From a virus (lineage: Duplodnaviria; Heunggongvirae; Uroviricota; Caudoviricetes): a stretch of 64,000 bases of DNA. Location of the stretch: IMG/VR virus record IMGVR_UViG_3300001336_000003, positions 1-64,000 of that record; one strand, 5' to 3'. Shown here in pieces: positions 1 to 64,000 of the stretch; the first letter of the stretch is position 1; each line of letters starts with the position of its first letter. Both the position numbers and the translations under genes were made by a program. The notes under the pieces were generated by a model. The model was not told the DNA's origin, searched no databases, and worked only from the letters and a program-made list of their open reading frames with translations.

Positions 1-3
1 GAT

Positions 4-198
4 GTGAACAATGCTAAATTGGTTAGAATTTTTTCATCTTCATTGTCTGTCGTTACTGTAACAGATCCAGAAGCCAACACGGTAATTGGTTCTTTCACAA
101 TGCCTGCTAATTCAATCGAATATCTTGAAAAAGAAAAGCATCATACCATTTCTGCAACTGCTGCATTAAAATGTGTTCCTGTTTCTTATAAATCATGA
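4..198 (+). CDS. small ORF immediately upstream of gp21 (position of T4 prohead core genes 67/68); possibly longer, may start before window
   Basis: ORF track; synteny only (precedes gp21-gp22-gp23); no recognisable motif. Confidence 0.3.
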   Translation: MNNAKLVRIFSSSLSVVTVTDPEANTVIGSFTMPANSIEYLEKEKHHTISATAALKCVPVSYKS

Positions 199-202
199 TG
201 CT

Positions 203-210
203 TATAAATA
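203..210 (+). promoter_or_regulatory. T4-type late promoter TATAAATA upstream of gp21
   Basis: exact TATAAATA about 20 nt upstream of RBS/ATG at 229. Confidence 0.6.
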
Positions 211-228
211 AAAATAAAAGAGGGTAAC

Positions 229-996
229 ATGAAACTTATTACAGAAGTATACGATCAGGAATGCAGCGTTTTAACCGAAGCATCTGAAAACGGAAAGAAA
301 AACTATTTCATAGAAGGTGTATTCATGCAAGGCGATATCAAGAATCGCAATGGCAGAATATATCCTTCCGTTGTTCTTGAAAAAGAAATGAAACGATACA
401 ACGATCAGTTCATTAAAACCAAACGTGCTCTTGGCGAACTTGGGCACCCAAATGGCCCACAAATAAATGGTGATCGCGTATCGCACTTGATTACAGAAAT
501 GAGACGCGATGGCTCAAATTTCTATGGTAAAGCAAAAATTCTTGGAACACCTATGGGTGAAATCGTCAAGACGCTTATAGATGAAGGCGTCTATTTTGGT
601 GTTTCAACACGCGGTCTCGGAACTGTAAAAGAAAACAAAGGTATCATGGAAGTTCAAGATGACTTTCATTTGGCTACTGTTGATATTGTTACTGATCCTT
701 CTGGTCCTAATTGCTTTGTCAATGGTATAATGGAAAATACCGAATACTATTTTGACATTGCTGCATCATCTTGGGTTCCGTTCACGGAATCTGTTGCGAT
801 AACAGAAGAATCCCCTAGAGAAAACTTCGTAGAACGTTCTGAATTTGATATTGCTATGAAAAAGCTTGACGAGTTGTATTCTTTCATCAAGGAAACGAAA
901 AACTCTTATAAGCCTAGCAAAAAAGCTTCTGCTTTGGATGAGGCAAAGGCTGTTCAAGTGTTCGAAAAGTTCATTAGCACACTTAATAAGCGATAA
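229..996 (+). CDS. 21: prohead core protease gp21-like
   Basis: 255 aa; position directly before acidic scaffold and gp23 as in T4 (21-22-23); RBS aaaagaggg before ATG. Confidence 0.8.
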   Translation: MKLITEVYDQECSVLTEASENGKKNYFIEGVFMQGDIKNRNGRIYPSVVLEKEMKRYNDQFIKTKRALGELGHPNGPQINGDRVSHLITEMRRDGSNFYGKAKILGTPMGEIVKTLIDEGVYFGVSTRGLGTVKENKGIMEVQDDFHLATVDIVTDPSGPNCFVNGIMENTEYYFDIAASSWVPFTESVAITEESPRENFVERSEFDIAMKKLDELYSFIKETKNSYKPSKKASALDEAKAVQVFEKFISTLNKR

Positions 997-1019
997 TTCG
1001 TTCACGAAAAATCAAGTAT

Positions 1020-1027
1020 TATAAATA
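1020..1027 (+). promoter_or_regulatory. late promoter TATAAATA upstream of gp22
   Basis: exact TATAAATA about 40 nt before ATG at 1070, RBS aaaggag. Confidence 0.6.
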
Positions 1028-1069
1028 AGTTTATGAAAATACCAATATAATCCATAAAAGGAGAATAAA

Positions 1070-2038
1070 ATGAGAAAAGAACTAGATTTAGAATTGGATG
1101 AAGGCAAGATCGTTTCAGACGATGGTGTGTCTGAAGTAGAAGGCCCTGCAACACCTGCTGGTGGCGCTATCAAAAAAGCGAAAGCTGACGTCAAAAAAGC
1201 GGTTCATCCTAAAGCTGAAAAAATCACAGAAGAAGATGACATGGAAGATGACGAAGACGACGAAGATGACATGGAAGAAGCCAAGGGCAAGAAGCATGTA
1301 AAAGAATCTTTCGAGTCTTTGTTCGAGGATATGGATATCAACGAAGAATTCAAGGATAAGCTATCCCTTGTTTTTGAAGCTGCTGTTAATGAAGCTGCAT
1401 CTGATAAGTCTGTTGAGATTCTTGAAGCACTTGAAGAAGAATTCGAAACCAGATTGACCGAATCTGTCAATGAAGCGATGGAAGATATTGTCGAAAATCT
1501 AGACGCATATCTCGACTACGTTGTTGCAGAATGGGTAAAAGAAAATGAAGTCGCAATTGAAAGTGGTATCAAAGTAGAAATGGCCGAATCTTTCATGAAT
1601 GGATTGAAAGAACTTTTCTACGAACACAACGTTGAAATTGACGAAGAAACGATTGATATTGTTTCTGATTTGGAAGAGCAAATCGATGAGTCAGTTGGAA
1701 AAGTAAACACGTTGATCAATGATAATATTGCGCTTGCAGAAGAAGTCAAGGCTTTGAAAGCAGAAAAAGTTTTCGGTGAAGTTTGTGAAGGTTTGACGAC
1801 AACACAAATCGAAAGAATGCGTGTTCTTTCTGAAAAGCTTGACCACGATGACTTGTATTCTTATGAAAGTGATTTGTCAACAATTAAAGAATCTTTCTTC
1901 AAAAAAGCTCGCGCTATCGTTGAAGAAGTTGATGAAGAACAGGAAATCATCACAGAAGAAACAACCAAAAAGCGCGTTTCTGAATATGACTCTGTTAATG
2001 CAATCGTAGCTGCAATCAATGCTAGAAATCTAAGATAA
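1070..2038 (+). CDS. 22: prohead scaffolding core protein gp22-like (highly acidic, coiled-coil)
   Basis: 322 aa, D/E-rich runs (EEDDMEDDEDDEDDMEE), between gp21 and gp23. Confidence 0.8.
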   Translation: MRKELDLELDEGKIVSDDGVSEVEGPATPAGGAIKKAKADVKKAVHPKAEKITEEDDMEDDEDDEDDMEEAKGKKHVKESFESLFEDMDINEEFKDKLSLVFEAAVNEAASDKSVEILEALEEEFETRLTESVNEAMEDIVENLDAYLDYVVAEWVKENEVAIESGIKVEMAESFMNGLKELFYEHNVEIDEETIDIVSDLEEQIDESVGKVNTLINDNIALAEEVKALKAEKVFGEVCEGLTTTQIERMRVLSEKLDHDDLYSYESDLSTIKESFFKKARAIVEEVDEEQEIITEETTKKRVSEYDSVNAIVAAINARNLR

Positions 2039-2054
2039 GCAAAAATTGGTTTTG

Positions 2055-2062
2055 TATAAATA
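2055..2062 (+). promoter_or_regulatory. late promoter TATAAATA upstream of gp23
   Basis: exact TATAAATA; RBS caaggagag before ATG 2099. Confidence 0.6.
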
Positions 2063-2098
2063 AAAGTATTGAAGAACAATAAAACAAGGAGAGACAAA

Positions 2099-3442
2099 AT
2101 GACTCTATCAAATGATCAGTTAATTAAAAAGTGGGGACCACTTTTGGAGCACGGCAATTTTGCTCCAATCGAAAATAACCACAAGAAAGCTGTAACGGCT
2201 ACGATTCTGGAAAACACAGAAATCGCACTCCGTGAAGGCACAACAATGTCACCAAATTCCCTTCTAATGGAAACATCGACCAACGCTGTTGGTCAATGGG
2301 GTGCAGCACCTGGACTTTCTTCTGGTGCAGACGCAGCAGGCCCTGTCGCGGGTTATGACCCTGTTCTAATCAGCTTGGTCCGTCGCGCAATGCCAAACTT
2401 GATTGCATACGATATTGCTGGCGTCCAGCCAATGACTGGTCCTACTGGCCTTATCTTCGCTATGCGTTCAAAGTTTAACAAGATGGCTGGCAACACTTCT
2501 TCGGAAGCTTTCTATCTTGAAGCAGACAGCGCATTCTCTGGTGCTGGTGCACAAACAACTGAGTTGTTCCCTGCATCTGCAAACACAGATGTTGACTTCG
2601 GAACAGGTATGGCAACAGGCGTAGCAGAAACACTTGGAACCACAGGTAACGAATTTGGTGAAATGGCATTCTCGATTGAGAAAGTTGCCGTGGAAGCAAA
2701 AAGCCGCGCATTGAAAGCAGAATACACCACTGAACTTGCACAAGACCTTCGTGCTGTTCATGGTCTTGACGCTGAAACAGAACTTGCTAACATTCTTTCT
2801 AGCGAGATTCTTGTTGAAATCAACCGCGAAGTTATCCGCACAATCTATGCAACTTCTGTCGTAGGTGCTGAAGCAACTGCTGCAAGAGGCGTATTCGACC
2901 TTGATGTTGACGCAAACGGTCGTTGGTCTGTTGAAAAGTTCAAGGGCTTGATGTTCCAAATCGAACAAGAAGCTAACGCAATCGCAAAAGCGACCCGTAG
3001 AGGGAAGGGTAACATCGTTATCTGTTCTTCGGACGTAGCTTCCGCATTGCAAATGGCTGGTGTTCTTGACTACACCCCTGCACTTAACAGCAATAACCTT
3101 CAAGTTGATGACACTGGCAACACTTTTGCTGGTATCCTTAACGGACGCTTCCGCGTTTACATTGACCCATATGCAACAAACAACTACCTAGTTGTTGGTT
3201 ACAAAGGTTCTAGTGCATTTGACGCTGGTTTGTTCTATTGCCCATACGTTCCGCTACAAATGGTCCGTGCAATCGGTGAGAACACCTTCCAGCCAAAAAT
3301 CGGGTTCAAGACACGCTACGGCATGGTCGCAAACCCATTCGCACAAGGTGCAAACGCATTTGCTGGTCCAAACAACCCAAGTGGTCTTACAGCAAATACA
3401 AACGTCTACTACCGTAAGATGCGCGTTAAGAACCTTATGTAA
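2099..3442 (+). CDS. 23: major capsid protein gp23
   Basis: Blocks shared with T4 gp23: VRRAMPNLIAYDIAGVQPM; EAKSRALKAEYTTELAQDLRAVHGLDAE; FKGLMFQIEQEA; GRFRVYIDPYA..YLVVGYKG; FQPKIGFKTRYG. Start moved to MTLSND (2099) by RBS and T4 alignment; ORF track start 2069. Confidence 0.95.
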   Translation: MTLSNDQLIKKWGPLLEHGNFAPIENNHKKAVTATILENTEIALREGTTMSPNSLLMETSTNAVGQWGAAPGLSSGADAAGPVAGYDPVLISLVRRAMPNLIAYDIAGVQPMTGPTGLIFAMRSKFNKMAGNTSSEAFYLEADSAFSGAGAQTTELFPASANTDVDFGTGMATGVAETLGTTGNEFGEMAFSIEKVAVEAKSRALKAEYTTELAQDLRAVHGLDAETELANILSSEILVEINREVIRTIYATSVVGAEATAARGVFDLDVDANGRWSVEKFKGLMFQIEQEANAIAKATRRGKGNIVICSSDVASALQMAGVLDYTPALNSNNLQVDDTGNTFAGILNGRFRVYIDPYATNNYLVVGYKGSSAFDAGLFYCPYVPLQMVRAIGENTFQPKIGFKTRYGMVANPFAQGANAFAGPNNPSGLTANTNVYYRKMRVKNLM

Positions 3443-3480
3443 TTTTTACATAAAAGAATCTGGAAACAACCAGATCGAAC

Positions 3481-3515
3481 TAAAGGCGGGGAAATTTCCC
3501 CGCCTTTTTTATTGT
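3481..3515. terminator. bidirectional rho-independent terminator (GGCGGGGAAATTTCCCCGCC + T-run) between convergent gp23 and endonuclease gene
   Basis: perfect 8-bp GC stem followed by TTTTTTATT on plus strand. Confidence 0.75.
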
Positions 3516-4888
3516 TCCCATATAAATTTTGCGTTGCCACAATCCCATATTCTATCCCAATTATCATCCATCATATTTTCATATTCTGTCTTTAATGGAT
3601 CGTAATTTTCCAATATATCACACAATTTGTGCTTTTGAAACTTCACACGAGAAAATAGCGTAGTGGTATTTTTCTTCCAATACCAGTAATTTGGTTCTGT
3701 CATGCCCACATAGTTAAAACCGCACTTCAAGTATACATTACCATCGCCAAATCTAAGATCAGAAAACGTCACTATACTTTCAGGACGCACTTCTTTTATG
3801 AAGTGATTTATTAATTTTGATACGCCACCTACAACTGTGTATTCACTATGTGAAGTTATCCTTGAACACTCATATTCGTATTTTTTGCTAAAACGGTTTT
3901 TTCCAAAAGAAGCTACCATAAGTAAATCACCACCATTAAAAAGACCATAGTGATGGCTCGCACCAACTGATGAATGTAGATGGTGTTCTTTATGAAACTG
4001 CATAGCTAATCTAGAATCTATTTTAGCTATTTGAGTTTTTCTTGCCCCTATTTTTTTGGTGCTACCTACCAACTTTGAAACTAGATACTTTACTTTTTCC
4101 ATGTCATCTGATTCGAAAACTGTTATTAGTCTATACCCCTTTTCTTTACATTTCAAGTATTTTTGTTTGTGGTAATTTTTTTTCTTTCCGCTTGATGTTT
4201 CTGAATGCCAATATAAACCACAATATTCAATAGCGATTTTCTTGTCTAAGTTAACTATATCCAATTCAAATGGGGCTATTATAGATCTGTCGCACCCTAT
4301 CCACGTGTCGTTTGGAAATTTACCCTTCAAATAATCATAAAGGTCTATTTCTGCTTTGCTACGCCAAGGTGGATTGATAGGTTCTATTTTTATATCATTT
4401 GACAAAAGTTGATTTCTTATATGTGTTTTGGACACGTTAAGCTTTTCGGCTAATGTGATAATAGATTTTGTTCTGTCATATTCTTTGTCAAGAAATTCTT
4501 TAGTGAAATGTATGTCTTGATGTTGCTTTTGCTTCCCCAATTTGGTAGACTCTGAAAGACTTCTAACTTCTATGTTACATTCTTCTATCCATTCGTATAT
4601 AGTAGCTTGGCTCACGCTGAAATATGCAGATAGCGATTCAATTGTAGATTCAGAATATAGCTGTTCGAGTTGTTTTTTATCAGGTTTTATTCTTTTTTTG
4701 TGTCTGGAATTTGCTTCCGTGGAAGCCTGTTTATGACTTTTTCTTTTTATGCTATGGTCTATAAGCCATTTTCTTACGGTTGGGTTAGAAGTATCGTATA
4801 GATTCGCCAAAGAAGAGATTGTCATCCCTTCTTTGGCATAGATACTTTCTAATTCGGATTTTGGTGGTATTGGTATTTTTTTACTCAT
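3509..4888 (-). CDS. free-standing homing-endonuclease-like protein: N-terminal repeated HTH modules + Vsr/DUF559-like PD-(D/E)XK nuclease core (IAIEYCGLYWHSE)
   Basis: 459 aa; three HTH-like segments (ISSLANLYDTSNPTVRKWL, IESLSAYFSVSQATIYEWI, ITLAEKLNVSKTHIRNQL); motif DIVNLDKKIAIEYCGLYWH similar to DFYLPDFNIAVEVNGTFWH of ORF 62430..63227; sits where T4 has segD after gene 23. Confidence 0.55.
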   Translation of the reverse strand: MSKKIPIPPKSELESIYAKEGMTISSLANLYDTSNPTVRKWLIDHSIKRKSHKQASTEANSRHKKRIKPDKKQLEQLYSESTIESLSAYFSVSQATIYEWIEECNIEVRSLSESTKLGKQKQHQDIHFTKEFLDKEYDRTKSIITLAEKLNVSKTHIRNQLLSNDIKIEPINPPWRSKAEIDLYDYLKGKFPNDTWIGCDRSIIAPFELDIVNLDKKIAIEYCGLYWHSETSSGKKKNYHKQKYLKCKEKGYRLITVFESDDMEKVKYLVSKLVGSTKKIGARKTQIAKIDSRLAMQFHKEHHLHSSVGASHHYGLFNGGDLLMVASFGKNRFSKKYEYECSRITSHSEYTVVGGVSKLINHFIKEVRPESIVTFSDLRFGDGNVYLKCGFNYVGMTEPNYWYWKKNTTTLFSRVKFQKHKLCDILENYDPLKTEYENMMDDNWDRIWDCGNAKFIWEQ

Positions 4889-4907
4889 ACCAAGCTAACA
4901 CTCCCCA

Positions 4908-5156
4908 TTACATCATACCCAAAGCCGACATATACATTTCAAGAACTGCTTCTTCTTCTGCAATGTCATCACGATTACGCTTGCGAAGTGCAATCACTTT
5001 TTTCATCACTTTTGTGTCATATCCGCGTCCTTTGGCTTCTGCCATAACTTCTTTTTGTTGGTCTGTAATGTCTTGCTTTTCTGCTTGAAGTCTTTCCCAA
5101 CGTTCGATAAATTGACGAAGTTCATCGGCGGTCACATTGTAAGCATCATCATTCAT
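4908..5156 (-). CDS. GapR-like DUF2312 DNA-binding protein
   Basis: 82 aa; LRQFIERWERLQAEKQDITDQQKEVMAEAKGRGYDTKVMKKVIALRK..AVLEMYMSALGMM matches the DUF2312/GapR family pattern. Confidence 0.65.
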   Translation of the reverse strand: MNDDAYNVTADELRQFIERWERLQAEKQDITDQQKEVMAEAKGRGYDTKVMKKVIALRKRNRDDIAEEEAVLEMYMSALGMM

Positions 5157-5168
5157 TTATTCACTCCT

Positions 5169-5612
5169 TCATTTGTGTAGTTGAAATTTGCCTAGAAGGC
5201 TACCAGATACAAAATCTGTTTCTTTTTGTGGAACGAAAACGTAACCACAAGTGTCTAGTGGGATGTGATGGACAACTTCCCCATCAAGAATAGGATAAGT
5301 TGGATCAAAAACTATTCCAGAAACATACCCCAATTTATCCATGATGTCAATAGTATTTTTAATGTCATTGTATTTTGCTTCAAGGACAAGAACGGTCCCG
5401 AAACCTTGTGGAGTTTCTTTTTCCCAATTGGCAAATCCGTTGATATTTGCCATTATTTGATCTGTACGAACAGGCTTGAAGTTCCATTCTTGGATAAAGC
5501 CTTCCATGTGTTTTACGAATGCATTAGATGCGTGTGAACCTTGTGCAATTGCTTTTCCGCAGTTCATACTATCCATGTCGTTTCTCATTAAAATGTATAG
5601 AACGTCAGTCAT
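5169..5612 (-). CDS. PTH2-family peptidyl-tRNA hydrolase-like protein
   Basis: N-terminal LYILMRNDMDSMNCGKAIAQGSHAS resembles the PTH2 block (vVRtDLkMgkGKiaAQcsHA). Confidence 0.5.
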   Translation of the reverse strand: MTDVLYILMRNDMDSMNCGKAIAQGSHASNAFVKHMEGFIQEWNFKPVRTDQIMANINGFANWEKETPQGFGTVLVLEAKYNDIKNTIDIMDKLGYVSGIVFDPTYPILDGEVVHHIPLDTCGYVFVPQKETDFVSGSLLGKFQLHK

Positions 5613-5615
5613 TTT

Positions 5616-5948
5616 TCATCCTTTGTTTATTGTAGTTGCAAACATTATAGCTACATGCGCCGCCATTATACCAGAAAAGAAAACAAAACCGAGCGTATAC
5701 AAATAGTATGTGGAAATCGCGTATATAGCTGTTATCATGAAAGATAATGCGTTACTTTCATTTTCGTTTCTCGTAATCTTACTTTCTTTACCAGAAAATA
5801 AAAATCCAGCCGCTAGAGTCTGCGCAAAAATCATGAAACCAGCAAGAACTAATAATGGATATATTGCCCAAGATAATGCAAGATGCGTTACCCCAATAAT
5901 TGCAAAAGCTTGTATAGATGCGTTGATTAAAGCAGATGAAGGCTTCAT
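5616..5948 (-). CDS. small membrane protein (3 predicted TM helices)
   Basis: hydrophobic segments; contiguous with neighbours. Confidence 0.4.
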   Translation of the reverse strand: MKPSSALINASIQAFAIIGVTHLALSWAIYPLLVLAGFMIFAQTLAAGFLFSGKESKITRNENESNALSFMITAIYAISTYYLYTLGFVFFSGIMAAHVAIMFATTINKG

Positions 5949-5950
5949 TT

Positions 5951-6301
5951 TTATTCCTCGATTAATTTGTAGGGCTTATCCCACTTACCAACATTTACAC
6001 GCATGTAATAAGCAGTATCGAAATAATCAGTCATGGAATCGCTATTGTCATACCATTCATCGCCTTTCATGGCAGCAAAGATTTTTTCGACAAAAGAACG
6101 CGCATTACCTGAAAAGCTGCTACCGTGGGAATTATGAATTTGTAAATAGTCACGACCAAAATCTATTTCACCTTCTTTCAGAGTCACGATAAGAGACGAA
6201 TAGTTATTAATGGAAATAGTTCCTTTGATACCAAATTCTTTCATAACTGCTTTAATAGCGGGTGCGATCTTTTTCTTCATTTCTTGAGAAATATAGGCCA
6301 T
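5951..6301 (-). CDS. hypothetical protein
   Basis: ORF in tight minus-strand operon. Confidence 0.4.
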   Translation of the reverse strand: MAYISQEMKKKIAPAIKAVMKEFGIKGTISINNYSSLIVTLKEGEIDFGRDYLQIHNSHGSSFSGNARSFVEKIFAAMKGDEWYDNSDSMTDYFDTAYYMRVNVGKWDKPYKLIEE

Positions 6302-6382
6302 AGAAGAAGTTCCTTTCGTTTCTGTCTACAGTTAGAATGTAGTATAGAACGAAGGCCATGTCAATAGGTGTTTTGAAAAAAA

Positions 6383-6685
6383 TTAGTGCATGGTATCAGA
6401 ATAGTTTGGTAGGTTTGACATCATATCGCCCGCATATTGGCCGTATCCTGCTTTGACTATATCGATCACTGAAACGTACTTTTCACCTGTCTTGAAAGAC
6501 GGATACATGTATTTGTGTTCTTTTTCGACGTCCATATATTTTTTGGAGTAATCTACGGCTTCCCTCAATGTATCGAACAAGGGAGCTTTATACGAACCAA
6601 ACTCATCTAACATGCTGAAAAAACCAAGACGGGCATAAGTCCCAAGAAAAATGCCCCTTTCTTCGCAAATGATGATATATTTCAT
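6383..6685 (-). CDS. hypothetical protein
   Basis: ORF track. Confidence 0.35.
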   Translation of the reverse strand: MKYIIICEERGIFLGTYARLGFFSMLDEFGSYKAPLFDTLREAVDYSKKYMDVEKEHKYMYPSFKTGEKYVSVIDIVKAGYGQYAGDMMSNLPNYSDTMH

Positions 6686-6826
6686 TCCATGTTCTTTTCC
6701 AACATTTTTAACAATACGCGAATTTCTTTAGCGCGATTTACGTTGTCAGGATTCTTGGAGTCCATTTCAATTATACTTGCAACTCTGTCTAGACGCTTGA
6801 TTATTTCCATTTGTGCCATTTAAACC

Positions 6827-7486
6827 TCACATGCTTACGTTTTCTCTAATTTTTATGAAATGTGGTAGATAGATTTTAGATCTTTCTATATACACTTGTG
6901 GTTCGTCGTCGTCAACTGTTATTACAGTTACTATTTGTGGTATTGGTTTTCCAGTCCTCTCAAAGAACATATACGCATATGCTGATTCTTGGCACATGTA
7001 GTGGAAAACTTGTTCTTTACTTTTCTGTTTTTTACTGGTCTTGAAATCCACAATCGACCAAACACCATCCCATTGTGCTATACAATCGACACGCCCCGCG
7101 ACTTTAAGAAAATCTGAATATAACGGAACTTCTAGTCTTTCTATGTCGCCTATGTGTTTATCAAGCAAGTGCTTAATGTTGTTGAAGCTTTCAATATCGA
7201 AAGGGTTTTTACCATACTTGTATTGCGGATTATTACTAAGATATTGTTCAATAATTTCGTGAACAGATTCGCCTCTAATTGTAGCTTTTTTGGATACACG
7301 TTCTGCTTCTTCTTTACCTACACGCTTTATCCATTCTTCTTTCCATGACTGATCTGTTCCTTTAGATATGACAGTCGTGACAGATGGATATCGGTTCCCT
7401 TCTGGCGTTACATAATATCTACCAAGTTCAGTAGTCGTGACTCCCATTTCGGGAAAAACAAAGTTGTTAACATGATTAAATTGCAT
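6827..7486 (-). CDS. PD-(D/E)XK (RecB/Cas4-like) nuclease-fold protein
   Basis: motif GRVDCIAQWDGVWSIVDFKTSKK (D..D/E.K signature) in C-terminal half. Confidence 0.45.
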   Translation of the reverse strand: MQFNHVNNFVFPEMGVTTTELGRYYVTPEGNRYPSVTTVISKGTDQSWKEEWIKRVGKEEAERVSKKATIRGESVHEIIEQYLSNNPQYKYGKNPFDIESFNNIKHLLDKHIGDIERLEVPLYSDFLKVAGRVDCIAQWDGVWSIVDFKTSKKQKSKEQVFHYMCQESAYAYMFFERTGKPIPQIVTVITVDDDEPQVYIERSKIYLPHFIKIRENVSM

Positions 7487-7487
7487 A

Positions 7488-7964
7488 TCATTCCTCTATA
7501 TCTTCTACTACAACGCGGTCAAAGATTAAATCGAACTTAGGTTTGGTAAGGGCATCCAAATCAATTTGCTGTCTCGCATATGAAAGTGAAATGTGTGGAT
7601 TGAACGAAGGCCATTCCTCCACGATTCCATATCCCGAAAAGAATTCGCGTAATTGACTCATGACGCCAACATTTTCTATTTTCATTACTGGAATATCATT
7701 TTCATATCCTAGAAAATCAAATCCTGCAAAGAATGCTTTGCTAGACAATAACTTAGAAACCCTATTGGTCATGTAAATAGGATTTAGACTATAGTATATA
7801 GTAGTGTGAAATTCAAAATCTTCCACGTCTTGCGATGCGCCGCTATATTTTGTCGCCAAGTCTAAATTGTTAGAAATAGCCCATTTTCTAAGGGCTTTTT
7901 GGGTGCTATCATCATAAATCACTGAAACATACTTACGGGTATAGGACATATTATGCACCCACAA
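7488..7964 (-). CDS. 2H phosphoesterase superfamily protein (LigT / Acb1-like candidate)
   Basis: two H-x-T/S-x motifs (FHTTIYYS and PHISLSYA) with typical spacing in 158 aa. Confidence 0.55.
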   Translation of the reverse strand: MWVHNMSYTRKYVSVIYDDSTQKALRKWAISNNLDLATKYSGASQDVEDFEFHTTIYYSLNPIYMTNRVSKLLSSKAFFAGFDFLGYENDIPVMKIENVGVMSQLREFFSGYGIVEEWPSFNPHISLSYARQQIDLDALTKPKFDLIFDRVVVEDIEE

Positions 7965-8256
7965 AAATATTAGACGAACCAGAAATTATTGCACCTGCAT
8001 CTGCCGAATCGCCTATTCTGGCAACTGGAATACCTGCTATGGTTACTTTTGACGAACCGCCATTTATGACTGCGCCGTGGGGGACACAGGATCTACCAAC
8101 TTTAATAGTGTGAACTTGTATTGCGTCACCTTGAACCGCTACTGGATTGCCGTTTACAGTAACCTTGCTTTGTAAAGAACCTTGTATGGTGGCAACAGAA
8201 GTGCATGGGTGCCCTGTTGCTATTTTATCAACTGTGCATACCGCTAATGCTGGCAT
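7951..8256 (-). CDS. 5.4: PAAR-repeat tail spike tip protein gp5.4-like
   Basis: 101 aa, Gly/Val-rich beta repeats (GHPCTSVAT, GDAIQVHT, GDSADAGAIISGSSNIFVG) typical of PAAR/gp5.4. Confidence 0.7.
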   Translation of the reverse strand: MPALAVCTVDKIATGHPCTSVATIQGSLQSKVTVNGNPVAVQGDAIQVHTIKVGRSCVPHGAVINGGSSKVTIAGIPVARIGDSADAGAIISGSSNIFVGA

Positions 8257-8795
8257 TAATATTTACTCCTTTGAACAAAATCTACTAAGTTATTTAGACC
8301 GAGTGTCTGTAACCAATGCAATTCTTGAGTATAGTCTTTATTTGTAGTCTGTTCAATCATCAACATATCATCAAAGTATTTTATGTTAAACTGTAGCGTA
8401 TTTGTCACTACTTCTATAGAAGGCGTATTCCAAAGAAAAACTGTTGATTCAGAATCAAAATTTTCAGCTTCTTGGGGTAATAATCTTTCTTCTATCTTGT
8501 CTTGGAAGTCATTTTCGAATCTTACAAAATCGTAGTATTCGTTAGGAAATGTGTTATTATTTGGGTTGCGTTCTATCCTTACACTGTTTGGTGATATGAC
8601 TTCAACGGTGTAAGGTGAAGGGACCGTAGATGCACTTACTTCAACTACGGTCCCTTCTGATACTGAAAAAGTTACAGTAAATCCGAAATCGACATTACCC
8701 CATATATTTGGAAACATGGTTTCTGGATCTTCAAAACCGATCCCAACTTCTGTAAAATTTGTCGTATTGGATATACTGTAACTTACTTGATTCAT
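8256..8795 (-). CDS. hypothetical protein (possibly virion-associated, adjacent to 5.4)
   Basis: ORF; context only. Confidence 0.35.
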   Translation of the reverse strand: MNQVSYSISNTTNFTEVGIGFEDPETMFPNIWGNVDFGFTVTFSVSEGTVVEVSASTVPSPYTVEVISPNSVRIERNPNNNTFPNEYYDFVRFENDFQDKIEERLLPQEAENFDSESTVFLWNTPSIEVVTNTLQFNIKYFDDMLMIEQTTNKDYTQELHWLQTLGLNNLVDFVQRSKY

Positions 8796-9514
8796 GCGTG
8801 GTCAACACCTTTACTTCTACAATTATCATTGTGCCATCTTGATATAGCATTTGGTTTGGCCTCTAAGCCACAATAAATGCATTTTTGCTTTGATATTTTA
8901 CTATGCGACTCTTTCATTTTAATTATAGTATCTTCGTTGTGTTTTTTGCCCCTAAAGTTTTTCCCCATGTCTAAATGTGCGTATTTACCATTTTTATGAT
9001 TATCTCTATATTTTTGTCGTGTTTCCTCTGATTGTTTATGACCAGTCTTAATTCTTCTTAATTTTTCTTTGGTTTCTTCTGTATGATTTTTACCGTAGAA
9101 TGGGTTATTTTCGCCCATCATCTTTTCACGAATTTTTTCTTTAGATTCTTCTGTGTGGTTGCCTTTTTTTGCCATAGGGTTGTTTTTCCCCTTAAATTTT
9201 TCTGACATGATTTTTTTACGTTCTTCTCTATTACTAGGATTGAGTTCACCGCTTGCAAAACCACAAGAATTGTTATTGAAATTCATACAATTTTCTTCTT
9301 CGATGTTCATGTTGATATATTTTTCTTCTAACTCTTTTAAGTGCTCTAAAGAATCTGCAAACTCTAATATCGTTTTAACTAATACGCTCTTGTCTTTTAT
9401 AGACCTAACCCATTTTCCAGACCCATAATATAAGTCATTCGGGTCATTGGTAGAATGGCGTCCTATATAGTATTTGCCATTTGGGTGCTCTGTCTTGTAA
9501 ATTATATGAAACAT
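8792..9514 (-). CDS. free-standing homing endonuclease-like: GIY-YIG-like N-domain + NUMOD3 repeats + C-terminal Cys finger
   Basis: HIIYKTEHPNGKYYIGRHSTNDP..YYGSGKW; repeated NUMOD3-like GKNHTEETKEKLR units; C-terminal CIYCG....WHNDNCRSKG shared with other copies; TATAAATA (minus, 9545..9552) upstream. Confidence 0.6.
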   Translation of the reverse strand: MFHIIYKTEHPNGKYYIGRHSTNDPNDLYYGSGKWVRSIKDKSVLVKTILEFADSLEHLKELEEKYINMNIEEENCMNFNNNSCGFASGELNPSNREERKKIMSEKFKGKNNPMAKKGNHTEESKEKIREKMMGENNPFYGKNHTEETKEKLRRIKTGHKQSEETRQKYRDNHKNGKYAHLDMGKNFRGKKHNEDTIIKMKESHSKISKQKCIYCGLEAKPNAISRWHNDNCRSKGVDHA

Positions 9515-9521
9515 TTTAAAC

Positions 9522-9573
9522 CTCTGGATTGGCTGTTATTATATTATTTATATAATCTCATGCCAATCCAGAG
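9522..9573. repeat. inverted repeat CTCTGGATTGG...CCAATCCAGAG (11-bp arms, 30-nt loop) between phoH stop and endonuclease gene start; late promoter inside the loop
   Basis: read directly from sequence. Confidence 0.6.
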
Positions 9574-10312
9574 TAAGTATTTTATCTATATTCCGATTCT
9601 ACTGTTTCTTTTGCTATTATATATTCTTTTATTAGGTTCGATCTGACAATATCATCAATGCCGAATTCAATAATGTCGAAAGACGGAATTTTTCTAGCAA
9701 TTTTGATGAATTTACTAAGACCAGAAATGTCTGCTCTATTTTTTGACAAAATCAAGTCATCTTGCTTAACGTCGCCATTCTTGAATTGTCACCAACACGT
9801 GTCATGATTGTGTTGATTTCACTGTCTGTCATGTTCTGACATTCGTCCACAATGATGATTGAATTGTCGAATGTCAAACCCCTGATAAAAGATGTGCTCA
9901 TAAATTTTATCATGCCTTTTTGCTTCATTATTGTATAGCCGTCACCCCTTTCGAAGAGATTGTTTGTAATGTCGATATATGGCATTTCGAAGTTGGCCAT
10001 CTTTTCGTTAGCACTACCGGGCATGTGTCCCTGTTCCCTTGATTGAACAGATGAACGAATGATTATTATTTGTTTATAGTCTCCTGTTACTGCCATTACG
10101 TCTTTAAGTGCCAAATATAAAGAAATGTATGTCTTACCTGTCCCCGCACTACCGATTGCCAAGATATGATTTCCTTCTCTATATGATTGGAACAACTTGT
10201 CTTGGTTTTGTGTTATCGGATTTATTCGCTTCATAACGAATCTATTGTTGACAAGATAATCGGTTTCTCTTACTACTTGGGTGCGCTTGCGCTTTGGAAG
10301 ACGTTTTGTCAT
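9572..10312 (-). pseudogene. phoH: phoH (PhoH-like ATPase) interrupted by a frameshift near 9776
   Basis: 186-aa ORF has Walker A AIGSAGTGKTY and IIVDECQNMT, ends ...TRVGDNSRMATLSKMT*. PhoH C-terminus (GDVKQDDLILSKNRADISGL...FGIDDIVRSNLIKEYI) continues in the +1 frame to a stop at 9572. Confidence 0.7.
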
Positions 10313-10480
10313 GAAACCTCCTTTATCGACTTCAAAGATTCTGTTCTCCTTAGAAGTCGTTTATTGTGTTATATTTTTGATGAGAAAGTGGATGAGCGAT
10401 AATCATCGCAAATGTATATGTTTCAATAAGTTGTAGTTTAATATATACCATACAAACACTCCTTTCCACATAGCTATTTA

Positions 10481-10555
10481 TATAAATATAGTTGTTAGTC
10501 GCGGTGCTGGAACACCCACTAACTCTATGTTGATTAAAAAAGGAGCAACACAGCT
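10481..10555 (+). promoter_or_regulatory. homing-endonuclease cassette leader: late promoter TATAAATA + GTCGCGG box + hairpin + CCCACTAACTCTA + AAAGGAG RBS
   Basis: conserved at 7 loci (see findings). Confidence 0.65.
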
Positions 10556-11389
10556 ATGACTATTTATCTTTACATCAAAAAACACAAAATAACAGGTTTA
10601 AAATATCTGGGTATAACTTCACAAGAAGACCCTCACAAATATACTGGTTCGGGTAAAAGATGGTTAAGACATCTTAAAAAACATGGATACGAATATACGA
10701 CTGATATTCTACTCGCCACAGAAAACAAAAAAGACATTGAAAGAACTGGGTTATTTTTTTCTATGTTGTGGAACATAGTAAAAAGCAGTGATTGGGCAAA
10801 TTTGACGGAAGAACGCGGGAATGGTGGTGACATGGGGTTTTCGGGTCTGGCGTCCACCAGAGAAAAAATGAGTAATTCGCACAAGAAAAAAGTAAAAGAA
10901 GGGACACATCATCTTTTATGTGGCGACATACAAAAACAATCAAATAAAAAAAGAATTGATGAGGGGACGCATAATTTATTAGGTAATAATAACCCATCGC
11001 ATAAAAGAGTTGCAGATGGAACACATCACTTTTTGGATATAAGCTGGCAAAAGAGTGTAGCAAAAAGTAGAACTCAGAAAGCTATAGATAACGGAAACCA
11101 CTATTTTTCATCAGATTTAGGAAAAGAAAATTTGAAAGCTTATCAACAAAAAAGAGTTGTTGAAGGAAGTCATAATTTTTTAGGTGAAAAAAATCCATCA
11201 CATGATAGAATAAAGAATAAAACACATAATTTTCTAGGCTCAATTTCATGTAGAGATAAGACAGGCAATTGCGTTCAAATTTCAAAAGATATATACTATC
11301 GTCAAACAGGCCCAATGGAAGATTGGGAATATGTTGTAGTTCGTTCCAAAGAAGGCAAAAAAAGAAAAGAACTTCTTACCAAGTGTTGA
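10556..11389 (+). CDS. free-standing homing endonuclease-like (IY-YLG / YxGSG N-domain, NUMOD-like GTHHxLG repeats)
   Basis: MTIYLYIKKHKITGLKYLGITSQEDPHKYTGSGKRWLRHLKKHGYEY; paralog of 41596..42237 and fragment 21700..21903; repeats EGTHHLL/EGTHNLL/DGTHHFL/EGSHNFL/NKTHNFLG. Confidence 0.6.
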   Translation: MTIYLYIKKHKITGLKYLGITSQEDPHKYTGSGKRWLRHLKKHGYEYTTDILLATENKKDIERTGLFFSMLWNIVKSSDWANLTEERGNGGDMGFSGLASTREKMSNSHKKKVKEGTHHLLCGDIQKQSNKKRIDEGTHNLLGNNNPSHKRVADGTHHFLDISWQKSVAKSRTQKAIDNGNHYFSSDLGKENLKAYQQKRVVEGSHNFLGEKNPSHDRIKNKTHNFLGSISCRDKTGNCVQISKDIYYRQTGPMEDWEYVVVRSKEGKKRKELLTKC

Positions 11390-11615
11390 TGTTATCTTTT
11401 TTGTGATGGTGTCTAACGTTCCGTAAAACATCACGAAATCCGTCATCTGGTTTTCTAATACCAAGACGAACGGAATCCCCCAAACCAGGGAATTTGTTGA
11501 ATATCTGTTGTAAGTGTGGATTGTCTTTTAGATAGTTTTCCATTTCGGAAAACTTCATGTTAACTTCGAATTCTTCATTCGTCGTATTGTCACGAATTGA
11601 ATATATTGGCATCAT
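11376..11615 (-). CDS. hypothetical protein
   Basis: ORF track. Confidence 0.35.
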   Translation of the reverse strand: MMPIYSIRDNTTNEEFEVNMKFSEMENYLKDNPHLQQIFNKFPGLGDSVRLGIRKPDDGFRDVLRNVRHHHKKDNINTW

Positions 11616-11699
11616 ATCTCCCGTAAAAAAATAAGGCGACCCATTGTAGATCGCCTTTCAAATAACCATTTGTATGACCTACGCTTGTATTTAGCGTTT

Positions 11700-12302
11700 T
11701 CAGTCTCTCTCACCAGTAACAATAGCGTATATTTCTTTCCAATTTTTAACTTTTTTTAGCATGTATGGATTTTCATAATCTCTGTTGTAATGATGTTCCA
11801 CTAAGATGGGTTCCAAACCATAAAGGAGTCCATATTCGGCATTTTTAGGGACATCTTCAATCCAGAAACAACCACTGCCCTTGTAAAATTCAAGGTGCTT
11901 TTTCTTGTTTTCGGATTCGCCACATAGGATAACCCGTTCAAATGCAGTTTTACCAAACAGATTTTCAATGTTTTGCATCCGCATATCATACACATGTGGG
12001 TCATTAGGTACTGCTGAAATACAATGGAAAACATATCCATGTTCTTCATGTAGCTTTCGTATGTATTTTATGGCGTCTTTATATGGAGGAAGTTTTCCTA
12101 ATGCGGCGCTTTCATTGAACATCTTGGCCAGAAAAACACCTTGTTCTGCGGTGATCCCGTGATAGCGGTGTTCTATATCATATTCGCCAATAGTGTTGAG
12201 TTTATACCCATTCATAATCATCCACATATCAAATGAATGTTCCCAGTATAGAAAGCACCCATCGGCATCTACCAAAATCACATTATCAAATAACAAAGCC
12301 AA
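11700..12302 (-). CDS. HAD-superfamily hydrolase-like protein
   Basis: N-terminal ILVDADGCF (DxDG motif I). Confidence 0.45.
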   Translation of the reverse strand: MALLFDNVILVDADGCFLYWEHSFDMWMIMNGYKLNTIGEYDIEHRYHGITAEQGVFLAKMFNESAALGKLPPYKDAIKYIRKLHEEHGYVFHCISAVPNDPHVYDMRMQNIENLFGKTAFERVILCGESENKKKHLEFYKGSGCFWIEDVPKNAEYGLLYGLEPILVEHHYNRDYENPYMLKKVKNWKEIYAIVTGERD

Positions 12303-12765
12303 TTTCCTTCATTTTTTCAACAGTGTCGCTGAAATTTTTGTGTACGATTGCAAAGCCGCCTAGTTCATTCCAAGGCTTACAGTTCTTTTCGAAATCATCA
12401 ATAAGAACATCACCAACACCATTCATAAACAGGCACTTGTTTTTGCCACCAAGCATAGGGATAATATCAATGTCTTTAGACAAATTATTCCGAACCCATT
12501 GCCGCTTTTGTAGTGCAGCGGAACGATAATTGCTTTTTGGACATGCCGTAAGAATAGTTGGGTTCTGATGCATTATAGATTCAAGAAATTCTTTTGCACC
12601 TTCACACATGGACATGCCGACAAAGTAATCTGGAACGGCATTAATTTTTTTCCACATTTCATCATCGGTCATCGTATCTTGATTCACGCCAAACAATTCT
12701 TGGAACCGAGAATCAAAATCTGCCATAACCCCGTCGAGGTCTAGGAACAGTTTCACATTTTTCAT
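12286..12765 (-). CDS. 5'(3')-deoxyribonucleotidase-like HAD phosphatase
   Basis: LFLDLDGVMADFDS at N-terminus, typical NT5C family motif I. Confidence 0.6.
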   Translation of the reverse strand: MKNVKLFLDLDGVMADFDSRFQELFGVNQDTMTDDEMWKKINAVPDYFVGMSMCEGAKEFLESIMHQNPTILTACPKSNYRSAALQKRQWVRNNLSKDIDIIPMLGGKNKCLFMNGVGDVLIDDFEKNCKPWNELGGFAIVHKNFSDTVEKMKEIGFVI

Positions 12766-12961
12766 TATATAAGGTTTCCTTTAAGAGGGTTTATTCATCG
12801 TCATTATTTTCAAAAGCCGAAAAACGACTTTCTACTTTCTGGCGTCTTTTTTGGCGACGATTTTCTAGCTTTTCTTTCTTGCTAGAATTGATATCGTCGT
12901 CATCCCATTCATCGTCCCAACGCTGCTCGCGGAACTTTTTGAACGTCTTTGCCATTTTATC

Positions 12962-13390
12962 TCACTTCTCCTCTTGTTGTGTAATAAGTCCTGGGAACGC
13001 CTTTTGTATAACACTAGCTGGCAACCCTGTCAAGGGCTTTTGTTGTATCATTTTTATCAAAAGCTTAGCGTCATTTTTGTCCACCGTTTGAAGAAGCTGA
13101 ATAAACAAATTTTCACGCTTCACTTGATTCAGTTCGTCATATCCACCACCTTTTATGAATATGCGCAACCGCCTCGTTTCTTTATATAACATACCTTCAG
13201 TTCCTACAGCTTCGCTTTCTTTATATGGCGGTGCAGTAGTAGGAACCAAAAGTAAAATGCTTTGGTCATACATTATCTTCAATATTGTTCTCAAAGATAT
13301 GCTGTTATTTTTGGCAAGCCATTCAACTTTTTCGTCAACCGTCTTCAATTCAATGGCTTTGTTAATTATTTCAGATAGCGAAAGTAACAT
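12962..13390 (-). CDS. hypothetical protein
   Basis: ORF track. Confidence 0.35.
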   Translation of the reverse strand: MLLSLSEIINKAIELKTVDEKVEWLAKNNSISLRTILKIMYDQSILLLVPTTAPPYKESEAVGTEGMLYKETRRLRIFIKGGGYDELNQVKRENLFIQLLQTVDKNDAKLLIKMIQQKPLTGLPASVIQKAFPGLITQQEEK

Positions 13391-13400
13391 TAAAAACTCC

Positions 13401-14258
13401 TTAAAAATCGCCTATGTCTTCCAAAAGATTTTTCAACCCTTTACCAACAAAAAATTGGTAAAGCATCTTTCTTCCGACTTCTTTTTCTTGTGTGTATTTT
13501 TCAAGTATCACAGTCTTATATTTATCAGGAATGTAATTTAGGTCAATCAACTGCTTGTTTCTTTCGAACTTCTGTTTTTCAGGTTCTGAAAGAGTGTTGA
13601 AATCAGCCGTGAACATATCTATTTTCTTAGCAGTCATTGGTCTTTGTCTTTTGCCTACTGCAAGACTATTGTCATCTGATAGTATGTTCGGAATGCCGTC
13701 ACCCGAATCGCCTTTCAAGATGTGTTCAAAAAGATATTGATCGGGCTTCGAATGTTCTATAGATTTTTTTCTAACAGGGTCATACTGAAAGACGTTACCA
13801 TATCTTTGTAACTGAACGAAGTCTTTATCACCAGAAAGGATAAGAAATTTTTCACCTATGTTCATTTCACTTCCATAGGTGTGACAAATTGCTCCTATGA
13901 CATCATCTGCTTCTACAGCATCAAAGTGAATAACTTTATATGGGAAAAATTCTTCCAATTCTTCACGGATAGTGTTGATAATCCTGAAAAGTTCGCCCCA
14001 ATCCAATTCGGATTCGTCGCGTGTCTTTTTCCTGTTAGCTTTGTAGTATGGGAAAACTGTTTTGCGCCACGAATTTTTGCCGTCTGCGCATATGATAATT
14101 TCGCCGTATTCTTTCATGAATTTCTGGCGATTCGCTCTTAACGAATTAAGAAACATGTGTCTAATCATGCTTTCATTTATATCAGCATTGTGATGATTTC
14201 CTATGCTGGCAAATAAAGACGCCAACATCACTTGATTATAATCTAATAGTATAGCCAT
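13401..14258 (-). CDS. rnh: RNase H / 5'-3' exonuclease (FEN-1 family), T4 rnh-like
   Basis: alignable with T4 RNase H along its length (T4 SMVRHLILNSIK vs SMIRHMFLNSLR; KIVLCIDNAKSGYWRR vs IIICADGKNSWRKT; EADDHIAV vs EADDVIGA; KKDNV vs GDGIPNI). Confidence 0.85.
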   Translation of the reverse strand: MAILLDYNQVMLASLFASIGNHHNADINESMIRHMFLNSLRANRQKFMKEYGEIIICADGKNSWRKTVFPYYKANRKKTRDESELDWGELFRIINTIREELEEFFPYKVIHFDAVEADDVIGAICHTYGSEMNIGEKFLILSGDKDFVQLQRYGNVFQYDPVRKKSIEHSKPDQYLFEHILKGDSGDGIPNILSDDNSLAVGKRQRPMTAKKIDMFTADFNTLSEPEKQKFERNKQLIDLNYIPDKYKTVILEKYTQEKEVGRKMLYQFFVGKGLKNLLEDIGDF

Positions 14259-14315
14259 TTTGAACCTCGTTTAATTTATATAATTTTGTTACCATACAGC
14301 ATAACGGGTTCCGTG

Positions 14316-14708
14316 TCAAGAGTTTTCTTCATCATCGCCATTCATTTCATCATCGTCACCATTCATTTCTTCGAAAGCATCTTCTGCGAATTCTTGAAGG
14401 GGATGGGTTAGACCACTAGCTTTCAGATGTAATGCTAAAATAGATTCCATGACCAATACCGAATTGGGCATTAGTTCATCACTTCTTTTTTCGAAGTCTA
14501 TCCCATCACGCGCCATTTCAGAAAACACTATTTTGCTTAGTTTTTCGCAAAATTCTTGTGAATACTTCCTGCCGTATTCAGCAGCACGTGCCGCATATTC
14601 TTCTATGCTTTGTGGGTGCGTTTCTTTTTTTTTCTTTGGAAACGGGATTATCTTATCTTTTGATGTTGACATGACGTAAAATACTAATCCATTTGTTGGT
14701 AAAAACAC
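14316..14708 (-). CDS. hypothetical protein with acidic C-terminal tail
   Basis: ORF track. Confidence 0.35.
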   Translation of the reverse strand: MFLPTNGLVFYVMSTSKDKIIPFPKKKKETHPQSIEEYAARAAEYGRKYSQEFCEKLSKIVFSEMARDGIDFEKRSDELMPNSVLVMESILALHLKASGLTHPLQEFAEDAFEEMNGDDDEMNGDDEENS

Positions 14709-15612
14709 TCATTGAGTTGGTTTTTGTTAAGCTATATTCTGGTTTGTTCGTATAGCTATTTATCCATCCTTTATTAGCTTTTTCCATGTCTAGAACTTGC
14801 TTTGCTATCGCATAGCTTGTATTTGCATGGGCGTTTACATCTTCTGTGAAGTCATATGATATTGTTCTTCCACCACTTGTTTCTGGTAAGGCCCCGTAGT
14901 TAGGATGTATGACCAGACAACCAGATTGCATGGCTTCTATCATCGCAATACAAGAAGTTTCCTTCCATATGCAAGGATATAAAAACACGTGCGATTTTTC
15001 CAAGGAGTCTAGAACTTCTTGATTCGACTTGGTTCCGTGATATGTTATTTGTGGGTGATTTTTGAGGCTTTCGAACAATGCTTCATATGGCCTATTTCTG
15101 GATTCCCAACCGTATATCTCAAATGAAGAAAATACGTCCAAATGTAGATTGTCGTATGTTTTTGTCAAGGCATCAAAAACTGGATATAAAAGTTCAAGGC
15201 CGCGATGGGGTGTTGTGTGATAGACAAAGTTTATCACGTCATCTGGTTTGGATCTTTGTGTGTGTTCGGTTTCAATTGCATTGGGTATGACGAAACACTT
15301 AGAGTATGGAATGGAAAACGCTTTTATGAAATGGTCTCTTTGCCACACGCTGACAAATACAAAATAGTCAAACGCTGTCCAGCCGCCATTTTTAAGAATA
15401 TCGTTTTCACCATCTTCTGCCAAATCATGGCAGTAAAGAATGTTTATTACGTCTTTATATAACTGTCTAGGTCTAGAAAAATGAATCGCGAATCCTTGCA
15501 ACAATTCGCTAGGCACATTATGAATGAGGCGTGAGCGCATCATTTCTGTGCCCCCACGCGCATTTTTAGACAGTTCTGTATCGATCACTTGACCGTTAAG
15601 AACGCAACTCAT
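14653..15612 (-). CDS. GT-B glycosyltransferase (GT1/GT4-like)
   Basis: C-terminal E-x7-E-like motif ETSCIAMIEAMQSGCLVIHP. Confidence 0.55.
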   Translation of the reverse strand: MSCVLNGQVIDTELSKNARGGTEMMRSRLIHNVPSELLQGFAIHFSRPRQLYKDVINILYCHDLAEDGENDILKNGGWTAFDYFVFVSVWQRDHFIKAFSIPYSKCFVIPNAIETEHTQRSKPDDVINFVYHTTPHRGLELLYPVFDALTKTYDNLHLDVFSSFEIYGWESRNRPYEALFESLKNHPQITYHGTKSNQEVLDSLEKSHVFLYPCIWKETSCIAMIEAMQSGCLVIHPNYGALPETSGGRTISYDFTEDVNAHANTSYAIAKQVLDMEKANKGWINSYTNKPEYSLTKTNSMSVFTNKWISILRHVNIKR

Positions 15613-15613
15613 T

Positions 15614-15895
15614 TTAATCCGAAACGCCGCCGATGATGTATGTCTTTTTCAATCTTTCTTTAGGGTTGCCCCAAAGAGTGTTTGCCTTCACGCGGATGAA
15701 ACGCTTGTTTGTTTCATTCTTGTTAGGGTTGTCAATAGTAACCCAAGGATTCTGACCCTTCCAATACGCTGTTTGGATATTGATCAATTTTTCAGACGGA
15801 TCACGCATTTTTTTCATGCCTGATGTGGTTGCGCGACTAACATTACGACGCTCGCCCTTAGAGGTGTAATTTTTACCTGATGCTTTCTTTCCCAT
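15614..15895 (-). CDS. small basic protein
   Basis: K/R-rich 93 aa. Confidence 0.3.
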   Translation of the reverse strand: MGKKASGKNYTSKGERRNVSRATTSGMKKMRDPSEKLINIQTAYWKGQNPWVTIDNPNKNETNKRFIRVKANTLWGNPKERLKKTYIIGGVSD

Positions 15896-16092
15896 AACAA
15901 ATCTCCTGTATGTTAAATTTTCAAAGTTTCATAAGACCTAAGTCTAGTAGTATTCTATAGTTGATGTTTGTCAGATCGCCTTCTGGATCGAGTCTTATCG
16001 TTGCTATAAGCCTATCCATGTATAGCAGTTCTTTTTCACTTTCGTTCGCAATTTCTAATGACTCGAATACGGTTTCTATGTCATAGGGGTTT

Positions 16093-16734
16093 TCAAGAAG
16101 AACACGCTTCTTTGTTGATTGCATTTTTTTCCTTTTGGCAGATTCGTTCGATTGATTCATGTAACTCATGTACATCCCCATTATTGTGTATCCTATAAGT
16201 TCTAATAGCAAACTTTTCAGATAATATGTGTGATTTTTCTATGGGTGTTTTATGATTTATGACAAATTCTTCTACCAAATTTCCGTTAAGATATCTTCTT
16301 GAATCGGTAGAAAAGTCACACCCATCACGTGTCAATTGGACTAGACAAATATTTTCAGTCCCACACTTATTTATAATAGGAATAATTTCCTCCGAAAATC
16401 CACCATCGCTAAAGCAATAGTCCTTACCATCTTCTATGTTTTTTGCGCATTGTACGCCAAAAAAATCAGACCCGTATTTTGGCTTATAAACTTTTTCACT
16501 TACGAAAATCATGGCATCGCGTCTAGAAAGGTTGTCCAGTTTAGGTTCTTTTCTTTCTTTTATGCTTCTATTGTCGTAGCCATTCATAAACCATTTTTCA
16601 TCTACGTCATAGTATTCTATTGTCTTTTCGAATAGCGTCTTTTTAAAACTCAGATGTTCAAATCCTCTATCCACCAAGAAATGACAAGATTGGTCTTTAC
16701 CACTTCTTGGTGGCCCATTAAAAACGATTATCAT
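16093..16734 (-). CDS. deoxynucleoside monophosphate kinase-like (T4 gene 1-like) P-loop kinase
   Basis: MIIVFNGPPRSGKDQ resembles T4 gp1 N-terminus MKLIFLSGVKRSGKDT. Confidence 0.55.
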   Translation of the reverse strand: MIIVFNGPPRSGKDQSCHFLVDRGFEHLSFKKTLFEKTIEYYDVDEKWFMNGYDNRSIKERKEPKLDNLSRRDAMIFVSEKVYKPKYGSDFFGVQCAKNIEDGKDYCFSDGGFSEEIIPIINKCGTENICLVQLTRDGCDFSTDSRRYLNGNLVEEFVINHKTPIEKSHILSEKFAIRTYRIHNNGDVHELHESIERICQKEKNAINKEACSS

Positions 16735-16992
16735 TCTACTTGTTCTAGTCCCTTTTTTATAAAGTCACGCCATTCGTCTTTCGTGATACCAGACAAAATA
16801 AAATCATGATCTTCGCTGGTGAGATACGGCATCAAATCCGAAATACCCCCCGCTCCCGATTTCCAATTGATATAATCTTCTGGATTTACTGGAATGTCTT
16901 TTTCCCGTGTGATACCGCTGATAGAACTTGTTCGTTTGATTAACATAGAAGCAACTCCTTTACTTTACATAATACATCTTTGTATCACAAAA

Positions 16993-17547
16993 TTATTTAT
17001 TTGTCAAGTAGTTAAACCCCATTTTAGCTATAAAGTAAGAATCTACAATGTCCGAAAGGGGGTTCCACTGCTTGTTGCTCTTTATATCAAGTTCCTTGCG
17101 AATGTCAATGCCAGTCTCTTCCAGAAAACACTCATACATCATTTCTTTATTGGCATTGCCTTTTGTGGTAGCAAACTTTTTGATAGCTGGAGGCGCAAAA
17201 ACATCAAATTTGCGCCCACTTTTCCACAAGTAATATTTCAACAGACCCGTATTTTCTGCTATCTGAAAAACGCGGCCAACTGCATTGAAAGCATAACCTT
17301 CAATGAAACAGTTGCCCACATCATGTTGTTCTATGATAGATGACGACCAAGACGAAAGATTATCATATCTTTTCGTATCGCTGTCGTATTCTGGATACTC
17401 TTGGCCTTTGAATTGTGAGTTTATCACAACTTTTTTTGCCGAATTGACCAAATAGTAAAACACGCAATTTTTCGAATCCCATTGTTCGCCGCTATGGACG
17501 CATATTGATGGACTCGTCAGACTATAATCTATACCACAAACAATCAT
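16993..17547 (-). CDS. RuvC-fold Holliday junction resolvase-like protein
   Basis: MIVCGIDYSLTSPSICV N-terminus (RuvC/YqgF/A22-like first acidic motif), later FIEGYAF. Confidence 0.5.
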   Translation of the reverse strand: MIVCGIDYSLTSPSICVHSGEQWDSKNCVFYYLVNSAKKVVINSQFKGQEYPEYDSDTKRYDNLSSWSSSIIEQHDVGNCFIEGYAFNAVGRVFQIAENTGLLKYYLWKSGRKFDVFAPPAIKKFATTKGNANKEMMYECFLEETGIDIRKELDIKSNKQWNPLSDIVDSYFIAKMGFNYLTNK

Positions 17548-17815
17548 TTAAACACTCCTTTTCGGAGTATTTATGCGATTTTACGTGGGTTTCAGATACA
17601 TGTCTGGTTGCGAGCCTGTTATTATTTCCATATAGTAGGCAACCTTGTCCATGTTTTGATCAAACATTTCTTCGAGATAATCCGTCAAATCGAATACGTT
17701 TTCAGTGTCAACCGCATTTTCTTGCATGTCTATCATCAATGCTTCAAGAAGCGTGATATCATACTGAATCATGGATTTGATTAGTGTTGCTTCATATGCC
17801 ATTTTTACCATAGCC

Positions 17816-18070
17816 TTAACTAAGCTTGCCTTCGCCATACCCACCAACGCTATTTTGGATTTCTGTAACTAATCCCTCATACCCACCAATATGACGGTTG
17901 CCCCACCAAATTTGCGGAATATTTCTAACTTCGGGAAGTAGAGTTTTTAGTTCTTTTAATTTTTCTGGACTGTCAGTGTCAACCCATTCAAATTTTAGAT
18001 TGTAATCTTCTGCCAATTTCTTAGCTTTATTACACCATGTGCAGCGCGAATTTCCGAAAATACGAATCAT
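17816..18070 (-). CDS. nrdC: glutaredoxin / NrdC-like thioredoxin
   Basis: 84 aa, CTWC active-site dyad at residues 10-13, C-terminal IGGYEGL as in T4 NrdC (IGGFDQL). Confidence 0.65.
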   Translation of the reverse strand: MIRIFGNSRCTWCNKAKKLAEDYNLKFEWVDTDSPEKLKELKTLLPEVRNIPQIWWGNRHIGGYEGLVTEIQNSVGGYGEGKLS

Positions 18071-18318
18071 TTATCTATGTCCTTTCTCTTTACCCAATAA
18101 ATCCATGAATTCAAGCAGTGATTGGGGTCTTTGAAAAATAGCAAATCTATAAGAAATACTAAGTTTGGTTTGCCTTCAAGATACCAACCGTAATTTCTTG
18201 CACTGAATGCTTGATTGCTATAACCGCCTAATATCACATTCATTAATATAGATAAGGCTATTCCTACCCTAATGAAATATTTTTTTATTTTTTCTAATGT
18301 CATAAGACTACTCCCCAC
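18067..18318 (-). CDS. small membrane protein
   Basis: hydrophobic segment. Confidence 0.3.
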   Translation of the reverse strand: MGSSLMTLEKIKKYFIRVGIALSILMNVILGGYSNQAFSARNYGWYLEGKPNLVFLIDLLFFKDPNHCLNSWIYWVKRKDIDK

Positions 18319-18440
18319 AAATACTTAGTTGTATTTATAGGGAGCAGTATTTTTGTCAGATAAGATGTGTTGCCCCAAAAATCATTGCTGCAATGTTTGC
18401 AGGGTCAATGAGGCAAATCGTGTTAATAAGCTTTGTCATT

Positions 18441-18851
18441 TTACACTCCATAAGTTTCATTTGCAAGTTGGCTTAGACGCTTCATATCAACGCTAAGGCC
18501 GAATTTTTGTTTTGCTTCTTTCATCACAACACCCTTGTTTGGAATTTCGCCATCGCGCTTTCCAGTGAAAAGTTCACGAAGGAAATCAAGAATTTCTTGT
18601 TCAGATGCCATTTTAGGTAATAGACCTTCAAGAACAGATACTTCAAGGGGATTGTGATGTGGGTTCTCTTTAAGCTTCTGCACAGCCTTCTTTACATATT
18701 GAATAGCTTCATCTTCTGTAGTTTCACGGTTTCCTTGGTTCTTACCCACATTGACAATTTCGCTCGTATGAAACTGCAAAGACGGACCTAGACCAGTCTT
18801 GTTTTTTCGGTGCTCAAGTGTAACCACTTTTAGTTTTTCAATAGTAGACAT
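18441..18851 (-). CDS. GatB/YqeY-domain protein
   Basis: C-terminal EAIQYVKKAVQKLKENPHHNPLEVSVLEGLLPK..GVVMKEAKQKF matches YqeY family; start trimmed to MSTIEKLK to avoid overlap with upstream gene. Confidence 0.5.
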   Translation of the reverse strand: MSTIEKLKVVTLEHRKNKTGLGPSLQFHTSEIVNVGKNQGNRETTEDEAIQYVKKAVQKLKENPHHNPLEVSVLEGLLPKMASEQEILDFLRELFTGKRDGEIPNKGVVMKEAKQKFGLSVDMKRLSQLANETYGV

Positions 18852-18858
18852 TTCATCC

Positions 18859-19293
18859 TCATTTATGTAATAACATGAATACCTTGTAACAGTGTTTCCT
18901 ATACATGTCAAGCGATATTCGTTTTGTCGAGTCTTGCAAACCACGAATTGTTTTGTTGTAAGCTTCCCATGCCGTATGTGTCATATGAACGTATTTGCTA
19001 TATTCATATGTTTTAAGCAACTCTTTCGCAACCACATCCCAATCAATATCTTTCGCTTTTTGTTCTACAGTTCCCAACGCCATCGAATCTTTGAACATCT
19101 TGATTGTTTCTTCACTAGACTTTACTTGTGAATTCTTATTGACAGGAGCAGGTTTATTGCCAAACCCGTATCTATCGGAAAGCTTGACAATCATTTCTTT
19201 GGCCGCTTTTTCTTCTGATTCTGTCGCGCCATTTTTAACAGTTTTCAAAGATAGGGAACGTATTTTTGCTACAACACTTTCAGGTGCGTTCAT
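18859..19293 (-). CDS. hypothetical protein
   Basis: ORF track. Confidence 0.35.
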   Translation of the reverse strand: MNAPESVVAKIRSLSLKTVKNGATESEEKAAKEMIVKLSDRYGFGNKPAPVNKNSQVKSSEETIKMFKDSMALGTVEQKAKDIDWDVVAKELLKTYEYSKYVHMTHTAWEAYNKTIRGLQDSTKRISLDMYRKHCYKVFMLLHK

Positions 19294-19880
19294 TCGTATT
19301 TCATTTTCTCACAATATCTATTGGCTATATCAAATGCCTCCTCAAGACTGAATCTGGTCATATTGATAAATTCAGCGTCATTATATCCACAAATTACTTT
19401 AACAGACATTATCGACCACCAAAAACTTGTTGGCGCACCATTTCAATTTTTGAATCTTCCATCGGGCCTAGTTCTTGAGCCGATGTTAACACAGATTTGT
19501 CCAACATGCTAATCATAATAAGCTGTGCTACAAGTCTAATCTGTTCAGGTGAGTCTATACCTACCCTATGTAATTCTGACAATAAAAAATCCATTTATAC
19601 TTCCTTCGCATCTGTTGCATTAATATCAATCCCAAAAAATTCCATCACCAATTCCAAAGAAATCATAATTCGTGTGCTTTCGCTTTTTTCGATGGGTGTC
19701 GGAGTTTCTTTGTTATATTTGTCGTATAAGTGGAAACATAGATTCTTATCCCCTTCACGACTTTTTTCAATTTGTAAGACTATCTTGTTTTTCAAGTCTG
19801 GTCGCATTTTATGAATCATGGTAGTGAAACCTACCAGATCTTCTACGCTAACATCATCACGCATTTCTCTCATTATATCC

Positions 19881-20192
19881 TCATGTGTGTTCAACATATT
19901 CAATTCCAGAAGCTTCAATTGCGCTTCTGCATACGGGGCAAGGCTTCGCGTTCTTAGGCACACCTTCTTTATCAAAGCGCATTACAACTATTTTATGCGC
20001 TTTGTCCAAGTTGCGACAACGTGCAATAGCATGAATTTCAGCATGAAGAAAGGTCTTGTCAGGAAGCCCTACTTTGTTTGCATGTCTAGCCTGTAGTGGA
20101 TGTGTCTTGAAATAGCTATTTTTCCCCACCGAAAGAACGCGCCCACGCTTGTCATAAATTATGGCAGTAATATCAAACTTCGTCTTTGACAT
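19881..20192 (-). CDS. CMP/dCMP deaminase zinc-binding domain protein (short dCMP deaminase-like)
   Basis: HAEIHAI ... PCPVC zinc ligand motifs. Confidence 0.6.
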   Translation of the reverse strand: MSKTKFDITAIIYDKRGRVLSVGKNSYFKTHPLQARHANKVGLPDKTFLHAEIHAIARCRNLDKAHKIVVMRFDKEGVPKNAKPCPVCRSAIEASGIEYVEHT

Positions 20193-21308
20193 TTTTATCC
20201 AACTTTTCGTATTCGTTTAGGGCTTCATACACCTTTTTTTCGAGATGTGCAACATCGCCTTCGAAACCGAGTGCCCACACAATATTTTCTGCTCGTGTCA
20301 TAGTGTCATCATTAGCAGATATTTTTCTAGGTGGTTGTTCTTTTGTTCTAATTTCTGGCCCATAGCGCCACAAAGGCGTAGGTTCGCTTAGACGTGGCGT
20401 CCAATTCTTACCAAACCAATCAAAAAACATGACTATCTCCTTAGTTATTTTCGCGATTCAATATCCAAAGACATTCGGATATATCTTCAGGAGTCTGATA
20501 AACGGACATACAATATTCGCCAGTGTCTGCATTCAGTTCTTTAGACACTTCCACGCCTAGAACATATCCAATCAGAAGTACTGAAATTGCAACAATATAG
20601 ATCTTCATTGTATGCCTCCTAACCGTTGTTCAAGTTCAGTTATATACTCTGCAATCTCTATGCAATAACTAGCCTTAGTGTATATACCAATACCATCAAA
20701 ATGTAAAGACATTCTTTGCAACTTTTTTTGTGGCGTGTCTTTCATGTTTTCCATTGCTCTTTGGATATCTTCATCTGTCATCATTTTTTGTCATCCTTAG
20801 ATAGAAGTCGGCTGCGACCAAAACTTGAAAATCAAATGGGTCAATGGGTAGTCCAGTAGGCGTCCCCCATGAAGTTGCATTTTTGTTCATGTCATAAGCA
20901 TTACGTTCTATTTCTTCAAACCCTTCCACTACAAGTCTTTCTAGCTTTGCGCGATTGTAGTTGGCGAAAGGCGGTTCAATCTTCCCCATACCGATTTTTC
21001 TCCCATACCCATAATCTGTTCGGCTTCTTCAAGTTTCATTCTTATGATTTCATATTCTGCTGGACTGTCAAAAATAAAACTTCTAGGCTTCTTCCCTCTA
21101 TGGTATTCTTCTGACAAGTATGTGTCCAATGATATGGCTTCTACATCATGTTCTTTCTTAATGGCATAGACAAAACTGAAATTGTGGCATACTATGACAG
21201 AATTTGTCGCCTTAGCTTGTTCGATTAGGTGTGATGTTCTTCCCGTCTGTCTTAGACTTTCTTCATAATCTAAAAGAACTTTTTTCATGAATTCTGTTGT
21301 TTTACTCA

Positions 21309-21608
21309 TCATCCATGCCTTTCTGCTGCATCAACCAACATATCTACATTATCAAGCAAACCCTGCTTGCCTGTTCCTTTAACCGAATCAAGGTTTTTCA
21401 TGATGCACAAATCACAGATTGTGATATCAAGACATTCGCCAGTTCCCATAGGATCAAATATAACAGACCCATAATGTCCATATGTGCGAAACGATAACCC
21501 GCCGCTAACAGGATGTATTTCTGTAAACGAACCATCTCTATTTTCGTAAGACCAATTTTCCATTTTTTTCTCGCACAATATACATTTTATTTCGTTTGAG
21601 TTTATCAT
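21309..21608 (-). CDS. Cys-rich hypothetical protein
   Basis: ORF track; CxxC pairs. Confidence 0.3.
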   Translation of the reverse strand: MINSNEIKCILCEKKMENWSYENRDGSFTEIHPVSGGLSFRTYGHYGSVIFDPMGTGECLDITICDLCIMKNLDSVKGTGKQGLLDNVDMLVDAAERHG

Positions 21609-21623
21609 AAAAATAACCTTTCT

Positions 21624-21699
21624 TATAAATAAAAGTGTCGTTCACGGATTTCGTGGTGGTTATCCCAACGACTCTAAAAACAGCAAAGGAGTTTCCAGC
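21624..21699 (+). promoter_or_regulatory. homing-endonuclease cassette leader (TATAAATA ... GTTCACGG hairpin ATCCCAACGACTCTA ... AAAGGAGTTTCCAGC)
   Basis: same architecture as 10481, 23746, 34340, 41569, 46140, 53248. Confidence 0.6.
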
Positions 21700-21903
21700 A
21701 TGGATTATTTATATACGCATATAGAACATACACGACTTTATATAAAACAGTGCTCACACTGTGATTTGAAATATTTTGGCAAATCAGTCAGAAGAGACAT
21801 AGAAGATTATGAAGGTTCAGGTATTAAATGGAAGAATCATCTTAAAAAACATGAAGCAAACATCCAAATAAACAGAAATGGGTGTGTCAAGAGACAGGCT
21901 TAG
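21700..21903 (+). pseudogene. 5' fragment of a homing-endonuclease gene (67 codons of the YxGSG-type N-domain) with intact cassette leader
   Basis: MDYLYTHIEHTRLYIKQ..DYEGSGIKWKNHLKKHE parallels 10556 and 41596 N-termini but stops after 67 aa. Confidence 0.5.
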
Positions 21904-22318
21904 TTTCAACTAAATCAGGTTTCACTTGCCGTGCAAGAGCAAGGGGAATGGATAAATGGCCTCACGAATTAGTAAAATGTGATAATTAACCACCCATAGG
22001 ATGAACTTCTACCTTTTTATCCTTCATGTCATATTCCATGTTGTCAAGTTCTTTTGAACAGACAATACATGGTATTTTATTGTTTGTTTTCATTCGCTTT
22101 CCTCTATTAGTTTTTCGATTTCACGCCTAACAAAATGAAAACTTTCTGGTTCTGCGTTATCAAGCAAGTCGTGCGCTTGCCTAAGACCAGCAACATACGC
22201 TTTCTTCATTGATTCAAGAGCATCAAGTTCTGTATCGGCATTAACATCCATACTATTATAACCCAACCATTGATACCAGTTCATCCTTTTGTTCCTCATA
22301 GTTTAGCATATTTTGATT

Positions 22319-22724
22319 TTAGCGATTATACCACAAAATGTATTTTGTTTCAAGAGGTATTTTTGCGCCGCCCAATACTGTATAATCAGAAGGCCATATG
22401 TGGTTCCCTTCGTAATCCATACCATCTACAATTTCAATAATTTTGTAGTTTTCATCTACCGCACTTCCATAACCATCATAGTCAATGAAACCACCATCTT
22501 CACAACATTCTTTCCATTCATCTAATGGAATTAGATTCCTTCTGGAATGCCCAATTTTATGGTCAATCCAAGGTGTGTCAAATCGGTCTTTTTGTTTGTG
22601 GTTTTCATTTATCCATTAATGCCACACTTCCCAAAGACTTTATCTCGAAAAGAAAATCCGCATCAACAGGCGATTCAGGACCGCCATCTTTAGCTTTACG
22701 CATTAACACATCAGCATATATCAT
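22319..22724 (-). pseudogene. unknown gene apparently split by a +1 frameshift at about 22605 (39-aa ATG-started fragment + 95-codon stop-to-stop continuation)
   Basis: manual translation: MIYADVLMRKAKDGGPESPVDADFLFEIKSLGSVALMDK* then, one base over, ENHKQKDRFDTPWIDHKIGHSRRNLIPLDEWKECCEDGGFIDYDGYG...KYILWYNR*; preceded by a 45-aa TM peptide ORF (22723..22862) whose stop overlaps the ATG. Confidence 0.35.
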
Positions 22725-22854
22725 TTAGATCATAAACCCAACAAGAATACCCAAACCGAACACGCCTACAAGCGCACCAATCACATACCAAAATGCTGGA
22801 CCTAAAAGCATCATAGCACCAAAAACTACAAGGACAGGAAATTCGATAATTTTT

Positions 22855-23136
22855 TTAAGCATTTTCATCTCTCGCTTCACTCACATAGAATACGGGTTCG
22901 TAGTCTACTTCGAAGCTATAATACGATACTTTTCCCGATTCGTCAATAGCAATAATACGGTCAGAAGAATTTTTCATCCATTCCCATCCGTCACAATTGC
23001 TATAAAGATGATCGCAATATTCTTTTAATTCGTAGTCCAACCAATCTGGTTCGCATACAATTTCCCAATCTGGTTCGAAATCATCGACATAATCACTTTC
23101 AAGACATACTTTATACTTCATTCCATATCCATCCAC
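22855..23136 (-). CDS. acidic hypothetical protein
   Basis: ORF track. Confidence 0.35.
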   Translation of the reverse strand: MDGYGMKYKVCLESDYVDDFEPDWEIVCEPDWLDYELKEYCDHLYSNCDGWEWMKNSSDRIIAIDESGKVSYYSFEVDYEPVFYVSEARDENA

Positions 23137-23678
23137 TTCACAAGTTCTTCATACTTTTCAGTTTTAGTCACGCTTTTAGCAATATGATCCAGAACCAAAG
23201 GACGCAAATCTTTACCGTCAAGAACAGAAAAGATGAAACGCGCATCTTGCTTATGAATCAAGTTAGGCACAAATTTAATAGCAACTTCTTTCTTGTCACC
23301 ACCATGCAGGGTTTTTGCAAGCAAAACCAAACCTTCAAGACGACCCAAGACATTATCCAAAGCAACTTTGAAACGGGTTTCATAGTCTTTTACAGTCTTG
23401 ACATCTTCTTCATCCAGAATAGGAATCAAATCATCCATTTCTTCGTTTACGATAATGTTAAGAATATGACGTTCAGTGCGAATCGCATCTTTCACCTTAT
23501 GTATCATCACGTATTGATCTGCTTTAATTTTAATTTTGTGTCCATCTGAAAAACTTATAATAAATCCTTCCGCGCCTTTAAGACTGCGTGTGTAATCAAT
23601 TAATATATTTACATTATCAAATGGTTCTATTACATCAACCACAGGAATGCGAAATTCTTTTATTTTTTCTAGTAGCAT
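23118..23678 (-). CDS. rnlA: RNA ligase 1 (RnlA) C-terminal half, separately translated
   Basis: EGFIISFSDGHKIKIKADQYVMIHK matches T4 Rnl1 [25 protein letters not shown]; own RBS tggagatgacctATG. Confidence 0.75.
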   Translation of the reverse strand: MLLEKIKEFRIPVVDVIEPFDNVNILIDYTRSLKGAEGFIISFSDGHKIKIKADQYVMIHKVKDAIRTERHILNIIVNEEMDDLIPILDEEDVKTVKDYETRFKVALDNVLGRLEGLVLLAKTLHGGDKKEVAIKFVPNLIHKQDARFIFSVLDGKDLRPLVLDHIAKSVTKTEKYEELVKWMDME

Positions 23679-23745
23679 AGGTCATCTCCATTTTCATTTG
23701 AGTTCATAATATACTAATTTTATGGGAATGTCAATTGCTATTTCG

Positions 23746-23820
23746 TATAAATAGTAACGTAGTTCACGGGATATGTGAGAGTCTCCCCAACTACTCTATA
23801 ACAACAAAGGAGTTACAGCT
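23746..23820 (+). promoter_or_regulatory. homing-endonuclease cassette leader
   Basis: TATAAATA, GTTCACGG, hairpin, CCCCAACTACTCTA, AAAGGAGTTACAGCT ATG. Confidence 0.6.
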
Positions 23821-24822
23821 ATGACTATTTATCAACCTTACTTTTATATAATTCAAGAAATATCTACTGGAATGTATTATGCTGGTGCGAAATGGGCGAA
23901 AGACGCAAATCCTAATGATTTTTTAACCCCAAATGGTTATCACACCTCTTCAAAATTAGTTAAATATCTAATCGAAAAAAACGGATTGCAATCATTTAAG
24001 ATTCGAAAAATAAAAACTTTTGCAAATATGTATGATACATATGAATATGAAACAAAATTTCTAAAAAAAGTAAACGCCAAAAGTAATTCTTGTTTCTTAA
24101 ATGGGCATGAAAATAATTGGGGTGTGACGGACAATACGAACATGGTTTCAGTAAAAAACAAAAGTGGTGAAAATTTTAAAGTTAGAGTAGATGACCCCAG
24201 ATACAGATCGGGAGAATTTTTCCACAACACCAAAGGAAAAGTTGTGGTAAAGGATGAAAATGGAAATACGTTTCAAATATGTGTTGATGATCCTAGATTC
24301 ATCACAAAAGAATTGCAACACGTTTCAAAAGGGACGACTGTCGCTTTGGATACCGTTACGGGCAAAGTTAAAAGAGTTTCCACAGATGATTTCAACCAAA
24401 CAAAAAATTTAGTCGGTATTTGTAACGGTTTCGTTCCTGTAATGGATACTTACGGGAACAAGTTCTCGGTTAATAGGGGTGACGTAAGATTTGAAACGGG
24501 TGAAATAAAGCATGTTACAAAAGGTAGGGTTACTGTAAAATCTACAGATGGTAAAACTATGAGTATATATACCACTGATCCGAGATATACATCTGGTGAA
24601 TTGGTTCACAATACTACTGGAATGGTAAGTGTGAAGGATAAACATGGCAATACAATGCAAGTTAGTAAAAAAGACCCAAGATACATTTCAGGCGAATTAG
24701 TCGGGGTTTCAAAAGGCATAAAAAGAACACCTCAAATAACAAAATGCCCGCATTGCAGCAAGAGCGGCGCTATGTCTCAAATGAAAAGATGGCATTTCGA
24801 AAATTGTAAGATGTTGCGGTAA
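23821..24822 (+). CDS. homing endonuclease-like protein with tandem about 22-aa repeats and C-terminal Cys finger, inserted inside rnlA
   Basis: IYQPYFYIIQEISTGMYYAGAKWA N-domain (paralog of 53328); 7-8 repeats of VxVKDxxGNTxxVxxDDPRYxSGELVH; C-terminal CPHCSKSGAMSQMKRWHFENCK. Confidence 0.6.
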   Translation: MTIYQPYFYIIQEISTGMYYAGAKWAKDANPNDFLTPNGYHTSSKLVKYLIEKNGLQSFKIRKIKTFANMYDTYEYETKFLKKVNAKSNSCFLNGHENNWGVTDNTNMVSVKNKSGENFKVRVDDPRYRSGEFFHNTKGKVVVKDENGNTFQICVDDPRFITKELQHVSKGTTVALDTVTGKVKRVSTDDFNQTKNLVGICNGFVPVMDTYGNKFSVNRGDVRFETGEIKHVTKGRVTVKSTDGKTMSIYTTDPRYTSGELVHNTTGMVSVKDKHGNTMQVSKKDPRYISGELVGVSKGIKRTPQITKCPHCSKSGAMSQMKRWHFENCKMLR

Positions 24823-24823
24823 A

Positions 24824-25414
24824 TTACCGCAACATCAAATACTTTCCAGTGATATTATGCCTAACCGAAAGAAGTGTCAATTGTTCCTCTTTATATGTAA
24901 TTACGATTTTGTTGTTTGGGCTGGTCCACTCGAAAATGGGGGTTAGTTGTTCACGTATACACCAAGCAGCAAAGTCCTTATATCTGGTATTTTTTTCAAT
25001 AAATTCTTCTGCTTGCATTGCCACTTCTGTGATGCCCATCTTAGTCATCCAACGAATTTCGCCATTGACCTTCATAGGATGTAGCATCGAACCATCTCGT
25101 TTTTCTTCTATAAAATGTGGTTTGGTCATGTCAATATTACGGATCAACGTTTCTTCTTTTTCATTGACATTAAACCATTTATGAAAGGGTCGTGCTGCAA
25201 TTTCGCCATTTGGTGAAAATTTTATGCCACGACATTCTCTTTTTATTGCGCCCTTGGTATCATCTGGTCCGCTCATATCAAATGTATCACTTGTTGCTAC
25301 CACATAATTGACAACAAAACCAAAGTCACGCTCTGCAATGATAAATTCATCACGACCAGCAATAGCAGGGCGCACATCATCAATGTGACGAATTTCGGGA
25401 AATTTGTATTTCAT
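24824..25414 (-). CDS. rnlA: RNA ligase 1 (RnlA) N-terminal half with KxDG adenylation motif
   Basis: [26 protein letters not shown] vs T4 [38 protein letters not shown] vs [40 protein letters not shown] vs [33 protein letters not shown]. Confidence 0.8.
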   Translation of the reverse strand: [196 protein letters not shown]

Positions 25415-25415
25415 T

Positions 25416-25772
25416 TTAGTTCTCCAAAATCACAAGACCAGCTTCATACAATTCTTTTGCCCGAAGCAGCTTTTCTTTGTTGCGAACAGCATCCCAATAC
25501 TGGACAGGGAAACCTTTTTTGTGGGATTCACGCTTTACAATTTCTTCATCAGCTTTGGAAAGTTCTTCTTCCCAATCATTGATATACTGCGTTTCTACAG
25601 TAGGACCAACATAACCTTTAGCTTTATATTCTACAGTAACAGGGTGTTCTTTCATCAACCGACTAAGATATTCAGGATAGTGTGTCCGAGGCTCATAACG
25701 CATTTCAAAAAACACGGAACCTTTATCACTGTTGATTGCGTCTTTTTCCATCTTGAAAACGAAAACAGTCAT
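25416..25772 (-). CDS. hypothetical protein
   Basis: ORF track. Confidence 0.35.
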   Translation of the reverse strand: MTVFVFKMEKDAINSDKGSVFFEMRYEPRTHYPEYLSRLMKEHPVTVEYKAKGYVGPTVETQYINDWEEELSKADEEIVKRESHKKGFPVQYWDAVRNKEKLLRAKELYEAGLVILEN

Positions 25773-25864
25773 GTCGATATCCTTTTGGGGGCTTCATATG
25801 TAACGTAATATAATAGGGGACTGTTGTCAATCCCCTATTTGAACCATTTAAGCTTTTTTGTTCA

Positions 25865-26248
25865 TCAGTCCATCCGCGAAGCAGAATAGGCATTGATGCC
25901 TGCATTATCAAGGACTTTTGCGAATGCCCGCGCATAGGCTTCTTTTTTCTGCATAGATTGATTGAAAGCAGAAACCCAAACCGTCACACCACCGTAGTAG
26001 CTATCAGACCGCGCAAGTTTATTCTTTTTCAGCCAATTTGCAAACTTGGAATTGCCAGGCTTGACGTTTACCCATGCAAACCCACAGACACCATCTTCTA
26101 CAAAATAGGTCGGTTTACTGTAGTCAATTTTACCTGAAAATAGACCTTTTTCTTCACCGACAATCATTGGAACAACTTGAAGTTGGGAAACAGCATTCAT
26201 ACCCGCTTCGTGGGCACTATCGTAAAGGGCTTTCATTTCTACAGACAT
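25865..26248 (-). CDS. hypothetical protein
   Basis: ORF track. Confidence 0.35.
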   Translation of the reverse strand: MSVEMKALYDSAHEAGMNAVSQLQVVPMIVGEEKGLFSGKIDYSKPTYFVEDGVCGFAWVNVKPGNSKFANWLKKNKLARSDSYYGGVTVWVSAFNQSMQKKEAYARAFAKVLDNAGINAYSASRMD

Positions 26249-26335
26249 TGTGGACTCTCCTTTTCATCCGCTACATGATTAAGATAGTATAGTGTGGAAC
26301 CCATGTCAAGTAGGTTCCACACATTTTTTCAAAAA

Positions 26336-26872
26336 TTATGCTTCATCATCCCATTCATAGTCTTCTTCATCTTCTTCGGATTCGGCACTGATAAAAACAA
26401 TTTTTGCGGCAACGATGCGTCCTTCATGATCGCGGCGAATGAAGCAGTCATAACCACCATCGCCATAACCAGAACTTGTAGCAACACCAAATCCAACATT
26501 TGCAATTCCAAGATAATTTTCATTTGCGGTTCCTTCGCAGATTTTTCCATAGAACGTGTCTAGTTCGCCATATTCACCAGTTTCGCCTTCTGGATAAGAA
26601 CCTTCATCGAAAAATCCAGCTTGTCCAGAATCCACACCAACATCGATTCCACTGTTTTCGTAACATTCACTTCCAACATGGCTTTCATGCCAGATTTGTA
26701 GTTCTGCGATTCGATTACCCCAACCGCCAGTAGCTTCATTACCCCAAACAACTTTTCCAGCAAACCACTTGCCATTCATACAGTTTTCAAGAACACCAGA
26801 ACACCAAGTGTCTTTGGTATAACAAGGATCTGTGACGCGAATTTTACCAGACACGATTACAAAATTTTCCAT
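26336..26872 (-). CDS. hypothetical protein with acidic tail
   Basis: ORF track. Confidence 0.35.
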   Translation of the reverse strand: MENFVIVSGKIRVTDPCYTKDTWCSGVLENCMNGKWFAGKVVWGNEATGGWGNRIAELQIWHESHVGSECYENSGIDVGVDSGQAGFFDEGSYPEGETGEYGELDTFYGKICEGTANENYLGIANVGFGVATSSGYGDGGYDCFIRRDHEGRIVAAKIVFISAESEEDEEDYEWDDEA

Positions 26873-27124
26873 AACGTTCCTCCAAGATTTTACTTACAAA
26901 TATAGACATAGTGTAAGGCAGATTAATAGTCAATTCTTTTTTGCAGTTCATTTAGTAAAATTGTCGCTTCCACGGCTACATCTAATTGCTCGCGATTTTC
27001 TGCCATGGCTACACATTCCCAAAGTTGGTCAAATGATACACCACTGAAATAAGCATTTCCTATCGCGCTACCAATATAGTTGTAGTCGGAAATATGATAA
27101 TCTGATTTATCTTTCATGTATTTT

Positions 27125-27160
27125 CCTTAAAAAAGAGGCGGGGTTTCCCCCGCCTTAGTT
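27125..27160 (-). terminator. rho-independent terminator after band 7 gene (GGCGGGGGAAACCCCGCC + U-run on minus strand)
   Basis: GC stem + TCTTTTTT on minus strand. Confidence 0.65.
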
Positions 27161-27282
27161 ATCCTTTTGACAAGGAGAGACTCATTTATCCCTATGGTTG
27201 CTTTTTCTAAGGTCTTCCTTAGCTTGCTTATACATCCACCAAAAGAAAGGTGTATAAGCAACAAGCATGGCAATTGCTAGAC

Positions 27283-28233
27283 TCAACGGGTTCCACCAAC
27301 ATTCAAGAATGGGACAGCAGAACCAGGCACCATTGTAGTTGGTAGGATACCGTTCCAGCGTTCAGCTTGGACCAGTTCGATTAGTGCAGGATTGTCACGT
27401 AGCGCAGCACCCCTTGCACGAATCGCGCTTGCTTCTGCTTCGCCAGTCAATGTGATAGCTTCTGCTTCTGCGGTTGCTTGTGCCACACGCGCTTCTGCTT
27501 CTGCATTTGCTTGAATTACGCGAATTTCAGCTTGGACTTTTTCACGTTCCGCATTTTGCTGAATCCTTTGGACTTCAACTTCGGCTAGCATACGTTGTTC
27601 AATACTTGCTTCATATGCGTCTGAAAAGTCGATATTTTCAAGTTGGACGCCTACGATAGTAACTGGACCTTGAACCGCCCTTTCGACTGCTTCGCGAATA
27701 TCCATGCCCATACGTTCACGTTGCTGGACTGCTTCTACTGCATTGTAACGACCAAAAACGGTTCGGATAGCTTCGTTCAACTGTCTGTCAATAACACGTG
27801 TGACCAATCCATCTTCACCACCAAAGCGTTCATAGATAGAAGTGACTTCGCCTTCTGGCATACGATATGTGACGCTAAGTGCAAGAATGGCAGGTTGTTG
27901 ATCGCGGCTATATGCCGCAACATTTTCATACATTCTGCTTCTGTCTTGTGTGCTGATGCGAACAACACGATCAAAGATTGGCAGTTTAAACCCTAGACCC
28001 GGCTCTGAAACACCAACAATAGCACCATTTCGCAACATAACGCCACGTTCACCTTGGTCAACCGTATACCAACTTCCACCAAGAATAGTTAGCGCCACGA
28101 TACCTGCTACTACAGCACCACCAATACCCAAAACTGCTTTCATAATTTTCTTCCTTTCATATGCTTTATATTCACTCATTGCTTGATCATATTCCGCACG
28201 TGTGCGAAAATCGTAACTACTTGGTTTTCTCAT
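27283..28233 (-). CDS. SPFH / band 7 (prohibitin-HflC-like) membrane protein, GC-rich foreign-looking gene
   Basis: N-terminal TM helix then PHB-like core and long Ala/Glu/Arg-rich coiled coil (QANAEAEARVAQATAEAEA); codons GC-rich unlike neighbours. Confidence 0.8.
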   Translation of the reverse strand: MRKPSSYDFRTRAEYDQAMSEYKAYERKKIMKAVLGIGGAVVAGIVALTILGGSWYTVDQGERGVMLRNGAIVGVSEPGLGFKLPIFDRVVRISTQDRSRMYENVAAYSRDQQPAILALSVTYRMPEGEVTSIYERFGGEDGLVTRVIDRQLNEAIRTVFGRYNAVEAVQQRERMGMDIREAVERAVQGPVTIVGVQLENIDFSDAYEASIEQRMLAEVEVQRIQQNAEREKVQAEIRVIQANAEAEARVAQATAEAEAITLTGEAEASAIRARGAALRDNPALIELVQAERWNGILPTTMVPGSAVPFLNVGGTR

Positions 28234-28412
28234 TTGTTTTCATCATTAAGATCAATCACTTTTGTGATTTCATTACCATTTTCATCTTTTGCTTTTACAT
28301 AACGATATCGGTCAGTCGTTTTTTTCAGTGAAACGGATTTAACAATCGTCCATACACCCCAACCAACTAGACCAGACATGATGATAACACCAATCAAAGC
28401 TAGCGCAACCAT
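28230..28412 (-). CDS. small membrane protein co-transcribed with band 7 gene (NfeD/YqiJ-like partner?)
   Basis: start trimmed to MVALALIGVIIMSG with RBS aaaggagaaaaatATG; stop overlaps band 7 start. Confidence 0.4.
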   Translation of the reverse strand: MVALALIGVIIMSGLVGWGVWTIVKSVSLKKTTDRYRYVKAKDENGNEITKVIDLNDENK

Positions 28413-28746
28413 ATTTTTCTCCTTTATCCAGTAAACATTTCTATTACAGCCCAACATACCCATAGAGGTGTCAACAAAATTAACAACACCAAAGACAGTA
28501 GGAAATTTCTTTGGAAAGTTTTTATCGCGCCGATAAAGAACCATATTATCAATATGGGTATCAACAGCAATAACAGTGCTTCTATTAGCATATCCATATT
28601 ACGGGGTCATCACATAGAAAGCAAGAAACAACGATACTATAATAAGAAGCTTTGCCGCTTCCAGAATAAAGAACCGAATCATGTGTTTTCCTTTCATCTG
28701 ATTCGATTCTTTGTAACTGTTTTTCTATAGCTTGTCAACACCTAAA

Positions 28747-29862
28747 TTACAGATTTCGCTTTCCATGCCAAAAAGTCGTTACTACTGGGAAGCGAAGTTT
28801 GTTATCAGAAGTTTTTCCTTGATATCTTACTGTCACTTCTGTCCCAATAAGTTGATCGCGTTGTTCCAAAATGTTTTTGGCAAAATCAAATGTGCCACGC
28901 ATTCCAGAATTTTGTGTTGTGCCATCTGGCAGTTGAATTTCGATGGACTTTGCCATCTGAGACCAATTGCCCACACCTTCTACCACATCAACAATCACAT
29001 ATTCCGCATCTTCAAACTCTTTGTGCTTCAAAAGAGTCTTAGAACGCTTGTGTTCATATGGCATATTAGGAACCCGAAGCATTTGACCTTCGTATCCTTG
29101 TTCAATGTATTTGCCAAGCATTTCTACAGCGTCATCGACATTTTCGACCATTTCTGCATGAACCACTTTGATGCACTTGTTAGTCCCTGTAAGTTCAGTT
29201 GAAAGAAAAGAATATCTATCGACATATCCCATAGGCTTAGGCGTAATCACATCATAAACGTGATATTGAACCATGCTTTCCGATTCCATGATATCTTCAT
29301 CAGTCGGTTTAGTTTTTCTAGCCAAACTGACAATTTTTTCAAAATCGTGCTTCAAGTCATGGTTGTATAGTTCGCCATCAAGAACGGCATCTGGATTTTT
29401 TTCGAAAAACTTGGCCAAGGCTCTTTGAATGTGTGGCGAAGATACAAATTCTTTGCCATTTCGCGTCTGCATGTGATATTTGGAAACCAAACAGCGAACA
29501 CCATCAAGCTTTGGTTGTGACACATAAGGGTAGCCAACATCCTTTTTCAAGTCAAATTTTTGTGCCAGCATGGGTTCAACGAATTTAGCCCCACCTTCTG
29601 CTTCATCTAGGCTTTCGTGATATTTGCCTTGATACTTCTTTTTTTCGTATTCGGCTTTCACTTCAAGTGACACTTGTTCTTTAATGCTTGTGTGATTAGC
29701 TTTACCGATATTCTTTTCTTCGGCAAAAATCCAACCAGAAGTGACGATTTTTCCGTCTAAAATGCCAGCATGTGTGCGATATTTTTCATCGTCATGTTCA
29801 ATCCACCAGACACGCGGCTTTCCTTTAGTGTCTAGTTTGTAAAGTTTTTCAGCTTCCGCCAT
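28747..29862 (-). CDS. ATP-dependent DNA ligase
   Basis: adenylation motif I KLDGVRC; size 371 aa. Confidence 0.8.
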   Translation of the reverse strand: MAEAEKLYKLDTKGKPRVWWIEHDDEKYRTHAGILDGKIVTSGWIFAEEKNIGKANHTSIKEQVSLEVKAEYEKKKYQGKYHESLDEAEGGAKFVEPMLAQKFDLKKDVGYPYVSQPKLDGVRCLVSKYHMQTRNGKEFVSSPHIQRALAKFFEKNPDAVLDGELYNHDLKHDFEKIVSLARKTKPTDEDIMESESMVQYHVYDVITPKPMGYVDRYSFLSTELTGTNKCIKVVHAEMVENVDDAVEMLGKYIEQGYEGQMLRVPNMPYEHKRSKTLLKHKEFEDAEYVIVDVVEGVGNWSQMAKSIEIQLPDGTTQNSGMRGTFDFAKNILEQRDQLIGTEVTVRYQGKTSDNKLRFPVVTTFWHGKRNL

Positions 29863-30093
29863 TCCTATTCTCCAATTTCATGTTAAGAATGAAGTTTTCC
29901 ACCAGAAGTTTTGTCAAAGACGCCATACAGACGACAAGGCGTTCTTCTTGCGGAACATCATCAATCATTTCCAAAACGTGTGAAGCCATAAGCATATACG
30001 CATTACGTTCTTCTATCATAAGATAATCCCAATCAATGGGATCTGTAAATTCCGATTCGTAAGCCAAATCTGCTAACTGTTCAAGTGTTATCT

Positions 30094-30936
30094 TCATACA
30101 TACACCAATTCTGCTATGCTTTTTATAAGCTTGACTTCATCCATTGCACCATACCAACCACTAGTTGACATAGCGTTCAATTCCACGACTTTATATTGAT
30201 TTTCGCTAACTAGAGCAATGTCAATAACATACTCTGTTAAACCGTTAATGTCAAGATATTGAATCACCTTTTCAACAAATTTGTCCATTTTACCATCTGG
30301 TTTATGGTATTGGTGCTCATCATCCCAACCATAAGAAGATGAAGTCACTATTGTAGAATCGACAATCCAATAACGATATTCAGCTTCGATTTTCTGTGAT
30401 GGGAACACAACAACCAATTCGTGCGGTGCTACATGTTCAGTTTGTGTTAAAGCATTGACTTCGAATCTAATATCTTTTTTCTTGCAACTGAAACCAGTGA
30501 AAGGCTTCCATGCACTTATAGGTTTAACAAACATATCATTTGGAAGTTCTACCCAAGGTTTGTCCAAATCACCAAATCTATGTATCACGCCATGCCCATT
30601 CAAAATCAAATCAGAAGGTATAATAGTCGAATAATGGTTCCAATCAAAAATAGAATTCATCCCGATTTGTGGTTCGGGATGTCTGTTTGATATAATCAGA
30701 CCACTCGCCAATTCAGGGACGTTACTTTGTATGAATTTGGCCACTTGGATGGAACAGAACACAAAAGATTTGCCTTTAACATTCTTAGCAATTTCAGAAA
30801 TGTTTTCGCGCCATTTTGGATTATATCTTGCGGTGAAATAGATGACACGAACATTATCAATGTCATCTATCACATCTTTTTTGGCAACTTCCGCTTGTAT
30901 GATAACAGTGTGTTTCACTTCGTATCTCCCAAACAA
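30094..30936 (-). CDS. ATP-grasp-like protein (tentative)
   Basis: C-terminal YKVVELNAMSTSGWYG resembles ATP-grasp Mg-binding strand; weak. Confidence 0.3.
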   Translation of the reverse strand: MFGRYEVKHTVIIQAEVAKKDVIDDIDNVRVIYFTARYNPKWRENISEIAKNVKGKSFVFCSIQVAKFIQSNVPELASGLIISNRHPEPQIGMNSIFDWNHYSTIIPSDLILNGHGVIHRFGDLDKPWVELPNDMFVKPISAWKPFTGFSCKKKDIRFEVNALTQTEHVAPHELVVVFPSQKIEAEYRYWIVDSTIVTSSSYGWDDEHQYHKPDGKMDKFVEKVIQYLDINGLTEYVIDIALVSENQYKVVELNAMSTSGWYGAMDEVKLIKSIAELVYV

Positions 30937-31321
30937 CCATCAACCCATTCTTTTGCTTGTGGCGAAAAGATATAAAAAGAACTTATAACAAACGTCAAGG
31001 TTAGAATGATCCTAAAGACCCACCATGTAAACGGACTAGCTACAGGCAACGACCATGTTATGAACATCAAAAGTAGCATGACTGCACCTAGTAGGGAACA
31101 TAATATCATAAAAAATATCACCAAAGCAATAAAAAACTGTATCGTGTAATAAAAAGCCCTGTTATTCATCTTCTTCATCCATAAATTCGTCAACAAGCTT
31201 ATTGCGATAGTCAACATAACCATCCTCAATCAAAGCTTCATATAGGTCATCAACGAAAAAATCTTCCCCTTCTGCTAGTTTCAATGCCCAAATCGCATAT
31301 TGCTTTTTAGTCGCCATTTTA

Positions 31322-32551
31322 TCACTCCGTTATTTCTTTTTCTAGTTTCATTTTTGTGACTTGGATTTCATCCGACGATACTTGTTTGATGTCACTAGAA
31401 TCGAATGAAACAAAGAACATTTTAGAATTTTTAGTTGATTTCATACGATTTTCAGCGGCTTTTTTGGTCTTGAAAACGTATAGATAAGGTGTTTTTTCCC
31501 AAACAGTTTCCTCATCTAGACTATATATAACCCCATTCTTAGGTGAAATTGGCGGCACGAGTTTGCCTTCACTATCGACACTAACAACTTTGTAGCCATG
31601 TAGACGGGTATTTGATATACATTCAAAGTGTTCTGGCATACCAAATTTTTCTACCATGGCAGTGTTAAATGTTCCGCCAAGGAAAGAACCATCATGAATA
31701 AAATATGAATATTTTGCAGAAGTTGAATTCCAAGAAGAACCACTAAGGGAAACTTCAAGATACTTGATTTTTTCACCATTGTTATAGAACGCTACAATGT
31801 CTTCTGGTGGAATATCATGGTAATTTTCTTCACTTATGCTCAAATATTGGTCAAAATCAAACACCAAATCGCTAAGCAATTCAATTGCATTTTCAAACGT
31901 AAATTCCATGTCTTTGCGTTGAAGTTCGATTTCACGACCATAAGAACCACCGATCTGTGCTTCCAGTTCTTCCCAAGAATTAGGCATACCAGTTTTGGCA
32001 ATAGTCAATGCAAGCTTTGTGCTTTCGGGCTTGCTGATAAAGAAACCCTTTTTGGCATACTTGTGAACACGCAAAAGACTATTCAAAGGATAGCGTGTCT
32101 TGTGGTTGAACCTCAATGTCTTTGTGGCAATGTCTGGATAAAAATCAGGATGAAAATTGTATGACTTGGTGTCACAATCAAACGCGCCCATGCACACCGA
32201 AAAGTCAAAATTGTCGTAGATCTTTTCTGGAGTGTCAAAATAGTCATATGTCATGACTTGAATGATAGCACGTTCTTCTTTGTCATTCTTTACGTCATTG
32301 CTTTTGTATGTGATAGCCCTATCAGAAATGTTGACAACAAAACAGTTGCTATCATGAAGCGTGTGAATCACATCTTCAAAGCCTTTTGCACTTTTTGGGT
32401 AAATATCATAATCGTTGATATCTGTTTTTGTTGCTAAAGACAGTATTACACCGCCTGCAATATAACAACCTGTAAGACCAAACGGATCAGGATTTTTTGG
32501 AAGTCTACTCATGCCATTTCCTTTCAATGAATCATAATATAAAGGGCGCAC
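31322..32551 (-). CDS. hypothetical protein, possible nucleotidyltransferase fold
   Basis: GCYIAGGVILS..DINDYDIY loosely resembles GS..D.D NTase motif; weak. Confidence 0.25.
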   Translation of the reverse strand: MRPLYYDSLKGNGMSRLPKNPDPFGLTGCYIAGGVILSLATKTDINDYDIYPKSAKGFEDVIHTLHDSNCFVVNISDRAITYKSNDVKNDKEERAIIQVMTYDYFDTPEKIYDNFDFSVCMGAFDCDTKSYNFHPDFYPDIATKTLRFNHKTRYPLNSLLRVHKYAKKGFFISKPESTKLALTIAKTGMPNSWEELEAQIGGSYGREIELQRKDMEFTFENAIELLSDLVFDFDQYLSISEENYHDIPPEDIVAFYNNGEKIKYLEVSLSGSSWNSTSAKYSYFIHDGSFLGGTFNTAMVEKFGMPEHFECISNTRLHGYKVVSVDSEGKLVPPISPKNGVIYSLDEETVWEKTPYLYVFKTKKAAENRMKSTKNSKMFFVSFDSSDIKQVSSDEIQVTKMKLEKEITE

Positions 32552-33364
32552 TACTACTTAAATTTGTGCTTGTCAACCTCTTTCATGTCAAATTCGACAA
32601 TTTCATACATGTCGATACTATCACCATCGGGTATATATGACGTTTTGATAGAACCCCGCGTAGCACCTAGATTGTGCCAAAGATCACGTCCTTTACCAGA
32701 ACACCACCATCCATCTGGATTGAATTTCTTATCGTGTTCTGTCATAAATTCTGCTTTTTTACGGATTTTATAACACTTCATTTCCACCACCTTTGTTCAC
32801 CAACTTCTTTCCTAATCCAATCAATTTTCACATTCAACTATTGTAACAGGCGCATATCTTACGCTCAAATCATTGTGGTCCACATTTTTATACCAATTGC
32901 AAAATGCCTCTTTGCATTTATTCAGACTATTTTCTACGCAAAGTGGTTGATCCCATTCTTTACCATTAGTAGTCACATATGCTGCTGTAAAGGGCCTCAT
33001 TTGACAATCCAATCCATTTCCAACCAATTTGTATCTTCATCCATCATCTGAACTTTATCGCCATACTTTTTTTCTAGCTGATTCCATATGTAAGCATTGT
33101 TCATACGAAGTCCATATGCTTCTTTATGGCACTTATAGCAACTGCCACTTGAACCATAAAAATTGTAGTATGTTGCGGTGTATTCTTTGTTGTTATACAC
33201 GCTAGTTTCGACTGTTTCTTCACATCTGACAATGCCGCTATTCATACGCCAAGAATCGCCAGTTGCGTATCCACCAGACCAACCTGCTAAGATTTTATAT
33301 ACAGTTCCATATTGTTCTGATGTTAATTTGATAACGACCCAATTATCTGGTGTATATTCATCCA

Positions 33365-33787
33365 TCACTCATACTCCACCATAGGACATATTTTTTCTTT
33401 CCATGCGCGATATTGCATCTTCAAAAGACTTTCAGGCTTTTTAGGGCCATCACCGAACATTTCATCATAGTCGCGTTGGCGCTTCTGTTCGCTTCTTTTT
33501 TCTAGCCAAATAGCTATGAAACCAGCGCCAAACAATAAACCAAAAGCCATTACAATACCCCCGATTACTGGAATCGGATCTAGATAAATGTTATATCCAA
33601 GAAATACCACAAAAATTGTTCCCAAGGTAATGAAGAAAGCATACGTGAGGAGCTTTCCAACAACCATACGCCAATAAGAACAGAAGTCTTTTGGTGCCCT
33701 ATGGGACAAATATTCATCCCAATGTTGACCATTGGAAATCATTTTATAGTGCCACGAATCGCGATTAATAACGTAAGGTTCCATCAT
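33365..33787 (-). CDS. membrane protein
   Basis: two long hydrophobic helices. Confidence 0.35.
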   Translation of the reverse strand: MMEPYVINRDSWHYKMISNGQHWDEYLSHRAPKDFCSYWRMVVGKLLTYAFFITLGTIFVVFLGYNIYLDPIPVIGGIVMAFGLLFGAGFIAIWLEKRSEQKRQRDYDEMFGDGPKKPESLLKMQYRAWKEKICPMVEYE

Positions 33788-33797
33788 ATTCTCCTTT

Positions 33798-34322
33798 TCA
33801 CCAAACCCGCAATTCTTCGATGTTTACGGGTGTATAATTGATCTGTTCAACACAAACGCACTTGTAAGGCCCTTCTGGTGAAGGGTTTTGATGAATATGG
33901 CCGAAAACATTAACCATCTGTTTATCATGTTCTTTGCCGCGCCACAAGGCATTTTCATGCAAAGGAACATGACTCATCAACAAGCCAAATTCAGGAAACA
34001 TGCGCCACATCATCACTTTCTTGAAGAAACCACCAGACGACAAAAACTTGATATCGTCATGATTTCCAACAATAAGACGCTTTGAACCTTGCAACTTAGG
34101 CCAATCTTTTTTAAACTTTTCTTTGTCGCCAAAGAATACATCACCTAAACAATAGTAGATATCACCAGGTTTAACTACAGAATTGTGCCTTTCAATTAAA
34201 CACTCGTTCATTTGATCTACGTTATCAAACTCGCGAATGTTGTTACCTTTATTATCAACAAATGATAATATATTAGAGTGATTATAATGCAAATCAGAAG
34301 AAACCCATATATTTTTAGTCAC
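33798..34322 (-). CDS. calcineurin-like metallophosphoesterase
   Basis: SDLHYNH, GDVFFGD, GNHD, GHIH motifs. Confidence 0.7.
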   Translation of the reverse strand: MTKNIWVSSDLHYNHSNILSFVDNKGNNIREFDNVDQMNECLIERHNSVVKPGDIYYCLGDVFFGDKEKFKKDWPKLQGSKRLIVGNHDDIKFLSSGGFFKKVMMWRMFPEFGLLMSHVPLHENALWRGKEHDKQMVNVFGHIHQNPSPEGPYKCVCVEQINYTPVNIEELRVW

Positions 34323-34339
34323 TTTTCACCTCATTTTTG

Positions 34340-34417
34340 TATAAATATGTTAGTCGCGGTACTACCAATACCCACTAACTCTAGAACCTGTCAACCTTAA
34401 AGAAGGAGTTCCAGCAC
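34340..34417 (+). promoter_or_regulatory. homing-endonuclease cassette leader
   Basis: TATAAATATGTTAGTCGCGGTACTACCAATACCCACTAACTCTAG...AAGGAGTTCCAGCAC ATG. Confidence 0.65.
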
Positions 34418-35263
34418 ATGGATATTTATTCCATATTGGCTTCAAAGCCTCACAATACGCACTACTTAAATAGATATATTAGATTTATTAAGCAATGTCA
34501 ACATAAAAACGTCAATCATAATGGATATGCCGAAAAGCATCATATTTGTCCCAAAGCCAAAGATATGTTTCCCGAATACGCATCTTTTAAAAAGAACAAG
34601 TGGAACCTTTCACTACTTACGCCAAGGCAACATTTCATAGCTCATATACTACTGTGGAAATCATATCCAAATATAGCCAGTATGACATATGCTGCTCATT
34701 CCATGCGAAATTATCAAGACACCAAAGTAAATAGCAGATTATACGAAAATTTGAAGATAGAATTTATAAAAACGCAGTCTACTAGGACTCACAAACAACA
34801 TCTAAACATGTCTATCGAAGAAAAGAATAAAATATCCGATAAAATTTCCACAAATTCTAAAAATTTAGTTCAGGCAAAAACCAAAGAAGGGTTGACTGTA
34901 AGGATAGCAAAAACAGAATTTGATAATAGTGTAAACTATGTTGGTCACACCAAAGGAATGACCACTGTGAAAGATGCTGATGGAAGGTTTCATTTTGTTT
35001 CTGTAGACGATCACAGAATAAAGTCTGGCGAACTTGTTGGACCCAATACTGGAAAAACTTTTAGTGAAGAAGTTAGAAAAAAGTTAAGAAAAGTCAGAAA
35101 GGGAAGAAAACATACAGAAAAAGCAAAGATGAAAATGAGAAAGCCTAAAGGACAACAGAAAAAATTAATATGCCCTTATTGTGGAAAGTGTGGTGGCGCA
35201 TCAAACATCAAAAGATACCACTATGAAAATTGCAAAAATGCAATTGTTGAACAGTTATCATGA
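34418..35263 (+). CDS. HNH homing endonuclease-like protein with the cassette-shared repeat unit and C-terminal Cys finger
   Basis: HNH core EKHHICPK....LTPRQHFIAH; one copy of VKDADGRFHFVSVDDHRIKSGELVG repeat; C-terminal CPYCGKCGGASNIKRYHYENCK. Confidence 0.7.
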   Translation: MDIYSILASKPHNTHYLNRYIRFIKQCQHKNVNHNGYAEKHHICPKAKDMFPEYASFKKNKWNLSLLTPRQHFIAHILLWKSYPNIASMTYAAHSMRNYQDTKVNSRLYENLKIEFIKTQSTRTHKQHLNMSIEEKNKISDKISTNSKNLVQAKTKEGLTVRIAKTEFDNSVNYVGHTKGMTTVKDADGRFHFVSVDDHRIKSGELVGPNTGKTFSEEVRKKLRKVRKGRKHTEKAKMKMRKPKGQQKKLICPYCGKCGGASNIKRYHYENCKNAIVEQLS

Positions 35264-35315
35264 TTAAAATGTGTATCCGAGATCACCCAAATATCTCTAC
35301 TCATCAATTTTCCTT

Positions 35316-35753
35316 TTATTTGTTCACCATTACAATCCATGCCGCAACTACTTTTCTTTCCAATTTCGGAAATTCTTCAATGGGAACAGGCTTTTTAGTC
35401 CAATTATCAGCGGCATAACCATAATGTGCTGTCATCATGTGATCGTTAGTAGCGAACATGATGGGCATCACTTTTTCATAAGATGACCGTTCCGAAAGAA
35501 ATTTACGAATTGAAGGCGGCGATTGCCAACGGCTTTCCATATCAATAGGAATAGCCTTGTAGCCTTGTTCACGAAGAAGCAACACGGCTTCTTCAAGATA
35601 TACGCCTTGAACATCTTTACGAGGCTTGTTTTGCATCATCGCAGCACGACTATGCATGTGACCTACAGGCGCACCAGTAAGAAGTGCAACGGCAGTAGGG
35701 ACGCACCAAGCAGTGACATTTTCCCAACCACGAAAATCAAGAGTGTGAAGCAT
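35316..35753 (-). CDS. hypothetical protein (GC-richer)
   Basis: ORF track. Confidence 0.35.
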   Translation of the reverse strand: MLHTLDFRGWENVTAWCVPTAVALLTGAPVGHMHSRAAMMQNKPRKDVQGVYLEEAVLLLREQGYKAIPIDMESRWQSPPSIRKFLSERSSYEKVMPIMFATNDHMMTAHYGYAADNWTKKPVPIEEFPKLERKVVAAWIVMVNK

Positions 35754-35832
35754 GATAAATTTCCTTTCAATAAGGGGTATATCTGTTTTTCAGTGTCTTG
35801 TCAAGAAAAAGTTGGGGATTTCTCCCCAACCT

Positions 35833-36621
35833 TTAAGCGATTTTTTTGGTGCTTGCGGTGTTGATTGCGCGGTTCAGGTTTACGCGGTCTCCTGCTGCCC
35901 GTCCTGCACCGTGCGCAGTATAGTTGCTACCGTAGCTGAAAGAAGGCATGGAACGAAGCCGTGGGTGCGCTTTCTTGTAAGCTTCATTGACTTCTTTCCG
36001 CTTCATTTCTGCAATTTCAGCAACGATAAGGGCAGTAGAAGAAGATGTTGCAGCGTTTTCGATTTGCATTTTTTCTGCTTGGCGCTTTTCAGACTGGCGA
36101 TTTGCTTCTGCCTCACGCGCCATTTCGTAAAGACGCGAAGAAACACGCGAAGCCATGGAAGTTTGGAAAGCAGTTTTTGCACCGTAACCAACCGACTTGT
36201 TATTCATGCGATAGGTTTCATATTCACGGTCAAGGGCTTCTTTGACAACTGCAACGATATAGTTGGCAAGCTCAACATCGGGGCGGTGTCCAGTGAAGGT
36301 GATTTCGCCACTATAACGATTGTAAACCGCTTTGGTGGAAGTGAAGGCACCTACACCAGTAAGGCACAGGATGATCTTGTGACGCTGTTTACCGTTCATG
36401 CAGGTGGTATCGACAACTTTGTTGATGATATCAAGAACAATGCGACCTTCTGTTTCAGCAAGTGCAAGTTCGGCTTCTTCGATGCTATAGGCGTCCATAA
36501 GCTTTGCAGCCATGGTGAAGGCGCTTTGCATTTCAGCTTCTGAAGCACCGTCATTTTCAGCTTTGGCACGAAGGTTCATAACACGCTGAAGGATTTTGTC
36601 GCGTTGGGTCTGTTCAGTCAT
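35833..36621 (-). CDS. Ala-rich hypothetical protein (DUF2786-like), GC-rich foreign-looking
   Basis: composition; antisense ORF 35752..36543 is an artefact of GC-rich coding. Confidence 0.5.
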   Translation of the reverse strand: MTEQTQRDKILQRVMNLRAKAENDGASEAEMQSAFTMAAKLMDAYSIEEAELALAETEGRIVLDIINKVVDTTCMNGKQRHKIILCLTGVGAFTSTKAVYNRYSGEITFTGHRPDVELANYIVAVVKEALDREYETYRMNNKSVGYGAKTAFQTSMASRVSSRLYEMAREAEANRQSEKRQAEKMQIENAATSSSTALIVAEIAEMKRKEVNEAYKKAHPRLRSMPSFSYGSNYTAHGAGRAAGDRVNLNRAINTASTKKIA

Positions 36622-37035
36622 TTCGATTACCTTTCTTTCTGACTACTCTTGTAATGTAGGCGAATCGATTTGGCTTGTCAACACCTTTTTTGAAAAAAAT
36701 TATCGTCTAGACGATTCGATAACAAATTTTGTTGCAATATCAAATGCTTCACGACAAATTGCTTCATGCCAAGTTAGATGTTTATCACGTTCCCGTGGTT
36801 TATATCTTGTTGGATGTGCCAACATTCCTTGTAATGAAGCCATAGCAACCTGTTCTTTTTTCGTCATATGTTCCATTTTCACTCATCCTCATTTTCAGAT
36901 TTCTGTTCTGCTTCATATATTTTCTTGGCTAATTTTTCTTCATCTTGTGCAGGAACGTAGCCTTTATCGATAAGAAACATAGCCTTTGAACGATATTTCG
37001 CTTGTTCTCCTACCATAAGATTTTCCCATTTCATT

Positions 37036-38142
37036 TTATGTCCTCACCAAAGTAATTTTTTCACTAGCCCGCGTGATAGCAGTATAGAGCCATCTTTGCC
37101 ATTCGTCTCTGAAACACCAACTTTCATCAACGACCAAAACATCATCCCATTGACTACCTTGTGATTTATGCGTAGTGATAGCATATCCAAAATCAAATTC
37201 TTGACTGTCTTTCAAAATTTTCCATTCTGGTCTAGGGACACTCAAATCAAAAAAGCTTTTATGAACCTTAACAAGCGGGGGAATAGATTCGAAGTCGTCA
37301 CTTTGAAGACTCATGTGAATGAAGTTGGTCTTGAATTTTGCGTTTGTCTGTAAAATTTTATCAACAGTAAACATACCACCGTTGAAGATACCTAGTGTGG
37401 AGTCATTTTTCAGACAAATCAATTTTTCACCAACAACAGGAAGATCGCTGTCAATGCCATGCATTTTTCTTAATTTGGAATTGTATTTTTCCCTTGTGGC
37501 ATTTCTACCAACCAAAATTTGACTAGCTTCTTTAGCCATATCGACAGAAATCTTATCTACAATTCTGCTTTCACCGTATTCACCGAAATCAGGAATGCGC
37601 CCATTTCTAATTTCTGTAGCAAGGTAGATGATAGGATTGTCAGTTGCTTGTCTGTGAATTTCTGTAAGCATGATGTCAGGTTGGCATTCTGTGAAATATC
37701 CAGCGCCTTTAACTGGCGGCAACTGTGCAGGATCACCAAGAACAAGAATTGGCTTTTTGAAAGATAAAAGATCTTCTGCCAAGTCTTTATCAACCATTGA
37801 ACATTCATCAATGATTAGCAAAGCACAATCTTTAACGATGCTGTCTTTTTTATTCAAATTAAAGGTCACTTGACCCTTGTCATTAACTTCTGGTTTGTAT
37901 ATTAGGCTATGAATTGTTCGCGCACCAACACAACCATTTTTTCGCATGACCAGTGCAGCTTTTCCAGTGAAAGCAGCATAGCATACATCACCATCAATGT
38001 TATCTGCGAAGTGTCTTGCTAGTGTAGATTTGCCAGTCCCCGCATATCCAAAAATTCTAAAAATTTGCTTCTTTTTAGATTCGGTGTAGAACCACGTGTC
38101 CACAGCTTTCAAAGCTTTTTCTTGTTGGCTGTTCCATTTCAT
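37036..38142 (-). CDS. dda: Dda-like SF1B (RecD-family) DNA helicase
   Basis: GYAGTGKST (Walker A), IIDECSMV, VLGDPAQLPPV, GYAITTHKSQGSQWDDV; start set at MKWNSQ (ATGA overlap with upstream stop). Confidence 0.85.
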   Translation of the reverse strand: MKWNSQQEKALKAVDTWFYTESKKKQIFRIFGYAGTGKSTLARHFADNIDGDVCYAAFTGKAALVMRKNGCVGARTIHSLIYKPEVNDKGQVTFNLNKKDSIVKDCALLIIDECSMVDKDLAEDLLSFKKPILVLGDPAQLPPVKGAGYFTECQPDIMLTEIHRQATDNPIIYLATEIRNGRIPDFGEYGESRIVDKISVDMAKEASQILVGRNATREKYNSKLRKMHGIDSDLPVVGEKLICLKNDSTLGIFNGGMFTVDKILQTNAKFKTNFIHMSLQSDDFESIPPLVKVHKSFFDLSVPRPEWKILKDSQEFDFGYAITTHKSQGSQWDDVLVVDESWCFRDEWQRWLYTAITRASEKITLVRT

Positions 38143-38642
38143 CAAAATTTCCTTACTTCTACAAACACTTTTGGGATTATTGCAAATCCTTCCATACCTT
38201 TGATAACATGACAACTAAAATGTAAAACGCGCTTACCGCGATATGGATCATTGTAATACATGTCGTTTGTCATAAAAGTGTAGTTATCCGCAAGAAAGGG
38301 AGATGCGTCTCTTTTTTCATTCATGATTTCAAAAAATGTATTTTCGCCCATGACAATAACATGTGTGTCTGGCATAACATTTTCGTCATGGTATTTAGCC
38401 CGCGTCCGAATTTCTTCGATGATGCGTTCTGTTATCTGTTTTCTTTTGCTTTCGGTGAAGTCAAACACTTCAATTTTAACATCATCAAAATGTTGTTGGA
38501 TGTAGCCCCACTTTTCAAGATAGCGCCATGCTGTTTTGCATATCCAATCTTTGTATTTGCTTCCAGTCTTTTTAGGGACTACATAGGGAGTTTCAACTCT
38601 TTTATAGCTAGCTTTTATCCTAGCAGATAATAATTTTGTCAT
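38142..38642 (-). CDS. hypothetical protein
   Basis: ORF track. Confidence 0.35.
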   Translation of the reverse strand: MTKLLSARIKASYKRVETPYVVPKKTGSKYKDWICKTAWRYLEKWGYIQQHFDDVKIEVFDFTESKRKQITERIIEEIRTRAKYHDENVMPDTHVIVMGENTFFEIMNEKRDASPFLADNYTFMTNDMYYNDPYRGKRVLHFSCHVIKGMEGFAIIPKVFVEVRKF

Positions 38643-38644
38643 GT

Positions 38645-38884
38645 TTAATCTTGCTCAGCCGTATACAAATCAATGTTTTCAAGGATATAATCGAAGATTG
38701 CATCAAGACCTTCGGAGGTATAACCACCTTTTCCGTCATTGATTTCAATGTCAAGTTCAGCCGCAATATCCAAGATTTCGGCATCGCTCAGGCTATCAAG
38801 GATATCTTGTGCAATATCTTCATCACAAGGACCAGCATAATATTCGTCTGCAGCAATCATGTTACCGTCAAGTGCATTCCACAT
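38645..38884 (-). CDS. small highly acidic protein (possible DNA mimic / anti-restriction)
   Basis: 79 aa, about 30% D/E. Confidence 0.35.
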   Translation of the reverse strand: MWNALDGNMIAADEYYAGPCDEDIAQDILDSLSDAEILDIAAELDIEINDGKGGYTSEGLDAIFDYILENIDLYTAEQD

Positions 38885-38944
38885 GTTTTCAACCTTTCAT
38901 GTCATGTTTGATTAGACAATAAGAGATATTGCCAACCATGTCAA

Positions 38945-38972
38945 GTAGAAAAAGGCGAGTTTCCCCGCCTTT
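38945..38972 (-). terminator. rho-independent terminator (GGCGGGG AAA CUCGCC + U-run on minus strand)
   Basis: follows a 53-aa minus ORF (38978..39136). Confidence 0.5.
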
Positions 38973-39135
38973 TCTTAGAGTGCTTCAAGTAAATCGTTAA
39001 TATCTTCTGGAAGCTTCCCATCGTGTTTTCCGAGTATGGAAGTACCTTCGACTGCTTTCAGCGACTTATTTCTTTCGTCATTTAGACGCCAAACATTTGC
39101 CATCCATTCTACATATTCTTTCGAGTGTGTATCCA

Positions 39136-39432
39136 TTAGTAACGCTCAACCGTAGAAGGAACATATTCTTGTTCTTTCAAAGCCGCACGATTACGGATTT
39201 CTTCAAAAGAATCATCTACAAGAAGTTCACCATCCCTGAAAACAGTGCGGAGAATATTACCTTTTTTCTCCGCAACTTCTTTAGGAACAGTGTGATATCC
39301 ACACGAACCGACACCACATTCGTATACCAACCCCAAACGACCTTTTTTGGAAATTTTTCCTTTGTCGGTAATAGGGTCTTTGAACACGTCATGCCACGTA
39401 CCTTCTGCATCTTGTCTTGCCGATGCTTTCAT
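39136..39432 (-). CDS. hypothetical protein behind late promoter + leader hairpin
   Basis: TATAAATA on minus at 39500..39507, 9-bp hairpin GGTGTGTCC/GGACACACC 39475..39497, RBS aaaggagg. Confidence 0.4.
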   Translation of the reverse strand: MKASARQDAEGTWHDVFKDPITDKGKISKKGRLGLVYECGVGSCGYHTVPKEVAEKKGNILRTVFRDGELLVDDSFEEIRNRAALKEQEYVPSTVERY

Positions 39433-39793
39433 AGCATAACGTAGCCATTGCTAAACCTCCTTTAGCTATTTTTAGGTGTGTCCTCACTGGACACACCCTT
39501 ATTTATACGTTATTATTCTTCGTCTACTAGCAGTTCGATAAGTTTTTCTGCGGCTATCGTCGCATCTTCTGCCATATTCATTGAAGAAAACCCCATAGTA
39601 TTAACGACCACCATAGAGGCATACGCGATGCCTAACATTTCATCAACGTCAATTTCATTATCTTCCAGCATAGTAAGGAATTCTTCCATCTTTTGTGCAG
39701 AAATTGTATTAATTTTTTTAACGCGAGAATCTACTTCATCCAATTCATTAATTTCATCATCGATATTCATTTCTTCGGTCATTTTATATCCTT

Positions 39794-40579
39794 TCACTTA
39801 TCGAAAATTACATTGACCCGATCTTCAAGGCTAAGATCGCCAAAATATCCCAAGTCAATTTCGTCTATTTTACTACGAATTACAGTTCTGTCAAGTGGTT
39901 TTTTACCATCTGGAATTTTATTCCAAACATCATCTGGCAGTTCTGTTTCGTAGTTCCTACGTTTCACATAAACACCATACTTCCACACGTTAGCAAGATC
40001 ATTCCAATCTTTACCTTCTTGAAGCATATATTCTTTCATCTGTTCACCACTAAGGTTTTCCATGGCCTTGTGACCACATGTCCAACGCATTATAGCAGAA
40101 ATACTATTTTTACGCGCATCTTGAACACGCCACAAAAGAACATTTGATGCTTCAATTTTGTTAGGAACGCCCCAAGACCGACAATCAAAATATGCCAGTT
40201 TATCGGTTTCGGCGTTTTCTTTCAGAAACTTGTTGAAGTTTGCTGTAGTCATAGAAGCAATGATGGAGTTGATTTTGGATGTTTTGCCACCAAAGATATG
40301 CTCGTTCTGCTTTTCACCCATACCATAGATAAGTGTGATTTCGTCTGATTGCGTATAACCGATATCAGCATTGGTAAGCTTTACAAGTTCTTTTGTGGTT
40401 TCCACCATTGTCTTTGTAAGACGATAATCGAAAGGCTTCACAAATCCCTTTGTAAATTTACTAAATCCTTTACCATCAATACGGACACATAGAATTTGTG
40501 AAGGCACAACGGTTTGTTTTGTAAACCGTCCTTCATAGTCTTTCATCCTATCGCCAAATTCATCGTTTTTCATCACCAA
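39794..40579 (-). CDS. Thg1-like protein (tRNA-His guanylyltransferase family 3'-5' nucleotidyltransferase)
   Basis: FGDRMKDYEGRF..ILCVRIDGKGFSKFTKGF..KPFD pattern and length about 260 aa. Confidence 0.75.
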   Translation of the reverse strand: MVMKNDEFGDRMKDYEGRFTKQTVVPSQILCVRIDGKGFSKFTKGFVKPFDYRLTKTMVETTKELVKLTNADIGYTQSDEITLIYGMGEKQNEHIFGGKTSKINSIIASMTTANFNKFLKENAETDKLAYFDCRSWGVPNKIEASNVLLWRVQDARKNSISAIMRWTCGHKAMENLSGEQMKEYMLQEGKDWNDLANVWKYGVYVKRRNYETELPDDVWNKIPDGKKPLDRTVIRSKIDEIDLGYFGDLSLEDRVNVIFDK

Positions 40580-40756
40580 ATCTCTTTTCTCATTCTTTCT
40601 GCTTCATCAATACCCCAACCTAGTGCAATACCGATGTAAAGAAACACAAAGCCGATTGCAACAAAAGGTAGAAAAATCAATCTGCGAATAATCAAATACC
40701 ACGGAAGTGCGTATTCAATATAACCTTCTGGATACTTATACCAACGCTTTTTCATA

Positions 40757-41242
40757 TTATCTAACCCCTGCCGCCTTATACAGTTCATTAACCCTTTCCT
40801 TGAAAAGTTTAGGGTTCCCTTGGCCTTTCGAAAACATCATTATTTCGTTGAAAGCCGTTTCTTCAGGAACTTGAAACCAATCCCAAAAACCATTCTTTTC
40901 AAAAAACTTGTAACATGATCTTACCCACACTTCTTCCATTGTAGATATGGCATGTCGCATTTTTTCGGTAGTTTCTGGTTTGTTGGGTTCGTATCTGGCA
41001 TAATCCCTCAAAAGAACCAGATACGAATCATCTTCAAAAGATTCGAAAGTCACACTTATGTGTTTTCTATTGACGTCTTTTGCTTCTATTCTAATCCAAA
41101 AACATTCTATATCATTTTGTGTTAGTGGTAAAGGAAAAAAACCTAGTTCTTTGGCTTTTTCCCGCATTTTTTCAAGGGTTTCACCCCTTCGATTAAAATG
41201 GCCAGAATCAAACTGTTCTATAATTTGGATAAGTTTATTCAT
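40757..41242 (-). CDS. hypothetical protein
   Basis: ORF track. Confidence 0.35.
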   Translation of the reverse strand: MNKLIQIIEQFDSGHFNRRGETLEKMREKAKELGFFPLPLTQNDIECFWIRIEAKDVNRKHISVTFESFEDDSYLVLLRDYARYEPNKPETTEKMRHAISTMEEVWVRSCYKFFEKNGFWDWFQVPEETAFNEIMMFSKGQGNPKLFKERVNELYKAAGVR

Positions 41243-41413
41243 CTAGGAGCCTCTTCAAGATAAGATGTTTCTGAAAGTCATTCCAACCATCTTTGATAGA
41301 TTTTCTGATATCAGGATCACGCGAGTCGCCAAATGCCTTATATGTTTGACTTAATGACATGCCTTGCTTTGACATTTCTGCACCAAATTTCCAAATTCTA
41401 AGGTTGTCATTCA

Positions 41414-41565
41414 TCACATTTTCATCTTTTTGTGTTGCATTTCTGGAAAGTTAACTTCCAAAGTGTTCACATCAATATCACAATAACTAAGCTCGTTCAA
41501 GCAAATAAACCTAGTCCCATCAATGACTTCATCTGCATTGCTGTGCCAATGGCCAAAGATAGATT
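41414..41565 (-). pseudogene. diverged duplicate of the 3' end of the metallophosphoesterase gene (remnant downstream of the endonuclease insertion)
   Basis: QSIFGHWHSNADEVIDGTRFICLNELSYCDIDVNTLEVNFPE vs 42203..42883 C-terminus HVFGHWHNDADRIIDGTRFICLDELSYVDIDTETLEVKWPD. Confidence 0.65.
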
Positions 41566-41568
41566 GTT

Positions 41569-41595
41569 TATAAATAAGTATGGTTCGCGGATTTC
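41569..41595 (+). promoter_or_regulatory. homing-endonuclease cassette leader (TATAAATA..GGTTCGCGG hairpin ATCCCAACCATTCTAG..AAAGGAGTTCCAGC; extends into remnant ORF)
   Basis: same motif order as other cassettes. Confidence 0.6.
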
Positions 41596-42237
41596 TTGGC
41601 AGGCATCCCAACCATTCTAGAAACACAAAGGAGTTCCAGCATGCATTATTTATATGTAAAAACACATAATAAAACGGGTTTAAAATATTTAGGAAAGACA
41701 AAATCTAAAGATCCATTTAAATATAGGGGTTCAGGAAAATACTGGAAACGGCATATTAATAAGCACGGTTATGATGTCACAACTCAAATATTACTTGTTA
41801 CTGAAAACAAAGAAGAATTAAAGCAAACTGGCCTATTCTTTAGTAAATTATGGAATATAGTAAAATCACGAGAATGGGCAAATTTGAAATTGGAAAATGG
41901 CGATGGGGGTTGGGATCATATAATATTAAAGGGTAGAACTTTTTCAGATGAAACTAAAAGAAAAATGTCAATATCTGCTATCGTAAGACAAACTGGTGAA
42001 ACAAATTCATTTTACGGAAAAACACATTCTGATGAAACTAGAAAATTGATTGGAGAACATAGTAAAGAAAGAGGTAAAGAGCAATATACAAAAAGAATAA
42101 ATAATGGCACTCATCCTAACAACAAAAGTGTATGCCCTCATTGCAATAAAATTGGACAATATAGAGCAATGAAAAGATGGCATTTTGATAATTGTAAATT
42201 ACTTAACTCTTTGGTTGTCTTCCATCAGGCCACTTAA
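41596..42237 (+). CDS. free-standing homing endonuclease-like (YxGSG-type N-domain, NUMOD3-like units, C-terminal Cys finger)
   Basis: MHYLYVKTHNKTGLKYLGKTKSKDPFKYRGSGKYWKRHINKHGYD close paralog of 10556; GKTHSDETRKLI unit; CPHCNKIGQYRAMKRWHFDNCK. Confidence 0.65.
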   Translation: MAGIPTILETQRSSSMHYLYVKTHNKTGLKYLGKTKSKDPFKYRGSGKYWKRHINKHGYDVTTQILLVTENKEELKQTGLFFSKLWNIVKSREWANLKLENGDGGWDHIILKGRTFSDETKRKMSISAIVRQTGETNSFYGKTHSDETRKLIGEHSKERGKEQYTKRINNGTHPNNKSVCPHCNKIGQYRAMKRWHFDNCKLLNSLVVFHQAT

Positions 42238-42883
42238 CTTCTAGTGTTTCCGTATCGATATCTACATAACTCAGTTCATCTAGGCAAATAAATCTTGTTC
42301 CATCGATGATACGATCAGCATCATTGTGCCAATGACCAAATACGTGCAGTTTAGGCTTGTGAATTTCAAGCATAGCTTCCAATGCCATGCCAGTTCTGGT
42401 CTTATATTGCTTGTTCGAAAACGATTTCCCATTTTCGATGAAAAGCTTGTTTGAAACAGACAGGGGACAATCATGTGTCACCATAATCGAAGGCGCGACC
42501 AATGTATATACATCAATCAAGCGTTCTAGTTCTTCATACGAAAGTTCTTCATCATCCCAAATGTCAATGCCTTTGGTTCGCCATTGATAATCAATAGACC
42601 ACGCACCACCAACATACATGATGTCATTTTCCACCACGCCATCTGGAATCCATGTTTTCATGGTTTTACACATGGATGGATTGTCATGATTGCCGCGAAT
42701 GAAACGTCCATTGACTTTTTGCATCATATCATCAAGCGATTCATGCCAATAGTCGCCTTGCCCAAAACCAATACCCATATCGCCCACTTGAACGACAGAA
42801 GTAACATCTTGTGGAATGTTATCCAAAAGAATGCTCAGTTCGTATTTTAGACCATGAACGTCACCAATAAATCTAGTTTTCAT
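42203..42883 (-). CDS. calcineurin-like metallophosphoesterase (candidate polynucleotide phosphatase)
   Basis: GDVHG, GDMG, GNHD, GHWH motifs. Confidence 0.7.
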   Translation of the reverse strand: MKTRFIGDVHGLKYELSILLDNIPQDVTSVVQVGDMGIGFGQGDYWHESLDDMMQKVNGRFIRGNHDNPSMCKTMKTWIPDGVVENDIMYVGGAWSIDYQWRTKGIDIWDDEELSYEELERLIDVYTLVAPSIMVTHDCPLSVSNKLFIENGKSFSNKQYKTRTGMALEAMLEIHKPKLHVFGHWHNDADRIIDGTRFICLDELSYVDIDTETLEVKWPDGRQPKS

Positions 42884-43389
42884 AGTTCTTTTCCATAAAT
42901 GTCATATTTTCTAATCGCGTCAAAACCTTCATCTAGTGCAGGTTCGACATATGAATTAACCATAGACTTGATAACATGATCAGGAATAGTTTTGCCTTTA
43001 CGGCTTTGCAAACGACGATTCCATTCTGTAATATCTTCTACGGTTTCGGGAGGTGTGAAGACAATTGCCTCAACCCTGTATCCAAATTTTTTCATTTTTT
43101 CAATGATAGAACGGCGCTTTTTTACACCGAGATTTGTCTGATCCCAATACACGTCAACTTTCATTTTAATGGCTTCTGCAAGCCAAATGTCAGATTCCAA
43201 CTTGGCAGGACCAATGTGTTTATCAAAAACTTCATCGTAAGTCTTGTCAAGTTGTTTGGCAACACGTTCAAGAACATTGTCTGTGCTATAGACAAACACA
43301 GTGTCAGCAAACTCAGGATCTTCAACAAAATTTAAAAGAGTGGACTTCCCACTCGCAGGAAGTCCGACAAGAACAAAACAAGTAGGCAT
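42880..43389 (-). CDS. P-loop polynucleotide kinase-like protein (Pnk kinase-domain-like)
   Basis: VLVGLPASGKST Walker A; size 169 aa; adjacent to phosphoesterase. Confidence 0.55.
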   Translation of the reverse strand: MPTCFVLVGLPASGKSTLLNFVEDPEFADTVFVYSTDNVLERVAKQLDKTYDEVFDKHIGPAKLESDIWLAEAIKMKVDVYWDQTNLGVKKRRSIIEKMKKFGYRVEAIVFTPPETVEDITEWNRRLQSRKGKTIPDHVIKSMVNSYVEPALDEGFDAIRKYDIYGKEL

Positions 43390-43688
43390 ACTTAACCTTT
43401 CATATACACATTTTTCAAATAGGTTCCGACACCTTTTTCAACAAATTCTTTGGTGTAGTGAACTTCTCCATTCGGTTTTTCGATGACAAGTTCATAGGTA
43501 ACAGAAAAATATTTGGATGGAGGGGTTACACGATAATCAACTACAAGACCTTCTTCAATCGGGTAATAGGCACCCCAATTCATAATGACTTCGGTTCCGA
43601 TTGCGACAGAAGTGATATTTTCGGCAGTGATTTTCATAGCGAACCTCTTTTGATTACTCTTATAATATAAGTGATCGATTCGCCTATG

Positions 43689-44324
43689 TCAAGCGTTTTT
43701 TGTATCTATTATAGCTTGTGCCATGCGAATTGTGAGATCGATGCCTTCTTGAACCATGTAGAAGAACAGTTTTTCTTCTTCGTTCACGTTCAAAATGTTG
43801 ATAGCCATTCTTGCATGAAGGCCAGACATAAATTGAATGTTGGATGCAGCAAAATCTTGAATGTTGCAATCGTATAGTGCCATTGATTCATTCATGATTT
43901 TTGTGAAGTTATTAACAGTATCTACCTTTGATGTAAGAGCATGTAGATCGGCACGAATGATAGCAGAATAATTTTTTGGTAAGTTTCTTGTTTCTAGCAG
44001 ATGTGTTTCTGTTGCCATAATAAGACCAGATACTTTACTCACATCCCACAAACTTAAATTACAGCCCCTATAATTATCTTTCATTTCACTAAAAGCAAGT
44101 GAGGAACGCCATTCTTTTTTAGGTTCTGCATCATACACCACATCATGAAACATGACTGCCCAATCAAGGGATTCGTCATACGGTTCATCGGTTTCTTCAA
44201 GATACTGATACATAGCTTCAATATGCGAATTGTTGTGATATTGACAACCTCTGATTTCATTCTCGTTCATTAGAACGTAGGCTTCGGTTGCCAATTCAGT
44301 TTTTTGTATTTTAGACCAATTCAT
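43689..44324 (-). CDS. HD-domain phosphohydrolase-like protein
   Basis: H..H (YHNNSH) and FHDVVYD motifs. Confidence 0.45.
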   Translation of the reverse strand: MNWSKIQKTELATEAYVLMNENEIRGCQYHNNSHIEAMYQYLEETDEPYDESLDWAVMFHDVVYDAEPKKEWRSSLAFSEMKDNYRGCNLSLWDVSKVSGLIMATETHLLETRNLPKNYSAIIRADLHALTSKVDTVNNFTKIMNESMALYDCNIQDFAASNIQFMSGLHARMAINILNVNEEEKLFFYMVQEGIDLTIRMAQAIIDTKNA

Positions 44325-45172
44325 CGCCCATCACCATAGATTGCCCATTCACCAAATTCGCCATAGTAGTTATCTTTAATACGACATTGCTTAATTGACA
44401 TATTATGATTTTCAACCATATCTGTTGAAATGACTTGTTCAACCATTTCACATTCTTCCAACATTTGGATCTGAATAATAGGCGGTCCCATACCAACTAA
44501 CAAAACAGGAAAAAATGAAATCAAAAACAATGGCAACACATTAATTGGTCTATTTTTACCATATGTTAGCAGGATAAAGGGCAATGCCATAATCAGAGAC
44601 ATTACAACAACATAAGGTAAAATCCATAGGGTGTTCATTAAAGGAACACCCCCTAGAATCCAAAAGAAAAATTCAGAAAGAGTTAGGATTGTTTCTCTAA
44701 ACATGACTGTCACCAACTTGACTGGTAGTAGAACATCCATCCACGGAAATCTGTTTCCATACGAGGAACCACATTTTCTAGAACTTCAACAGTATATTTG
44801 ATACCGTCAAAATACCACTCATCATATTCAGTCCCACCAAAGAAAAATCCGCTTCGTGTTGGAAGTAGTGTTTCCACTTGATCTGGATTAGCCAAAACAG
44901 ATTTACAGATATTCAAAAGGTTTCTCAGATTTTCGTGTGTCACATAGCTTTTTTGACATTCATCCACGCCATCTTGAACGTTTTGAACAAACCAATCGTG
45001 GATAGCATTTGCTTTACGCCAATATGCAATTTCTACTTCTACTTGCTTTACACGTTTGTCACCAATTTCAGGAAAAAGTTTGCCAATTGCATTAGCAACT
45101 TCTTTGTCGTTATTGTCACCAAAATCCCACAAATAGCGTTCTGCGGTAAGATACATATCAAGTCCCATAATA

Positions 45173-45376
45173 TCAGTCCTTCTTATTAACAGTGGTGTGA
45201 CCAAAAGTCATAGTGATAACAAGTGCAGCAAGCCATGTCCAAAAAGTGAACGGAATAGCCAACACAGGAAACAGGGTATTCAGACCCCAAATAAGAACGA
45301 AAGGCCAAAAGATCATAAGACCAATCACAACAGCGATGAAAGCACCGCCAAAAGCACCAGCAATAATATTACCCAT
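45173..45376 (-). CDS. small membrane protein
   Basis: two TM segments. Confidence 0.35.
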   Translation of the reverse strand: MGNIIAGAFGGAFIAVVIGLMIFWPFVLIWGLNTLFPVLAIPFTFWTWLAALVITMTFGHTTVNKKD

Positions 45377-45689
45377 TTTATTTCTCCTTAATCAAAGCCA
45401 AGCACTACGCTTGATATATTGCGTTTCGCCCAAATCACGAACCCGAAACTCCTTGCGAATCGGGTATCCATTTTTAAGACAGAAGGTAGCATACCATTCT
45501 TCATCTTCTTTCATTTGTTCAATGGCATTTTCTTCATTTTCAAAAGACCACTTCAAGACCCAATGTTCATCGGGATCAATCCCGTTCAAGCGCATTTCGG
45601 CTTTGTGTTGGGCAGGAAGATCTTCGTGATACTCGACAACAAACCGATTGATTTTTTCAACATACGTTTCCATTTGAACACCTTTCATT

Positions 45690-46073
45690 TCAGAAGGAAA
45701 AGTCACGATAGTGGCGACGAAAACCGATAATCAGTCCACATCCTTCAGCTTTGTTCCACCGTCCAGTTTCTTTGTTCTTACGAACTTCTACATATTTACC
45801 GTCTTTGTTCATTCGAAAGTTGTAAACACAACCGTTTACATTCGGCTCGCAACGATATTCTTGCATGTCTGACATTCCGTTGTCGTCAATGCGAGTAACA
45901 GTATCTTCTTGAACAGTGATGATGTTACCTTCTACAGCGGTAACAGTAGCAGCTTGACGATCTGTCCACATAAGAATAGTAGCGCCCATGCCGACTTCTG
46001 GTGTGGGTGCATCTTTTGTCATGCGGCTGTAAAGATTGTTTACGAAGCTTGCTGTTTGTGTTCCGAGGTGCAT
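45690..46073 (-). CDS. hypothetical protein
   Basis: start trimmed to MHLGTQ with RBS aaggaga. Confidence 0.35.
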   Translation of the reverse strand: MHLGTQTASFVNNLYSRMTKDAPTPEVGMGATILMWTDRQAATVTAVEGNIITVQEDTVTRIDDNGMSDMQEYRCEPNVNGCVYNFRMNKDGKYVEVRKNKETGRWNKAEGCGLIIGFRRHYRDFSF

Positions 46074-46083
46074 TTGCGTTCTC

Positions 46084-46118
46084 CTTGTCGCTACAACTAA
46101 GATATATAGCGACAAGGA
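46084..46118. repeat. 11-bp perfect inverted repeat CCTTGTCGCTA / TAGCGACAAGG flanking the cassette boundary
   Basis: read from sequence; overlaps RBS of 45690..46073. Confidence 0.5.
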
Positions 46119-46139
46119 TCACATGTCAAGTACTTTTTG

Positions 46140-46212
46140 TATAAATATAAGTGCCAGTCGCGGTTGCCGCCAAGAAACCCACTGACTCTATGTTTAGTAA
46201 CCCAAAGAGAGG
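46140..46212 (+). promoter_or_regulatory. homing-endonuclease cassette leader
   Basis: TATAAATATAAGTGCCAGTCGCGGTTGCCGCCAAGAAACCCACTGACTCTATG...GAGGAACACAGCAC ATG. Confidence 0.65.
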
Positions 46213-47089
46213 AACACAGCACATGTATATTTATCTGATACGCAATATCATCAATGACAAGATTTATATTGGTCAAACTACAAAAACACCCGAAAAAAGA
46301 TTTAGGCAGCATGTATACACAAGTAAAAGACTAAAGACACAACTATATAACTCTATGAACAAATACGGCGAAGAAAATTTCATAGTAGAAGTTCTGGAAG
46401 TTGTTCAGGACAAGAGCCTTCTAGACCCAAGGGAAATATATTGGATAGCGGAACTGGAGCCAGAGTATAACATGACTATAGGTGGCCAAAGAAGTAGTAC
46501 CACAGAAAAATACACGGAAGAGCGTAAACGCGAAAGATCGGCAAAAAGTTCCGCTTCCATAAAAAAGATGTGGGATTCCATGAGTGAAGATGAACGCAAA
46601 GAACGCATGAAAAAAACCCACGCAAAAACAGATTACAAATCACATTCTGATAAACTTTCGGTTTCTAGAAGAAGATTTTTTACGAATGAAACTGAAGAGC
46701 AGAAAGCAATTAGAATAGAAAAAGCTAAAATAGGTGCCAAGAAAACAGAAAAAATCAAATGTCATTATTGTGATCAGGAAATTGGTGGTGGTAAATATAA
46801 TCTAGTAAAACACGAAGAAGTATGCTCAAAAAATCCATCATCAAAAAATTTTGGGAAAAGCACAAAAAAGAAACAACCTTATAGCTATACAATACTAGAT
46901 CCAAACAATACAAAGCATATAACATCATCATTTAAGGGATTTTGCAAAACACACAATCTTTCAAGATATTTGCTTATGAAAAATATTGGAAGTGTAGTTG
47001 AAAGCGTTGACGCTAAAACTAATAACGCCAACGCAACAACAATAAATACCTTTGGGTGGTGTTTACTTAGGATTGATGATCTGACTTAG
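46151..47089 (+). CDS. GIY-YIG homing endonuclease with NUMOD3-like repeats and C-terminal Cys finger
   Basis: YIYLIRNIINDKIYIGQT..RFRQH..LYNSMNKYG..NFIVEVLE..REIYWIAELEPEYN is the canonical GIY-YIG domain; TEERKRERSAKSS/ERKERMKKTHAKT units; CHYCDQEIGGGKYNLVKHEEVC. Confidence 0.85.
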   Translation: MPVAVAAKKPTDSMFSNPKRGTQHMYIYLIRNIINDKIYIGQTTKTPEKRFRQHVYTSKRLKTQLYNSMNKYGEENFIVEVLEVVQDKSLLDPREIYWIAELEPEYNMTIGGQRSSTTEKYTEERKRERSAKSSASIKKMWDSMSEDERKERMKKTHAKTDYKSHSDKLSVSRRRFFTNETEEQKAIRIEKAKIGAKKTEKIKCHYCDQEIGGGKYNLVKHEEVCSKNPSSKNFGKSTKKKQPYSYTILDPNNTKHITSSFKGFCKTHNLSRYLLMKNIGSVVESVDAKTNNANATTINTFGWCLLRIDDLT

Positions 47090-47678
47090 AGATGGTAGAC
47101 TGTTTCTTTTTTAGTATTTTACCCCTATTTTTTAGTCGCTTTATTACTTCATTACCGTCCATCCACATGTCCACCCCATCAATAACACGATCTATTTCAT
47201 CTAAAGTCAGAAACCCTTCATAGATAGACCGCATAAAACTTGTAGACCATTTTCGTTCAAACAGAGCCTGCGAATGAATCTCATTGCCCTTCCCTAGAAA
47301 TCCTCCATTATATGTATGCACCATGAACATGGAATATTCCGACACCTCAAAGTTATCACCTTGAAGGAAGATCATTGTTGCAGCCGAAGCACACATCCCC
47401 TCAACGGAAGTTATCACTGTTGCTTCAGTCTCATTCAAGGCCCTAAGTAATTGAATAGTCGTGTCAATGTTTCCACCACCAGAGTTGATATATATTTTGA
47501 TGATGTCTGTTTGACTACAATGACGTATCGTCTGGAACCATTCAATGTAATTTTCTGGACTGTCTATCTCACCTGACAAATAGAATTCATGAAGATTTGC
47601 AATTGGTCTAGAGTATATTCTTTCATCTTGCTTTGCGCCGCCGCCGAACAACTCCATCAAATCAATTTTTTTGGGCAT
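47067..47678 (-). CDS. ClpP-like serine protease (S14 family)
   Basis: INSGGGNI and GMCASAATMIFL blocks typical of ClpP. Confidence 0.65.
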   Translation of the reverse strand: MPKKIDLMELFGGGAKQDERIYSRPIANLHEFYLSGEIDSPENYIEWFQTIRHCSQTDIIKIYINSGGGNIDTTIQLLRALNETEATVITSVEGMCASAATMIFLQGDNFEVSEYSMFMVHTYNGGFLGKGNEIHSQALFERKWSTSFMRSIYEGFLTLDEIDRVIDGVDMWMDGNEVIKRLKNRGKILKKKQSTISKSDHQS

Positions 47679-48156
47679 AATTTTTCCTTCTTGTTATTTC
47701 CAATAGTCTTTAGGCATATTGGTCCAAGGTGTAGACCAATAAATTACGAAGTAGTATAAATTTAACTGTGCGTGTGGGCAGTCATACCAGAATTTATGTA
47801 GACCGATTGTTTGCAATCCCCAAATTTTACGAATATAGGTGTCGTTATCAAATTCACTGTAAGCACCACGCATTTCTTTATCCATTAGGCCAATTTTGAA
47901 GTAGTAAAAATATCGGTTCGTGCCAAGCGTCTTTTCAGACTGTCCCCATTCAATGCCTTCACGGCATAATTTAAATTTCCAAGGATATTGTTTCACTTCT
48001 TGTTCATCTTTTCTAAATATAATTCATATGCGGAATCACATGCGTCACATGGTTTCCCATCTACTGTTCCATGACCACCGTTACAAGTGTTGTTCCGACA
48101 TTTACCGCAAATTACAACTTCGTGTTCGCACAGATCACAGTATACCCATTTATGAT

Positions 48157-48597
48157 TCATCTAAACATCCTTGTAATATCATCACGAATTGACATAAGAA
48201 TTTTTCCTAATTCGTTTTTACCTTTACCTAATGGGGATTGCCCCCAAAAAGTATCGCCCCATGTGTTTCCTTCAATAAGTTCACAACCTTTGGTAGCCAT
48301 AAGTTTTTCCATCAATTCTGGATTTTGATCAAACTTCGCGCTGACTACACTTCGCATAACAGGTAATTTCGTATCTTCCCAATAAGGTTTCAGGTTGATT
48401 TCCGAACCTAATCTTTTAGCTTGGCCAGCACTAATACCACCATAAGCAAAATGATTCCACACATCTTCATTAATGCTTTTCATAGCTTGGTAAGCATGTT
48501 CAGCAGTAGGCCATTTGTAGCCCATGTATGCAAATTCCGATGGATGAAAATTTGACAAGAAACGATATTCACCTGAAAATGACGTTATTTGAGCCAT
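48157..48597 (-). CDS. NADAR (YbiA-like) domain protein
   Basis: FLSNFHPSEF...WPTAEHAYQAMK...ELGKILMSIR match NADAR signature. Confidence 0.7.
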   Translation of the reverse strand: MAQITSFSGEYRFLSNFHPSEFAYMGYKWPTAEHAYQAMKSINEDVWNHFAYGGISAGQAKRLGSEINLKPYWEDTKLPVMRSVVSAKFDQNPELMEKLMATKGCELIEGNTWGDTFWGQSPLGKGKNELGKILMSIRDDITRMFR

Positions 48598-49004
48598 GCT
48601 ATCCTTTTACCTTCTTTCACACGTCTTTCATGTTCTTCTTCGGAACTTGGATATCTCCAACCCCATATAGCAACAAGAGTCATAAAGATTCCTAAGTAAG
48701 CAATAGCAATCAAATTTCCAGTTGTAAACCACATAATACCCAAAGAAATCAACATTGTCAAGACCATTAAATACTTAGCTTTTTGGGGAAAGATTCTTTT
48801 TTCTTGCCATCCAATAAGGAATGGGCCAAAAATTTTATGTGAATATAACCAATTGTGCATACGATCACTGGACTTGGCAAAACAATATGCAGCGCCAACA
48901 GCGGGTGTGCTCCAAGGAATCCCAGGCAATATTAGGCCCAAATATGCTATGCCTATTAGAATGACTCCTAAACTGAACCAAAGTGCTTTTTTAACATTAA
49001 TCAT
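48585..49004 (-). CDS. DUF454/YbaN-family inner membrane protein
   Basis: LILPGIPWSTP motif and 4 TM segments. Confidence 0.55.
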   Translation of the reverse strand: MINVKKALWFSLGVILIGIAYLGLILPGIPWSTPAVGAAYCFAKSSDRMHNWLYSHKIFGPFLIGWQEKRIFPQKAKYLMVLTMLISLGIMWFTTGNLIAIAYLGIFMTLVAIWGWRYPSSEEEHERRVKEGKRIAWLK

Positions 49005-49229
49005 GTTTTTCCTTTCTGCAATATTGACACTGTATATGGGTCTTCATATCTCGCATACTAAAAACATGACCGTATGTATGTTTACTTAAAATGCACAAAA
49101 TCCATCCTTTGAAAAAACGATAATATCCTTTCAGACCACCGCCATGTGCTTGAGTGGAAAGCGGTATGTTGATCCAATGACCACCATACCGCACAAAGAT
49201 TTTGCCTTTTTTCAACAGAATTGGAAATT

Positions 49230-50033
49230 TCATGTCCAGAGACTGCCGCGAATTTTGATAAGACGGATCAGCATTTGTGTATCTTCTTCTTCATATGCCT
49301 TTTCCATTTCACGCATCTTGTCAAGCATTGGTCCAGTATCAACACCATCATCTTTTTCAAAAATGTCAAAAATGCCATCACTCTTACTATCACAATAAGC
49401 AGACCATCCACTAACTTCCATTGGTTCTGGACGGTTTGGATATACTTCTGTCCACCACTTGTAAAGCTCAATGATTTCTTTGGCAGTTTCTGCTTGTACT
49501 GTAGGTTTGGCTTCATGCTTTTTATCTTCTTCAAGCCATTCTTCATCTGTTAATGTCATTTCCCATTCCAAATGATTTAGACCTGCTTCCGCACTACGCC
49601 AAGTTCTGGTGCGCCAACGCCCAACTTGCCACCACTTCATACCTTTTTGCTTTTCTTCAGACCAACGATAATTGCTATACGCCTTTTCAATTTCGACAAA
49701 ATCGACAAGCTCATCAAAAAGACATATCAAAATGCGACAATCAAGATCGCGCCATTGACCACGCTTGATATGCTTTGGGTGTGCAACAAGCGCGTGACTT
49801 TGATCAATCCAACGATTTACGATGTAGTATTTGATATTGTATAGCTTATCAATTGGCCAATTCAAGAATTTTTGAATTTTATCAAAGCCTTCTTCTGCAA
49901 TCCAATACCGAATTGGATGTTTTCGTTTGGCTTCTGCATCCCATGCTTTCCAATCTTTGCCAGACAAAGCATATGGTTTTTCAGACCCACGAATTTTGTC
50001 AGCAAATTTACTACACGACCAATAGTTTGTCAT
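49230..50033 (-). CDS. Trp-rich hypothetical protein
   Basis: ORF track. Confidence 0.35.
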   Translation of the reverse strand: MTNYWSCSKFADKIRGSEKPYALSGKDWKAWDAEAKRKHPIRYWIAEEGFDKIQKFLNWPIDKLYNIKYYIVNRWIDQSHALVAHPKHIKRGQWRDLDCRILICLFDELVDFVEIEKAYSNYRWSEEKQKGMKWWQVGRWRTRTWRSAEAGLNHLEWEMTLTDEEWLEEDKKHEAKPTVQAETAKEIIELYKWWTEVYPNRPEPMEVSGWSAYCDSKSDGIFDIFEKDDGVDTGPMLDKMREMEKAYEEEDTQMLIRLIKIRGSLWT

Positions 50034-50375
50034 TTTTTATCCATTCTTTCATCACGAAAAATCTTAACATCTTTAATAGCAGACTTCAAAGATTCTGCAT
50101 AGTTCAATGTTGTCTGTTCATTCATAACAATGGTGCTTTGCATTTCGGCGTATCCTTTAGTCAATATTTGCCAAATCTGCTTCCAACGGTTTTTATGCCA
50201 CCACTTGGTAGTTACAGTAACATATGTGTGAACTTGAACATTCATATCATCGGCTTCAATATCAACTTCATGTGAACACGTGTCATTACCACATTCGCAT
50301 CTGATATGATACCACATCGAATTACCATAGTCACCAACTTTTAATACGCCTTCTGCTGGTTTTTGTGCTTTCATT

Positions 50376-50834
50376 TTAATACCTCTTTACAGGAAAATTA
50401 GCTTTTTCGGAAATTTGACACATATGTGAAGTGCCAACGCCACCCTTGAATGCTATAACCAAGTCTGGATTTTCTTCAGTTAACATTTGCTGATTTCTGA
50501 TAGGCCCCGCCGCCTTTTTGTGTTTATCCCAATCGGCTGGATAAGGTCTACATTCAACATTGTTTACTTCAGCCCATTTCTTGGCCCAAGAATCTGCGCC
50601 AACTGCTTCGCCTTGAATTATAATAAGGTTACGTTCAAGTTCTTCTACAGACATTTTCAGCACGTCAAGCTTATCGAACAAAAACTTAACTTCTTGCTGA
50701 TTTATGACTTTTTGTCTGTTTGCATTGACAGTCCAACCATAGTCGCGACCACCACACACAATAACCTTAAAATCAAGTTTTTGCATGTTGTTCATTCTTT
50801 TCTGCTTGTGCTTGCATTTTCTTATAGAATTCAA
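50376..50834 (-). CDS. SLOG-fold DUF2493-like protein
   Basis: KVIVCGGRDYG ... IIQGEAVGADSWAKKWA ... KAAGPIRNQQML. Confidence 0.45.
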   Translation of the reverse strand: MNSIRKCKHKQKRMNNMQKLDFKVIVCGGRDYGWTVNANRQKVINQQEVKFLFDKLDVLKMSVEELERNLIIIQGEAVGADSWAKKWAEVNNVECRPYPADWDKHKKAAGPIRNQQMLTEENPDLVIAFKGGVGTSHMCQISEKANFPVKRY

Positions 50835-52065
50835 ACGACTTAGTTAGAAACTCAAAACGCAATGGATACTGTTCGGGGTTAGGAATATTTTCCTTGCCGT
50901 AAAATTCAATCATTTCTTTCAACATCGCTTCATCCCTTTTCATCTATCATGTCCAAAATATCAAGTTTCATTTTCATAGCTCTTGGCGTAAGCATATCAT
51001 CTTCTTCCAAAGCATATTCGCGAATCAAGAATTCCATGTGCATTTTCAACTCTTCCATGTAATCTGCTTCATCAAATATCACAATTTCTTCTATATGTCC
51101 AGAAGGAAATCTCATGCCAAAGACAGCATAATCTTCATGCTGCCCTTGACGAAAAAACGGAAAATACTTTGTCTCGAATATACGCTTACCTACAGATACT
51201 ATCATTACGCCCTTAACAATCCATACAACTTTTCTCTTATTTTCCATTCATCTGAACCAAGACGGGCATTTTCAAGCATGTTAGACAATGTTATCAATTC
51301 GTCTTTACCGAGATACTCGTCTTTATATAGAACTTTATAAGCGCGTTCTTCTAATTCTTTAATCAATTCATCATCATCAAAATCATCCAAATCAATTTCC
51401 ACATCTACAGTAGTGTCTACAGTAACATCTTTCGTAATGGTCCTATACATATCAAATCTCCTCAATAACCAGGTGCGCTATATTCAGTATGCTTTTTATA
51501 CATAGCAAACCCATCTAATCCATGTGTTGGGCATACTGATATATATTCAGGTAGCCCCATGTCATCCCTTTCACCGCTTACACCAGTAATAAACAATGCG
51601 CCTGTTTTTTCTGGTTCAGAAGTAAGCAAAGCAGTCTTTACCTTCTGCAAGTATTTAGCAACCTTAACAAGCTTTTCCATATCTTCGTTAGTAGAAAACA
51701 TGTCAGGTTGATAGCCTAATGCTTCAACTAGAGCATTGAAATTCTTTTCAATGTTATATACTTGTTCTGCTACACGTTTCAATGTAGCAGCGGCGACTTC
51801 ATCTTTGTGAACCAACTCCAAGTCGCATATCACACCTTCCAATTCAAGATACACTTCATCACTTACTATCATTTTTTGATCCTAACCATAATGTAAATTT
51901 CTCATATGCAAGCCATGCAATTACCAAAAGAGGAATTATATTTAAGGCTAGTATCTGGCCACCTAAAATAGCCATTACGACACCAGCCGACATATCAGCA
52001 AAAAAACCGACCGCAATATAATCATAAAGTCTTAAAGGATCTTTTTGTTCTTCCATTTCACATCC

Positions 52066-52518
52066 TTACATTTCATAAAATACATGGTTTCCCACACGCC
52101 CAACTCTATCAAAAGTTTTTGCCCAACGCGGCATACTCTTCACCGCATTTGGATTCAAAAAATGTGTTGCGCCAGTATCAAAATAATCAATTTCCCCATT
52201 GATAAGGTTTTCAGACATTTCAAGCGCGACATTCCACAATTCTTCATCATTTGGTGTGTGTTTTTTTCGCATATGAGTCCAAGAAAATTGTCTACGCTGA
52301 TACACAACTGCGCAAATTGAATTTGGGAATGCTTCGTGTTCTACACGGGTTAATGTTACTTCACCGACCATCTGCATACCATCTGGTCCTTCACCACGCG
52401 CTTCATGATACATGTTTAGCGCGAGCACTTCTATTTGTCGTTCATAGTCACATGTCTCAGACAAAGATTGACTACAAAACAACAGTATGGCAAATATAGC
52501 CAATCCTATCGTTTTCAT
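52066..52518 (-). CDS. SleB/CwlJ-family cell wall hydrolase with signal peptide (candidate lysin)
   Basis: LALNMYHEARGEG..MQMVGEVTLTR..CAVVYQRRQFSW pattern; N-terminal signal sequence. Confidence 0.7.
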   Translation of the reverse strand: MKTIGLAIFAILLFCSQSLSETCDYERQIEVLALNMYHEARGEGPDGMQMVGEVTLTRVEHEAFPNSICAVVYQRRQFSWTHMRKKHTPNDEELWNVALEMSENLINGEIDYFDTGATHFLNPNAVKSMPRWAKTFDRVGRVGNHVFYEM

Positions 52519-52662
52519 GTTTTTTCCTTATTCCTTGGCATAGACTACTTGTAGCCTATAGTAAGAATTTAGCTGCCCGTGTTTTACGGATAGCTGTTTT
52601 TTATTTAGGCAATTTGTTGCCTATAAAGTATGTATAGAGAAAACAGAAAGGTTTGTCAAGAC

Positions 52663-53235
52663 TTATTTTTCGTGGACGTGTAATTCACTTTCACGAATTA
52701 TGTCATCGTTATGTGTGGTTGCCATTTCATCCATGACGATGCTTTCTTTCTTTGGTAGTTTGCCACGAATCTTGGAAACAAATTCATCAAATGTGTGAAC
52801 AGGTGTAACGCCAACAAGACGACACATAATAACCACGTTGCCGTAACGATAAAAATCTTCTGGACAACATACCACAATGTTCTTTTTTAAGCCAATACAA
52901 TATCCTAATTCCATCAACGTAATTGGTGATTTTGTGTTGGGGTCAAAATAGAATACGACTAAATCAGATCTTTTGATATGATCCAGTTCCCAATTTACCT
53001 GTTGATGAAAAGGAGTGTTAGGTGTCGGGTCTTGAACCCATGACGAATCCCAATCATCGCGTCTAGGGTTGAAAGCGATAATTTTTTCATCTTTAAGTTC
53101 TTTGGTAAGTCTTTCCTGCCAATTATCTGCCATGGTTCCTAGACCACCTTGACCAGAAATACTACCAGCTAAGAACATTCTGGTAAAAGATTCAAATTTG
53201 CTATCATCTGGCGATTTTATCTCAATCATAATCAA
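52663..53235 (-). CDS. nucleoside 2-deoxyribosyltransferase-like (Rcl/DNPH1-like) protein
   Basis: MFLAGSISG ... SDLVVFYFD ... SPITLMELGYCIGLKKNIVVCC. Confidence 0.5.
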   Translation of the reverse strand: MIMIEIKSPDDSKFESFTRMFLAGSISGQGGLGTMADNWQERLTKELKDEKIIAFNPRRDDWDSSWVQDPTPNTPFHQQVNWELDHIKRSDLVVFYFDPNTKSPITLMELGYCIGLKKNIVVCCPEDFYRYGNVVIMCRLVGVTPVHTFDEFVSKIRGKLPKKESIVMDEMATTHNDDIIRESELHVHEK

Positions 53236-53247
53236 ATCTCCTTTTTT

Positions 53248-53327
53248 TATAAATAATAATATAGGTCGCGGAGTACCAGTCCCACCTATTCTACGTTTAT
53301 AGCTTTAGAAAGAAAGGAACGCAGCTT
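53248..53327 (+). promoter_or_regulatory. homing-endonuclease cassette leader
   Basis: TATAAATAATAATATAGGTCGCGGAGTACCAGTCCCACCTATTCTACG...AAAGGAACGCAGCTT ATG. Confidence 0.6.
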
Positions 53328-54371
53328 ATGGCTATTTATTCACCATACACATATCTTATCGGATGGTCAAGACTTAATACGTGGTATTATGGCGTAAGAT
53401 ATGCAAGAAAAAGTCAATGTCTTTATGAAAGTGGTTGTCATCCAGACGAACTTTGGGTCACTTATTTCACATCTTCGAAACATGTTAAAGATTTCAGGGA
53501 AAAACATGGCGAGCCAGATGTTATACAAGTCAGGAAAACTTTTCCATCAGACTCCTCAAAATCACAAGAAGACGAAAAAGAACTTGCACGAAGCGCTCTT
53601 CTTTGGGAAGAAAAAATTCTTATTCGTGTAGGTGCTATACATAAGGATATGTGGATCAACAAGAGCATCGCAGGTCATTTCAGGACCACAGAGAGTAACC
53701 CCAATCCACTAAAGGGTAAAACATACGAAGAAGTATATGGAGTTGAAAAATCAGAAGAGTGGAAACACGCGACGAGTATCGCCAGCCAAAAATTTTGGAA
53801 TTCAGATGCAGGTAAAGAAAGAAAAAAATACCTATCTGAAAATATAAGTGAAAACTTTACCACTCTTGGCATAGAACCAGTGTGTAAAATTAAAGATACT
53901 TTTATTCATGTATGTGAGATATGTGGCGAGTTTAATAAAAGAAGAAAAACAGCAGGTGAGTTGAAAAAGAAAACTTGCGGTAGCAAATCGTGTGCAATAA
54001 AATGGTTCTATAAATACAATCCAGAAGCAGCAAAATCTAAAATGCCTCCAACAAAGTTCACTACTATAGGCCACGAACCAGTAAATAAAATCACCGATAC
54101 ATTTCTATGGAAGTGCGTTGTGTGCGGGGTTTCATGCGTAAAGCGTGATACAATAAAAAATAGAAACAAGATAACATGTGGCAAATCTTGTGCAGCAACT
54201 TACAACAACCGAAAAAGAGTAGAAAACGGATATACAAAACAAGGTTCAACGTATAAACACAAAGGTAAAAAGTTTTTAATAACCAATGGTTATGAAACAG
54301 CATTGTTAGAAAAAGGCGACCAGATTCCACAAGGATGGGAATCTGGTCGCCATTGGAAACCAAAAGGTTAG
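53328..54371 (+). CDS. free-standing homing endonuclease-like protein (IY-YLIG N-domain, two Zn-ribbon repeats)
   Basis: MAIYSPYTYLIGWSRLNTWYYGVRYA paralog of 23821 N-domain; repeats IEPVCKIKDTFIHVCEICG / HEPVNKITDTFLWKCVVCG each followed by CGxxCA. Confidence 0.6.
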   Translation: MAIYSPYTYLIGWSRLNTWYYGVRYARKSQCLYESGCHPDELWVTYFTSSKHVKDFREKHGEPDVIQVRKTFPSDSSKSQEDEKELARSALLWEEKILIRVGAIHKDMWINKSIAGHFRTTESNPNPLKGKTYEEVYGVEKSEEWKHATSIASQKFWNSDAGKERKKYLSENISENFTTLGIEPVCKIKDTFIHVCEICGEFNKRRKTAGELKKKTCGSKSCAIKWFYKYNPEAAKSKMPPTKFTTIGHEPVNKITDTFLWKCVVCGVSCVKRDTIKNRNKITCGKSCAATYNNRKRVENGYTKQGSTYKHKGKKFLITNGYETALLEKGDQIPQGWESGRHWKPKG

Positions 54372-56611
54372 GCCAACTCGCAGGCCCCGCCTGCACAGGC
54401 TTGGGCACCCATTAGATCTATATCTGTAAATCGTTTCGCTTCAAGTTCCAAAGCAAAATCAACATTATCTAGGGTATTTTGTATCTTTACCCAACGATGA
54501 AGAAGATGTACGGCCTTCAAGCAATATTCAGCTTTTTTCGTGTCACCATCAAAATAGTTTTCCGCGTAGTTTCTGAAACGACGAATCCATTCAGCACGTA
54601 AATCTGCTTTTTCTTTATCACCAAAATCGCTTTCCATTTGCGCAATCATTGTTGCATCCCATAGGTTGTTAAATCCTCTGGAAGCATCAACAATAAGTCC
54701 AGAAGCAAACATTGCGCCACGGCCATAAGTTTTGATGATTTCTTCTTCTGTCAATATCTCAGTGTTTGGTGCTTGGTTGAAGTCTTTATCACCAGTGGCA
54801 GATAGCAAACTTACACCAGCAAAATATTGACGATTTTCGAATAGATAATCTTCAACTTCATCCCATTGTTCAGGAAGAACTGAAATAGTATTTGACACAT
54901 TATGGCGAACTGTAGGGTCAACACACAATTCAACGTCTGTGCCATACTCTACCCAATTTTGTTGTATCAACTTGACTTTTTCCAATAGCTTGACGCCATA
55001 TAGGTCTTTTCTGAAAATTGACGTCTTAGGTGCAATAACAGGGAAAGAAATGACATAATCAGTCTTGTTTTGTGACCACACAGATTCTTCAACCATGTAT
55101 GGATTTCTTTCTTTGATAAGTTGTGCAACTTCCGAGTCTTTGTTCATTTGGACATTACGAATATACAAGGGCGAATGTTCACCATGAACACCAAAAGCAG
55201 TTTTAAGCAACACAGAAGCATTACCAGCAGGCTTCACACAAGTTGTTCTAGCTGCTGGATTGATACCGATTAGCTTTGCGACATGCTTATTGACTTTCTT
55301 GATAAGTTCCGCACCTTCTCTTAGAATTTGTTCATCCAAAAGAATGTGTGGGTTGTTCATCCATCCAGTAATGGAAACTCCCAAAAGTGCTTCACGGTCA
55401 AAGATTTTCTTTGTGGTTTCACCAACAAATTTGAAGTCGGTATAACCAGCTTGAAGTGTTCCAAGAATAGCTGCACTTCTACAAGCGTTTAGAAAATCCT
55501 GTCTTGTATTGGCTTCCGCGCCATTCATTTCCACAAGGTTACATCCCTGCCATCCAGAATGCTTTTCTTTATTTTCGTCAATGTGGACAGGATACTTACC
55601 AATTTCGACACATGGATTATATGTGTGTTCTGTGGATTCTGCGAATACGAAACCAGGCTCGCCAAATTGCTTAACAGAATTCATCAAATTTGCAAATGTT
55701 TCGCGGCTAGCAGTTTTACGAACAATCAAAGCAGAGTTGTTTGAACGACCTCTTTGTGGGTTTTTCAAATACCAATCACCCGTCTTAGCAGTCATCATTT
55801 CTTCATCTTCTGGCGAAAACAAGAAGATTGTAGCAGAACGACGAACACCGCCAGCAAGAACTGCATCTGCTAGGTGCATGGAAATATCATAGACGTGGAT
55901 TGATCTTAGTGTGTCGCCACCTTCAAGAATGATGCCTTGAATAAGGTGTTCGATTTTATCCAAAGCACGACGAAGTGGTTCTGGACCAGGTGCTTTGAAA
56001 CCACCAGAGATCAAGGCACCTCTTGGACGAATTTTGGATGTGTCAAAATAAACGCGACGGCCTTCATATTCAGGATGTTTGCCACCACCAATAAAATATG
56101 ACGACATTAGAACGTCAGCAGCAGTTGCCCATCCTTCAATGCTATCTTCGATAACATGGATTTTTGCTTGCTTGGTTCTGTTTTGGATTTTAGATAGTTT
56201 AGCAACATGGTGCTTTTGAACAGATACACCTGCACCAGCGCCACAAAGAAGAATGTAGAAAAATTCGCCAAAAAATTCATCGCGATCAGCATAAGATGAT
56301 GTGCAATTATACAATCTCATCTGATGCTTGATTAGTTGTTCCCCACCAAATTGAAGAGCCCTTTGCGCACCAAGAACGTGTTTTTGCTTATAGGCTTGTT
56401 CTACATCTTTAATCAATTCTTCCAATTCATCTGTCATCTTGTCTTTGTAAAAGTCACGGTGCATATCCATGACTCTGGAAACCGCTTCATTCCAAGTTTC
56501 GTATCTTTCTTTCTTATCATCCCATCTCGAATAACCTTCGAAAAATTTAGCATCCGACAACATATCTCTTGTGTCGCGATCCCCATTAAAGTGAATAACG
56601 TTATCTAGCAT
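54368..56611 (-). CDS. nrd: ribonucleotide reductase, monomeric class II (adenosylcobalamin-type)-like
   Basis: 747 aa; catalytic NPCVEIG (NxCxE), C-terminal redox tail ACAGGACELA; no adjacent nrdB. Confidence 0.75.
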   Translation of the reverse strand: MLDNVIHFNGDRDTRDMLSDAKFFEGYSRWDDKKERYETWNEAVSRVMDMHRDFYKDKMTDELEELIKDVEQAYKQKHVLGAQRALQFGGEQLIKHQMRLYNCTSSYADRDEFFGEFFYILLCGAGAGVSVQKHHVAKLSKIQNRTKQAKIHVIEDSIEGWATAADVLMSSYFIGGGKHPEYEGRRVYFDTSKIRPRGALISGGFKAPGPEPLRRALDKIEHLIQGIILEGGDTLRSIHVYDISMHLADAVLAGGVRRSATIFLFSPEDEEMMTAKTGDWYLKNPQRGRSNNSALIVRKTASRETFANLMNSVKQFGEPGFVFAESTEHTYNPCVEIGKYPVHIDENKEKHSGWQGCNLVEMNGAEANTRQDFLNACRSAAILGTLQAGYTDFKFVGETTKKIFDREALLGVSITGWMNNPHILLDEQILREGAELIKKVNKHVAKLIGINPAARTTCVKPAGNASVLLKTAFGVHGEHSPLYIRNVQMNKDSEVAQLIKERNPYMVEESVWSQNKTDYVISFPVIAPKTSIFRKDLYGVKLLEKVKLIQQNWVEYGTDVELCVDPTVRHNVSNTISVLPEQWDEVEDYLFENRQYFAGVSLLSATGDKDFNQAPNTEILTEEEIIKTYGRGAMFASGLIVDASRGFNNLWDATMIAQMESDFGDKEKADLRAEWIRRFRNYAENYFDGDTKKAEYCLKAVHLLHRWVKIQNTLDNVDFALELEAKRFTDIDLMGAQACAGGACELA

Positions 56612-56857
56612 TTCTACCTCTTCTTATTATTAAATACAAAGTCTAACCCCTAAATACACATGTAGGGGCACCTATTTTATCGTTCTTGGATTTTCTGTTG
56701 CCTTTTATGGCAGTAATGATATTTATAATATGACTTACCCCGAAAACACCATTATTTCACACATTTGAACAAAAATCAAACAGCCATTTGCATTTTCACG
56801 GTTTCGTGACACATATAGTTGTTTAGTCTCATTTTTGACACATCATCTAGTTTGAAC

Positions 56858-58525
56858 CTAAACTGCCATAGGTGCTTTAATTGTTGGGTGGCACTGATAA
56901 TTTTTAAGTGTAAACATATTTACCGTATTAAAATTGAATCCGTATGTCAAACCTTTAGACAAAACAAAGTCTTCTGATATTTCTAATGTTGGTAGAGGAT
57001 ATTCTTTTCTCGTAAGTTGTTCCCGAACCTGTTCAATATGATTATTATATATGTGTGCATCACCTATGGAATATACGAGTTCACCAACTTGCATATTAAC
57101 TTCTCTAGCCAAAATATGAATAAGAAGTGCATATGAAGCAATGTTGAAAGGCGCACCCAAAAATGCGTCATTTGATCTCATTGTTAACATCCCGCTTAAT
57201 TTGTTCTCTCTGACAATAAGTTGAAAGAAACAGTGGCATGGTGGTAGTGCTTGCATATCTATAACCGTAGGATTCCATGCTGACAATATGATTCTTCTTG
57301 ATTCGGGTTCGTTTTTTATTTGGTTTATTATATTTACGATTTGGTCGGCCACCACCTTTTTACGAAATACATGTCCATTAGAAGCTTGAATATATTTTAG
57401 ACTATACCCATTATAACTTTCACCTGTGTCTAACAAATAAGAAATCCTCGCCAGTGTCAAATCATCTATGCTATTGCATATGTCTGTTTTATACAGATAG
57501 TCTTTGTATGTATCATAGTGGAAAACTCTTATTTTTCTATGATGGTCTACTTGTTTATTGGCTATTGCCAAGTTCATCTTTTTTGGTAGAAATATGCAAG
57601 TGTGTTTAGAATAGATGTCAGAGCAATAGTAATCTTTATCCAATTCGTAGTCATTATTCATCTTAACCCATTCATAAAATCCTGGGATTTTATCTATGTC
57701 TAGTAAAAAATTCTTAAAATCCATCCAACTATCAGAAACACGAACACCCCTAGCCCCATAATTTCTATAACTTAGATGTTTTTTATTATAGCATCTATCT
57801 ATCATATGAATCCATAGTTTATATGCTTTCTTATAGTAAGATGGTTTATCACCTCTGAATGAATTGTTTGCCACCCCCTTAATCAAAGGGTTGAGGCAAA
57901 TCTTCTTAGGTATATTACTTCCTAAAATTTTAGTCAATTCACCCGTATCTAGTGCTTGCGCTATGTAAGTTTTTCGATATTTGTCGTTGCTGCACAGACC
58001 TAATATTTTAATGGGTCTACCAGATTTAGATGTAAATCTATAGCCCGTATATTTGTGTCCATCGCCGTAGTCTGCAAATTCAATAACTTCTTTAGCCGTA
58101 TCTATCGTTTCTTTGCGTTCTGGAACTTCTGTAATTTGTTCGCTGGCAGAATACCAATTTCTCCACATACTGCCATACACAGGACCAAGAAGCCCTATAG
58201 ATTCGATAGAATCATACCCTAAATTTTTTCCTTGGTGTATTAGATTATCTGTCCATATCGTTTGTTTACCTACCAATTCCTCACGGGGTTTGCCATATGT
58301 CAATTCAGCAAGTCGTCTTTCATCTGTGCCGCCTTCAAGAAACCATAACAATTCACCCACAACAGATTTCCATGCGAGTTTCTTTGTGGTGACGGCTGGA
58401 AACCCATCGTTCAAATCAAATCGCATCTGATAACCAAAAACAGAACGTGTTCCAACACCAGTTCTATCTTCAACATCAACACCATTTTCCAAGACGTGTC
58501 TAATCAAATCATGATATTGTTGCAT
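56858..58525 (-). CDS. td: thymidylate synthase ThyA carrying an in-frame about 265-aa insertion that contains an HNH-endonuclease motif
   Basis: N-terminus DRTGVGTRSVFGYQMRFDL..FPAVTTKK..LLWFL..LGPVYGSMWRNW and C-terminus SRRIILSAWNP..ALPPCH.FFQ..RSNDAFLGAPFNIASYALL..GDAHIY match ThyA; middle has KLWIHMIDRCYNKKHLSYRNYGARGVRVSDSWMDFKNF (phage HNH family). Confidence 0.85.
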   Translation of the reverse strand: MQQYHDLIRHVLENGVDVEDRTGVGTRSVFGYQMRFDLNDGFPAVTTKKLAWKSVVGELLWFLEGGTDERRLAELTYGKPREELVGKQTIWTDNLIHQGKNLGYDSIESIGLLGPVYGSMWRNWYSASEQITEVPERKETIDTAKEVIEFADYGDGHKYTGYRFTSKSGRPIKILGLCSNDKYRKTYIAQALDTGELTKILGSNIPKKICLNPLIKGVANNSFRGDKPSYYKKAYKLWIHMIDRCYNKKHLSYRNYGARGVRVSDSWMDFKNFLLDIDKIPGFYEWVKMNNDYELDKDYYCSDIYSKHTCIFLPKKMNLAIANKQVDHHRKIRVFHYDTYKDYLYKTDICNSIDDLTLARISYLLDTGESYNGYSLKYIQASNGHVFRKKVVADQIVNIINQIKNEPESRRIILSAWNPTVIDMQALPPCHCFFQLIVRENKLSGMLTMRSNDAFLGAPFNIASYALLIHILAREVNMQVGELVYSIGDAHIYNNHIEQVREQLTRKEYPLPTLEISEDFVLSKGLTYGFNFNTVNMFTLKNYQCHPTIKAPMAV

Positions 58526-58526
58526 T

Positions 58527-58877
58527 TTAACCCTTCTTCATTTTTTCGCGTATTTTCGTTGCACTAATTTCTTGTATTTCAGGTGGTAAATCTATATATT
58601 CCACGTCATATCCAACATCACGCCCATAGTATATCTTCGTGATATTAGGAACAGAAATAACATCATAATAACCTTCGAACTCATCTTTAAGGCTATTATC
58701 AATATTTTTCTTCACTTGTTCAAAATCGAATGGGTTTTTTTCGCTGATAGGCATATCGCGAACCATTATTAGAACTTGTCCAACTCTTTTCCAAGATTCG
58801 ACAAAAATTGCTCGGTGTCCATCGTGCCATGGTTGGAATCTTCCAAGCATTTGTGCAGTAGGTCTTTTGTAATCCAT
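58527..58877 (-). CDS. cytidylyltransferase-fold NMN/NaMN adenylyltransferase-like protein
   Basis: GRFQPWHDGH (HxGH) at N-terminus, 116 aa. Confidence 0.5.
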   Translation of the reverse strand: MDYKRPTAQMLGRFQPWHDGHRAIFVESWKRVGQVLIMVRDMPISEKNPFDFEQVKKNIDNSLKDEFEGYYDVISVPNITKIYYGRDVGYDVEYIDLPPEIQEISATKIREKMKKG

Positions 58878-59233
58878 TTCGTAATCCTCATTTCGTATTG
58901 TGTAGGTGGTTGAAATATTTTATTGGTATCCTCATATCTACCTTGGGGGATTGTATCCATCCAAATGGTATAATCTGCTTCAAAAACATATCGTGTCATA
59001 TCAGTAGGGCAAACAAAATCGCATATAACTACGCGACCTTCACCCTTTTCAAAATTAGCCAAATTGCGCATTCGTCTTGCTTGTCGCAATCTTGCATTTT
59101 CAGAAAATTCCCAATCATTAGCCATTTTCCGAACATCGTCTGCATCGAACCATGCACACTTTAAAATATCTTGAAGATCTTTTGCCAGCCATGTTTTACC
59201 AGAGCCAGGTAATCCCATGATTAGAATTTTCAT
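58769..59233 (-). CDS. P-loop kinase (candidate nucleoside/ribosylnicotinamide kinase)
   Basis: ILIMGLPGSGKTW Walker A; 3' end overlaps next gene by about 100 nt in another frame. Confidence 0.45.
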   Translation of the reverse strand: MKILIMGLPGSGKTWLAKDLQDILKCAWFDADDVRKMANDWEFSENARLRQARRMRNLANFEKGEGRVVICDFVCPTDMTRYVFEADYTIWMDTIPQGRYEDTNKIFQPPTQYEMRITKWITKDLLHKCLEDSNHGTMDTEQFLSNLGKELDKF

Positions 59234-59707
59234 TTATCGTCTCCTGATTTGAAATGTAAGTTCTTCATCTTCTTTCCAATATTCTATGACAGGAAATTTT
59301 GTGATGATATCTGATTCGACATATCTATCACACTTGAACTTCTTGTTAATAGTGGTCAGATATAGCTTGTCACAATATGGAATCGCTTGTTGATAAATGT
59401 CCGCACCACCAATAACCCAAATATGAAGTCCATCATAAAGTTCCTTGACATATTGTATAATTTCACCCATATCACCAGACATAGTAAAATCAGCATCTAT
59501 TACTTTGCTAGTCACGACAACATTTGTTCTTTTTGGTAGTGGTTTGCTACCAATGGATTCCCATGTAGTTCTACCCATCAAAACAACATGACCCATTGTA
59601 TTATCACGAAACCAATCCATATCGCGCTTGTTTTTTGGCCAAGGTAAGTTACCTTCATTACCAATACCAAAATCTAAATCACATGCTAAAATAGCATTTA
59701 CAGACAT
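59234..59707 (-). CDS. frd: dihydrofolate reductase
   Basis: ILACDLDFGIGNEGNLPW ... VLMGRTTWESIG ... IWVIGGADIY. Confidence 0.85.
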   Translation of the reverse strand: MSVNAILACDLDFGIGNEGNLPWPKNKRDMDWFRDNTMGHVVLMGRTTWESIGSKPLPKRTNVVVTSKVIDADFTMSGDMGEIIQYVKELYDGLHIWVIGGADIYQQAIPYCDKLYLTTINKKFKCDRYVESDIITKFPVIEYWKEDEELTFQIRRR

Positions 59708-59724
59708 TCAATTCTCCCTTAAAA

Positions 59725-60408
59725 TTAGGAAAAGAAGCTTGTCAGGCCATTGTTGCCTTCAAGTCTTTTCTTCGCTATGTCAAAATATTTATCATCCAAT
59801 TCTATACCGATAAAAGGCAATCCTAGTCTTCGTGCAGCAACACCTGTGCTACCAGAACCCATAAATGGATCAAGAACAATACCATTGGAACCATCACCAA
59901 TGCCATGTATCAAATCTTGCATCAATGAAACGGGTTTACAAGTTGGGTGCCCATGATCTTCAGATGGACTTGGCCTTCTATGGGAAAATACGGATTTCGG
60001 TCTTTTATTGGCGAATGATCTTTTGCCTTTTGTGGCATACCAAATAATATCGTGCATGGGCGCAAAAGAACCAGATAGATCACCCATGCCGTGGTGCATT
60101 CTATTCCACACACCTTGTGACTTCAAATCGAACCCGTATTGTTCTATTGATTGACGCCAAACATGACTTGTGTTCCAATCGCAAAAAGAAATAAGCCCCC
60201 CTCCGTCTTTCAAGACGCGGAAAGCTTCACCTAACCATTCAGTGAAAAATACATCATCATTCGCAATTGCTTTATGTCTAGGACCATCTTTTCCGTGATT
60301 TGAACGAAAATTCATACCATAAGGCGGATCTGTGACCACCATATCAACAGACCCGCTTTCAATTTCAGACATTTTTTCTAAACAGTTACCATTTAACAGT
60401 TTTATCAT
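59725..60408 (-). CDS. beta-class N6A/N4C DNA methyltransferase (motif IV DPPY before motif I FMGSGST)
   Basis: SVDMVVTDPPYGM; FRVLKDGG; LDPFMGSGSTGVAA. Confidence 0.8.
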   Translation of the reverse strand: MIKLLNGNCLEKMSEIESGSVDMVVTDPPYGMNFRSNHGKDGPRHKAIANDDVFFTEWLGEAFRVLKDGGGLISFCDWNTSHVWRQSIEQYGFDLKSQGVWNRMHHGMGDLSGSFAPMHDIIWYATKGKRSFANKRPKSVFSHRRPSPSEDHGHPTCKPVSLMQDLIHGIGDGSNGIVLDPFMGSGSTGVAARRLGLPFIGIELDDKYFDIAKKRLEGNNGLTSFFS

Positions 60409-60418
60409 TTACATCCTT

Positions 60419-60994
60419 TCACGCATATGCTGCAATCTCCATAACGTGTTCTTTCACATCATCAATGGAAGTATAAAGTTTCTGGTTGACCTTCCGTTCA
60501 ATTTCTTTACGGACAAAGGTAACATTATTTATTTTGATGTTGCTCAAGACTTCGCGGGCTGCACCAAGTGCTTCTTTCAGTTTGATTTTAGCAGGCTTTT
60601 TGTTGGCTTTCTTCTTTTCCTTGAAGTCATTCACAAGCTTCTTGACTTCATCTAAAGCGATGAAAACAGGAAGTTTATAGATTTCTTGGGGGAAGTCAAC
60701 CTCAATCGAACCATTGTGATACAGTTCCATCAAGATTTCTTCGGGATCGTTTTCATAAAGACCAACGACATAGGCGGCTTCACGCGCATCTGCATAAACG
60801 CCAAGGTGAAGGGAAAGACGTTCTTTTGCAGTCAACCACTTAGAAAGAACAGGGTCATTTACGGGATTTTGCCGCATTGCAATGAAGGGACGCTCTAGAT
60901 CAAGGGTCCACGAAGGCGACAAGGTTACACCGTAATAACCAGAACGACCGAGAGAAGAAGTTGCGATTTCAACACCGTTAATGTTGTAGTTCAT
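60419..60994 (-). CDS. AP2-domain DNA-binding protein
   Basis: RSGYYGVTLSPSWTLDLERPFIAMRQNP...LHLGVYADAREAAYVVGLY fits AP2/ERF fold signature. Confidence 0.5.
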   Translation of the reverse strand: MNYNINGVEIATSSLGRSGYYGVTLSPSWTLDLERPFIAMRQNPVNDPVLSKWLTAKERLSLHLGVYADAREAAYVVGLYENDPEEILMELYHNGSIEVDFPQEIYKLPVFIALDEVKKLVNDFKEKKKANKKPAKIKLKEALGAAREVLSNIKINNVTFVRKEIERKVNQKLYTSIDDVKEHVMEIAAYA

Positions 60995-61046
60995 GTCGTT
61001 TCCTTTTCAAGCTACACTACATATATACACTATCAGATGATGCCTG

Positions 61047-63326
61047 TCAAGCATCATCCGAAAAGAAATTATCTAGCGTAGTCTTTTTTTGGACAGCTTC
61101 TATCCTTGCTTTCGCAATTTCAATATATTCTGGATCAAGTTCAATACCAATGAAGTCGAACCCTTCAAGTTTTGCGGCTTTGCCAGTCGAACCAGAACCC
61201 ATGAAAGGATCAAGAACAGTTCCATTAGGTGGAGTTACAAGTTTCACAAGATAGCGCATTAGTTCTGTTGGCTTCACCGTAGGATGATTATTTTTGGAAG
61301 GTATGAAAGGTCTATTTGCTCTTTCTGGAACCGCAGCACCTTCATGTTTCCATTCCTTGTCAGGAAGATTTTCCAAACCCTCATTGCGATCTTTCTTGGA
61401 AGTCTTGGCACAGTAAAAGAAACGGGCAGCGGAACCTTCGTCATTGTAATTGCTAGGTGATTGTGGTTTATCGCCATTAAACATGGAAGTATCTTTGTTG
61501 TCATACTCGTTTCCAGCATAAGAATATACACCTTTGTTATTACCAGAACCAGTTTTTGGAAACAACTCTGTCACTTCTTCACTACCATCATGAATGAGGT
61601 TGGCGGGGAAACGACCAACGCTGTCGTCCACCTTAGCCCGTTCGGTTATGCCTCCGTTGTGAAGCGCAGTACTCCCTGCGCAACCCCCGCTAGTTTTCTT
61701 CGTGCCGTTCAAATCAACTCTACTTTCATCAATATTGATGCCACCTGTGCCATACTTTAACACATTAGCAGCAACAGTATTTTCACTTAGTGGCTTTCTT
61801 GCAACAGTGATCGGTTCTAATGCGGGCTTTAGAGCAGTTCCCCAACCATTCCATTTTTTGGCTTCATCTGTAGCGGGTGCAGTTATTTGAATAACATTTT
61901 TTGCACTTTTGTCTTCTGAATTTCCAGTATATGCGTTTGGCCTAAATCCGTGTTCTGCATTAGTTTTAGAAATGTGAGCCATTCCGCCAGAGTTTGTTTT
62001 TGTCTCTGATATAATTTCGCGTTCTGCACCAGACATTTTATCAATAGCTTTACTAATATCCAATGACTTCGGAAATCCGCTTCCATAACCCCATCCCACC
62101 ATTCCATCACGACCAAATGTAGCATCAAAAAGCTTCATCTGTTCTGGAGTCAAAGATTCAAAAAGTTGTTGGGCTGTGGTATTAGTATCATATAGATATG
62201 TGACCATATCACGAATTTCAAAACCAGCATCTTCAATGTTGACTGCCATCCTATGTTGCGTCCTAGTGCCAGCAAATGCCAACAAATGACCGCCGGGCTT
62301 CAAGACTCGCAAACATTCTTGCCAAATTTCAGTAGTAGGGACGTCATAATCCCATTTTTTACCCATAAAACCACTGGAATTTGTATAAATATCAGATACA
62401 GATTTAAGTAAATTTTTAGGAACATAAAGATGCAAAAAATACTCAGAACTTGTCCCGTTTGCAGTATCCAATATGAAGCCGACCCTAACAGGCTGAAGCA
62501 CGGTAGACAAACTACTTGCAGCAAGGTTTGTTCTTACAATCTTAGGTCTGATAAAATTAGAAAAAGTGTTACTCTTGAGTGTGGTAATTGCGGCACTGGA
62601 ATAATCAGAAGCCCTAGTCAAATCAAAAGTAAGCACGGGCACATCTTCTGTTCCATTTTCTGTAAGAGTGAAGCTATGAGCAAAGGAATCATCCCCCATG
62701 TTATCACTACCCCATACAATATCAGGAACCCCATCCCTGAAGATAGGAAAAGGGAAATCCATTCCAGAATTTGGGAAACAAGAAGAAAAAATGGAACTGA
62801 TAGGCACACTAAAGAAACCATACGAAAATTGTCCGAAATTACCACTAAAAACATCGTCAGCGGTAAAATCAATAGAATTTCCAAAATCGAATATGAAGTT
62901 TCCGATAAACTTACTTCCATTGGCGTCAAATTTATCCCTCAATATGGTATCAGGGATATGAAAACTGGAAGATACTGTGCTTCTGTCGATTTCTATCTCC
63001 CTGACTTCAACATTGCCGTCGAAGTAAATGGGACTTTCTGGCATAGAGACCCTAGATTTTATGATAGGAATAGTCTCACACCTGCTCAAATCAGAACACA
63101 TACTAGATTTGAAAGAAAAGTCGCTATATTGGATTCTCTTAATATCACTCTCGTAGAAATTTGGGAGCATGATATTAAAACTTTTCCAGACAGCTTTATT
63201 GACCCTCTTATAAAGGTTATCGCCTAAACCATAAGGGGGATCTGTAACAATGCTATCCACACTGTTATCTGGTAATTCTTTCATCTTATCAAGGCAATCG
63301 CCAAGCATCAATTTAACTTCAGTCAT
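61047..63326 (-). CDS. large beta-class DNA methyltransferase whose ORF runs in frame through an antisense-inserted endonuclease cassette
   Basis: SVDSIVTDPPYGL (aa 24-34), then about 290 aa Ser/Phe-rich low-complexity region, then IWQECLRVLKPGGHLLAF, long TRD, LDPFMGSGSTGKAA; paralog of 59725..60408. Confidence 0.8.
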   Translation of the reverse strand: MTEVKLMLGDCLDKMKELPDNSVDSIVTDPPYGLGDNLYKRVNKAVWKSFNIMLPNFYESDIKRIQYSDFSFKSSMCSDLSRCETIPIIKSRVSMPESPIYFDGNVEVREIEIDRSTVSSSFHIPDTILRDKFDANGSKFIGNFIFDFGNSIDFTADDVFSGNFGQFSYGFFSVPISSIFSSCFPNSGMDFPFPIFRDGVPDIVWGSDNMGDDSFAHSFTLTENGTEDVPVLTFDLTRASDYSSAAITTLKSNTFSNFIRPKIVRTNLAASSLSTVLQPVRVGFILDTANGTSSEYFLHLYVPKNLLKSVSDIYTNSSGFMGKKWDYDVPTTEIWQECLRVLKPGGHLLAFAGTRTQHRMAVNIEDAGFEIRDMVTYLYDTNTTAQQLFESLTPEQMKLFDATFGRDGMVGWGYGSGFPKSLDISKAIDKMSGAEREIISETKTNSGGMAHISKTNAEHGFRPNAYTGNSEDKSAKNVIQITAPATDEAKKWNGWGTALKPALEPITVARKPLSENTVAANVLKYGTGGINIDESRVDLNGTKKTSGGCAGSTALHNGGITERAKVDDSVGRFPANLIHDGSEEVTELFPKTGSGNNKGVYSYAGNEYDNKDTSMFNGDKPQSPSNYNDEGSAARFFYCAKTSKKDRNEGLENLPDKEWKHEGAAVPERANRPFIPSKNNHPTVKPTELMRYLVKLVTPPNGTVLDPFMGSGSTGKAAKLEGFDFIGIELDPEYIEIAKARIEAVQKKTTLDNFFSDDA
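62384..62391 (+). promoter_or_regulatory. late promoter TATAAATA of the embedded endonuclease, located inside the methyltransferase ORF
   Basis: TTTGTATAAATATCAG...taggaacataaagATG. Confidence 0.55.
62430..63227 (+). CDS. Zn-ribbon + Vsr/DUF559-like PD-(D/E)XK endonuclease (homing-endonuclease-like), embedded antisense within the methyltransferase gene
   Basis: CPVC..CSKVC and CGNCG..CSIFC zinc ribbons; nuclease core RYCASVDFYLPDFNIAVEVNGTFWHRD ... LVEIWEHD. Confidence 0.75.
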   Translation: MQKILRTCPVCSIQYEADPNRLKHGRQTTCSKVCSYNLRSDKIRKSVTLECGNCGTGIIRSPSQIKSKHGHIFCSIFCKSEAMSKGIIPHVITTPYNIRNPIPEDRKREIHSRIWETRRKNGTDRHTKETIRKLSEITTKNIVSGKINRISKIEYEVSDKLTSIGVKFIPQYGIRDMKTGRYCASVDFYLPDFNIAVEVNGTFWHRDPRFYDRNSLTPAQIRTHTRFERKVAILDSLNITLVEIWEHDIKTFPDSFIDPLIKVIA

Positions 63327-63339
63327 TCAATATCTCCAT

Positions 63340-64000
63340 TCAACAATTTTTCAATTCTGCTAGACGTATTTTAGCACTTAGACCTTTGTATATATTCGCA
63401 TCAATACATTCTTGGATATACACAGGCGAAACGCCATTCAACACAAATTCATTTATGTCTTTACCATGTTTTGCCATATTCTTAGGTAGCAAACACACAT
63501 TCAATCCTTTGTCAATAATTTTTTCTACACGCTTCATAATTTCCTTGTTACGATATTCCAAGTCAAACACAAAAACAGCATTTTCTACATTTTCCAAACC
63601 ATTTGTGTTACCATCTGCACCCGCCATAGCTATAGCATTATCCAAGAAAAGACTATCGATAGAGCCTTCCAAGACATAGTATCTTTTGGAAAAGTCTACT
63701 TCATTCAACCCAAAAATCTTCGGTCTTTCATCTATCATGATAGTTATATAGCGTAATCCATCTGGATCAAATCCACGTGCAGAAAGCCCAAAAAGATTGC
63801 CTTTCTTATCCAAAAATGGTAAAATGATTCTAGGTTCATCTTTGGTGAATTTGAATTTGTCTGGAATGATGGAGTTGACCCAAGTCTTGAACTTAGATGC
63901 ATAGTATATTTTATAGTGTTGGTCACTAGGTATCTTACGATTCAGAATGTATTCTTTTGCAGGATGATCAAATTTCAACTGACTGATTTTTTTGATATTT
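63340..64000 (-). CDS. 61: DNA primase gp61-like (TOPRIM C-terminal part; 5' end beyond window)
   Basis: YYVLEGSIDSLF (TOPRIM E-G-x-x-D) and AMAGADGNTNG (DxD); reading frame open to window edge. Confidence 0.65.
   Translation of the reverse strand, partial: NIKKISQLKFDHPAKEYILNRKIPSDQHYKIYYASKFKTWVNSIIPDKFKFTKDEPRIILPFLDKKGNLFGLSARGFDPDGLRYITIMIDERPKIFGLNEVDFSKRYYVLEGSIDSLFLDNAIAMAGADGNTNGLENVENAVFVFDLEYRNKEIMKRVEKIIDKGLNVCLLPKNMAKHGKDINEFVLNGVSPVYIQECIDANIYKGLSAKIRLAELKNC

Follow-up and report, generated by a model that had tools for sequence, protein, structure and literature searches.

Thg1-like proteins (TLPs) act on RNA that bears a 5'-monophosphate and has its 5' end recessed within a duplex, and their known substrate is tRNA that lacks nucleotides of the 5' strand of the acceptor stem (PMC4820378, PMC6471195). 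ATP or GTP activates the 5'-phosphate to give App- or Gpp-RNA; nucleotides are then added in the 3'-5' direction by Watson-Crick pairing to the 3' strand of the stem, which serves as template, and pyrophosphate is finally removed (PMC4820378, PMC6471195). The established physiological function is limited to mitochondrial tRNA 5'-editing in protists (PMC6471195). In the chromosomally encoded enzyme of Bacillus thuringiensis, BtTLP, residues E12, R28, D30, K43, S74, D75, E76, R131 and R147 are important by mutation or structure; the three carboxylates D30, D75 and E76 correspond to D29, D76 and E77 of hTHG1, and two of them bind the catalytic metals (PMC3701042).

Phage genomes carry related genes. 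TLP homologues are present in 164 GenBank phage records, including that of the T4-type phage phiN3, and the family is annotated as 'tRNA-His guanylyltransferase' (PHROG 4717), e.g. in Sinorhizobium phage phiN3 (gp1), Bacillus phage Bc431v3 (gp143), Yersinia phage fHe-Yen9-04 (g142) and Vibrio phage D148. Phage Thg1 has been placed in jumbo-phage RNA repair as the part that restores 5' ends, alongside PTH2, 2H and calcineurin-like enzymes (Iyer et al., 2021; PMC7824862). A full-text literature search on phage Thg1 and TLP returned genome descriptions and this jumbo-phage survey only, and no experimental assay was found; substrate and role are thus extrapolated from cellular TLPs. Two better known sets of enzymes also invite comparison: the T4 pathway, consisting of Rnl1 and a Pnk in which kinase and HAD 3'-phosphatase are fused, and the Pnkp of Clostridium thermocellum (Pnkp/Hen1), where a kinase module, a calcineurin-type metallophosphoesterase and an adjoining ligase-like adenylyltransferase domain form one polypeptide.

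The gene described here is found at 39794..40573 on the minus strand of the window, i.e. the whole 64-kb stretch of viral DNA that was analysed, and encodes a predicted templated 3'-5' RNA nucleotidyltransferase of 259 aa. The uninterrupted open reading frame, 39794..40579(-), amounts to 261 aa if counted from the TTG at 40579. The ATG at 40573 is the likely start, as it overlaps the stop of the upstream gene in the form TGATG and metagenome gene callers report the identical 259-aa product on two other, independent contigs. The upstream gene is a hydrophobic ORF of 71 aa (40573..40788, minus strand) that is 86-100% conserved upstream of TLP in four related loci (L022-L025), and the TLP gene is apparently translationally coupled to it. 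Sigma-70-like promoter matches (24 vs 19.2 +/- 5.4) and terminator matches (5 vs 3.8 +/- 1.5) were both at chance level.

The initial annotation had called the frame a Thg1-like 3'-5' nucleotidyltransferase and had named profile searches as the check that could refute this. These searches place 39794..40579 in the Thg1 family and bear out the call. The Pfam Thg1 profile (PF04446) matches with 107.5 bits (cut-off 29.2; E 6e-31) over positions 2-129 of 130, PHROG 4717 matches with 234 bits, which puts the gene in one protein family with the annotated phage genes, and the best match in the PDB is BtTLP (4kgk, structures 4kgk/4kgm; E 2.5e-34, residues 6-212). TLP and Thg1 chains in the PDB match at E values from 2.5e-34 to 6e-4, and the eukaryotic Thg1 chains are weaker than BtTLP (range 1e-9 to 1e-10; 5xox E 1.7e-10, Candida 3wbz 2e-9). 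At the position of the eukaryotic D-x-H-I-N-N-L-Y-N (D-C-H-I-N-N-L-Y-N), which we take to be the mark that distinguishes eukaryotic Thg1 and its non-templated G-1 addition from the TLP subgroup, the phage protein has W-R-x-Q-D-A-x-K-N-S-I-S (D-A-R-K-N-S-I-S). Judged from these matches, the ORF encodes a genuine member of the Thg1 family and belongs to the bacterial TLP type.

All nine of the BtTLP residues have identical counterparts in the phage protein, in the same order E14, R31, D33, K46, S76, D77, E78, R132 and R149. In the aligned columns the carboxylate triad is D33, D77 and E78, the Lys and Ser of 5'-end activation are K46 and S76, and the NTP-binding Arg and Glu residues are R31, R132, R149 and E14. 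The nine are invariant in 120 homologues with 55-98% identity; at the level of these alignments, the active site is shown to be intact and the gene to be under purifying conservation. Phage and bacterial enzymes thus have the catalytic carboxylates, the activation Lys and Ser, the triphosphate-binding Arg and a D-A-x-K-N-S-I-S motif in common, but differ elsewhere: substitutions are numerous over the ~205 aligned residues, BtTLP His35 is replaced by Ser and Met158 by Ala in the phage clade, and the C-terminal ~50 residues of the phage protein extend beyond the BtTLP alignment with conserved R, G and R positions of their own.

What kind of phage carries the gene? The major capsid protein is of the gp23 type (phrog_138, 538 bits) and shares 64% identity with proteins of Sinorhizobium phiM12, Melnitz and cyanophages, and the window further carries genes of the T4 type for RNase H, Dda, td, frd and nrd. 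By these marker genes the window comes from a distant, environmental T4-type myovirus, and the description 'T4-like' given to it earlier holds in the broad sense only. The T4-superfamily phage phiN3, which has an annotated Thg1 gene, has a capsid protein that is 64% identical to that of the window; its TLP is 31% identical, and no GenBank phage TLP exceeds 42%. A megablast of 39000..44400 against GenBank phages yielded no near-identical DNA, and the TLPs found in IMG/VR are at most 38% identical to the window's. The clade to which this TLP belongs (55-98% identity) is known from metagenome contigs only, while TLP relatives at E <= 1e-10 number 794, many of them on contigs of phage size (100-275 kb). 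The gene is a fresh example of one already annotated in phages, and the idea that phage Thg1 takes part in RNA repair is not new; with annotations of the family in more than 160 phage genomes and earlier discussion of it within phage RNA repair, a TLP is an expected genome feature. The variable early-gene region that holds the TLP block also harbours NAD/ADP-ribose conflict genes: NADAR, YAcAr and a NAMPT remnant are in the TLP neighbourhood, and NatV and NAMPT are found there in relatives.

Upstream of TLP, at 42880..43389(-), is a stand-alone P-loop kinase of 169 aa that resembles polynucleotide and tRNA kinases (AAA_33, 52.5 bits). Its match to phrog_505, 'polynucleotide kinase', is to the kinase half at the N-terminus (8e-10), and profile matches in the PDB are to PSTK (1.3e-7), mammalian PNKP (4e-6), T4 Pnk (4e-5) and Pnkp1 (8e-5). 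In Foldseek comparisons of an AF2 model (pLDDT 90.5), the kinase of mammalian PNKP is at the top (2e-9), and the kinases of C. thermocellum Pnkp (TM 0.70, rmsd 3.2 A) and T4 Pnk (TM 0.67, 24% identity) also align. The invariant residues include a Walker A motif (G9-x4-G14-K15-S16), D37 as the catalytic Asp and R126-x3-R130. The Pnk-type match is unspecific in that PSTK, PFK-2 and zeta toxin are matched too, with structural likeness to PFK-2 and zeta-toxin kinases; by profile and by predicted fold the protein is nearest to kinases of polynucleotides (RNA, DNA) or tRNA ends.

The last codons of the kinase are overlapped by 4 nt by the start of a calcineurin-type metallophosphoesterase, MPE1 (42203..42883, minus strand; 226 aa; Metallophos 35.3 bits, phrog_1649 115 bits), and a Pnk-like P-loop kinase adjoining a metallophosphoesterase at 42203..43389, as listed in the initial annotation, is indeed present. 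MPE1 has invariant metal-ligand motifs (GD-x-HG, GD, GNHD, H137 and GHWH), and an identical MPE1 is encoded on a contig of 99 kb. Its AF2 model (pLDDT 89) is matched in Foldseek by Dbr1 (1e-8), LpxH, Rv0805 and GpdQ; a single-sequence PDB search gave no match, and a profile search gave Dbr1 only, locally over 39 residues. A second metallophosphoesterase, MPE2 (33798..34322, minus strand; 174 aa), also proves to have the fold assigned to it (phrog_547, 152 bits), and its sole PDB match is to an Aquifex hypothetical protein (1xm7, E 7e-7). It recurs near TLP genes of unrelated phages: a homologue is directly downstream of TLP in DSS3_MAL1 and another is beside Pnk in Vibrio phage D148, and homologues are 5-8 kb downstream of TLP in 17 of 21 IMG/VR loci; in L032 and L033 the distance is ~7 kb, likewise on the downstream side. 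The proposal that the metallophosphoesterases heal RNA ends is unsupported, since the matches are to Dbr1, LpxH, Rv0805, GpdQ and the uncharacterised Aquifex protein; MPE1 was considered as a Pnkp-type phosphatase or RNA end-healing enzyme and rejected, its PDB, profile and fold matches being generic. A further putative phosphohydrolase of 211 aa with an H...HD...D pattern (43689..44324, minus strand; phrog_19425 'phosphohydrolase', E 1.2e-8) gave no match in Pfam and NCBIfam searches; it has homologues in the kinase/MPE1/TLP block of L024, L029, L032 and L033.

With the T4 pathway the window thus has in common an Rnl1 homologue and a T4 Pnk-like kinase, and the healing of broken tRNA ends is the presumed shared logic. 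Unlike T4 Pnk, and unlike the Pnk proteins of D148 and Mycobacteriophage Pound, the window's protein is a kinase domain alone, without the fused C-terminal HAD 3'-phosphatase domain (PF25109), and a separate metallophosphoesterase comes next to it; Rnl1 is split, and with TLP there is a step, absent from T4, in which nucleotides are restored to 5' ends. The succession of kinase and calcineurin-type metallophosphoesterase is reminiscent of C. thermocellum Pnkp, but here there are two separate genes and no adjoining ligase-like domain, the match to the TIGR04075 equivalog is negligible (16 bits vs cut-off 750), MPE1 has no specific similarity to the Pnkp/lambda-phosphatase branch, and the adjacency of the two genes is not conserved in the window's relatives.

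Rnl1 is represented by two ORFs on the minus strand that are ~1.15 kb apart. The N-terminal fragment (24824..25414) has the nucleotidyltransferase domain with motif I, K-R-D-G (PF09511, 86.7 bits, profile 1-152 of 227), and covers TIGR02308 positions 51-190, whereas the C-terminal fragment (23118..23678) has motifs IV and V and T4_Rnl1_C (PF20819, 31 bits) and covers positions 216-341. Both the lysine motif of the K-x-D-G type and the Rnl1-specific C-terminal domain are present, so the identification as a split Rnl1 holds. Within the gap, the opposite strand carries an HNH homing-endonuclease ORF (23821..24822, plus strand; phrog_12434 'HNH endonuclease', 110 bits) and the coding sequence is discontinuous; from this arrangement, Rnl1 is split by insertion of an HNH homing endonuclease. 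A group I intron behind the split Rnl1, or behind td, was rejected: no Rfam family passed its gathering threshold in any part of the window.

The initial annotation had proposed an elaborate RNA repair kit that also included a PTH2-like hydrolase and a 2H phosphoesterase. All of the ORFs on its list exist where it placed them and have the folds that it named, but the functions fare unevenly. The PTH2-like protein (5169..5612, minus strand; 147 aa) is above the PF01981 cut-off (25.7 bits vs 23), yet the match is weak and spans profile positions 3-47 of 115 only, NCBIfam Pth2 gives 17.5 bits against a cut-off of 126, and there is no PDB sequence match; Caulobacter phage CcrColossus has a homologue of it (30% identity, E 1e-13), placed 1.3 kb downstream of TLP. 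The ORF at 7488..7964 does have a 2H fold, but it is a homologue of the anti-CBASS protein Acb1 (PF23474, 48.3 bits vs cut-off 27, profile 4-138 of 144), with H-T-T and H-I-S motifs in the alignment to Acb1 7t26, and the generic 2',5'-RNA-ligase profile reaches only 17.8 bits; a place in RNA repair was rejected for it in favour of cyclic-nucleotide degradation. What stands of the kit is TLP, Rnl1, the Pnk-like kinase next to a metallophosphoesterase, the second phosphoesterase, a weakly matching PTH2-like protein and the repair context in unrelated phages. Against the wider version are the Acb1 assignment, the generic phosphoesterases, the interrupted Rnl1, the unconserved kinase-MPE1 adjacency and the possibility of inherited synteny.

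Does the company that TLP keeps in other genomes speak for repair? Neighbourhoods were compared over +/-10 kb flanks. In the related loci L024, L029, L032 and L033 the kinase and the 211-aa phosphohydrolase are within 2-4 kb upstream of TLP, as MPE1 usually is; kinase and MPE1 are not adjacent in relatives, where an R2K ATP-grasp gene lies between them, and MPE1 is absent near TLP in L024, the closest relative. The position of TLP is kept even in relatives with TLPs no more than 56-83% identical, and gene linkage within the window's phage clade may be inherited synteny in a variable early-gene region. TLP genes of D148, Pound and fHe-Yen9-04 also sit among RNA-repair genes. In D148, ~11.5 kb hold a CCA-type nucleotidyltransferase, RlaP, TLP, Rnl1, Pnk (AAA_33 + HAD_PNKP) and the MPE2 homologue; Pound has Pnk 0.6 kb downstream of TLP, fHe-Yen9-04 has RlaP 3 kb downstream, and DSS3_MAL1, with its metallophosphoesterase directly downstream, has a CCA-adding enzyme 8.5 kb away. 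When the kinase HMM was run against TLP-flanking ORFs of other lineages, the Pound Pnk was the only match outside the window's clade (E 5e-5). No recognisable RNA-repair neighbour of TLP was present in 5 of 10 sampled GenBank lineages, and CcrColossus has the weak PTH2-like homologue only. TLP is recurrently co-located with RNA-repair genes, and its occurrence beside Pnk, Rnl1, RlaP or CCA-type nucleotidyltransferase in unrelated phages favours a repair role.

The reading that we prefer, with a probability of about 0.6 for the whole of it, is that the TLP encoded here is catalytically active and, in the infected cell, rebuilds tRNAs that have lost 5' nucleotides, forming part of a gene set for RNA repair and counter-defence to which Rnl1 and the Pnk-like kinase also belong. 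The kinase would turn nuclease-made 5'-OH ends into the 5'-phosphate ends that TLP and Rnl1 alike need, and one of the neighbouring phosphoesterases might remove 2',3'-cyclic or 3'-phosphates. The tRNA substrate, the partnership of TLP with kinase and phosphoesterases and the purpose of counter-defence are parts that we infer. No bacterial defence nuclease is known to us to shorten tRNAs from the 5' end, and this counts against the proposal. Also counted against it were the lack of tRNA genes near TLP, the possible synteny in a block with NAD/ADP-ribose conflict genes, the likeness of the kinase to PFK-2 and zeta toxin, the absence of MPE1 near TLP in L024 and the sampled lineages in which TLP has no recognisable RNA-repair neighbour.

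Could the enzyme instead mature tRNA-His, adding G-1 opposite C73 to a phage-encoded or host tRNA-His that lacks it, for charging in infection? This is what the database name 'tRNA-His guanylyltransferase' implies and the reaction by which the Thg1 family is defined; moreover, DdiTLP2 adds G-1 opposite C73 in a templated manner (PMC6471195), and many TLP phages are tRNA-rich, such as Bc431v3 with 20 tRNA genes, whose authors suggested tRNA modification (PMC3601020). The phage TLP, however, is closest to BtTLP, the primary function of which is 5'-end repair and not G-1 addition (PMC3701042). It also has no eukaryotic HINNLYN-type motif, and neither a tRNA-His gene nor any other tRNA gene was found in the 64-kb window, nor within 10 kb of TLP in 10 of 11 related loci, the exception being one jumbo-phage locus. 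Bacterial tRNA-His normally carries a genome-encoded G-1, so a G-1 addition activity would be redundant. Maturation of tRNA-His is distinctly unlikely as the role of this gene. A substrate other than tRNA, be it small RNAs of phage or host, mRNA 5' ends or primers that are extended or repaired at the 5' end, or nucleotides handled by chemistry related to the GGDEF/Cas10-like palm fold, with kinase and phosphoesterases serving nucleotide, NAD or ADP-ribose signals, seems doubtful to us. RNA recognition is broader in TLPs than in Thg1 (PMC6471195), the Thg1 palm domain is unified with GGDEF and Cas10 cyclase domains (PMC12657218), and the presence of conflict genes for NAD/ADP-ribose and cyclic nucleotides nearby, of Acb1 elsewhere in the window and of the cyclic-nucleotide phosphodiesterase Rv0805 among the structural neighbours of MPE1 would suit such chemistry. 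Yet all BtTLP residues for 5'-end activation and templated transfer are conserved, four unrelated phage lineages have TLP beside RNA-end enzymes (Pnk, Rnl1, RlaP or CCA-type nucleotidyltransferase), and the best profile matches of the kinase are all nucleic-acid or tRNA kinases.

The mosaic nature of the region, with homing endonucleases, deleted NAMPT and NatV and the split Rnl1, and the sporadic occurrence of TLP among phages (database matches; PMC7824862) might suggest a dispensable passenger of hypervariable early genes, of no important role for the phage. An intact reading frame, an active site fully conserved in the 120 relatives down to 55% identity, a position kept in relatives and a start apparently coupled to the upstream gene make a passenger highly improbable.

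Restoration of 5'-truncated tRNAs, the preferred reading, can be extended to the proposal that uncultured aquatic T4-type phages of one large clade maintain a module dedicated to the repair of tRNA 5' ends, made up of the stand-alone Pnk-like kinase, one or two phosphoesterases and TLP. We regard this as an unlikely prospect, but if true, hosts would defend themselves with a novel class of nuclease or toxin by which 5' acceptor-stem nucleotides of tRNAs are removed or damaged, a lesion beyond repair by the classical Pnk and Rnl1 sealing pathway. A conserved TLP, predicted to be active, is found beside a Pnk-like kinase in an abundant environmental T4-type clade, and TLPs are also found in compact RNA-repair islands of unrelated phages, e.g. 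that of D148. Such TLPs are concrete candidates for 3'-5' polymerisation as a counter-defence, and for the question of which tRNA lesion it may be directed against.

The Thg1-like ORF runs without interruption on the minus strand at 39794..40579 and encodes 261 aa counted from TTG. Its start region reads ...TGG TGA TG AAA..., where the stop of an upstream 71-aa ORF occupies 40575..40573 and an ATG begins at 40573. Because this ATG overlaps the upstream stop, and gene callers give an identical 259-aa product on two independent metagenome contigs, the gene is best given as 39794..40573(-). By the criterion set in the initial annotation, its Thg1-like call would fall if profile searches did not put the ORF in that family. 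Pfam Thg1 (PF04446) instead matches over the full profile (107.5 bits, E 6e-31, positions 2-129 of 130), PHROG 4717 'tRNA-His guanylyltransferase' gives 234 bits, and the top solved structure is the Thg1-like protein (TLP) of Bacillus thuringiensis (BtTLP, PDB 4kgk; E 2.5e-34, residues 6-212), with eukaryotic Thg1 chains ranking below it (E 1e-9 to 1e-10). By these matches, the family placement is not in doubt. Directly downstream, a strongly acidic 94-aa ORF with no family match (39513..39797(-)) overlaps the last TLP codons by 4 nt; it is kept at this position in the related loci L022-L026 and L032.

The structure paper on BtTLP (PMC3701042) singles out two metal carboxylates (D30, D75) and a third carboxylate (E76), E12, three arginines that bind the NTP (R28, R131, R147), and the lysine K43 and serine S74 used in activation. 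When 120 database homologues of 55-98% identity were aligned alongside the query and BtTLP, all these residues were found to be the same in the query (E14, R31, D33, K46, S76, D77, E78, R132 and R149 in the 259-aa numbering) and invariant in 120/120 homologues. The query motif D-A-R-K-N-S-I-S resembles D-A-S-K-N-S-I-S of BtTLP, whereas eukaryotic Thg1 has D-x-H-I-N-N-L-Y-N at the same site. Motif and residues together assign the predicted product to the TLP branch, and it is almost certainly an active enzyme. Its last ~50 residues, beyond the part aligned with BtTLP, carry conserved positions specific to the clade.

What kind of phage carries this gene? The window encodes a gp23-type major capsid protein (538 bits to phrog_138), 64% identical to those of Sinorhizobium phages phiM12, phiM7 and phiN3, Methylophilales phage Melnitz, Stenotrophomonas phage DLP6 and cyanophages, together with T4-type RNase H, Dda helicase, DNA ligase, NrdA, thymidylate synthase, DHFR and PhoH. 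The description 'T4-like' thus holds at the superfamily level but not as close kinship: by sequence, this is a distant T4-superfamily member. No DNA-level match to the region was found among GenBank phages, whose TLP homologues are at most 42% identical. The TLP clade is seen in metagenomes only (794 proteins at E <= 1e-10, the nearest with 83-98% identity), several relatives lying on contigs of 140-275 kb.

The neighbouring kinase (42880..43389(-)) is a 169-aa AAA_33 P-loop protein. A 31-sequence profile matched archaeal O-phosphoseryl-tRNA kinase (1.3e-7), a Rhizopus kinase (6.6e-7) and mammalian PNKP (4e-6), then an uncharacterised fungal P-loop protein (1.1e-5), T4 Pnk (4e-5) and Capnocytophaga Pnkp1 (8e-5). 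In a confident AF2 model (pLDDT 90.5) the nearest fold is the mammalian PNKP kinase domain (E 2e-9), with TM 0.70 to the CthPnkp kinase and 0.67 to T4 Pnk; PFK-2 and zeta-toxin kinases are interspersed among these matches. Walker A, the R-x3-R motif and an Asp that follows strand 2 show no variation. From profile, fold and motifs, 'Pnk-like' seems a reasonable label. A T4-type Pnk is ruled out, as the HAD phosphatase domain is lacking. The proposed pair is present: the metallophosphoesterase gene MPE1 (42203..42883(-)) shares 4 nt with the kinase gene. MPE1 is generic, however: it has a complete calcineurin-type metal-ligand set, and in sequence and fold it lies near Dbr1, LpxH, Rv0805 and GpdQ. 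The second phosphoesterase, MPE2 (33798..34322(-)), is indeed a phosphoesterase (phrog_547), with an uncharacterised Aquifex protein as sole solved relative; the matches link neither enzyme to RNA ends. A putative 211-aa phosphohydrolase lies at 43689..44324. An R2K-clade ATP-grasp gene adjoins DNA ligase in the window (30094..30936(-)) and stands between kinase and MPE1 in L032 (5970..6788) and L033 (7335..8153); its rearrangement creates the kinase-MPE1 adjacency of the window. Right behind MPE1 is a GIY-YIG/NUMOD3 homing-endonuclease ORF (41596..42237(+)), past which a 95-aa ORF (41414..41701(-)) duplicates the final 48 residues of MPE1 at 63% identity; the region 41414..42237 resembles the trace of a homing event through which a foreign copy of the 3' end of the MPE1 gene was acquired.

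The split Rnl1 was borne out as two ORFs within 23118..25414, an N-terminal nucleotidyltransferase part with K-R-D-G (24824..25414; PF09511, 86.7 bits) and a C-terminal part with motifs IV and V and the C-terminal domain (23118..23678; PF20819, 31 bits). The break falls between motifs IIIa and IV, and the ~1.15 kb separating the parts holds an HNH ORF on the opposite strand (23821..24822); Rfam found no group I intron. The gene may be a two-subunit ligase or a pseudogene. Other genes may be similarly interrupted. The 555-aa thymidylate synthase ORF (56858..58525(-)) has an in-frame HNH-endonuclease block (residues ~158-396) between synthase segments; this block could represent either an intein or an endonuclease inserted in frame. 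PhoH (9752..10312) covers only 150 of 205 profile positions and is followed by a NUMOD3 homing-endonuclease ORF (8792..9514; region 8792..10312, minus strand), possibly a further case of truncation or splitting by an endonuclease. With ORFs 3509..4888 and 46151..47089 and the block within td, the window has at least six homing-endonuclease-like ORFs.

Two further members of the proposed repair set fared less well. The PTH2-like ORF barely passes the Pfam cut-off (25.7 against 23 bits), with less than half of the profile covered, and falls below that of the NCBIfam PTH2 model. ORF 7488..7964(-), listed as a 2H phosphoesterase, is best matched as a homologue of Acb1, the phage anti-CBASS cyclic-nucleotide phosphodiesterase (48 bits, cut-off 27, both H-x-T/S motifs), against 17.8 bits for the 2',5'-RNA-ligase family, and is struck from the list of RNA-repair enzymes. 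The broader kit is partly supported: TLP, split Rnl1, the Pnk-like kinase and repair neighbours in other phages speak for it, Acb1 and the generic phosphoesterases do not, and the PTH2 match is weak.

Gene context was read in five relatives with TLPs 56-83% identical. In four (L024, L029, L032 and L033) the TLP is preceded, at 2-4 kb, by the kinase and the 211-aa phosphohydrolase, with MPE1 also in the block in all but L024; three small ORFs separate kinase and MPE1 in L029. The fifth, L027, offers no more than a faint AAA_33 protein, on the downstream side. As these phages are related, the linkage could be inherited synteny. An MPE2 homologue occurs 5-8 kb downstream of the TLP in 17 of 21 IMG/VR loci, which are likewise related to one another. 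More telling are unrelated lineages, compared descriptively. In Vibrio phage D148 (OZ196545.1, 69492..82118), CCA-type nucleotidyltransferase (PolyA_pol head), RlaP, TLP, Rnl1, T4-type Pnk (AAA_33 and HAD_PNKP) and an MPE2 homologue lie within ~11.5 kb. T4-type Pnk is 0.6 kb downstream of the TLP in Mycobacteriophage Pound, RlaP 3 kb downstream in Yersinia jumbo phage fHe-Yen9-04, and a homologue of the PTH2-like protein 1.3 kb downstream in Caulobacter phage CcrColossus. In roseophage DSS3_MAL1 the TLP is immediately followed by an MPE2-like phosphoesterase; an MPE1 homologue lies at +6 kb, a CCA-adding enzyme at +8.5 kb. No recognisable RNA-repair neighbour was found in five other sampled lineages, phiN3, Bc431v3, Aeromonas 2L372D, BcepSaruman and Fnu1. 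Still, the repeated association with RNA-end-specific enzymes favours a predicted RNA-repair role.

Characterised TLPs add nucleotides 3'-5' to 5'-truncated tRNAs by Watson-Crick templating after ATP or GTP activation of the 5'-phosphate, a three-step chemistry established for the family (PMC4820378; PMC6471195). The phage TLP would probably activate the 5'-phosphate, carry out templated transfer and remove pyrophosphate, filling in a shortened 5' strand of tRNA acceptor stems or other recessed RNA 5' ends. A nuclease-made 5'-OH cannot enter the activation step, so a 5'-kinase is the logical partner, as for Rnl1; the neighbouring kinase may be that partner and, more speculatively, MPE1, MPE2 or the 211-aa protein might clean 3' ends. 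Repair of tRNA or RNA 5' ends in counter-defence or RNA maintenance is given a probability of about 0.6.

Could the genes act elsewhere? Upstream of the kinase block is a conflict-type cluster (47067..50834(-)) of ClpP-like protease (47067..47678), NADAR (48157..48597), DUF454 (48585..49004) and YAcAr SLOG protein (50376..50834), a set also upstream of the TLP in L024, L032 and L033. Relatives carry NatV and NAMPT directly downstream of the TLP. In L024, L029 and L033 the full NatV (NMNAT-Nudix) and NAMPT genes lie between TLP and Dda helicase; as the window has there only the C-terminal 98 aa of NAMPT (39136..39432(-)), its phage has deleted this NAD-salvage pair. The deletion junction recurs on independent contig L023. 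A non-tRNA substrate, with nearby gene products handling nucleotide, NAD or ADP-ribose signals, is unlikely overall; the embedding of the block among NAD/ADP-ribose conflict genes (NADAR, YAcAr and, in relatives, NatV with NAMPT) keeps it alive for the neighbours, less for the TLP. G-1 addition to a tRNA-His, the activity for which PHROG 4717 is named, is slightly less probable again, and that a TLP with invariant catalytic residues is a dispensable passenger gene is very improbable. RNA 5'-end repair remains the preferred reading.

The biological question is not newly raised. Already in 2013 such homologues were singled out as unusual (Bc431v3, PMC3601020). They make up PHROG 4717 and are present in 164 GenBank phage records from many host groups; T4-superfamily phage phiN3 already has an annotated Thg1 gene. 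Iyer et al. (2021) count Thg1 as a 5'-nucleotide-restoring element found sporadically in the RNA repair of jumbo phages, with PTH2, 2H, calcineurin-like and HD phosphoesterases, RlaP and CCA-adding enzymes as companions (PMC7824862), which is essentially the interpretation of the initial annotation. No experimental study of any phage TLP was found in the literature searched. The window adds two things: a T4-type clade that is divergent, abundant and uncultured, and, where T4 has a kinase-HAD fusion, a putative Pnk-like partner with a kinase domain alone and a metallophosphoesterase gene behind it. The D148 island, in a cultured phage, would lend itself well to experiments on what phage TLPs do.

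Follow-up and report, generated by a model that had tools for sequence, protein, structure and literature searches.

The locus lies in a 64,000-nt stretch of phage DNA (the window; positions 1 to 64,000 of IMG/VR record IMGVR_UViG_3300001336_000003). The window belongs to a T4-like phage, as indicated by a Gp23 match in Pfam (E = 1e-142), and a megablast of positions 40500-43500 against 50,697 phage records gave no match, i.e. no close phage relative. At the locus, a metallophosphoesterase gene on the minus strand meets a homing endonuclease gene on the plus strand, beyond which the 3' end of the phosphoesterase gene is found a second time. The features and the evidence for each are as follows.

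42203..42883, minus strand: metallophosphoesterase gene, 226 aa, full length and intact, read as a chimera (Pfam Metallophos, E = 2e-8; phrog_1649)
42350..42883, minus strand: native 5' part of this gene, codons 1-178 (nucleotide sequence 95-97% identical to that of L119 and L120, the empty-site alleles)
42203..42349, minus strand: 3' end attached to the gene (copy A), codons 179-226 plus stop, KLHVFGHWHNDADRII...KWPDGRQPKS, read as imported (diverges from the empty-site alleles at 42349)
41560..42349, no strand assigned: whole inserted cassette, 790 nt, in place of 7 nt (GTTTGGC) of the empty allele (three-way alignment with L119 and L120)
41641..42237, plus strand: free-standing homing endonuclease gene, 198 aa (Pfam NUMOD3, E = 4.5e-12; phrog_314 'homing endonuclease', E = 1.4e-22)
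41627..41633, plus strand: ribosome-binding site AAAGGAG of the endonuclease gene (read from the sequence; conserved in the leader alignment)
41580..41615, plus strand: leader hairpin with an ATGGTT...AACCAT outer stem and a GG..CC inner stem (covariation, RNAalifold)
41569..41576, plus strand: TATAAATA, match to the T4-type late promoter consensus, 72 nt ahead of the endonuclease ATG (motif enrichment, conservation)
41414..41559, minus strand: second copy of the 3' end (copy B), (I)FGHWHSNADEVIDG...NFPEMQHKKMKM plus stop, read as the displaced native end and a pseudogene fragment (blastn to empty-site alleles)
41543..41557, minus strand: 15-mer TTTGGCCATTGGCAC coding for FGHWH, at the junction of fragment and cassette (same stub in four cassettes)
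41235..41417, minus strand: native downstream gene, 60 aa (synteny in L119 and L120)

A duplicate of the phosphoesterase 3' end flanking the endonuclease gene had been described in an earlier note on this DNA, and pairwise alignment bears this out. Positions 41442-41557 and 42225-42340 form a gap-free direct repeat of 116 nt with 71% identity and a spacing of 783. In register, copies A and B share 80/114 nt and 28/38 amino acids, while the best match in shuffles of the surrounding 3 kb (n = 100) is 53/114; the nucleotide similarity, on which the earlier claim depended, is thus well above chance. The coordinates and the figure of about 70% were essentially right, and identity is indeed higher at the amino acid level (~74%), if only by a slight margin. 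The frame of the downstream copy is open, as had been noted (41701..41414), but it has neither an ATG nor a ribosome-binding site. Homology between the copies has a sharp onset at codon F181 of the phosphoesterase gene and extends over ~38-40 codons. Three further independent assemblies (L126, L127 and L128) contain the same structure, which brings the number of samples to four including the window. The repeat is therefore not an assembly artefact.

The two copies can be told apart by comparison with metagenome contigs that carry no endonuclease gene at this site. L119 (JGI 3300042952) and L120 (SRR25242035) have flanks 95-97% identical to those of the window, and both show the order kinase, phosphoesterase, 59-aa gene and 161-aa gene. 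At the end of their phosphoesterase gene, identity is ~97% with the downstream copy (41414-41559) and ~70% with the attached copy (42203-42349), from which it follows that the attached copy is the imported one. The 5' part of the gene agrees with the two empty-site alleles at 506/531 and 516/531 nt, with nearly all differences synonymous. Over residues 1-177 the protein shares ~99% identity with P0002 and P0003, which are cassette-free, and the core of its C-terminus matches at just 28/38 positions. Against native ends, copy A retains 78-82/114 nt (~70%) and its synonymous sites are saturated. Copy B, in contrast, is identical to L119 and L120 at 111/114 nt of its core, and its C-terminus agrees with P0003 at 38/38 and with P0002 at 37/38 amino acids. 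In blastn, the alignment of copy B to empty-site alleles begins exactly at 41559, at 96.3-96.5% identity. The start of the 60-aa gene overlaps the stop of copy B, just as it overlaps the phosphoesterase stop in the empty-site alleles. Between the two copies, pS is 0.82 and pN is 0.17, which indicates that both evolved as coding sequence in separate lineages. Among 120 homologues searched for a donor of copy A, none is near-identical, and the closest C-termini share 32/38 amino acids. On these sequence comparisons, the gene now has a foreign end attached, and its own native end is the displaced copy downstream.

The borders of the insert follow to the nucleotide from the three-way alignment. 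The insertion point lies at codons 179-181, at the FGHWH metal-binding motif and ~48 codons ahead of the stop; it had previously been placed at the 3' end of the gene, but lies within the reading frame. Read along the phosphoesterase gene, the cassette contains the foreign 3' end and then the endonuclease gene on the opposite strand with its late promoter and leader hairpin. The surrounding genes run antisense to the endonuclease gene, whose final 35 nt overlap the phosphoesterase stop region.

As a single sequence, the endonuclease of the window falls below the Pfam GIY-YIG threshold and has no PDB match, and its assignment needs the family profile. Built from 19 homologues, this profile has a match to the catalytic domain of I-TevI (1LN0; E = 3.8e-5, positions 4-85) and a weak one to the I-TevI DNA-binding domain (1I3J; E = 0.018). 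Six family members match Pfam SegE_GIY-YIG and four match GIY-YIG. With regard to the catalytic residues of this enzyme class (two Tyr, Arg, Glu and Asn), Y5, Y16, K/R36-37 and N81 are present, N81 being invariant. The C-terminal motif CPHC...MKRWHFDNC holds the invariant residues C165, C168, H181 and C185. By the profile, the Pfam matches and the C-terminal motif, the enzyme is of the I-TevI/Seg-like GIY-YIG type with a modular DNA-binding region (NUMOD3, zinc finger). Its reading frame is intact. Residue 62 is Gln, where all ten close clade members aligned (49-73% identical) have Glu or Asp. Since this may be the position of the catalytic glutamate (E75 in I-TevI), the copy in the window may be inactive.

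The endonuclease gene appears to have its own expression signals. There are 20 occurrences of the TATAAATA motif in the window, where 5.1 are expected, and its position is conserved in related cassettes; we infer that it is the late promoter of the endonuclease gene. The hairpin behind it is supported by alignment of related leaders, with 97.9% of cells paired and compensatory changes in 6/11 pairs. Its covariation score of 0.586 compares with 0.19 in shuffles (0/500 reach 0.586) and with at most 0.136 when the pairing partners are slid, and RNAalifold supports the same structure. A scan of sigma-70 promoters and terminators gave counts at chance level. The combination of promoter and hairpin is common to seven endonuclease genes of different catalytic types within the window, which suggests that selfish genes exchange it as a control module. 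The other endonuclease genes in the window show no flanking duplication of a neighbour gene, only internal repeats.

The arrangement has relatives at several distances. The full architecture is present in L015, with an endonuclease 72% identical and a host phosphoesterase 54% identical to those of the window. Ochrobactrum phage vB_OspM_OC has an endonuclease homologue of 43% identity in the same place and orientation, and homologous endonuclease genes that are convergent with the phosphoesterase gene and overlap its stop are found in vB_OspM_OC, L101 and L129-L132. Four of the five next-closest endonucleases with loci read (70-73% identical; L129-L132) occupy the same site without a downstream fragment. 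The clade is not confined to the phosphoesterase site, as a further relative (L133) has no phosphoesterase gene adjacent. Rhizobium phage RHph_I1_18 carries a different GIY-YIG gene at the site, with no displaced fragment (score 16 against a shuffle maximum of 25). Of the displaced fragment, L015 has a truncated version, L019 and L001 retain just 5-6 codons, and L129-L132 have nothing. Even in cassettes whose remaining fragment has decayed, the FGHWH stub persists: it stands 10-12 nt upstream of TATAAATA in the window, L015, L019 and L001, the endonucleases of which are 43-72% identical. No such stub is present in L101 and L129-L132. Scanning IMG/VR for TGCCARTGNCCNRA followed after 7-14 nt by TATAAATA returned two contigs known already and two chance matches with neither gene. 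Ahead of the FGHWH codons, the residues L-H/Y-V/I are found in 5/5 cassette-bearing alleles compared, against 2/6 cassette-free ones. Odd short C-terminal tails were considered as scars of past cassettes and rejected, as P0006, P0011 and P0020 are all cassette-free.

We regard it as likely that this is a 790-nt mobile cassette in a T4-like phage phosphoesterase gene which homes by way of a replacement 3' end. The cassette would enter within the reading frame at the FGHWH codons and bring a foreign substitute for the last ~48 codons; the phosphoesterase gene stays intact because the cassette supplies this new end. The original 3' end of the recipient would come to lie downstream, where it would no longer be translated. 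Cassette-free alleles are presumably cut by the endonuclease, or by an active ancestor of very recent date, at the FGHWH codons or directly beside them, with a predicted cleavage region of ~30 bp near TTTGGACATTGGCAC of the L119-type empty allele. In a co-infected cell, a genome with the cassette would serve as the template for repair of the break, the left end pairing with the gene body and the right end with the FGHWH-containing stub beside the cassette promoter. The imported 3' end would then act as a cleavage-resistant allele; ahead of FGHWH it has L-H/Y-V/I in place of V-W-L, and beyond the motif many silent changes. The 15-mer stub is a putative portable right-hand homology arm and may in addition serve as an autorepression binding site like the I-TevI operator. 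What the alignments show directly is a chimeric gene, a downstream copy of native identity, borders to the nucleotide, empty-site alleles and a cassette identical in two backgrounds. Haplotype identity and the comparison with L015 suggest mobility of the cassette between genomes, to which ordinary recombination is a partial alternative. The earlier note had explained the duplicate by double-strand-break repair with co-conversion of flanking sequence; a homing-type origin is indeed most likely, but co-conversion alone creates no duplicate, which arises here as the cassette carries a replacement 3' end and displaces the recipient's own.

The alternative that survives best, although we hold it to be unlikely, is that the cassette is a passenger, a foreign 3' end with a now-inactive endonuclease gene, which entered once by illegitimate or ordinary recombination and was then shuffled among haplotypes by T4-like recombination without cleavage by this enzyme. 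Gln at residue 62 is in line with this, as are close relatives at the same site that lack the downstream fragment and the flanks, which are mosaic among all six alleles compared in phages of a kind that recombine very frequently. The distribution of differences argues against it. Between the haplotypes of the window and L128 on one side and of L126 and L127 on the other, the flanks differ at 27/1100 and 36/862 positions (2.5-4.2%; 63/1962 summed), whereas the cassette differs at 0/788, where ~25 differences are expected (Poisson probability ~1e-11). Zero differences on two flanking haplotypes suggest recent spread. The flanking differences nearest to the borders are 40 nt (42389) and 8 nt (41552) away, so the identical tract stops in the first polymorphic interval on both sides, as break-induced repair at the border predicts. 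Furthermore, the same junction recurs within ~3 nt in endonuclease lineages only 43-49% identical, and the endonuclease frame has stayed open.

Very improbable is a duplication in place, by which the insertion duplicated the 3' end as a target-site duplication or repair slip and the copies then diverged. The direct repeat that flanks the endonuclease gene speaks for it, and the earlier note had read the repeat as the remnant of a target-site duplication. The comparison with cassette-free genomes refutes this: in relation to L119 and L120 the downstream copy stands at 97% and the attached copy at ~70%, in a gene that is otherwise 95-97% identical. With one copy so divergent and the flanks near-identical, divergence in place cannot explain the repeat. 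The repeat is also imperfect and ~120-146 nt long, and the borders have no terminal inverted repeats. A transposon-type target-site duplication was rejected on similar grounds, as the repeat spans ~120 nt at 70%, one copy is native and the other foreign, and there are no inverted repeats and no transposase. A group I intron or intein was rejected as well: the region 41200-42500 has no Rfam match (E up to 1), the endonuclease gene is on the opposite strand, and the host gene reaches its own stop codon before the rest of the insert.

Equally improbable is a functional downstream copy, for example a translated 95-aa protein or an alternative C-terminus. The open frame and the few, mostly silent differences from native alleles would fit, but the near-identity is accounted for by recent insertion. 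The only start is a TTG, the upstream part of the open stretch is the antisense of the endonuclease 5' end, and the fragment is truncated, reduced or absent in L015, L019, L001 and L129-L132. A metagenome assembly chimera of two phosphoesterase alleles, conceivable for a contig of an uncultured phage with both allele types co-occurring in public data, has a negligible probability given the identical structure in four assemblies from different samples, a diverged version in L015, and clean borders around a cassette with its own promoter, leader and gene.

If the cassette is a phage counterpart of the yeast WHO elements, as tentatively proposed below, each event would make a fresh pseudogene fragment from the recipient, and repeated rounds would drive the chimeric, fast-changing C-termini that this phosphoesterase family shows across T4-like phages. 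Homing of this kind would also explain phage hybrid genes and orphan fragments that would otherwise be annotated as pseudogenes or duplications. The system is unusually testable, with filled and empty alleles of 95-97% identity in public data and borders known to the nucleotide.

Among the closest known systems are the free-standing Seg/Mob endonucleases of T4 (SegF, SegG, SegB and SegE), for which 'intronless homing' is described (review PMC2988022). Shared with them are the GIY-YIG catalytic domain with NUMOD3 and zinc-finger modules, the T4-like phage host, the insertion between or next to genes, the late-promoter control (predicted here) and, as we infer here, spread by cutting the allele of a related phage with co-conversion of flanking markers. 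The T4 seg genes, however, are intergenic or split a gene into two working pieces (Aeh1 nrdA), whereas the element described here is inserted within a reading frame and brings along a replacement for the end of the gene. The terms 'duplicat' and 'pseudogene' do not occur in that review, and neither it nor our full-text literature searches gave a phage in which a homing endonuclease replaces the 3' end of a gene, although reports beyond these searches may exist. The late promoter of I-TevI is overlapped by an operator similar to the I-TevI homing site, by which the enzyme represses its own expression (Edgell et al. 2004, as summarized in PMC2988022). A piece of the presumed target, the FGHWH 15-mer, likewise stands 10-12 nt upstream of TATAAATA in four diverged cassettes; here it lies upstream of the promoter and does not overlap it, and the putative binding is a lead only.

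3'-end replacement is known in fungal mitochondria and in yeast, while we found no report from a phage. Mobile endonuclease ORFs with C-terminal duplications occur in Allomyces macrogynus atp6 (Paquin et al. 1994, as cited in PMC3630166) and in Glomus atp6, atp9, cox2 and nad3 (PMC3630166). There as here, a foreign C-terminus is followed by the endonuclease ORF and then by the native C-terminus, and the atp9 case has a GIY-YIG enzyme. Identity to a close relative is 91-98% for the fungal native copy and 64-81% for the inserted one (PMC3630166), nearly the figures obtained here (97% and 70%). The fungal ORFs are in an organelle and mostly share the strand of the gene, and in many cases also its frame; here the endonuclease gene is antisense, in a virus, and has its own late promoter and leader.

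WHO elements of Torulaspora and Lachancea yeasts home into FBA1 and replace the FBA1 3' end (Coughlan et al. 2020, PMC7282813). In both systems the endonuclease gene lies directly downstream of a full-length target gene, integration swaps the 3' end of the target for a resistant foreign one (a resistance we presume here), the former 3' end is left as a fragment further downstream (in WHO a proposed recombination arm), and the history of the 5' part of the target gene disagrees with that of its 3' part. The endonuclease is GIY-YIG here and intein/LAGLIDADG-derived in WHO; transfer would occur in co-infection of a phage host here and occurs in meiosis there; the endonuclease gene is antisense and overlaps the target stop here; and a single cassette with predicted cleavage stands against a tandem cluster. 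By this analogy, we tentatively propose a phage counterpart of WHO, in which a free-standing endonuclease would home into a gene interior with no intron or intein, by means of a resistant end and a portable stub. Free-standing phage endonucleases could in this way settle inside a gene, at a conserved active-site motif, without destroying that gene, a possible third route into an essential reading frame besides introns and inteins and gene splitting.

The window carries a chimeric metallophosphoesterase gene, whose native 3′ end has been displaced by a young cassette with exact borders and for which empty alleles exist. The locus is built as follows.

42883..42203, minus strand: metallophosphoesterase gene, 226 aa, Pfam Metallophos
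41641..42237, plus strand: endonuclease ORF, 198 aa, start codon ATG 41641, preceded by the ribosome-binding site AAAGGAG
41701..41414, minus strand: open frame past the endonuclease ORF, its end reading IFGHWHSNADEVIDGTRFICLNELSYCDIDVNTLEVNFPEMQHKKMKM
41569-41576, plus strand: predicted late promoter TATAAATA, matching the T4 late-promoter consensus
41580-41615, plus strand: covariation-supported leader hairpin 3′ of the predicted promoter

The 3′ end of the phosphoesterase gene recurs as a diverged repeat, as the earlier note had claimed. A repeat finder gives a direct repeat of 116 nt between 41442-41557 and 42225-42340, with 71% identity and a spacing of 783. In codon-by-codon comparison, similarity sets in abruptly at the F181 codon and extends over about 38-40 codons. 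Pairwise nucleotide comparison of both copies confirms the repeat: 80/114 nt and 28/38 residues are identical in the 38-codon core, against a best of 53/114 when the surrounding 3 kb was shuffled 100 times. The FGHWH codons encode the GHxH metal-binding motif that is conserved in calcineurin-like phosphoesterases.

Comparison with cassette-free relatives reveals which copy is native. In a protein search, P0002 and P0003 (228 aa), from contigs L119 (JGI 3300042952) and L120 (SRR25242035), match the window phosphoesterase near-perfectly through residue 177 and then run on as KVWLFGHWHSNADEVIDGTRFICLNELSYCDIDVNTLEVNFPEMQHKRMKM, which is how the downstream copy reads; the attached end reads differently. 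These contigs contain the same locus (kinase, phosphoesterase, 59-aa gene, 161-aa gene) without the endonuclease. Because the alignment of their right arm with the window starts exactly at 41559 and runs downward (96.3-96.5% identity) and the attached copy departs from them at 42349 in a three-way alignment, the insert spans 41560-42349 (790 nt). It replaces 7 nt of the empty allele (GTTTGGC), and the net gain of 783 nt equals the repeat spacing. The first 177 codons are identical at 506/531 nt to L119 and at 516/531 nt to L120. The downstream copy is identical to the native ends at 111/114 nt, with few, mostly silent changes, versus 78-82/114 for the attached copy; between the two copies pS is 0.82 (saturated) and pN 0.17. 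These matches and substitution patterns identify the copy fused to the gene as imported and the orphan copy as the displaced native end. Duplication in place and a transposon-style target-site duplication are therefore both ruled out. That note also took the downstream copy for the duplicate and placed the insertion at the gene's 3′ end, which the native match and the border at 42349 contradict. Its endonuclease cassette stands, and the break repair it invoked is likely; its origin of the duplicate does not hold, as the attached end is imported.

Three further assemblies (L126, L127 and L128) encode an identical endonuclease; together with the window they form two haplotypes, the window with L128 and L126 with L127. 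Differences between the haplotypes amount to 27/1100 in the left flank, 0/788 in the cassette and 36/862 in the right flank. About 25 would be expected in the cassette, and a count of zero has a Poisson probability of about 1e-11. On the left, the closest flanking differences fall at 42389 and 42392, the first of them 40 nt outside the border; on the right, the closest is 41552, 8 nt outside. Given this contrast between cassette and flanks, the cassette is much younger than its surroundings; it sits in two or more backgrounds, with hardly any co-converted flank. A single entry followed by very frequent general recombination may also explain these data, and the flanks are visibly mosaic, with L126 carrying the empty-allele base at many flanking sites. 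An identical cassette with almost no co-converted flank is what break-induced repair at the cassette border predicts.

Most phosphoesterase loci examined are empty. Related endonucleases were found at the loci listed next, each with its identity to that of the window.

L015 (IMGVR_UViG_3300028388_001406): 72%; three-part layout kept, displaced fragment IFGHWHNDVDEVIDGTRFICLGELSVMDMEIV followed by a stop
L001 (Ochrobactrum phage vB_OspM_OC): 43%; endonuclease convergent, 38-nt overlap with the phosphoesterase stop, stub FFGHWH and a stop beyond its promoter
L019: 49%; stub SGHWH
L129-L132: 70-73%; site as in the window, fragment absent
L101: 44%; site as in the window, fragment absent
L133: 69%; no adjoining phosphoesterase gene
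L006 (IMGVR_UViG_3300017613_000491): 66% over residues 1-50 only; decayed remnant

Aligned in endonuclease sense, the window, L015, L019 and L001 share GTGCCARTGNCC, the antisense of GHWH, 10-12 nt upstream of (T/C)ATAAATA. In L015, the displaced and the attached copy of the 3′ end (2816-3061 and 3558-3700) agree at 57/60 nt towards FGHWH, beyond which they abruptly diverge. This suggests that one copy converted the other, or that donor and recipient were similar in that stretch. The L006 remnant (4831-4977) is a frameshifted N-terminus of the window's endonuclease family, 66% identical over 50 aa, between the phosphoesterase and DNA polymerase genes; it resembles a late step in the life cycle of the endonuclease at this position. 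In Rhizobium phage RHph_I1_18, the position is taken by an unrelated GIY-YIG gene. The phosphoesterase gene end is evidently a recurrent landing site.

The endonuclease contains a NUMOD3 motif (Pfam, E=4.5e-12), matches phrog_314 'homing endonuclease' (E=1.4e-22) and ends in an invariant zinc finger CPHC...MKRWHFDNC. The single sequence has no match to Pfam GIY-YIG and none in PDB. Family members match Pfam SegE_GIY-YIG and GIY-YIG, and a profile built from 19 homologues finds the I-TevI catalytic domain 1LN0 (E=3.8e-5) and, weakly, the I-TevI DNA-binding domain 1I3J (E=0.018). Residue 62 is Gln in all four assemblies with the window's cassette and Glu or Asp in all close clade members aligned (n=ten, 49-73% identical); its codon CAA (codons 61-62 at 41821-41826) is one nucleotide from GAA. 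Position 62 may be the catalytic glutamate, the alignment to I-TevI being loose there, and Gln62 may be a recent inactivating change.

Gp23 (Pfam E=1e-142) marks the window as T4-like phage DNA, and so do a capsid protein with 64% identity to those of Sinorhizobium phage phiM12 and Methylophilales phage Melnitz and a four-fold over-representation of TATAAATA in the window. In the hairpin, 97.9% of cells are paired, 6/11 pairs show compensatory changes, and the covariation score is 0.586, versus 0.19 in shuffles and at most 0.136 with partners slid. It leaves the ribosome-binding site uncovered and has no Rfam family match. The whole leader module (TATAAATA, covarying hairpin ..GTCGCGG...CCCAC.., TCTA, AAGGAG and ..CAGC.ATG) occurs seven times in the window, all on the plus strand.

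10481-10558, 21624-21703, 23746-23823, 34340-34420, 41569-41643, 46140-46225, 53248-53330, plus strand: leader module copies

Each lies directly 5′ of a plus-strand ORF set among minus-strand genes, and these ORFs encode endonucleases that differ in catalytic type. The module, too, matched no Rfam family. Nine leaders were used to build a covariance model, which found two further copies outside the training set and gave 20 matches in 64 related loci, many stopping right at an endonuclease start.

Behind an intact leader, 21700-21903 (plus) encodes a truncated 67-aa N-terminal GIY-YIG-like remnant (MDYLYTHIEHTRLYIKQCSHCDLKYFGK...), which looks like a decaying endonuclease gene. The leader-bearing ORFs 23821-24822 and 34418-35263 (both plus) differ in their N-terminal domains, the latter with an HNH-like HH..H region, and have the C-terminal zinc finger CPxCxKxG..MKRWHF(D/E)NC in common with the phosphoesterase-associated endonuclease. 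This sharing suggests that DNA-binding and leader modules are shuffled between endonuclease families. The ORF at 46140-47089 (plus) is listed from GTG 46151; its true start is most likely the ATG near 46223 (MYIYLIRNIINDKIYIGQT), directly after the leader match. With that start, the Pfam GIY-YIG domain is clean and begins at residue 1 (E=2e-13). Separately, the thymidylate synthase ORF at 56858-58525 (minus, 555 aa) is about twice the usual length. Its Pfam match falls into two stretches, the second covering residues 378-555 (profile positions 100-266), implying an in-frame insertion of roughly 270 aa; Pfam gave no intein or endonuclease match in it.

We propose that the endonuclease would cut alleles lacking the cassette, either at their FGHWH codons or right next to them. 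On co-infection of a cell, the left broken end would pair with the gene body of the filled genome and the right one with the FGHWH stub or fragment. Synthesis would then copy the replacement end and the endonuclease gene, and the recipient's own 3′ end would become the new fragment. The imported end is a putative cleavage-resistant allele. L-H/Y-V/I precedes FGHWH in 5/5 filled versus 2/6 empty alleles compared, a weak association uncorrected for relatedness; in those empty alleles nearest to the window, V-W-L stands at this position. The stub is kept next to the promoter in diverged cassettes, which would fit a homology arm. The I-TevI operator (PMC2988022) offers a parallel for a second possible role, as a binding site for autorepression.

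T4 Seg/Mob 'intronless homing' shares enzyme type and host type with this element. The words 'duplicat' and 'pseudogene' are absent from the 2010 review of T4 mobile elements (PMC2988022), and our literature searches found no phage case of 3′-end replacement by a homing endonuclease. Elsewhere, WHO elements replace the FBA1 3′ end, with leftover fragments acting as recombination arms (PMC7282813). In the fungal mitochondrial mobile ORFs of Allomyces atp6 and Glomus atp6/atp9/cox2/nad3, identity to a relative is 91-98% for the native C-terminus and 64-81% for the inserted one (PMC3630166). The novelty here lies in the type of host, in an antisense layout with overlap and in a stub beside the promoter. 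The window offers a clean, testable case, apparently undescribed in phages, of a principle established in other systems.

Follow-up and report, generated by a model that had tools for sequence, protein, structure and literature searches.

An orphan Glu-type NADAR protein in an uncultured T4-like phage, a probable counter to ADP-ribosylation of guanine in phage DNA

The stretch of viral DNA considered here (IMGVR_UViG_3300001336_000003:1-64000, 64,000 nucleotides, referred to below as the window) encodes a small, stand-alone protein of the NADAR superfamily that we judge, with a probability of roughly 0.6, to be a base-ADP-ribose glycohydrolase of the AdfN-Bas32 type, which would remove DarT1-type guanine adducts from the DNA of the phage. 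Our confidence that the protein would hydrolyze guanine-linked ADP-ribose (G-ADPr) in vitro is higher than our confidence in the anti-DarT1 role itself. An earlier note on this DNA had read the gene as a possible counter to host defenses of the DarTG type, and that reading is supported because the closest characterized relative of the protein appears to be the anti-DarT1 NADAR of phage Bas32 and because the catalytic and ADP-ribose-binding residues are intact. The reading stands for guanine-type DarTG1, by homology to the Bas32 protein, and falls for thymidine-type DarTG2.

Background

NADAR proteins hydrolyze guanine-linked ADP-ribose, and one of them, DarG1, is the antitoxin of DarT1 (Schuller et al. 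2023, PMC11543638); a basic N-terminal extension of DarG1 has been proposed to bind ssDNA (PMC11543638). NADARs that are linked to DarT1 or to sigma70, as well as YbiA and the T4 phage NADAR, all remove G-ADPr in vitro, and T-ADPr, the modification associated with DarTG2, was removed by none of the NADARs tested (Cihlova et al. 2024, PMC11125620). In one study, YbiA and the T4 NADAR failed to protect cells from DarT1 (PMC11125620), so that activity in vitro is no guarantee of an anti-DarT role. The T4 protein gp30.3 (AdfN) is both required and enough to make T-even phages resistant to DarTG1, and acts via catalysis (Johannesman et al., PMC11257639 / PMC11825919); it functions solely during T-even infection (PMC11257639). 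The NADARs of Bas32 (a T5-like phage) and Bas60, which are unrelated to AdfN-T4, neutralize DarT1 in uninfected cells and bring about a several-log rescue of DarTG1-sensitive phages, but do not counter DarTG2 (PMC11257639 / PMC11825919).

The substrates of the superfamily extend beyond DNA. NADARs strip G-ADPr from RNA as well, but not phosphate-linked ADPr (PMC11833690), and removal of G-ADPr from both DNA and RNA has been observed for every NADAR family tested (PMC11125620, PMC11833690, PMC12945103). The statement in the earlier note that NADARs take ADP-ribose off guanine in DNA is borne out by the literature, for RNA as well as for DNA (PMC11543638, PMC11125620). The residue at position E125 of the P. 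nicotianae enzyme (PnNADAR) divides the superfamily: the YbiA and "NADAR" families have Glu there, the DarT1-associated DarG1 (BC4488) has Asp, and phage NADARs of the T4 type have His (PMC11543638, PMC12945103). Enzymes of the Glu type, from the NADAR and YbiA families, take C-ADPr as well as G-ADPr off both DNA and RNA, and only G-ADPr is removed by those of the Asp (DarG1) and His (T4) types (PMC12945103). A YbiA-type NADAR is also the antitoxin of YarT, an ADP-ribosyltransferase (ART) unrelated to DarT (PMC11125620). Iyer et al. (2022), in a proposal that predates the experimental work on NADARs of phages, argued on the basis of genomic context that most NADARs of phages act on soluble ADPr derivatives (PMC9503650).

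The NADAR gene and its immediate surroundings

The gene and the elements that adjoin it are as follows.

48157..48597, minus strand: NADAR-domain coding sequence, 146 aa, core domain alone, assigned to the Glu type; ATG at 48597, TAG ending at 48157
48602..48606, minus strand: Shine-Dalgarno-like AAGGA, 4 nt 5' of the NADAR ATG and within the end of the upstream gene, recognized by eye
48585..49004, minus strand: upstream gene for a DUF454/YbaN-type membrane protein (Pfam PF04304, E 3.5e-27)
47993..48160, minus strand: downstream ORF for a Cys-rich product of 55 aa, with a 4-nt overlap between its ATG and the NADAR stop

A single ORF occupies the interval in which a NADAR signature had been noticed, and to that observation we can add that it is read from the minus strand. 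The three motifs quoted for it were all located in the 146-residue product, with SNFHPSEF at residues 15-22, WPTAEHAYQAMK at residues 29-40 and ELGKILMSIR at residues 129-138. The profile search that the earlier note had proposed as a check returned Pfam PF08719 (NADAR, DUF1768) with an E-value of 2.9e-24 and 86.6 bits, compared to a gathering cut-off of 35.1 bits, over profile positions 9-162 of 163, a match far beyond chance. The protein also matches phrog_1017 (E 9.1e-41), a family annotated there as of unknown function, and a sequence search of the PDB brought up E. coli YbiA (2B3W, E 1.1e-20) and the P. nicotianae NADAR (8BAU, E 1.9e-5). The computed pI of 6.8 is near neutral, as compared to 9.4 for YbiA and 9.0 for T4 AdfN. 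PADLOC gave only a weak match, to the candidate model PDC-M42C, which is uninformative since YbiA and the Bas32 protein match that model as well.

The stop end of the DUF454 gene overlaps the start of the NADAR gene by 13 nt, an arrangement that is kept in three related loci (L001-L003), and the two reading frames are probably co-translated. The DUF454 gene is absent from beside NADAR in five other loci (L012-L016), and its product has no PHROG match. Homologues of the 55-residue Cys-rich ORF, which matches neither Pfam nor PHROG, occur at 77-93% identity in just two loci, L001 and L002, which are the nearest relatives, and unrelated small ORFs take its place in L012-L017. A 267-residue protein encoded upstream of NADAR is likewise common to only some of the relatives. 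We therefore reject the idea of a fixed operon partner for NADAR, with the DUF454 gene being optional and the downstream ORF restricted to the closest relatives. Neither of the two ORFs that flank NADAR has a Pfam match to an ADP-ribosyltransferase family and, with no such enzyme next door, the gene is an orphan NADAR rather than a member of a toxin-antitoxin pair. A scan for sigma-70 promoters and terminators around the gene found 23 sites where 25.9 were expected and is for that reason uninformative; the candidate promoter at 48761..48733 on the minus strand, inside the DUF454 gene, is indistinguishable from chance despite its 11/12 match.

Predicted fold and active site

An AlphaFold2 model, built from an alignment of 62 sequences of the clade, has a mean pLDDT of 90.9 and a pTM of 0.86. 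When this model was compared to the PDB with Foldseek there were only two significant matches, YbiA 2B3W (E 4.1e-11, query TM 0.85) and the complex of PnNADAR with ADP-ribose, 8BAU (E 1.6e-6, query TM 0.80). As modeled, the protein has the NADAR fold, an alpha-helical core with small beta hairpins at its flanks, which can be superposed on both YbiA and PnNADAR. Neither the profile search nor the fold search brought up a DarG1-type chain among the PDB matches.

ADPr is contacted in PnNADAR by E43, K50, R79, W89, R93, E125, D130 and W133 (Schuller et al., PMC11543638). Seven of these eight contacts are kept in the window protein, with E43, K50, W89, R93, E125, D130 and W133 corresponding to E33, K40, W73, K77, E109, D115 and W118, in a mapping drawn from HMMER alignments that allows for a 2-residue offset of the deposited 8BAU chain. 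The remaining one, the pyrophosphate contact R79, falls on Ser65, and Lys61 and Arg62 lie close by. Residues E33, K40, K61, E109, N111, W113 and D115 are invariant among the 62 members of the clade, and W118 is conserved in at least 90% of them. The codons for four of the residues that would form the active site are located as follows.

48499..48501, minus strand: Glu33, equivalent to PnNADAR E43 and T4 AdfN E36, for positioning of the distal ribose; aligned to the E of "SSEQYF" in 8BAU
48478..48480, minus strand: Lys40, equivalent to PnNADAR K50, T4 AdfN K43 and E. coli C7 K95, for binding of the diphosphate
48271..48273, minus strand: Glu109, the subfamily-diagnostic and putatively catalytic residue, equivalent to PnNADAR E125; "LIEGN" here, "LYEAS" in 8BAU
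48253..48255, minus strand: Asp115, equivalent to PnNADAR D130; "WGDTFWG" here, "HDAIWG" in 8BAU, with Trp118 (W133) following

Mutational studies of related enzymes bear on two of these positions: the E36A mutant of AdfN is inactive (PMC11257639), and the K43A mutant of AdfN and K95 mutants of C7 are inactive or impaired (PMC11257639, PMC12945103). The equivalents of Asp115 and Trp118 are pyrophosphate/ribose contacts.

Relationship to characterized NADAR proteins

With Glu109 at the diagnostic position, the protein is classified by its sequence as a core-only NADAR of the Glu type. Its closest experimentally characterized relative appears to be AdfN-Bas32 (bas32_0066 of Escherichia phage IrisVonRoten, which is T5-like and belongs to the Markadamsvirinae), to which it is 46% identical over the full length (E 6e-39). 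Both are stand-alone core NADARs of ~146-149 residues with no toxin alongside, both have the active-site block IEGNTWGDT(F/Y)WG with the Glu-type residue, and both are encoded amid genes of nucleotide metabolism (RNR, DHFR, ThyA). A profile made from the clade of the window protein gives 155.9 bits to the Bas32 protein, 115.2 to E. coli YbiA and 12.3 to T4 AdfN. The two phages differ in kind, Bas32 being a T5-like siphovirus and the window phage a T4-like myovirus; the proteins differ at 54% of their residues, including the change from Arg to Ser at the position of PnNADAR R79; and the window gene, unlike that of Bas32, is probably coupled in translation to a membrane-protein gene of the DUF454 type. 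NADAR is absent from the syntenic position in phage Bas28.

E. coli YbiA (2B3W; the COG3236/TIGR02464 N-glycosidase) is the closest relative of solved structure, at 37% identity and with a Glu-type site in common. Its gene is chromosomal and belongs to a LexA-controlled operon with dinG, rhlE and ybiB, whereas the window gene is that of a phage, and it differs from the window protein in having ~15 additional N-terminal residues and a strongly basic composition. AdfN-T4 (gp30.3, of the "phage NADAR" family of Straboviridae) resembles the window protein in being an orphan core-only NADAR (~150 aa) of a T4-like phage, and the role proposed for both is the same, namely the removal of ADP-ribose from guanine against DarTG1. 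However, AdfN-T4 has His where the window protein has Glu109 as its putative catalytic residue, and its gene adjoins the DNA ligase gene 30 of T4, whereas the window NADAR lies ~18 kb from the ligase gene. No BLASTP similarity to gp30.3 was detected (best E 4.8), and together with the 12.3 bits on the clade profile and the Glu at position 109 this leads us to reject an identity with T4-type AdfN.

DarG1 belongs to the same superfamily as the window protein and shares with it the conserved E and K residues, and its chemistry, the de-ADP-ribosylation of guanine, is that proposed here for the window protein. It is distinguished by Asp at the diagnostic position, by a basic beta1-beta2-alpha1 extension at its N terminus and by a gene located beside that of DarT1 (PMC11543638). 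The window protein has no such extension, since it begins at the core (its residue 6 aligns with residue 21 of YbiA), and with Glu109 and no ART neighbor it does not belong to the antitoxins of the DarG1 type.

Among cultured phages, the nearest homologue comes from Ochrobactrum phage vB_OspM_OC (Kyanoviridae), whose phiOC_p185, annotated as a "NADAR family protein", is 55% identical over 92% of the length. The two proteins are of equal size, and phiOC_p185 is encoded amid small hypothetical genes in a T4-like jumbo phage, near genes for dCMP deaminase and an HflK/Band-7 protein, both of which have counterparts in the window. The immediate neighbors differ, with neither a DUF454 gene nor a ClpP-like gene near phiOC_p185.

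The phage genome

The window has a G+C content of ~37% and no tRNA genes, and almost every gene is on the minus strand. It encodes a major head protein of the T4 type (phrog_138, E 5e-161) and also a protein for head scaffolding, and its genes for replication and nucleotide metabolism specify an ATP-dependent DNA ligase, a Dda-like helicase, a class II RNR, ThyA, DHFR and dCMP deaminase. A PAAR protein and many homing endonucleases are encoded as well, and a region rich in RNA-repair genes includes Thg1, an Rnl1-type RNA ligase and a pair formed by a kinase and a phosphoesterase. The capsid protein has 61-64% identity with its counterparts in the Sinorhizobium phiM12-like phages, Methylophilales phage Melnitz, Stenotrophomonas phage DLP_6 and T4-like cyanophages, and positions 46000-51000 had no megablast match among 50,697 phage records. 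From the likeness of the capsid protein and the lack of a close match in DNA we conclude that the window derives from an uncultured T4-like myovirus.

Several other genes of this phage touch on host defense or on the metabolism of ADP-ribose and NAD. An Acb1-like gene represents a second counter-defense gene in the same phage. A remnant of NAMPT occurs in the window, and the related contig L001 carries a NadM-Nudix-like gene. Pfam scans found no DarT, ART, Macro, Nudix, Sir2 or KptA/Tpt1 domain in the ORFs of the window that were scanned, in part as concatenated ORFs and hence with slightly lower sensitivity. A tblastn search of the 64-kb window detected, at BLAST-level sensitivity, neither an AdfN of the gp30.3 type nor a second NADAR.

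Distribution and selection

A collection of 5.8 billion proteins contains 2,777 matches to the NADAR protein at E <= 1e-10; the best 120 of these are about 121-190 residues long, mostly 140-150, and each has a NADAR domain. Related metagenomic T4-like phages keep the gene at 50-95% identity. The contigs of five homologues (95%, 72%, 57%, 61% and 53% identical) all proved to be from T4-like phages, and four of the five share a gene order that runs from a class II RNR through a deoxyribosyltransferase-like gene, a cell-wall hydrolase, small ORFs, a protein of 246-270 residues (in some contigs), DUF454 (in the closest relatives only), NADAR and a small ORF to a ClpP-like protease, an AAA_33 kinase and a metallophosphoesterase. 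The fifth, a T4-like contig that encodes the 61%-identical homologue (L014), has different neighbors around NADAR. One homologue assigned to an "Anaerolineaceae MAG" lies within this same phage synteny, and the contig is therefore probably a mis-binned phage contig. Since NADAR is kept in place while its immediate neighbors vary, its behavior is that of an accessory gene sufficient in itself. Purifying selection acts on it, with dN/dS values of 0.13 and 0.11 in comparison with the 95%- and 72%-identical relatives, respectively.

NADAR domains were reported in 27% of myoviruses (Iyer et al., PMC9503650). Relatives of the window NADAR are found in 521 phage records of very diverse kinds, among them Streptomyces, Vibrio, Listeria and T5-like phages and PBS1, and the T4 His-type AdfN is found in 1,511, mainly those of Straboviridae that infect enterobacteria, Aeromonas, Acinetobacter and Vibrio. 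The enzyme of this environmental T4-like clade is accordingly of the Glu type, and the His type was not seen within the 64 kb.

Proposed role and its alternatives

In the scheme that we favor, a lytic T4-like phage would make a stand-alone Glu-type NADAR from a long leftward cluster of accessory and nucleotide-metabolism genes. The ADP-ribose moiety would be held in a conserved helical pocket by Glu33, Lys40, Trp73, Lys77, Asp115 and Trp118, and Glu109 would be used to hydrolyze the N-glycosidic bond that joins the ribose to the exocyclic amine of guanine, and possibly of cytosine, in nucleic acid that has been ADP-ribosylated. A DarT1-type ADP-ribosyltransferase of the host, triggered by the infection, would modify the phage DNA and block its replication, and NADAR would then take the adducts off so that replication could resume. 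The protein would in this way be an "orphan antitoxin" on the pattern of AdfN-T4, AdfN-Bas32 and AdfN-Bas60. The scheme presupposes that the enzyme is active, that its substrate is G-ADPr in DNA, that its expression is suitably timed and that the host carries a DarT1-like system. Caveats to it are the Ser at the R79 position, the near-neutral pI, the missing basic extension at the N terminus, a marginal match to a model for riboflavin-pathway enzymes, the standing of YbiA as the best solved structure and the view of Iyer et al. that phage NADARs act on soluble ADPr derivatives (PMC9503650).

The main rival is that the protein might be a YbiA-like N-glycosidase for intermediates of the riboflavin pathway (5-amino-6-ribosylamino-uracil phosphate and its precursor) or for some other small-molecule ribosyl-amine, serving in the control of metabolite damage without a role in defense. 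We consider this quite unlikely. It draws on a score above the curated cut-off of NCBIfam TIGR02464 (riboflavin biosynthesis intermediates N-glycosidase), 76.1 compared to 73.7 bits, on the rank of YbiA as top relative of solved structure with the Glu residue of its family, and on the names "ribA/ribD-fused uncharacterized protein" or "N-glycosidase YbiA" that several homologues bear at JGI. The score is nevertheless marginal when the true YbiA reaches 169.5 bits, and because the anti-DarT1 Bas32 protein itself scores 66.3 bits the model does not tell the two functions apart. The window protein is also nearer to Bas32 than to YbiA by the clade profile, neither the window ORFs that were scanned nor the related loci contain a RibA, RibD or other riboflavin domain by Pfam, and YbiA-type enzymes themselves take G-ADPr and C-ADPr off nucleic acids (PMC11125620, PMC12945103). 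A further alternative would keep the enzyme on nucleic acids and change only its target: the substrate might be ADP-ribosyl-cytosine and/or ADP-ribosylated guanine in RNA, rather than DarT1-modified DNA, with the adducts coming from a pierisin/ScARP-like, YarT-like or still unrecognized toxin or defense of the host. Such a role, which we hold to be unlikely, would fit the cleavage of C-ADPr and G-ADPr in DNA and RNA by Glu-type NADARs (PMC12945103), among which Glu109 places the window protein, the neutralization of the DarT-unrelated YarT by a YbiA-type NADAR (PMC11125620) and the RNA-repair genes nearby (Thg1, Rnl1 and the kinase and phosphoesterase pair). Yet no defense of that sort is known to act on phages, the sole phenotype in vivo of this type of protein in phages is the one against DarTG1, and nothing in the window specifies the substrate.

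A processor of soluble ADPr derivatives, as Iyer et al. have proposed for phage NADARs (PMC9503650), would act, in concert with SLOG, Macro or Nudix proteins, on NAD-derived immune signals or toxins (cADPR-like) or on by-products of NAD-dependent RNA repair, and a few gene associations might be read in its favor. A YAcAr SLOG gene (50376..50834) is located 1.8 kb from NADAR and a deoxyribosyltransferase-like gene at 52663..53235, a Macro gene lies ~1 kb from NADAR in two related loci (L015 and L016), and the NAMPT remnant and the NadM-Nudix-like gene of L001 suggest an NAD-salvage module in the lineage. Against these stand the position of the SLOG gene, which is not adjacent and whose linkage is not conserved in L012-L014, and the absence of KptA/Tpt1, ART, Macro, Nudix and Sir2 domains from the scanned ORFs of the window; moreover, such an activity has been demonstrated in the literature for no NADAR, and phosphate-linked ADPr was left uncleaved by the NADARs tested (PMC11833690). 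We regard this role as very unlikely, and the removal of DarT1-type guanine adducts from phage DNA remains the reading that we prefer.

Implications for the T4-like phages

Since counter-defense by phage NADARs has already been published, the idea is not novel here. Counter-defense of this sort was described in 2024-2025, and the window gene would be a new example rather than a new system; phage NADARs were already known as orphan antitoxins, and the annotation "NADAR family protein" already existed in a related cultured phage. With both mechanism and concept in print, no new question is opened. A bolder conjecture, to which we give little credence, is that the Glu-type enzyme, being of the type that acts on cytosine as well as guanine in DNA and RNA, defends a non-enteric T4-like phage against an ADP-ribosylating system other than DarTG1, and that the tight coupling, within this sub-lineage, to the inner-membrane protein DUF454 is perhaps functional; the candidate systems may include a cytosine- or RNA-targeting ART that is not yet recognized as anti-phage.

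If the anti-DarT1 reading is correct, NADAR genes of the AdfN-Bas32 type would be accessory genes conserved throughout an environmental clade of T4-like phages (Kyanoviridae-like), apparently one without the His-type AdfN that prevails among Straboviridae of enteric bacteria. It would also mean that ADP-ribosylation of guanine, and possibly of cytosine, in phage nucleic acid exerts selection well beyond E. coli, and the window protein would offer a compact and divergent enzyme for the comparison of substrate specificity among the NADAR types.

Genes surrounding the NADAR gene

Three genes in the vicinity of the NADAR gene, and a promoter-like sequence, are listed here.

48585..49004, minus strand, DUF454/YbaN-type inner-membrane protein gene (PF04304, E 3.5e-27)
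48733..48761, minus strand, near-consensus sigma-70-like site (TTGACA, 17-nt spacer, TATTAT; 11/12 matches)
50376..50834, minus strand, YAcAr (YspA-related SLOG) protein (PF10686, E 1.7e-12)
52663..53235, minus strand, nucleoside 2-deoxyribosyltransferase-like protein (PF15891, E 1.4e-30)

The stop of the DUF454 gene and the start of the NADAR gene overlap by 13 nt, an arrangement that is identical at the loci of the closest relatives (L001-L003), and the DUF454 gene is not found beside NADAR in the further related T4-like phage contigs L012-L016. Its product matched no PHROG family in a PHROGs search, and on that ground the gene appears to be unusual among the cultured phages from which this database is built. 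Within the DUF454 gene, the sigma-70-like site precedes the NADAR start by ~135 nt and is one of 23 such sites in the region around NADAR, which is no excess over the 25.9 expected from shuffled sequence.

The YAcAr and deoxyribosyltransferase-like genes are situated 2-5 kb from NADAR, in a linkage that is retained in L001 and absent in L012-L014. Phage SLOG domains have been linked with NADAR and Macro domains by Iyer et al. (PMC9503650). The scanned ORFs of this window yielded no Macro domain. Two related T4-like phage contigs, L015 and L016, have a Macro-domain gene (6379..6810, plus strand) ~1 kb downstream of their NADAR orthologue, which points to the presence of both classes of ADP-ribose hydrolase in part of the clade.

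Presence and absence of NADAR in T5-like phages

In the T5-like phage Bas32 (Escherichia phage IrisVonRoten), whose NADAR protein is the closest characterised relative of the one studied here, and in Salmonella phage SP01, the NADAR gene is located between a 93-aa ORF that follows RNase H and a 171-aa ORF. NADAR is missing from this site in the T5-like phage Bas28 (Escherichia phage IrmaTschudi; L009, about 32300..33200), in agreement with the report of NADAR in only some Markadamsvirinae. The comparison shows NADAR to be an indel-type accessory gene.

Homing-endonuclease-like ORFs and possibly interrupted genes

ORFs resembling homing endonucleases are dense in the window, and the majority of them are on the strand that opposes the main gene flow.

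46151..47089, plus strand, homing-endonuclease-like ORF
41596..42237, plus strand, homing-endonuclease-like ORF
34418..35263, plus strand, homing-endonuclease-like ORF
10556..11389, plus strand, homing-endonuclease-like ORF
8792..9514, minus strand, homing-endonuclease-like ORF
3509..4888, minus strand, homing-endonuclease-like ORF, confirmed by PHROGs

Among these, a GIY-YIG gene (PF01541, E 1.7e-13) adjoins the ClpP-like gene, ~1 kb downstream of NADAR; apart from this gene and 3509..4888, the ORFs were assigned by visual inspection of their sequences.

In two genes the similarity to known families falls into two stretches, and an RNA ligase is found in two pieces.

56858..58525, minus strand, thymidylate synthase (TS), 555 aa, Pfam TS match in two stretches
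61047..63326, minus strand, DNA methyltransferase, 759 aa, N6_N4_Mtase similarity in two parts
59725..60408, second, ordinary N6/N4 methyltransferase
24824..25414, minus strand, N-terminal nucleotidyltransferase part of a T4 Rnl1-type RNA ligase (PF09511 positions 1-152 of 227)
23821..24822, plus strand, 333-aa ORF with repeated motifs, between the Rnl1 parts
23118..23678, minus strand, C-terminal part of the Rnl1-type ligase (PF20819)

The two TS stretches, of which the C-terminal one comprises residues 378-555, flank an in-frame insert of ~270 aa that carries an HNH endonuclease (phrog_2081, aa 158-396). This insert may be intein-like, or an inserted domain, instead of a homing gene that stands on its own. 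The similarity of the larger methyltransferase to N6_N4_Mtase is confined to its first ~36 residues and residues ~318-755, and the intervening ~280 residues had no match. The division of the ligase within 23118..25414, around an ORF on the opposite strand, could reflect the insertion of a homing endonuclease or intron, or a disrupted gene.

RNA-repair-like genes and a possible NAD-salvage remnant

Besides the Rnl1-type ligase, other RNA-repair-like genes are dispersed over the window; KptA/Tpt1 was not found in the ORFs scanned. They are listed together with an ORF of a different kind, at 39136..39432.

42203..43389, minus strand, AAA_33 kinase and calcineurin-like phosphoesterase (PNK-like pair)
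39794..40579, minus strand, Thg1-like 3'-5' nucleotidyltransferase
39136..39432, minus strand, 98-aa ORF, match to the C-terminal end of nicotinamide phosphoribosyltransferase (NAMPT; phrog_448, E 7.5e-16)
5169..5612, minus strand, PTH2-like protein

The match of the 98-aa ORF is confined to positions 409-495 of 500 in phrog_448, the last ~87 residues of the phage NAMPT, and there is no space upstream for the remainder because a 94-aa ORF and then Thg1 are located there. The ORF appears to be what is left of a deleted NAMPT/NAD-salvage module. In the related contig L001, a CTP_transf_like+NUDIX (NadM-Nudix-like) gene lies just past Thg1.

A further candidate counter-defence gene

7488..7964, minus strand, Acb1-like 2H phosphoesterase

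This gene matched the Pfam family PF23474, "Anti-CBASS protein Acb1" (E 1.1e-12, 48.3 bits versus a cut-off of 27). Its product is a probable anti-CBASS nuclease, by which the phage would possess at least one further counter-defence gene.
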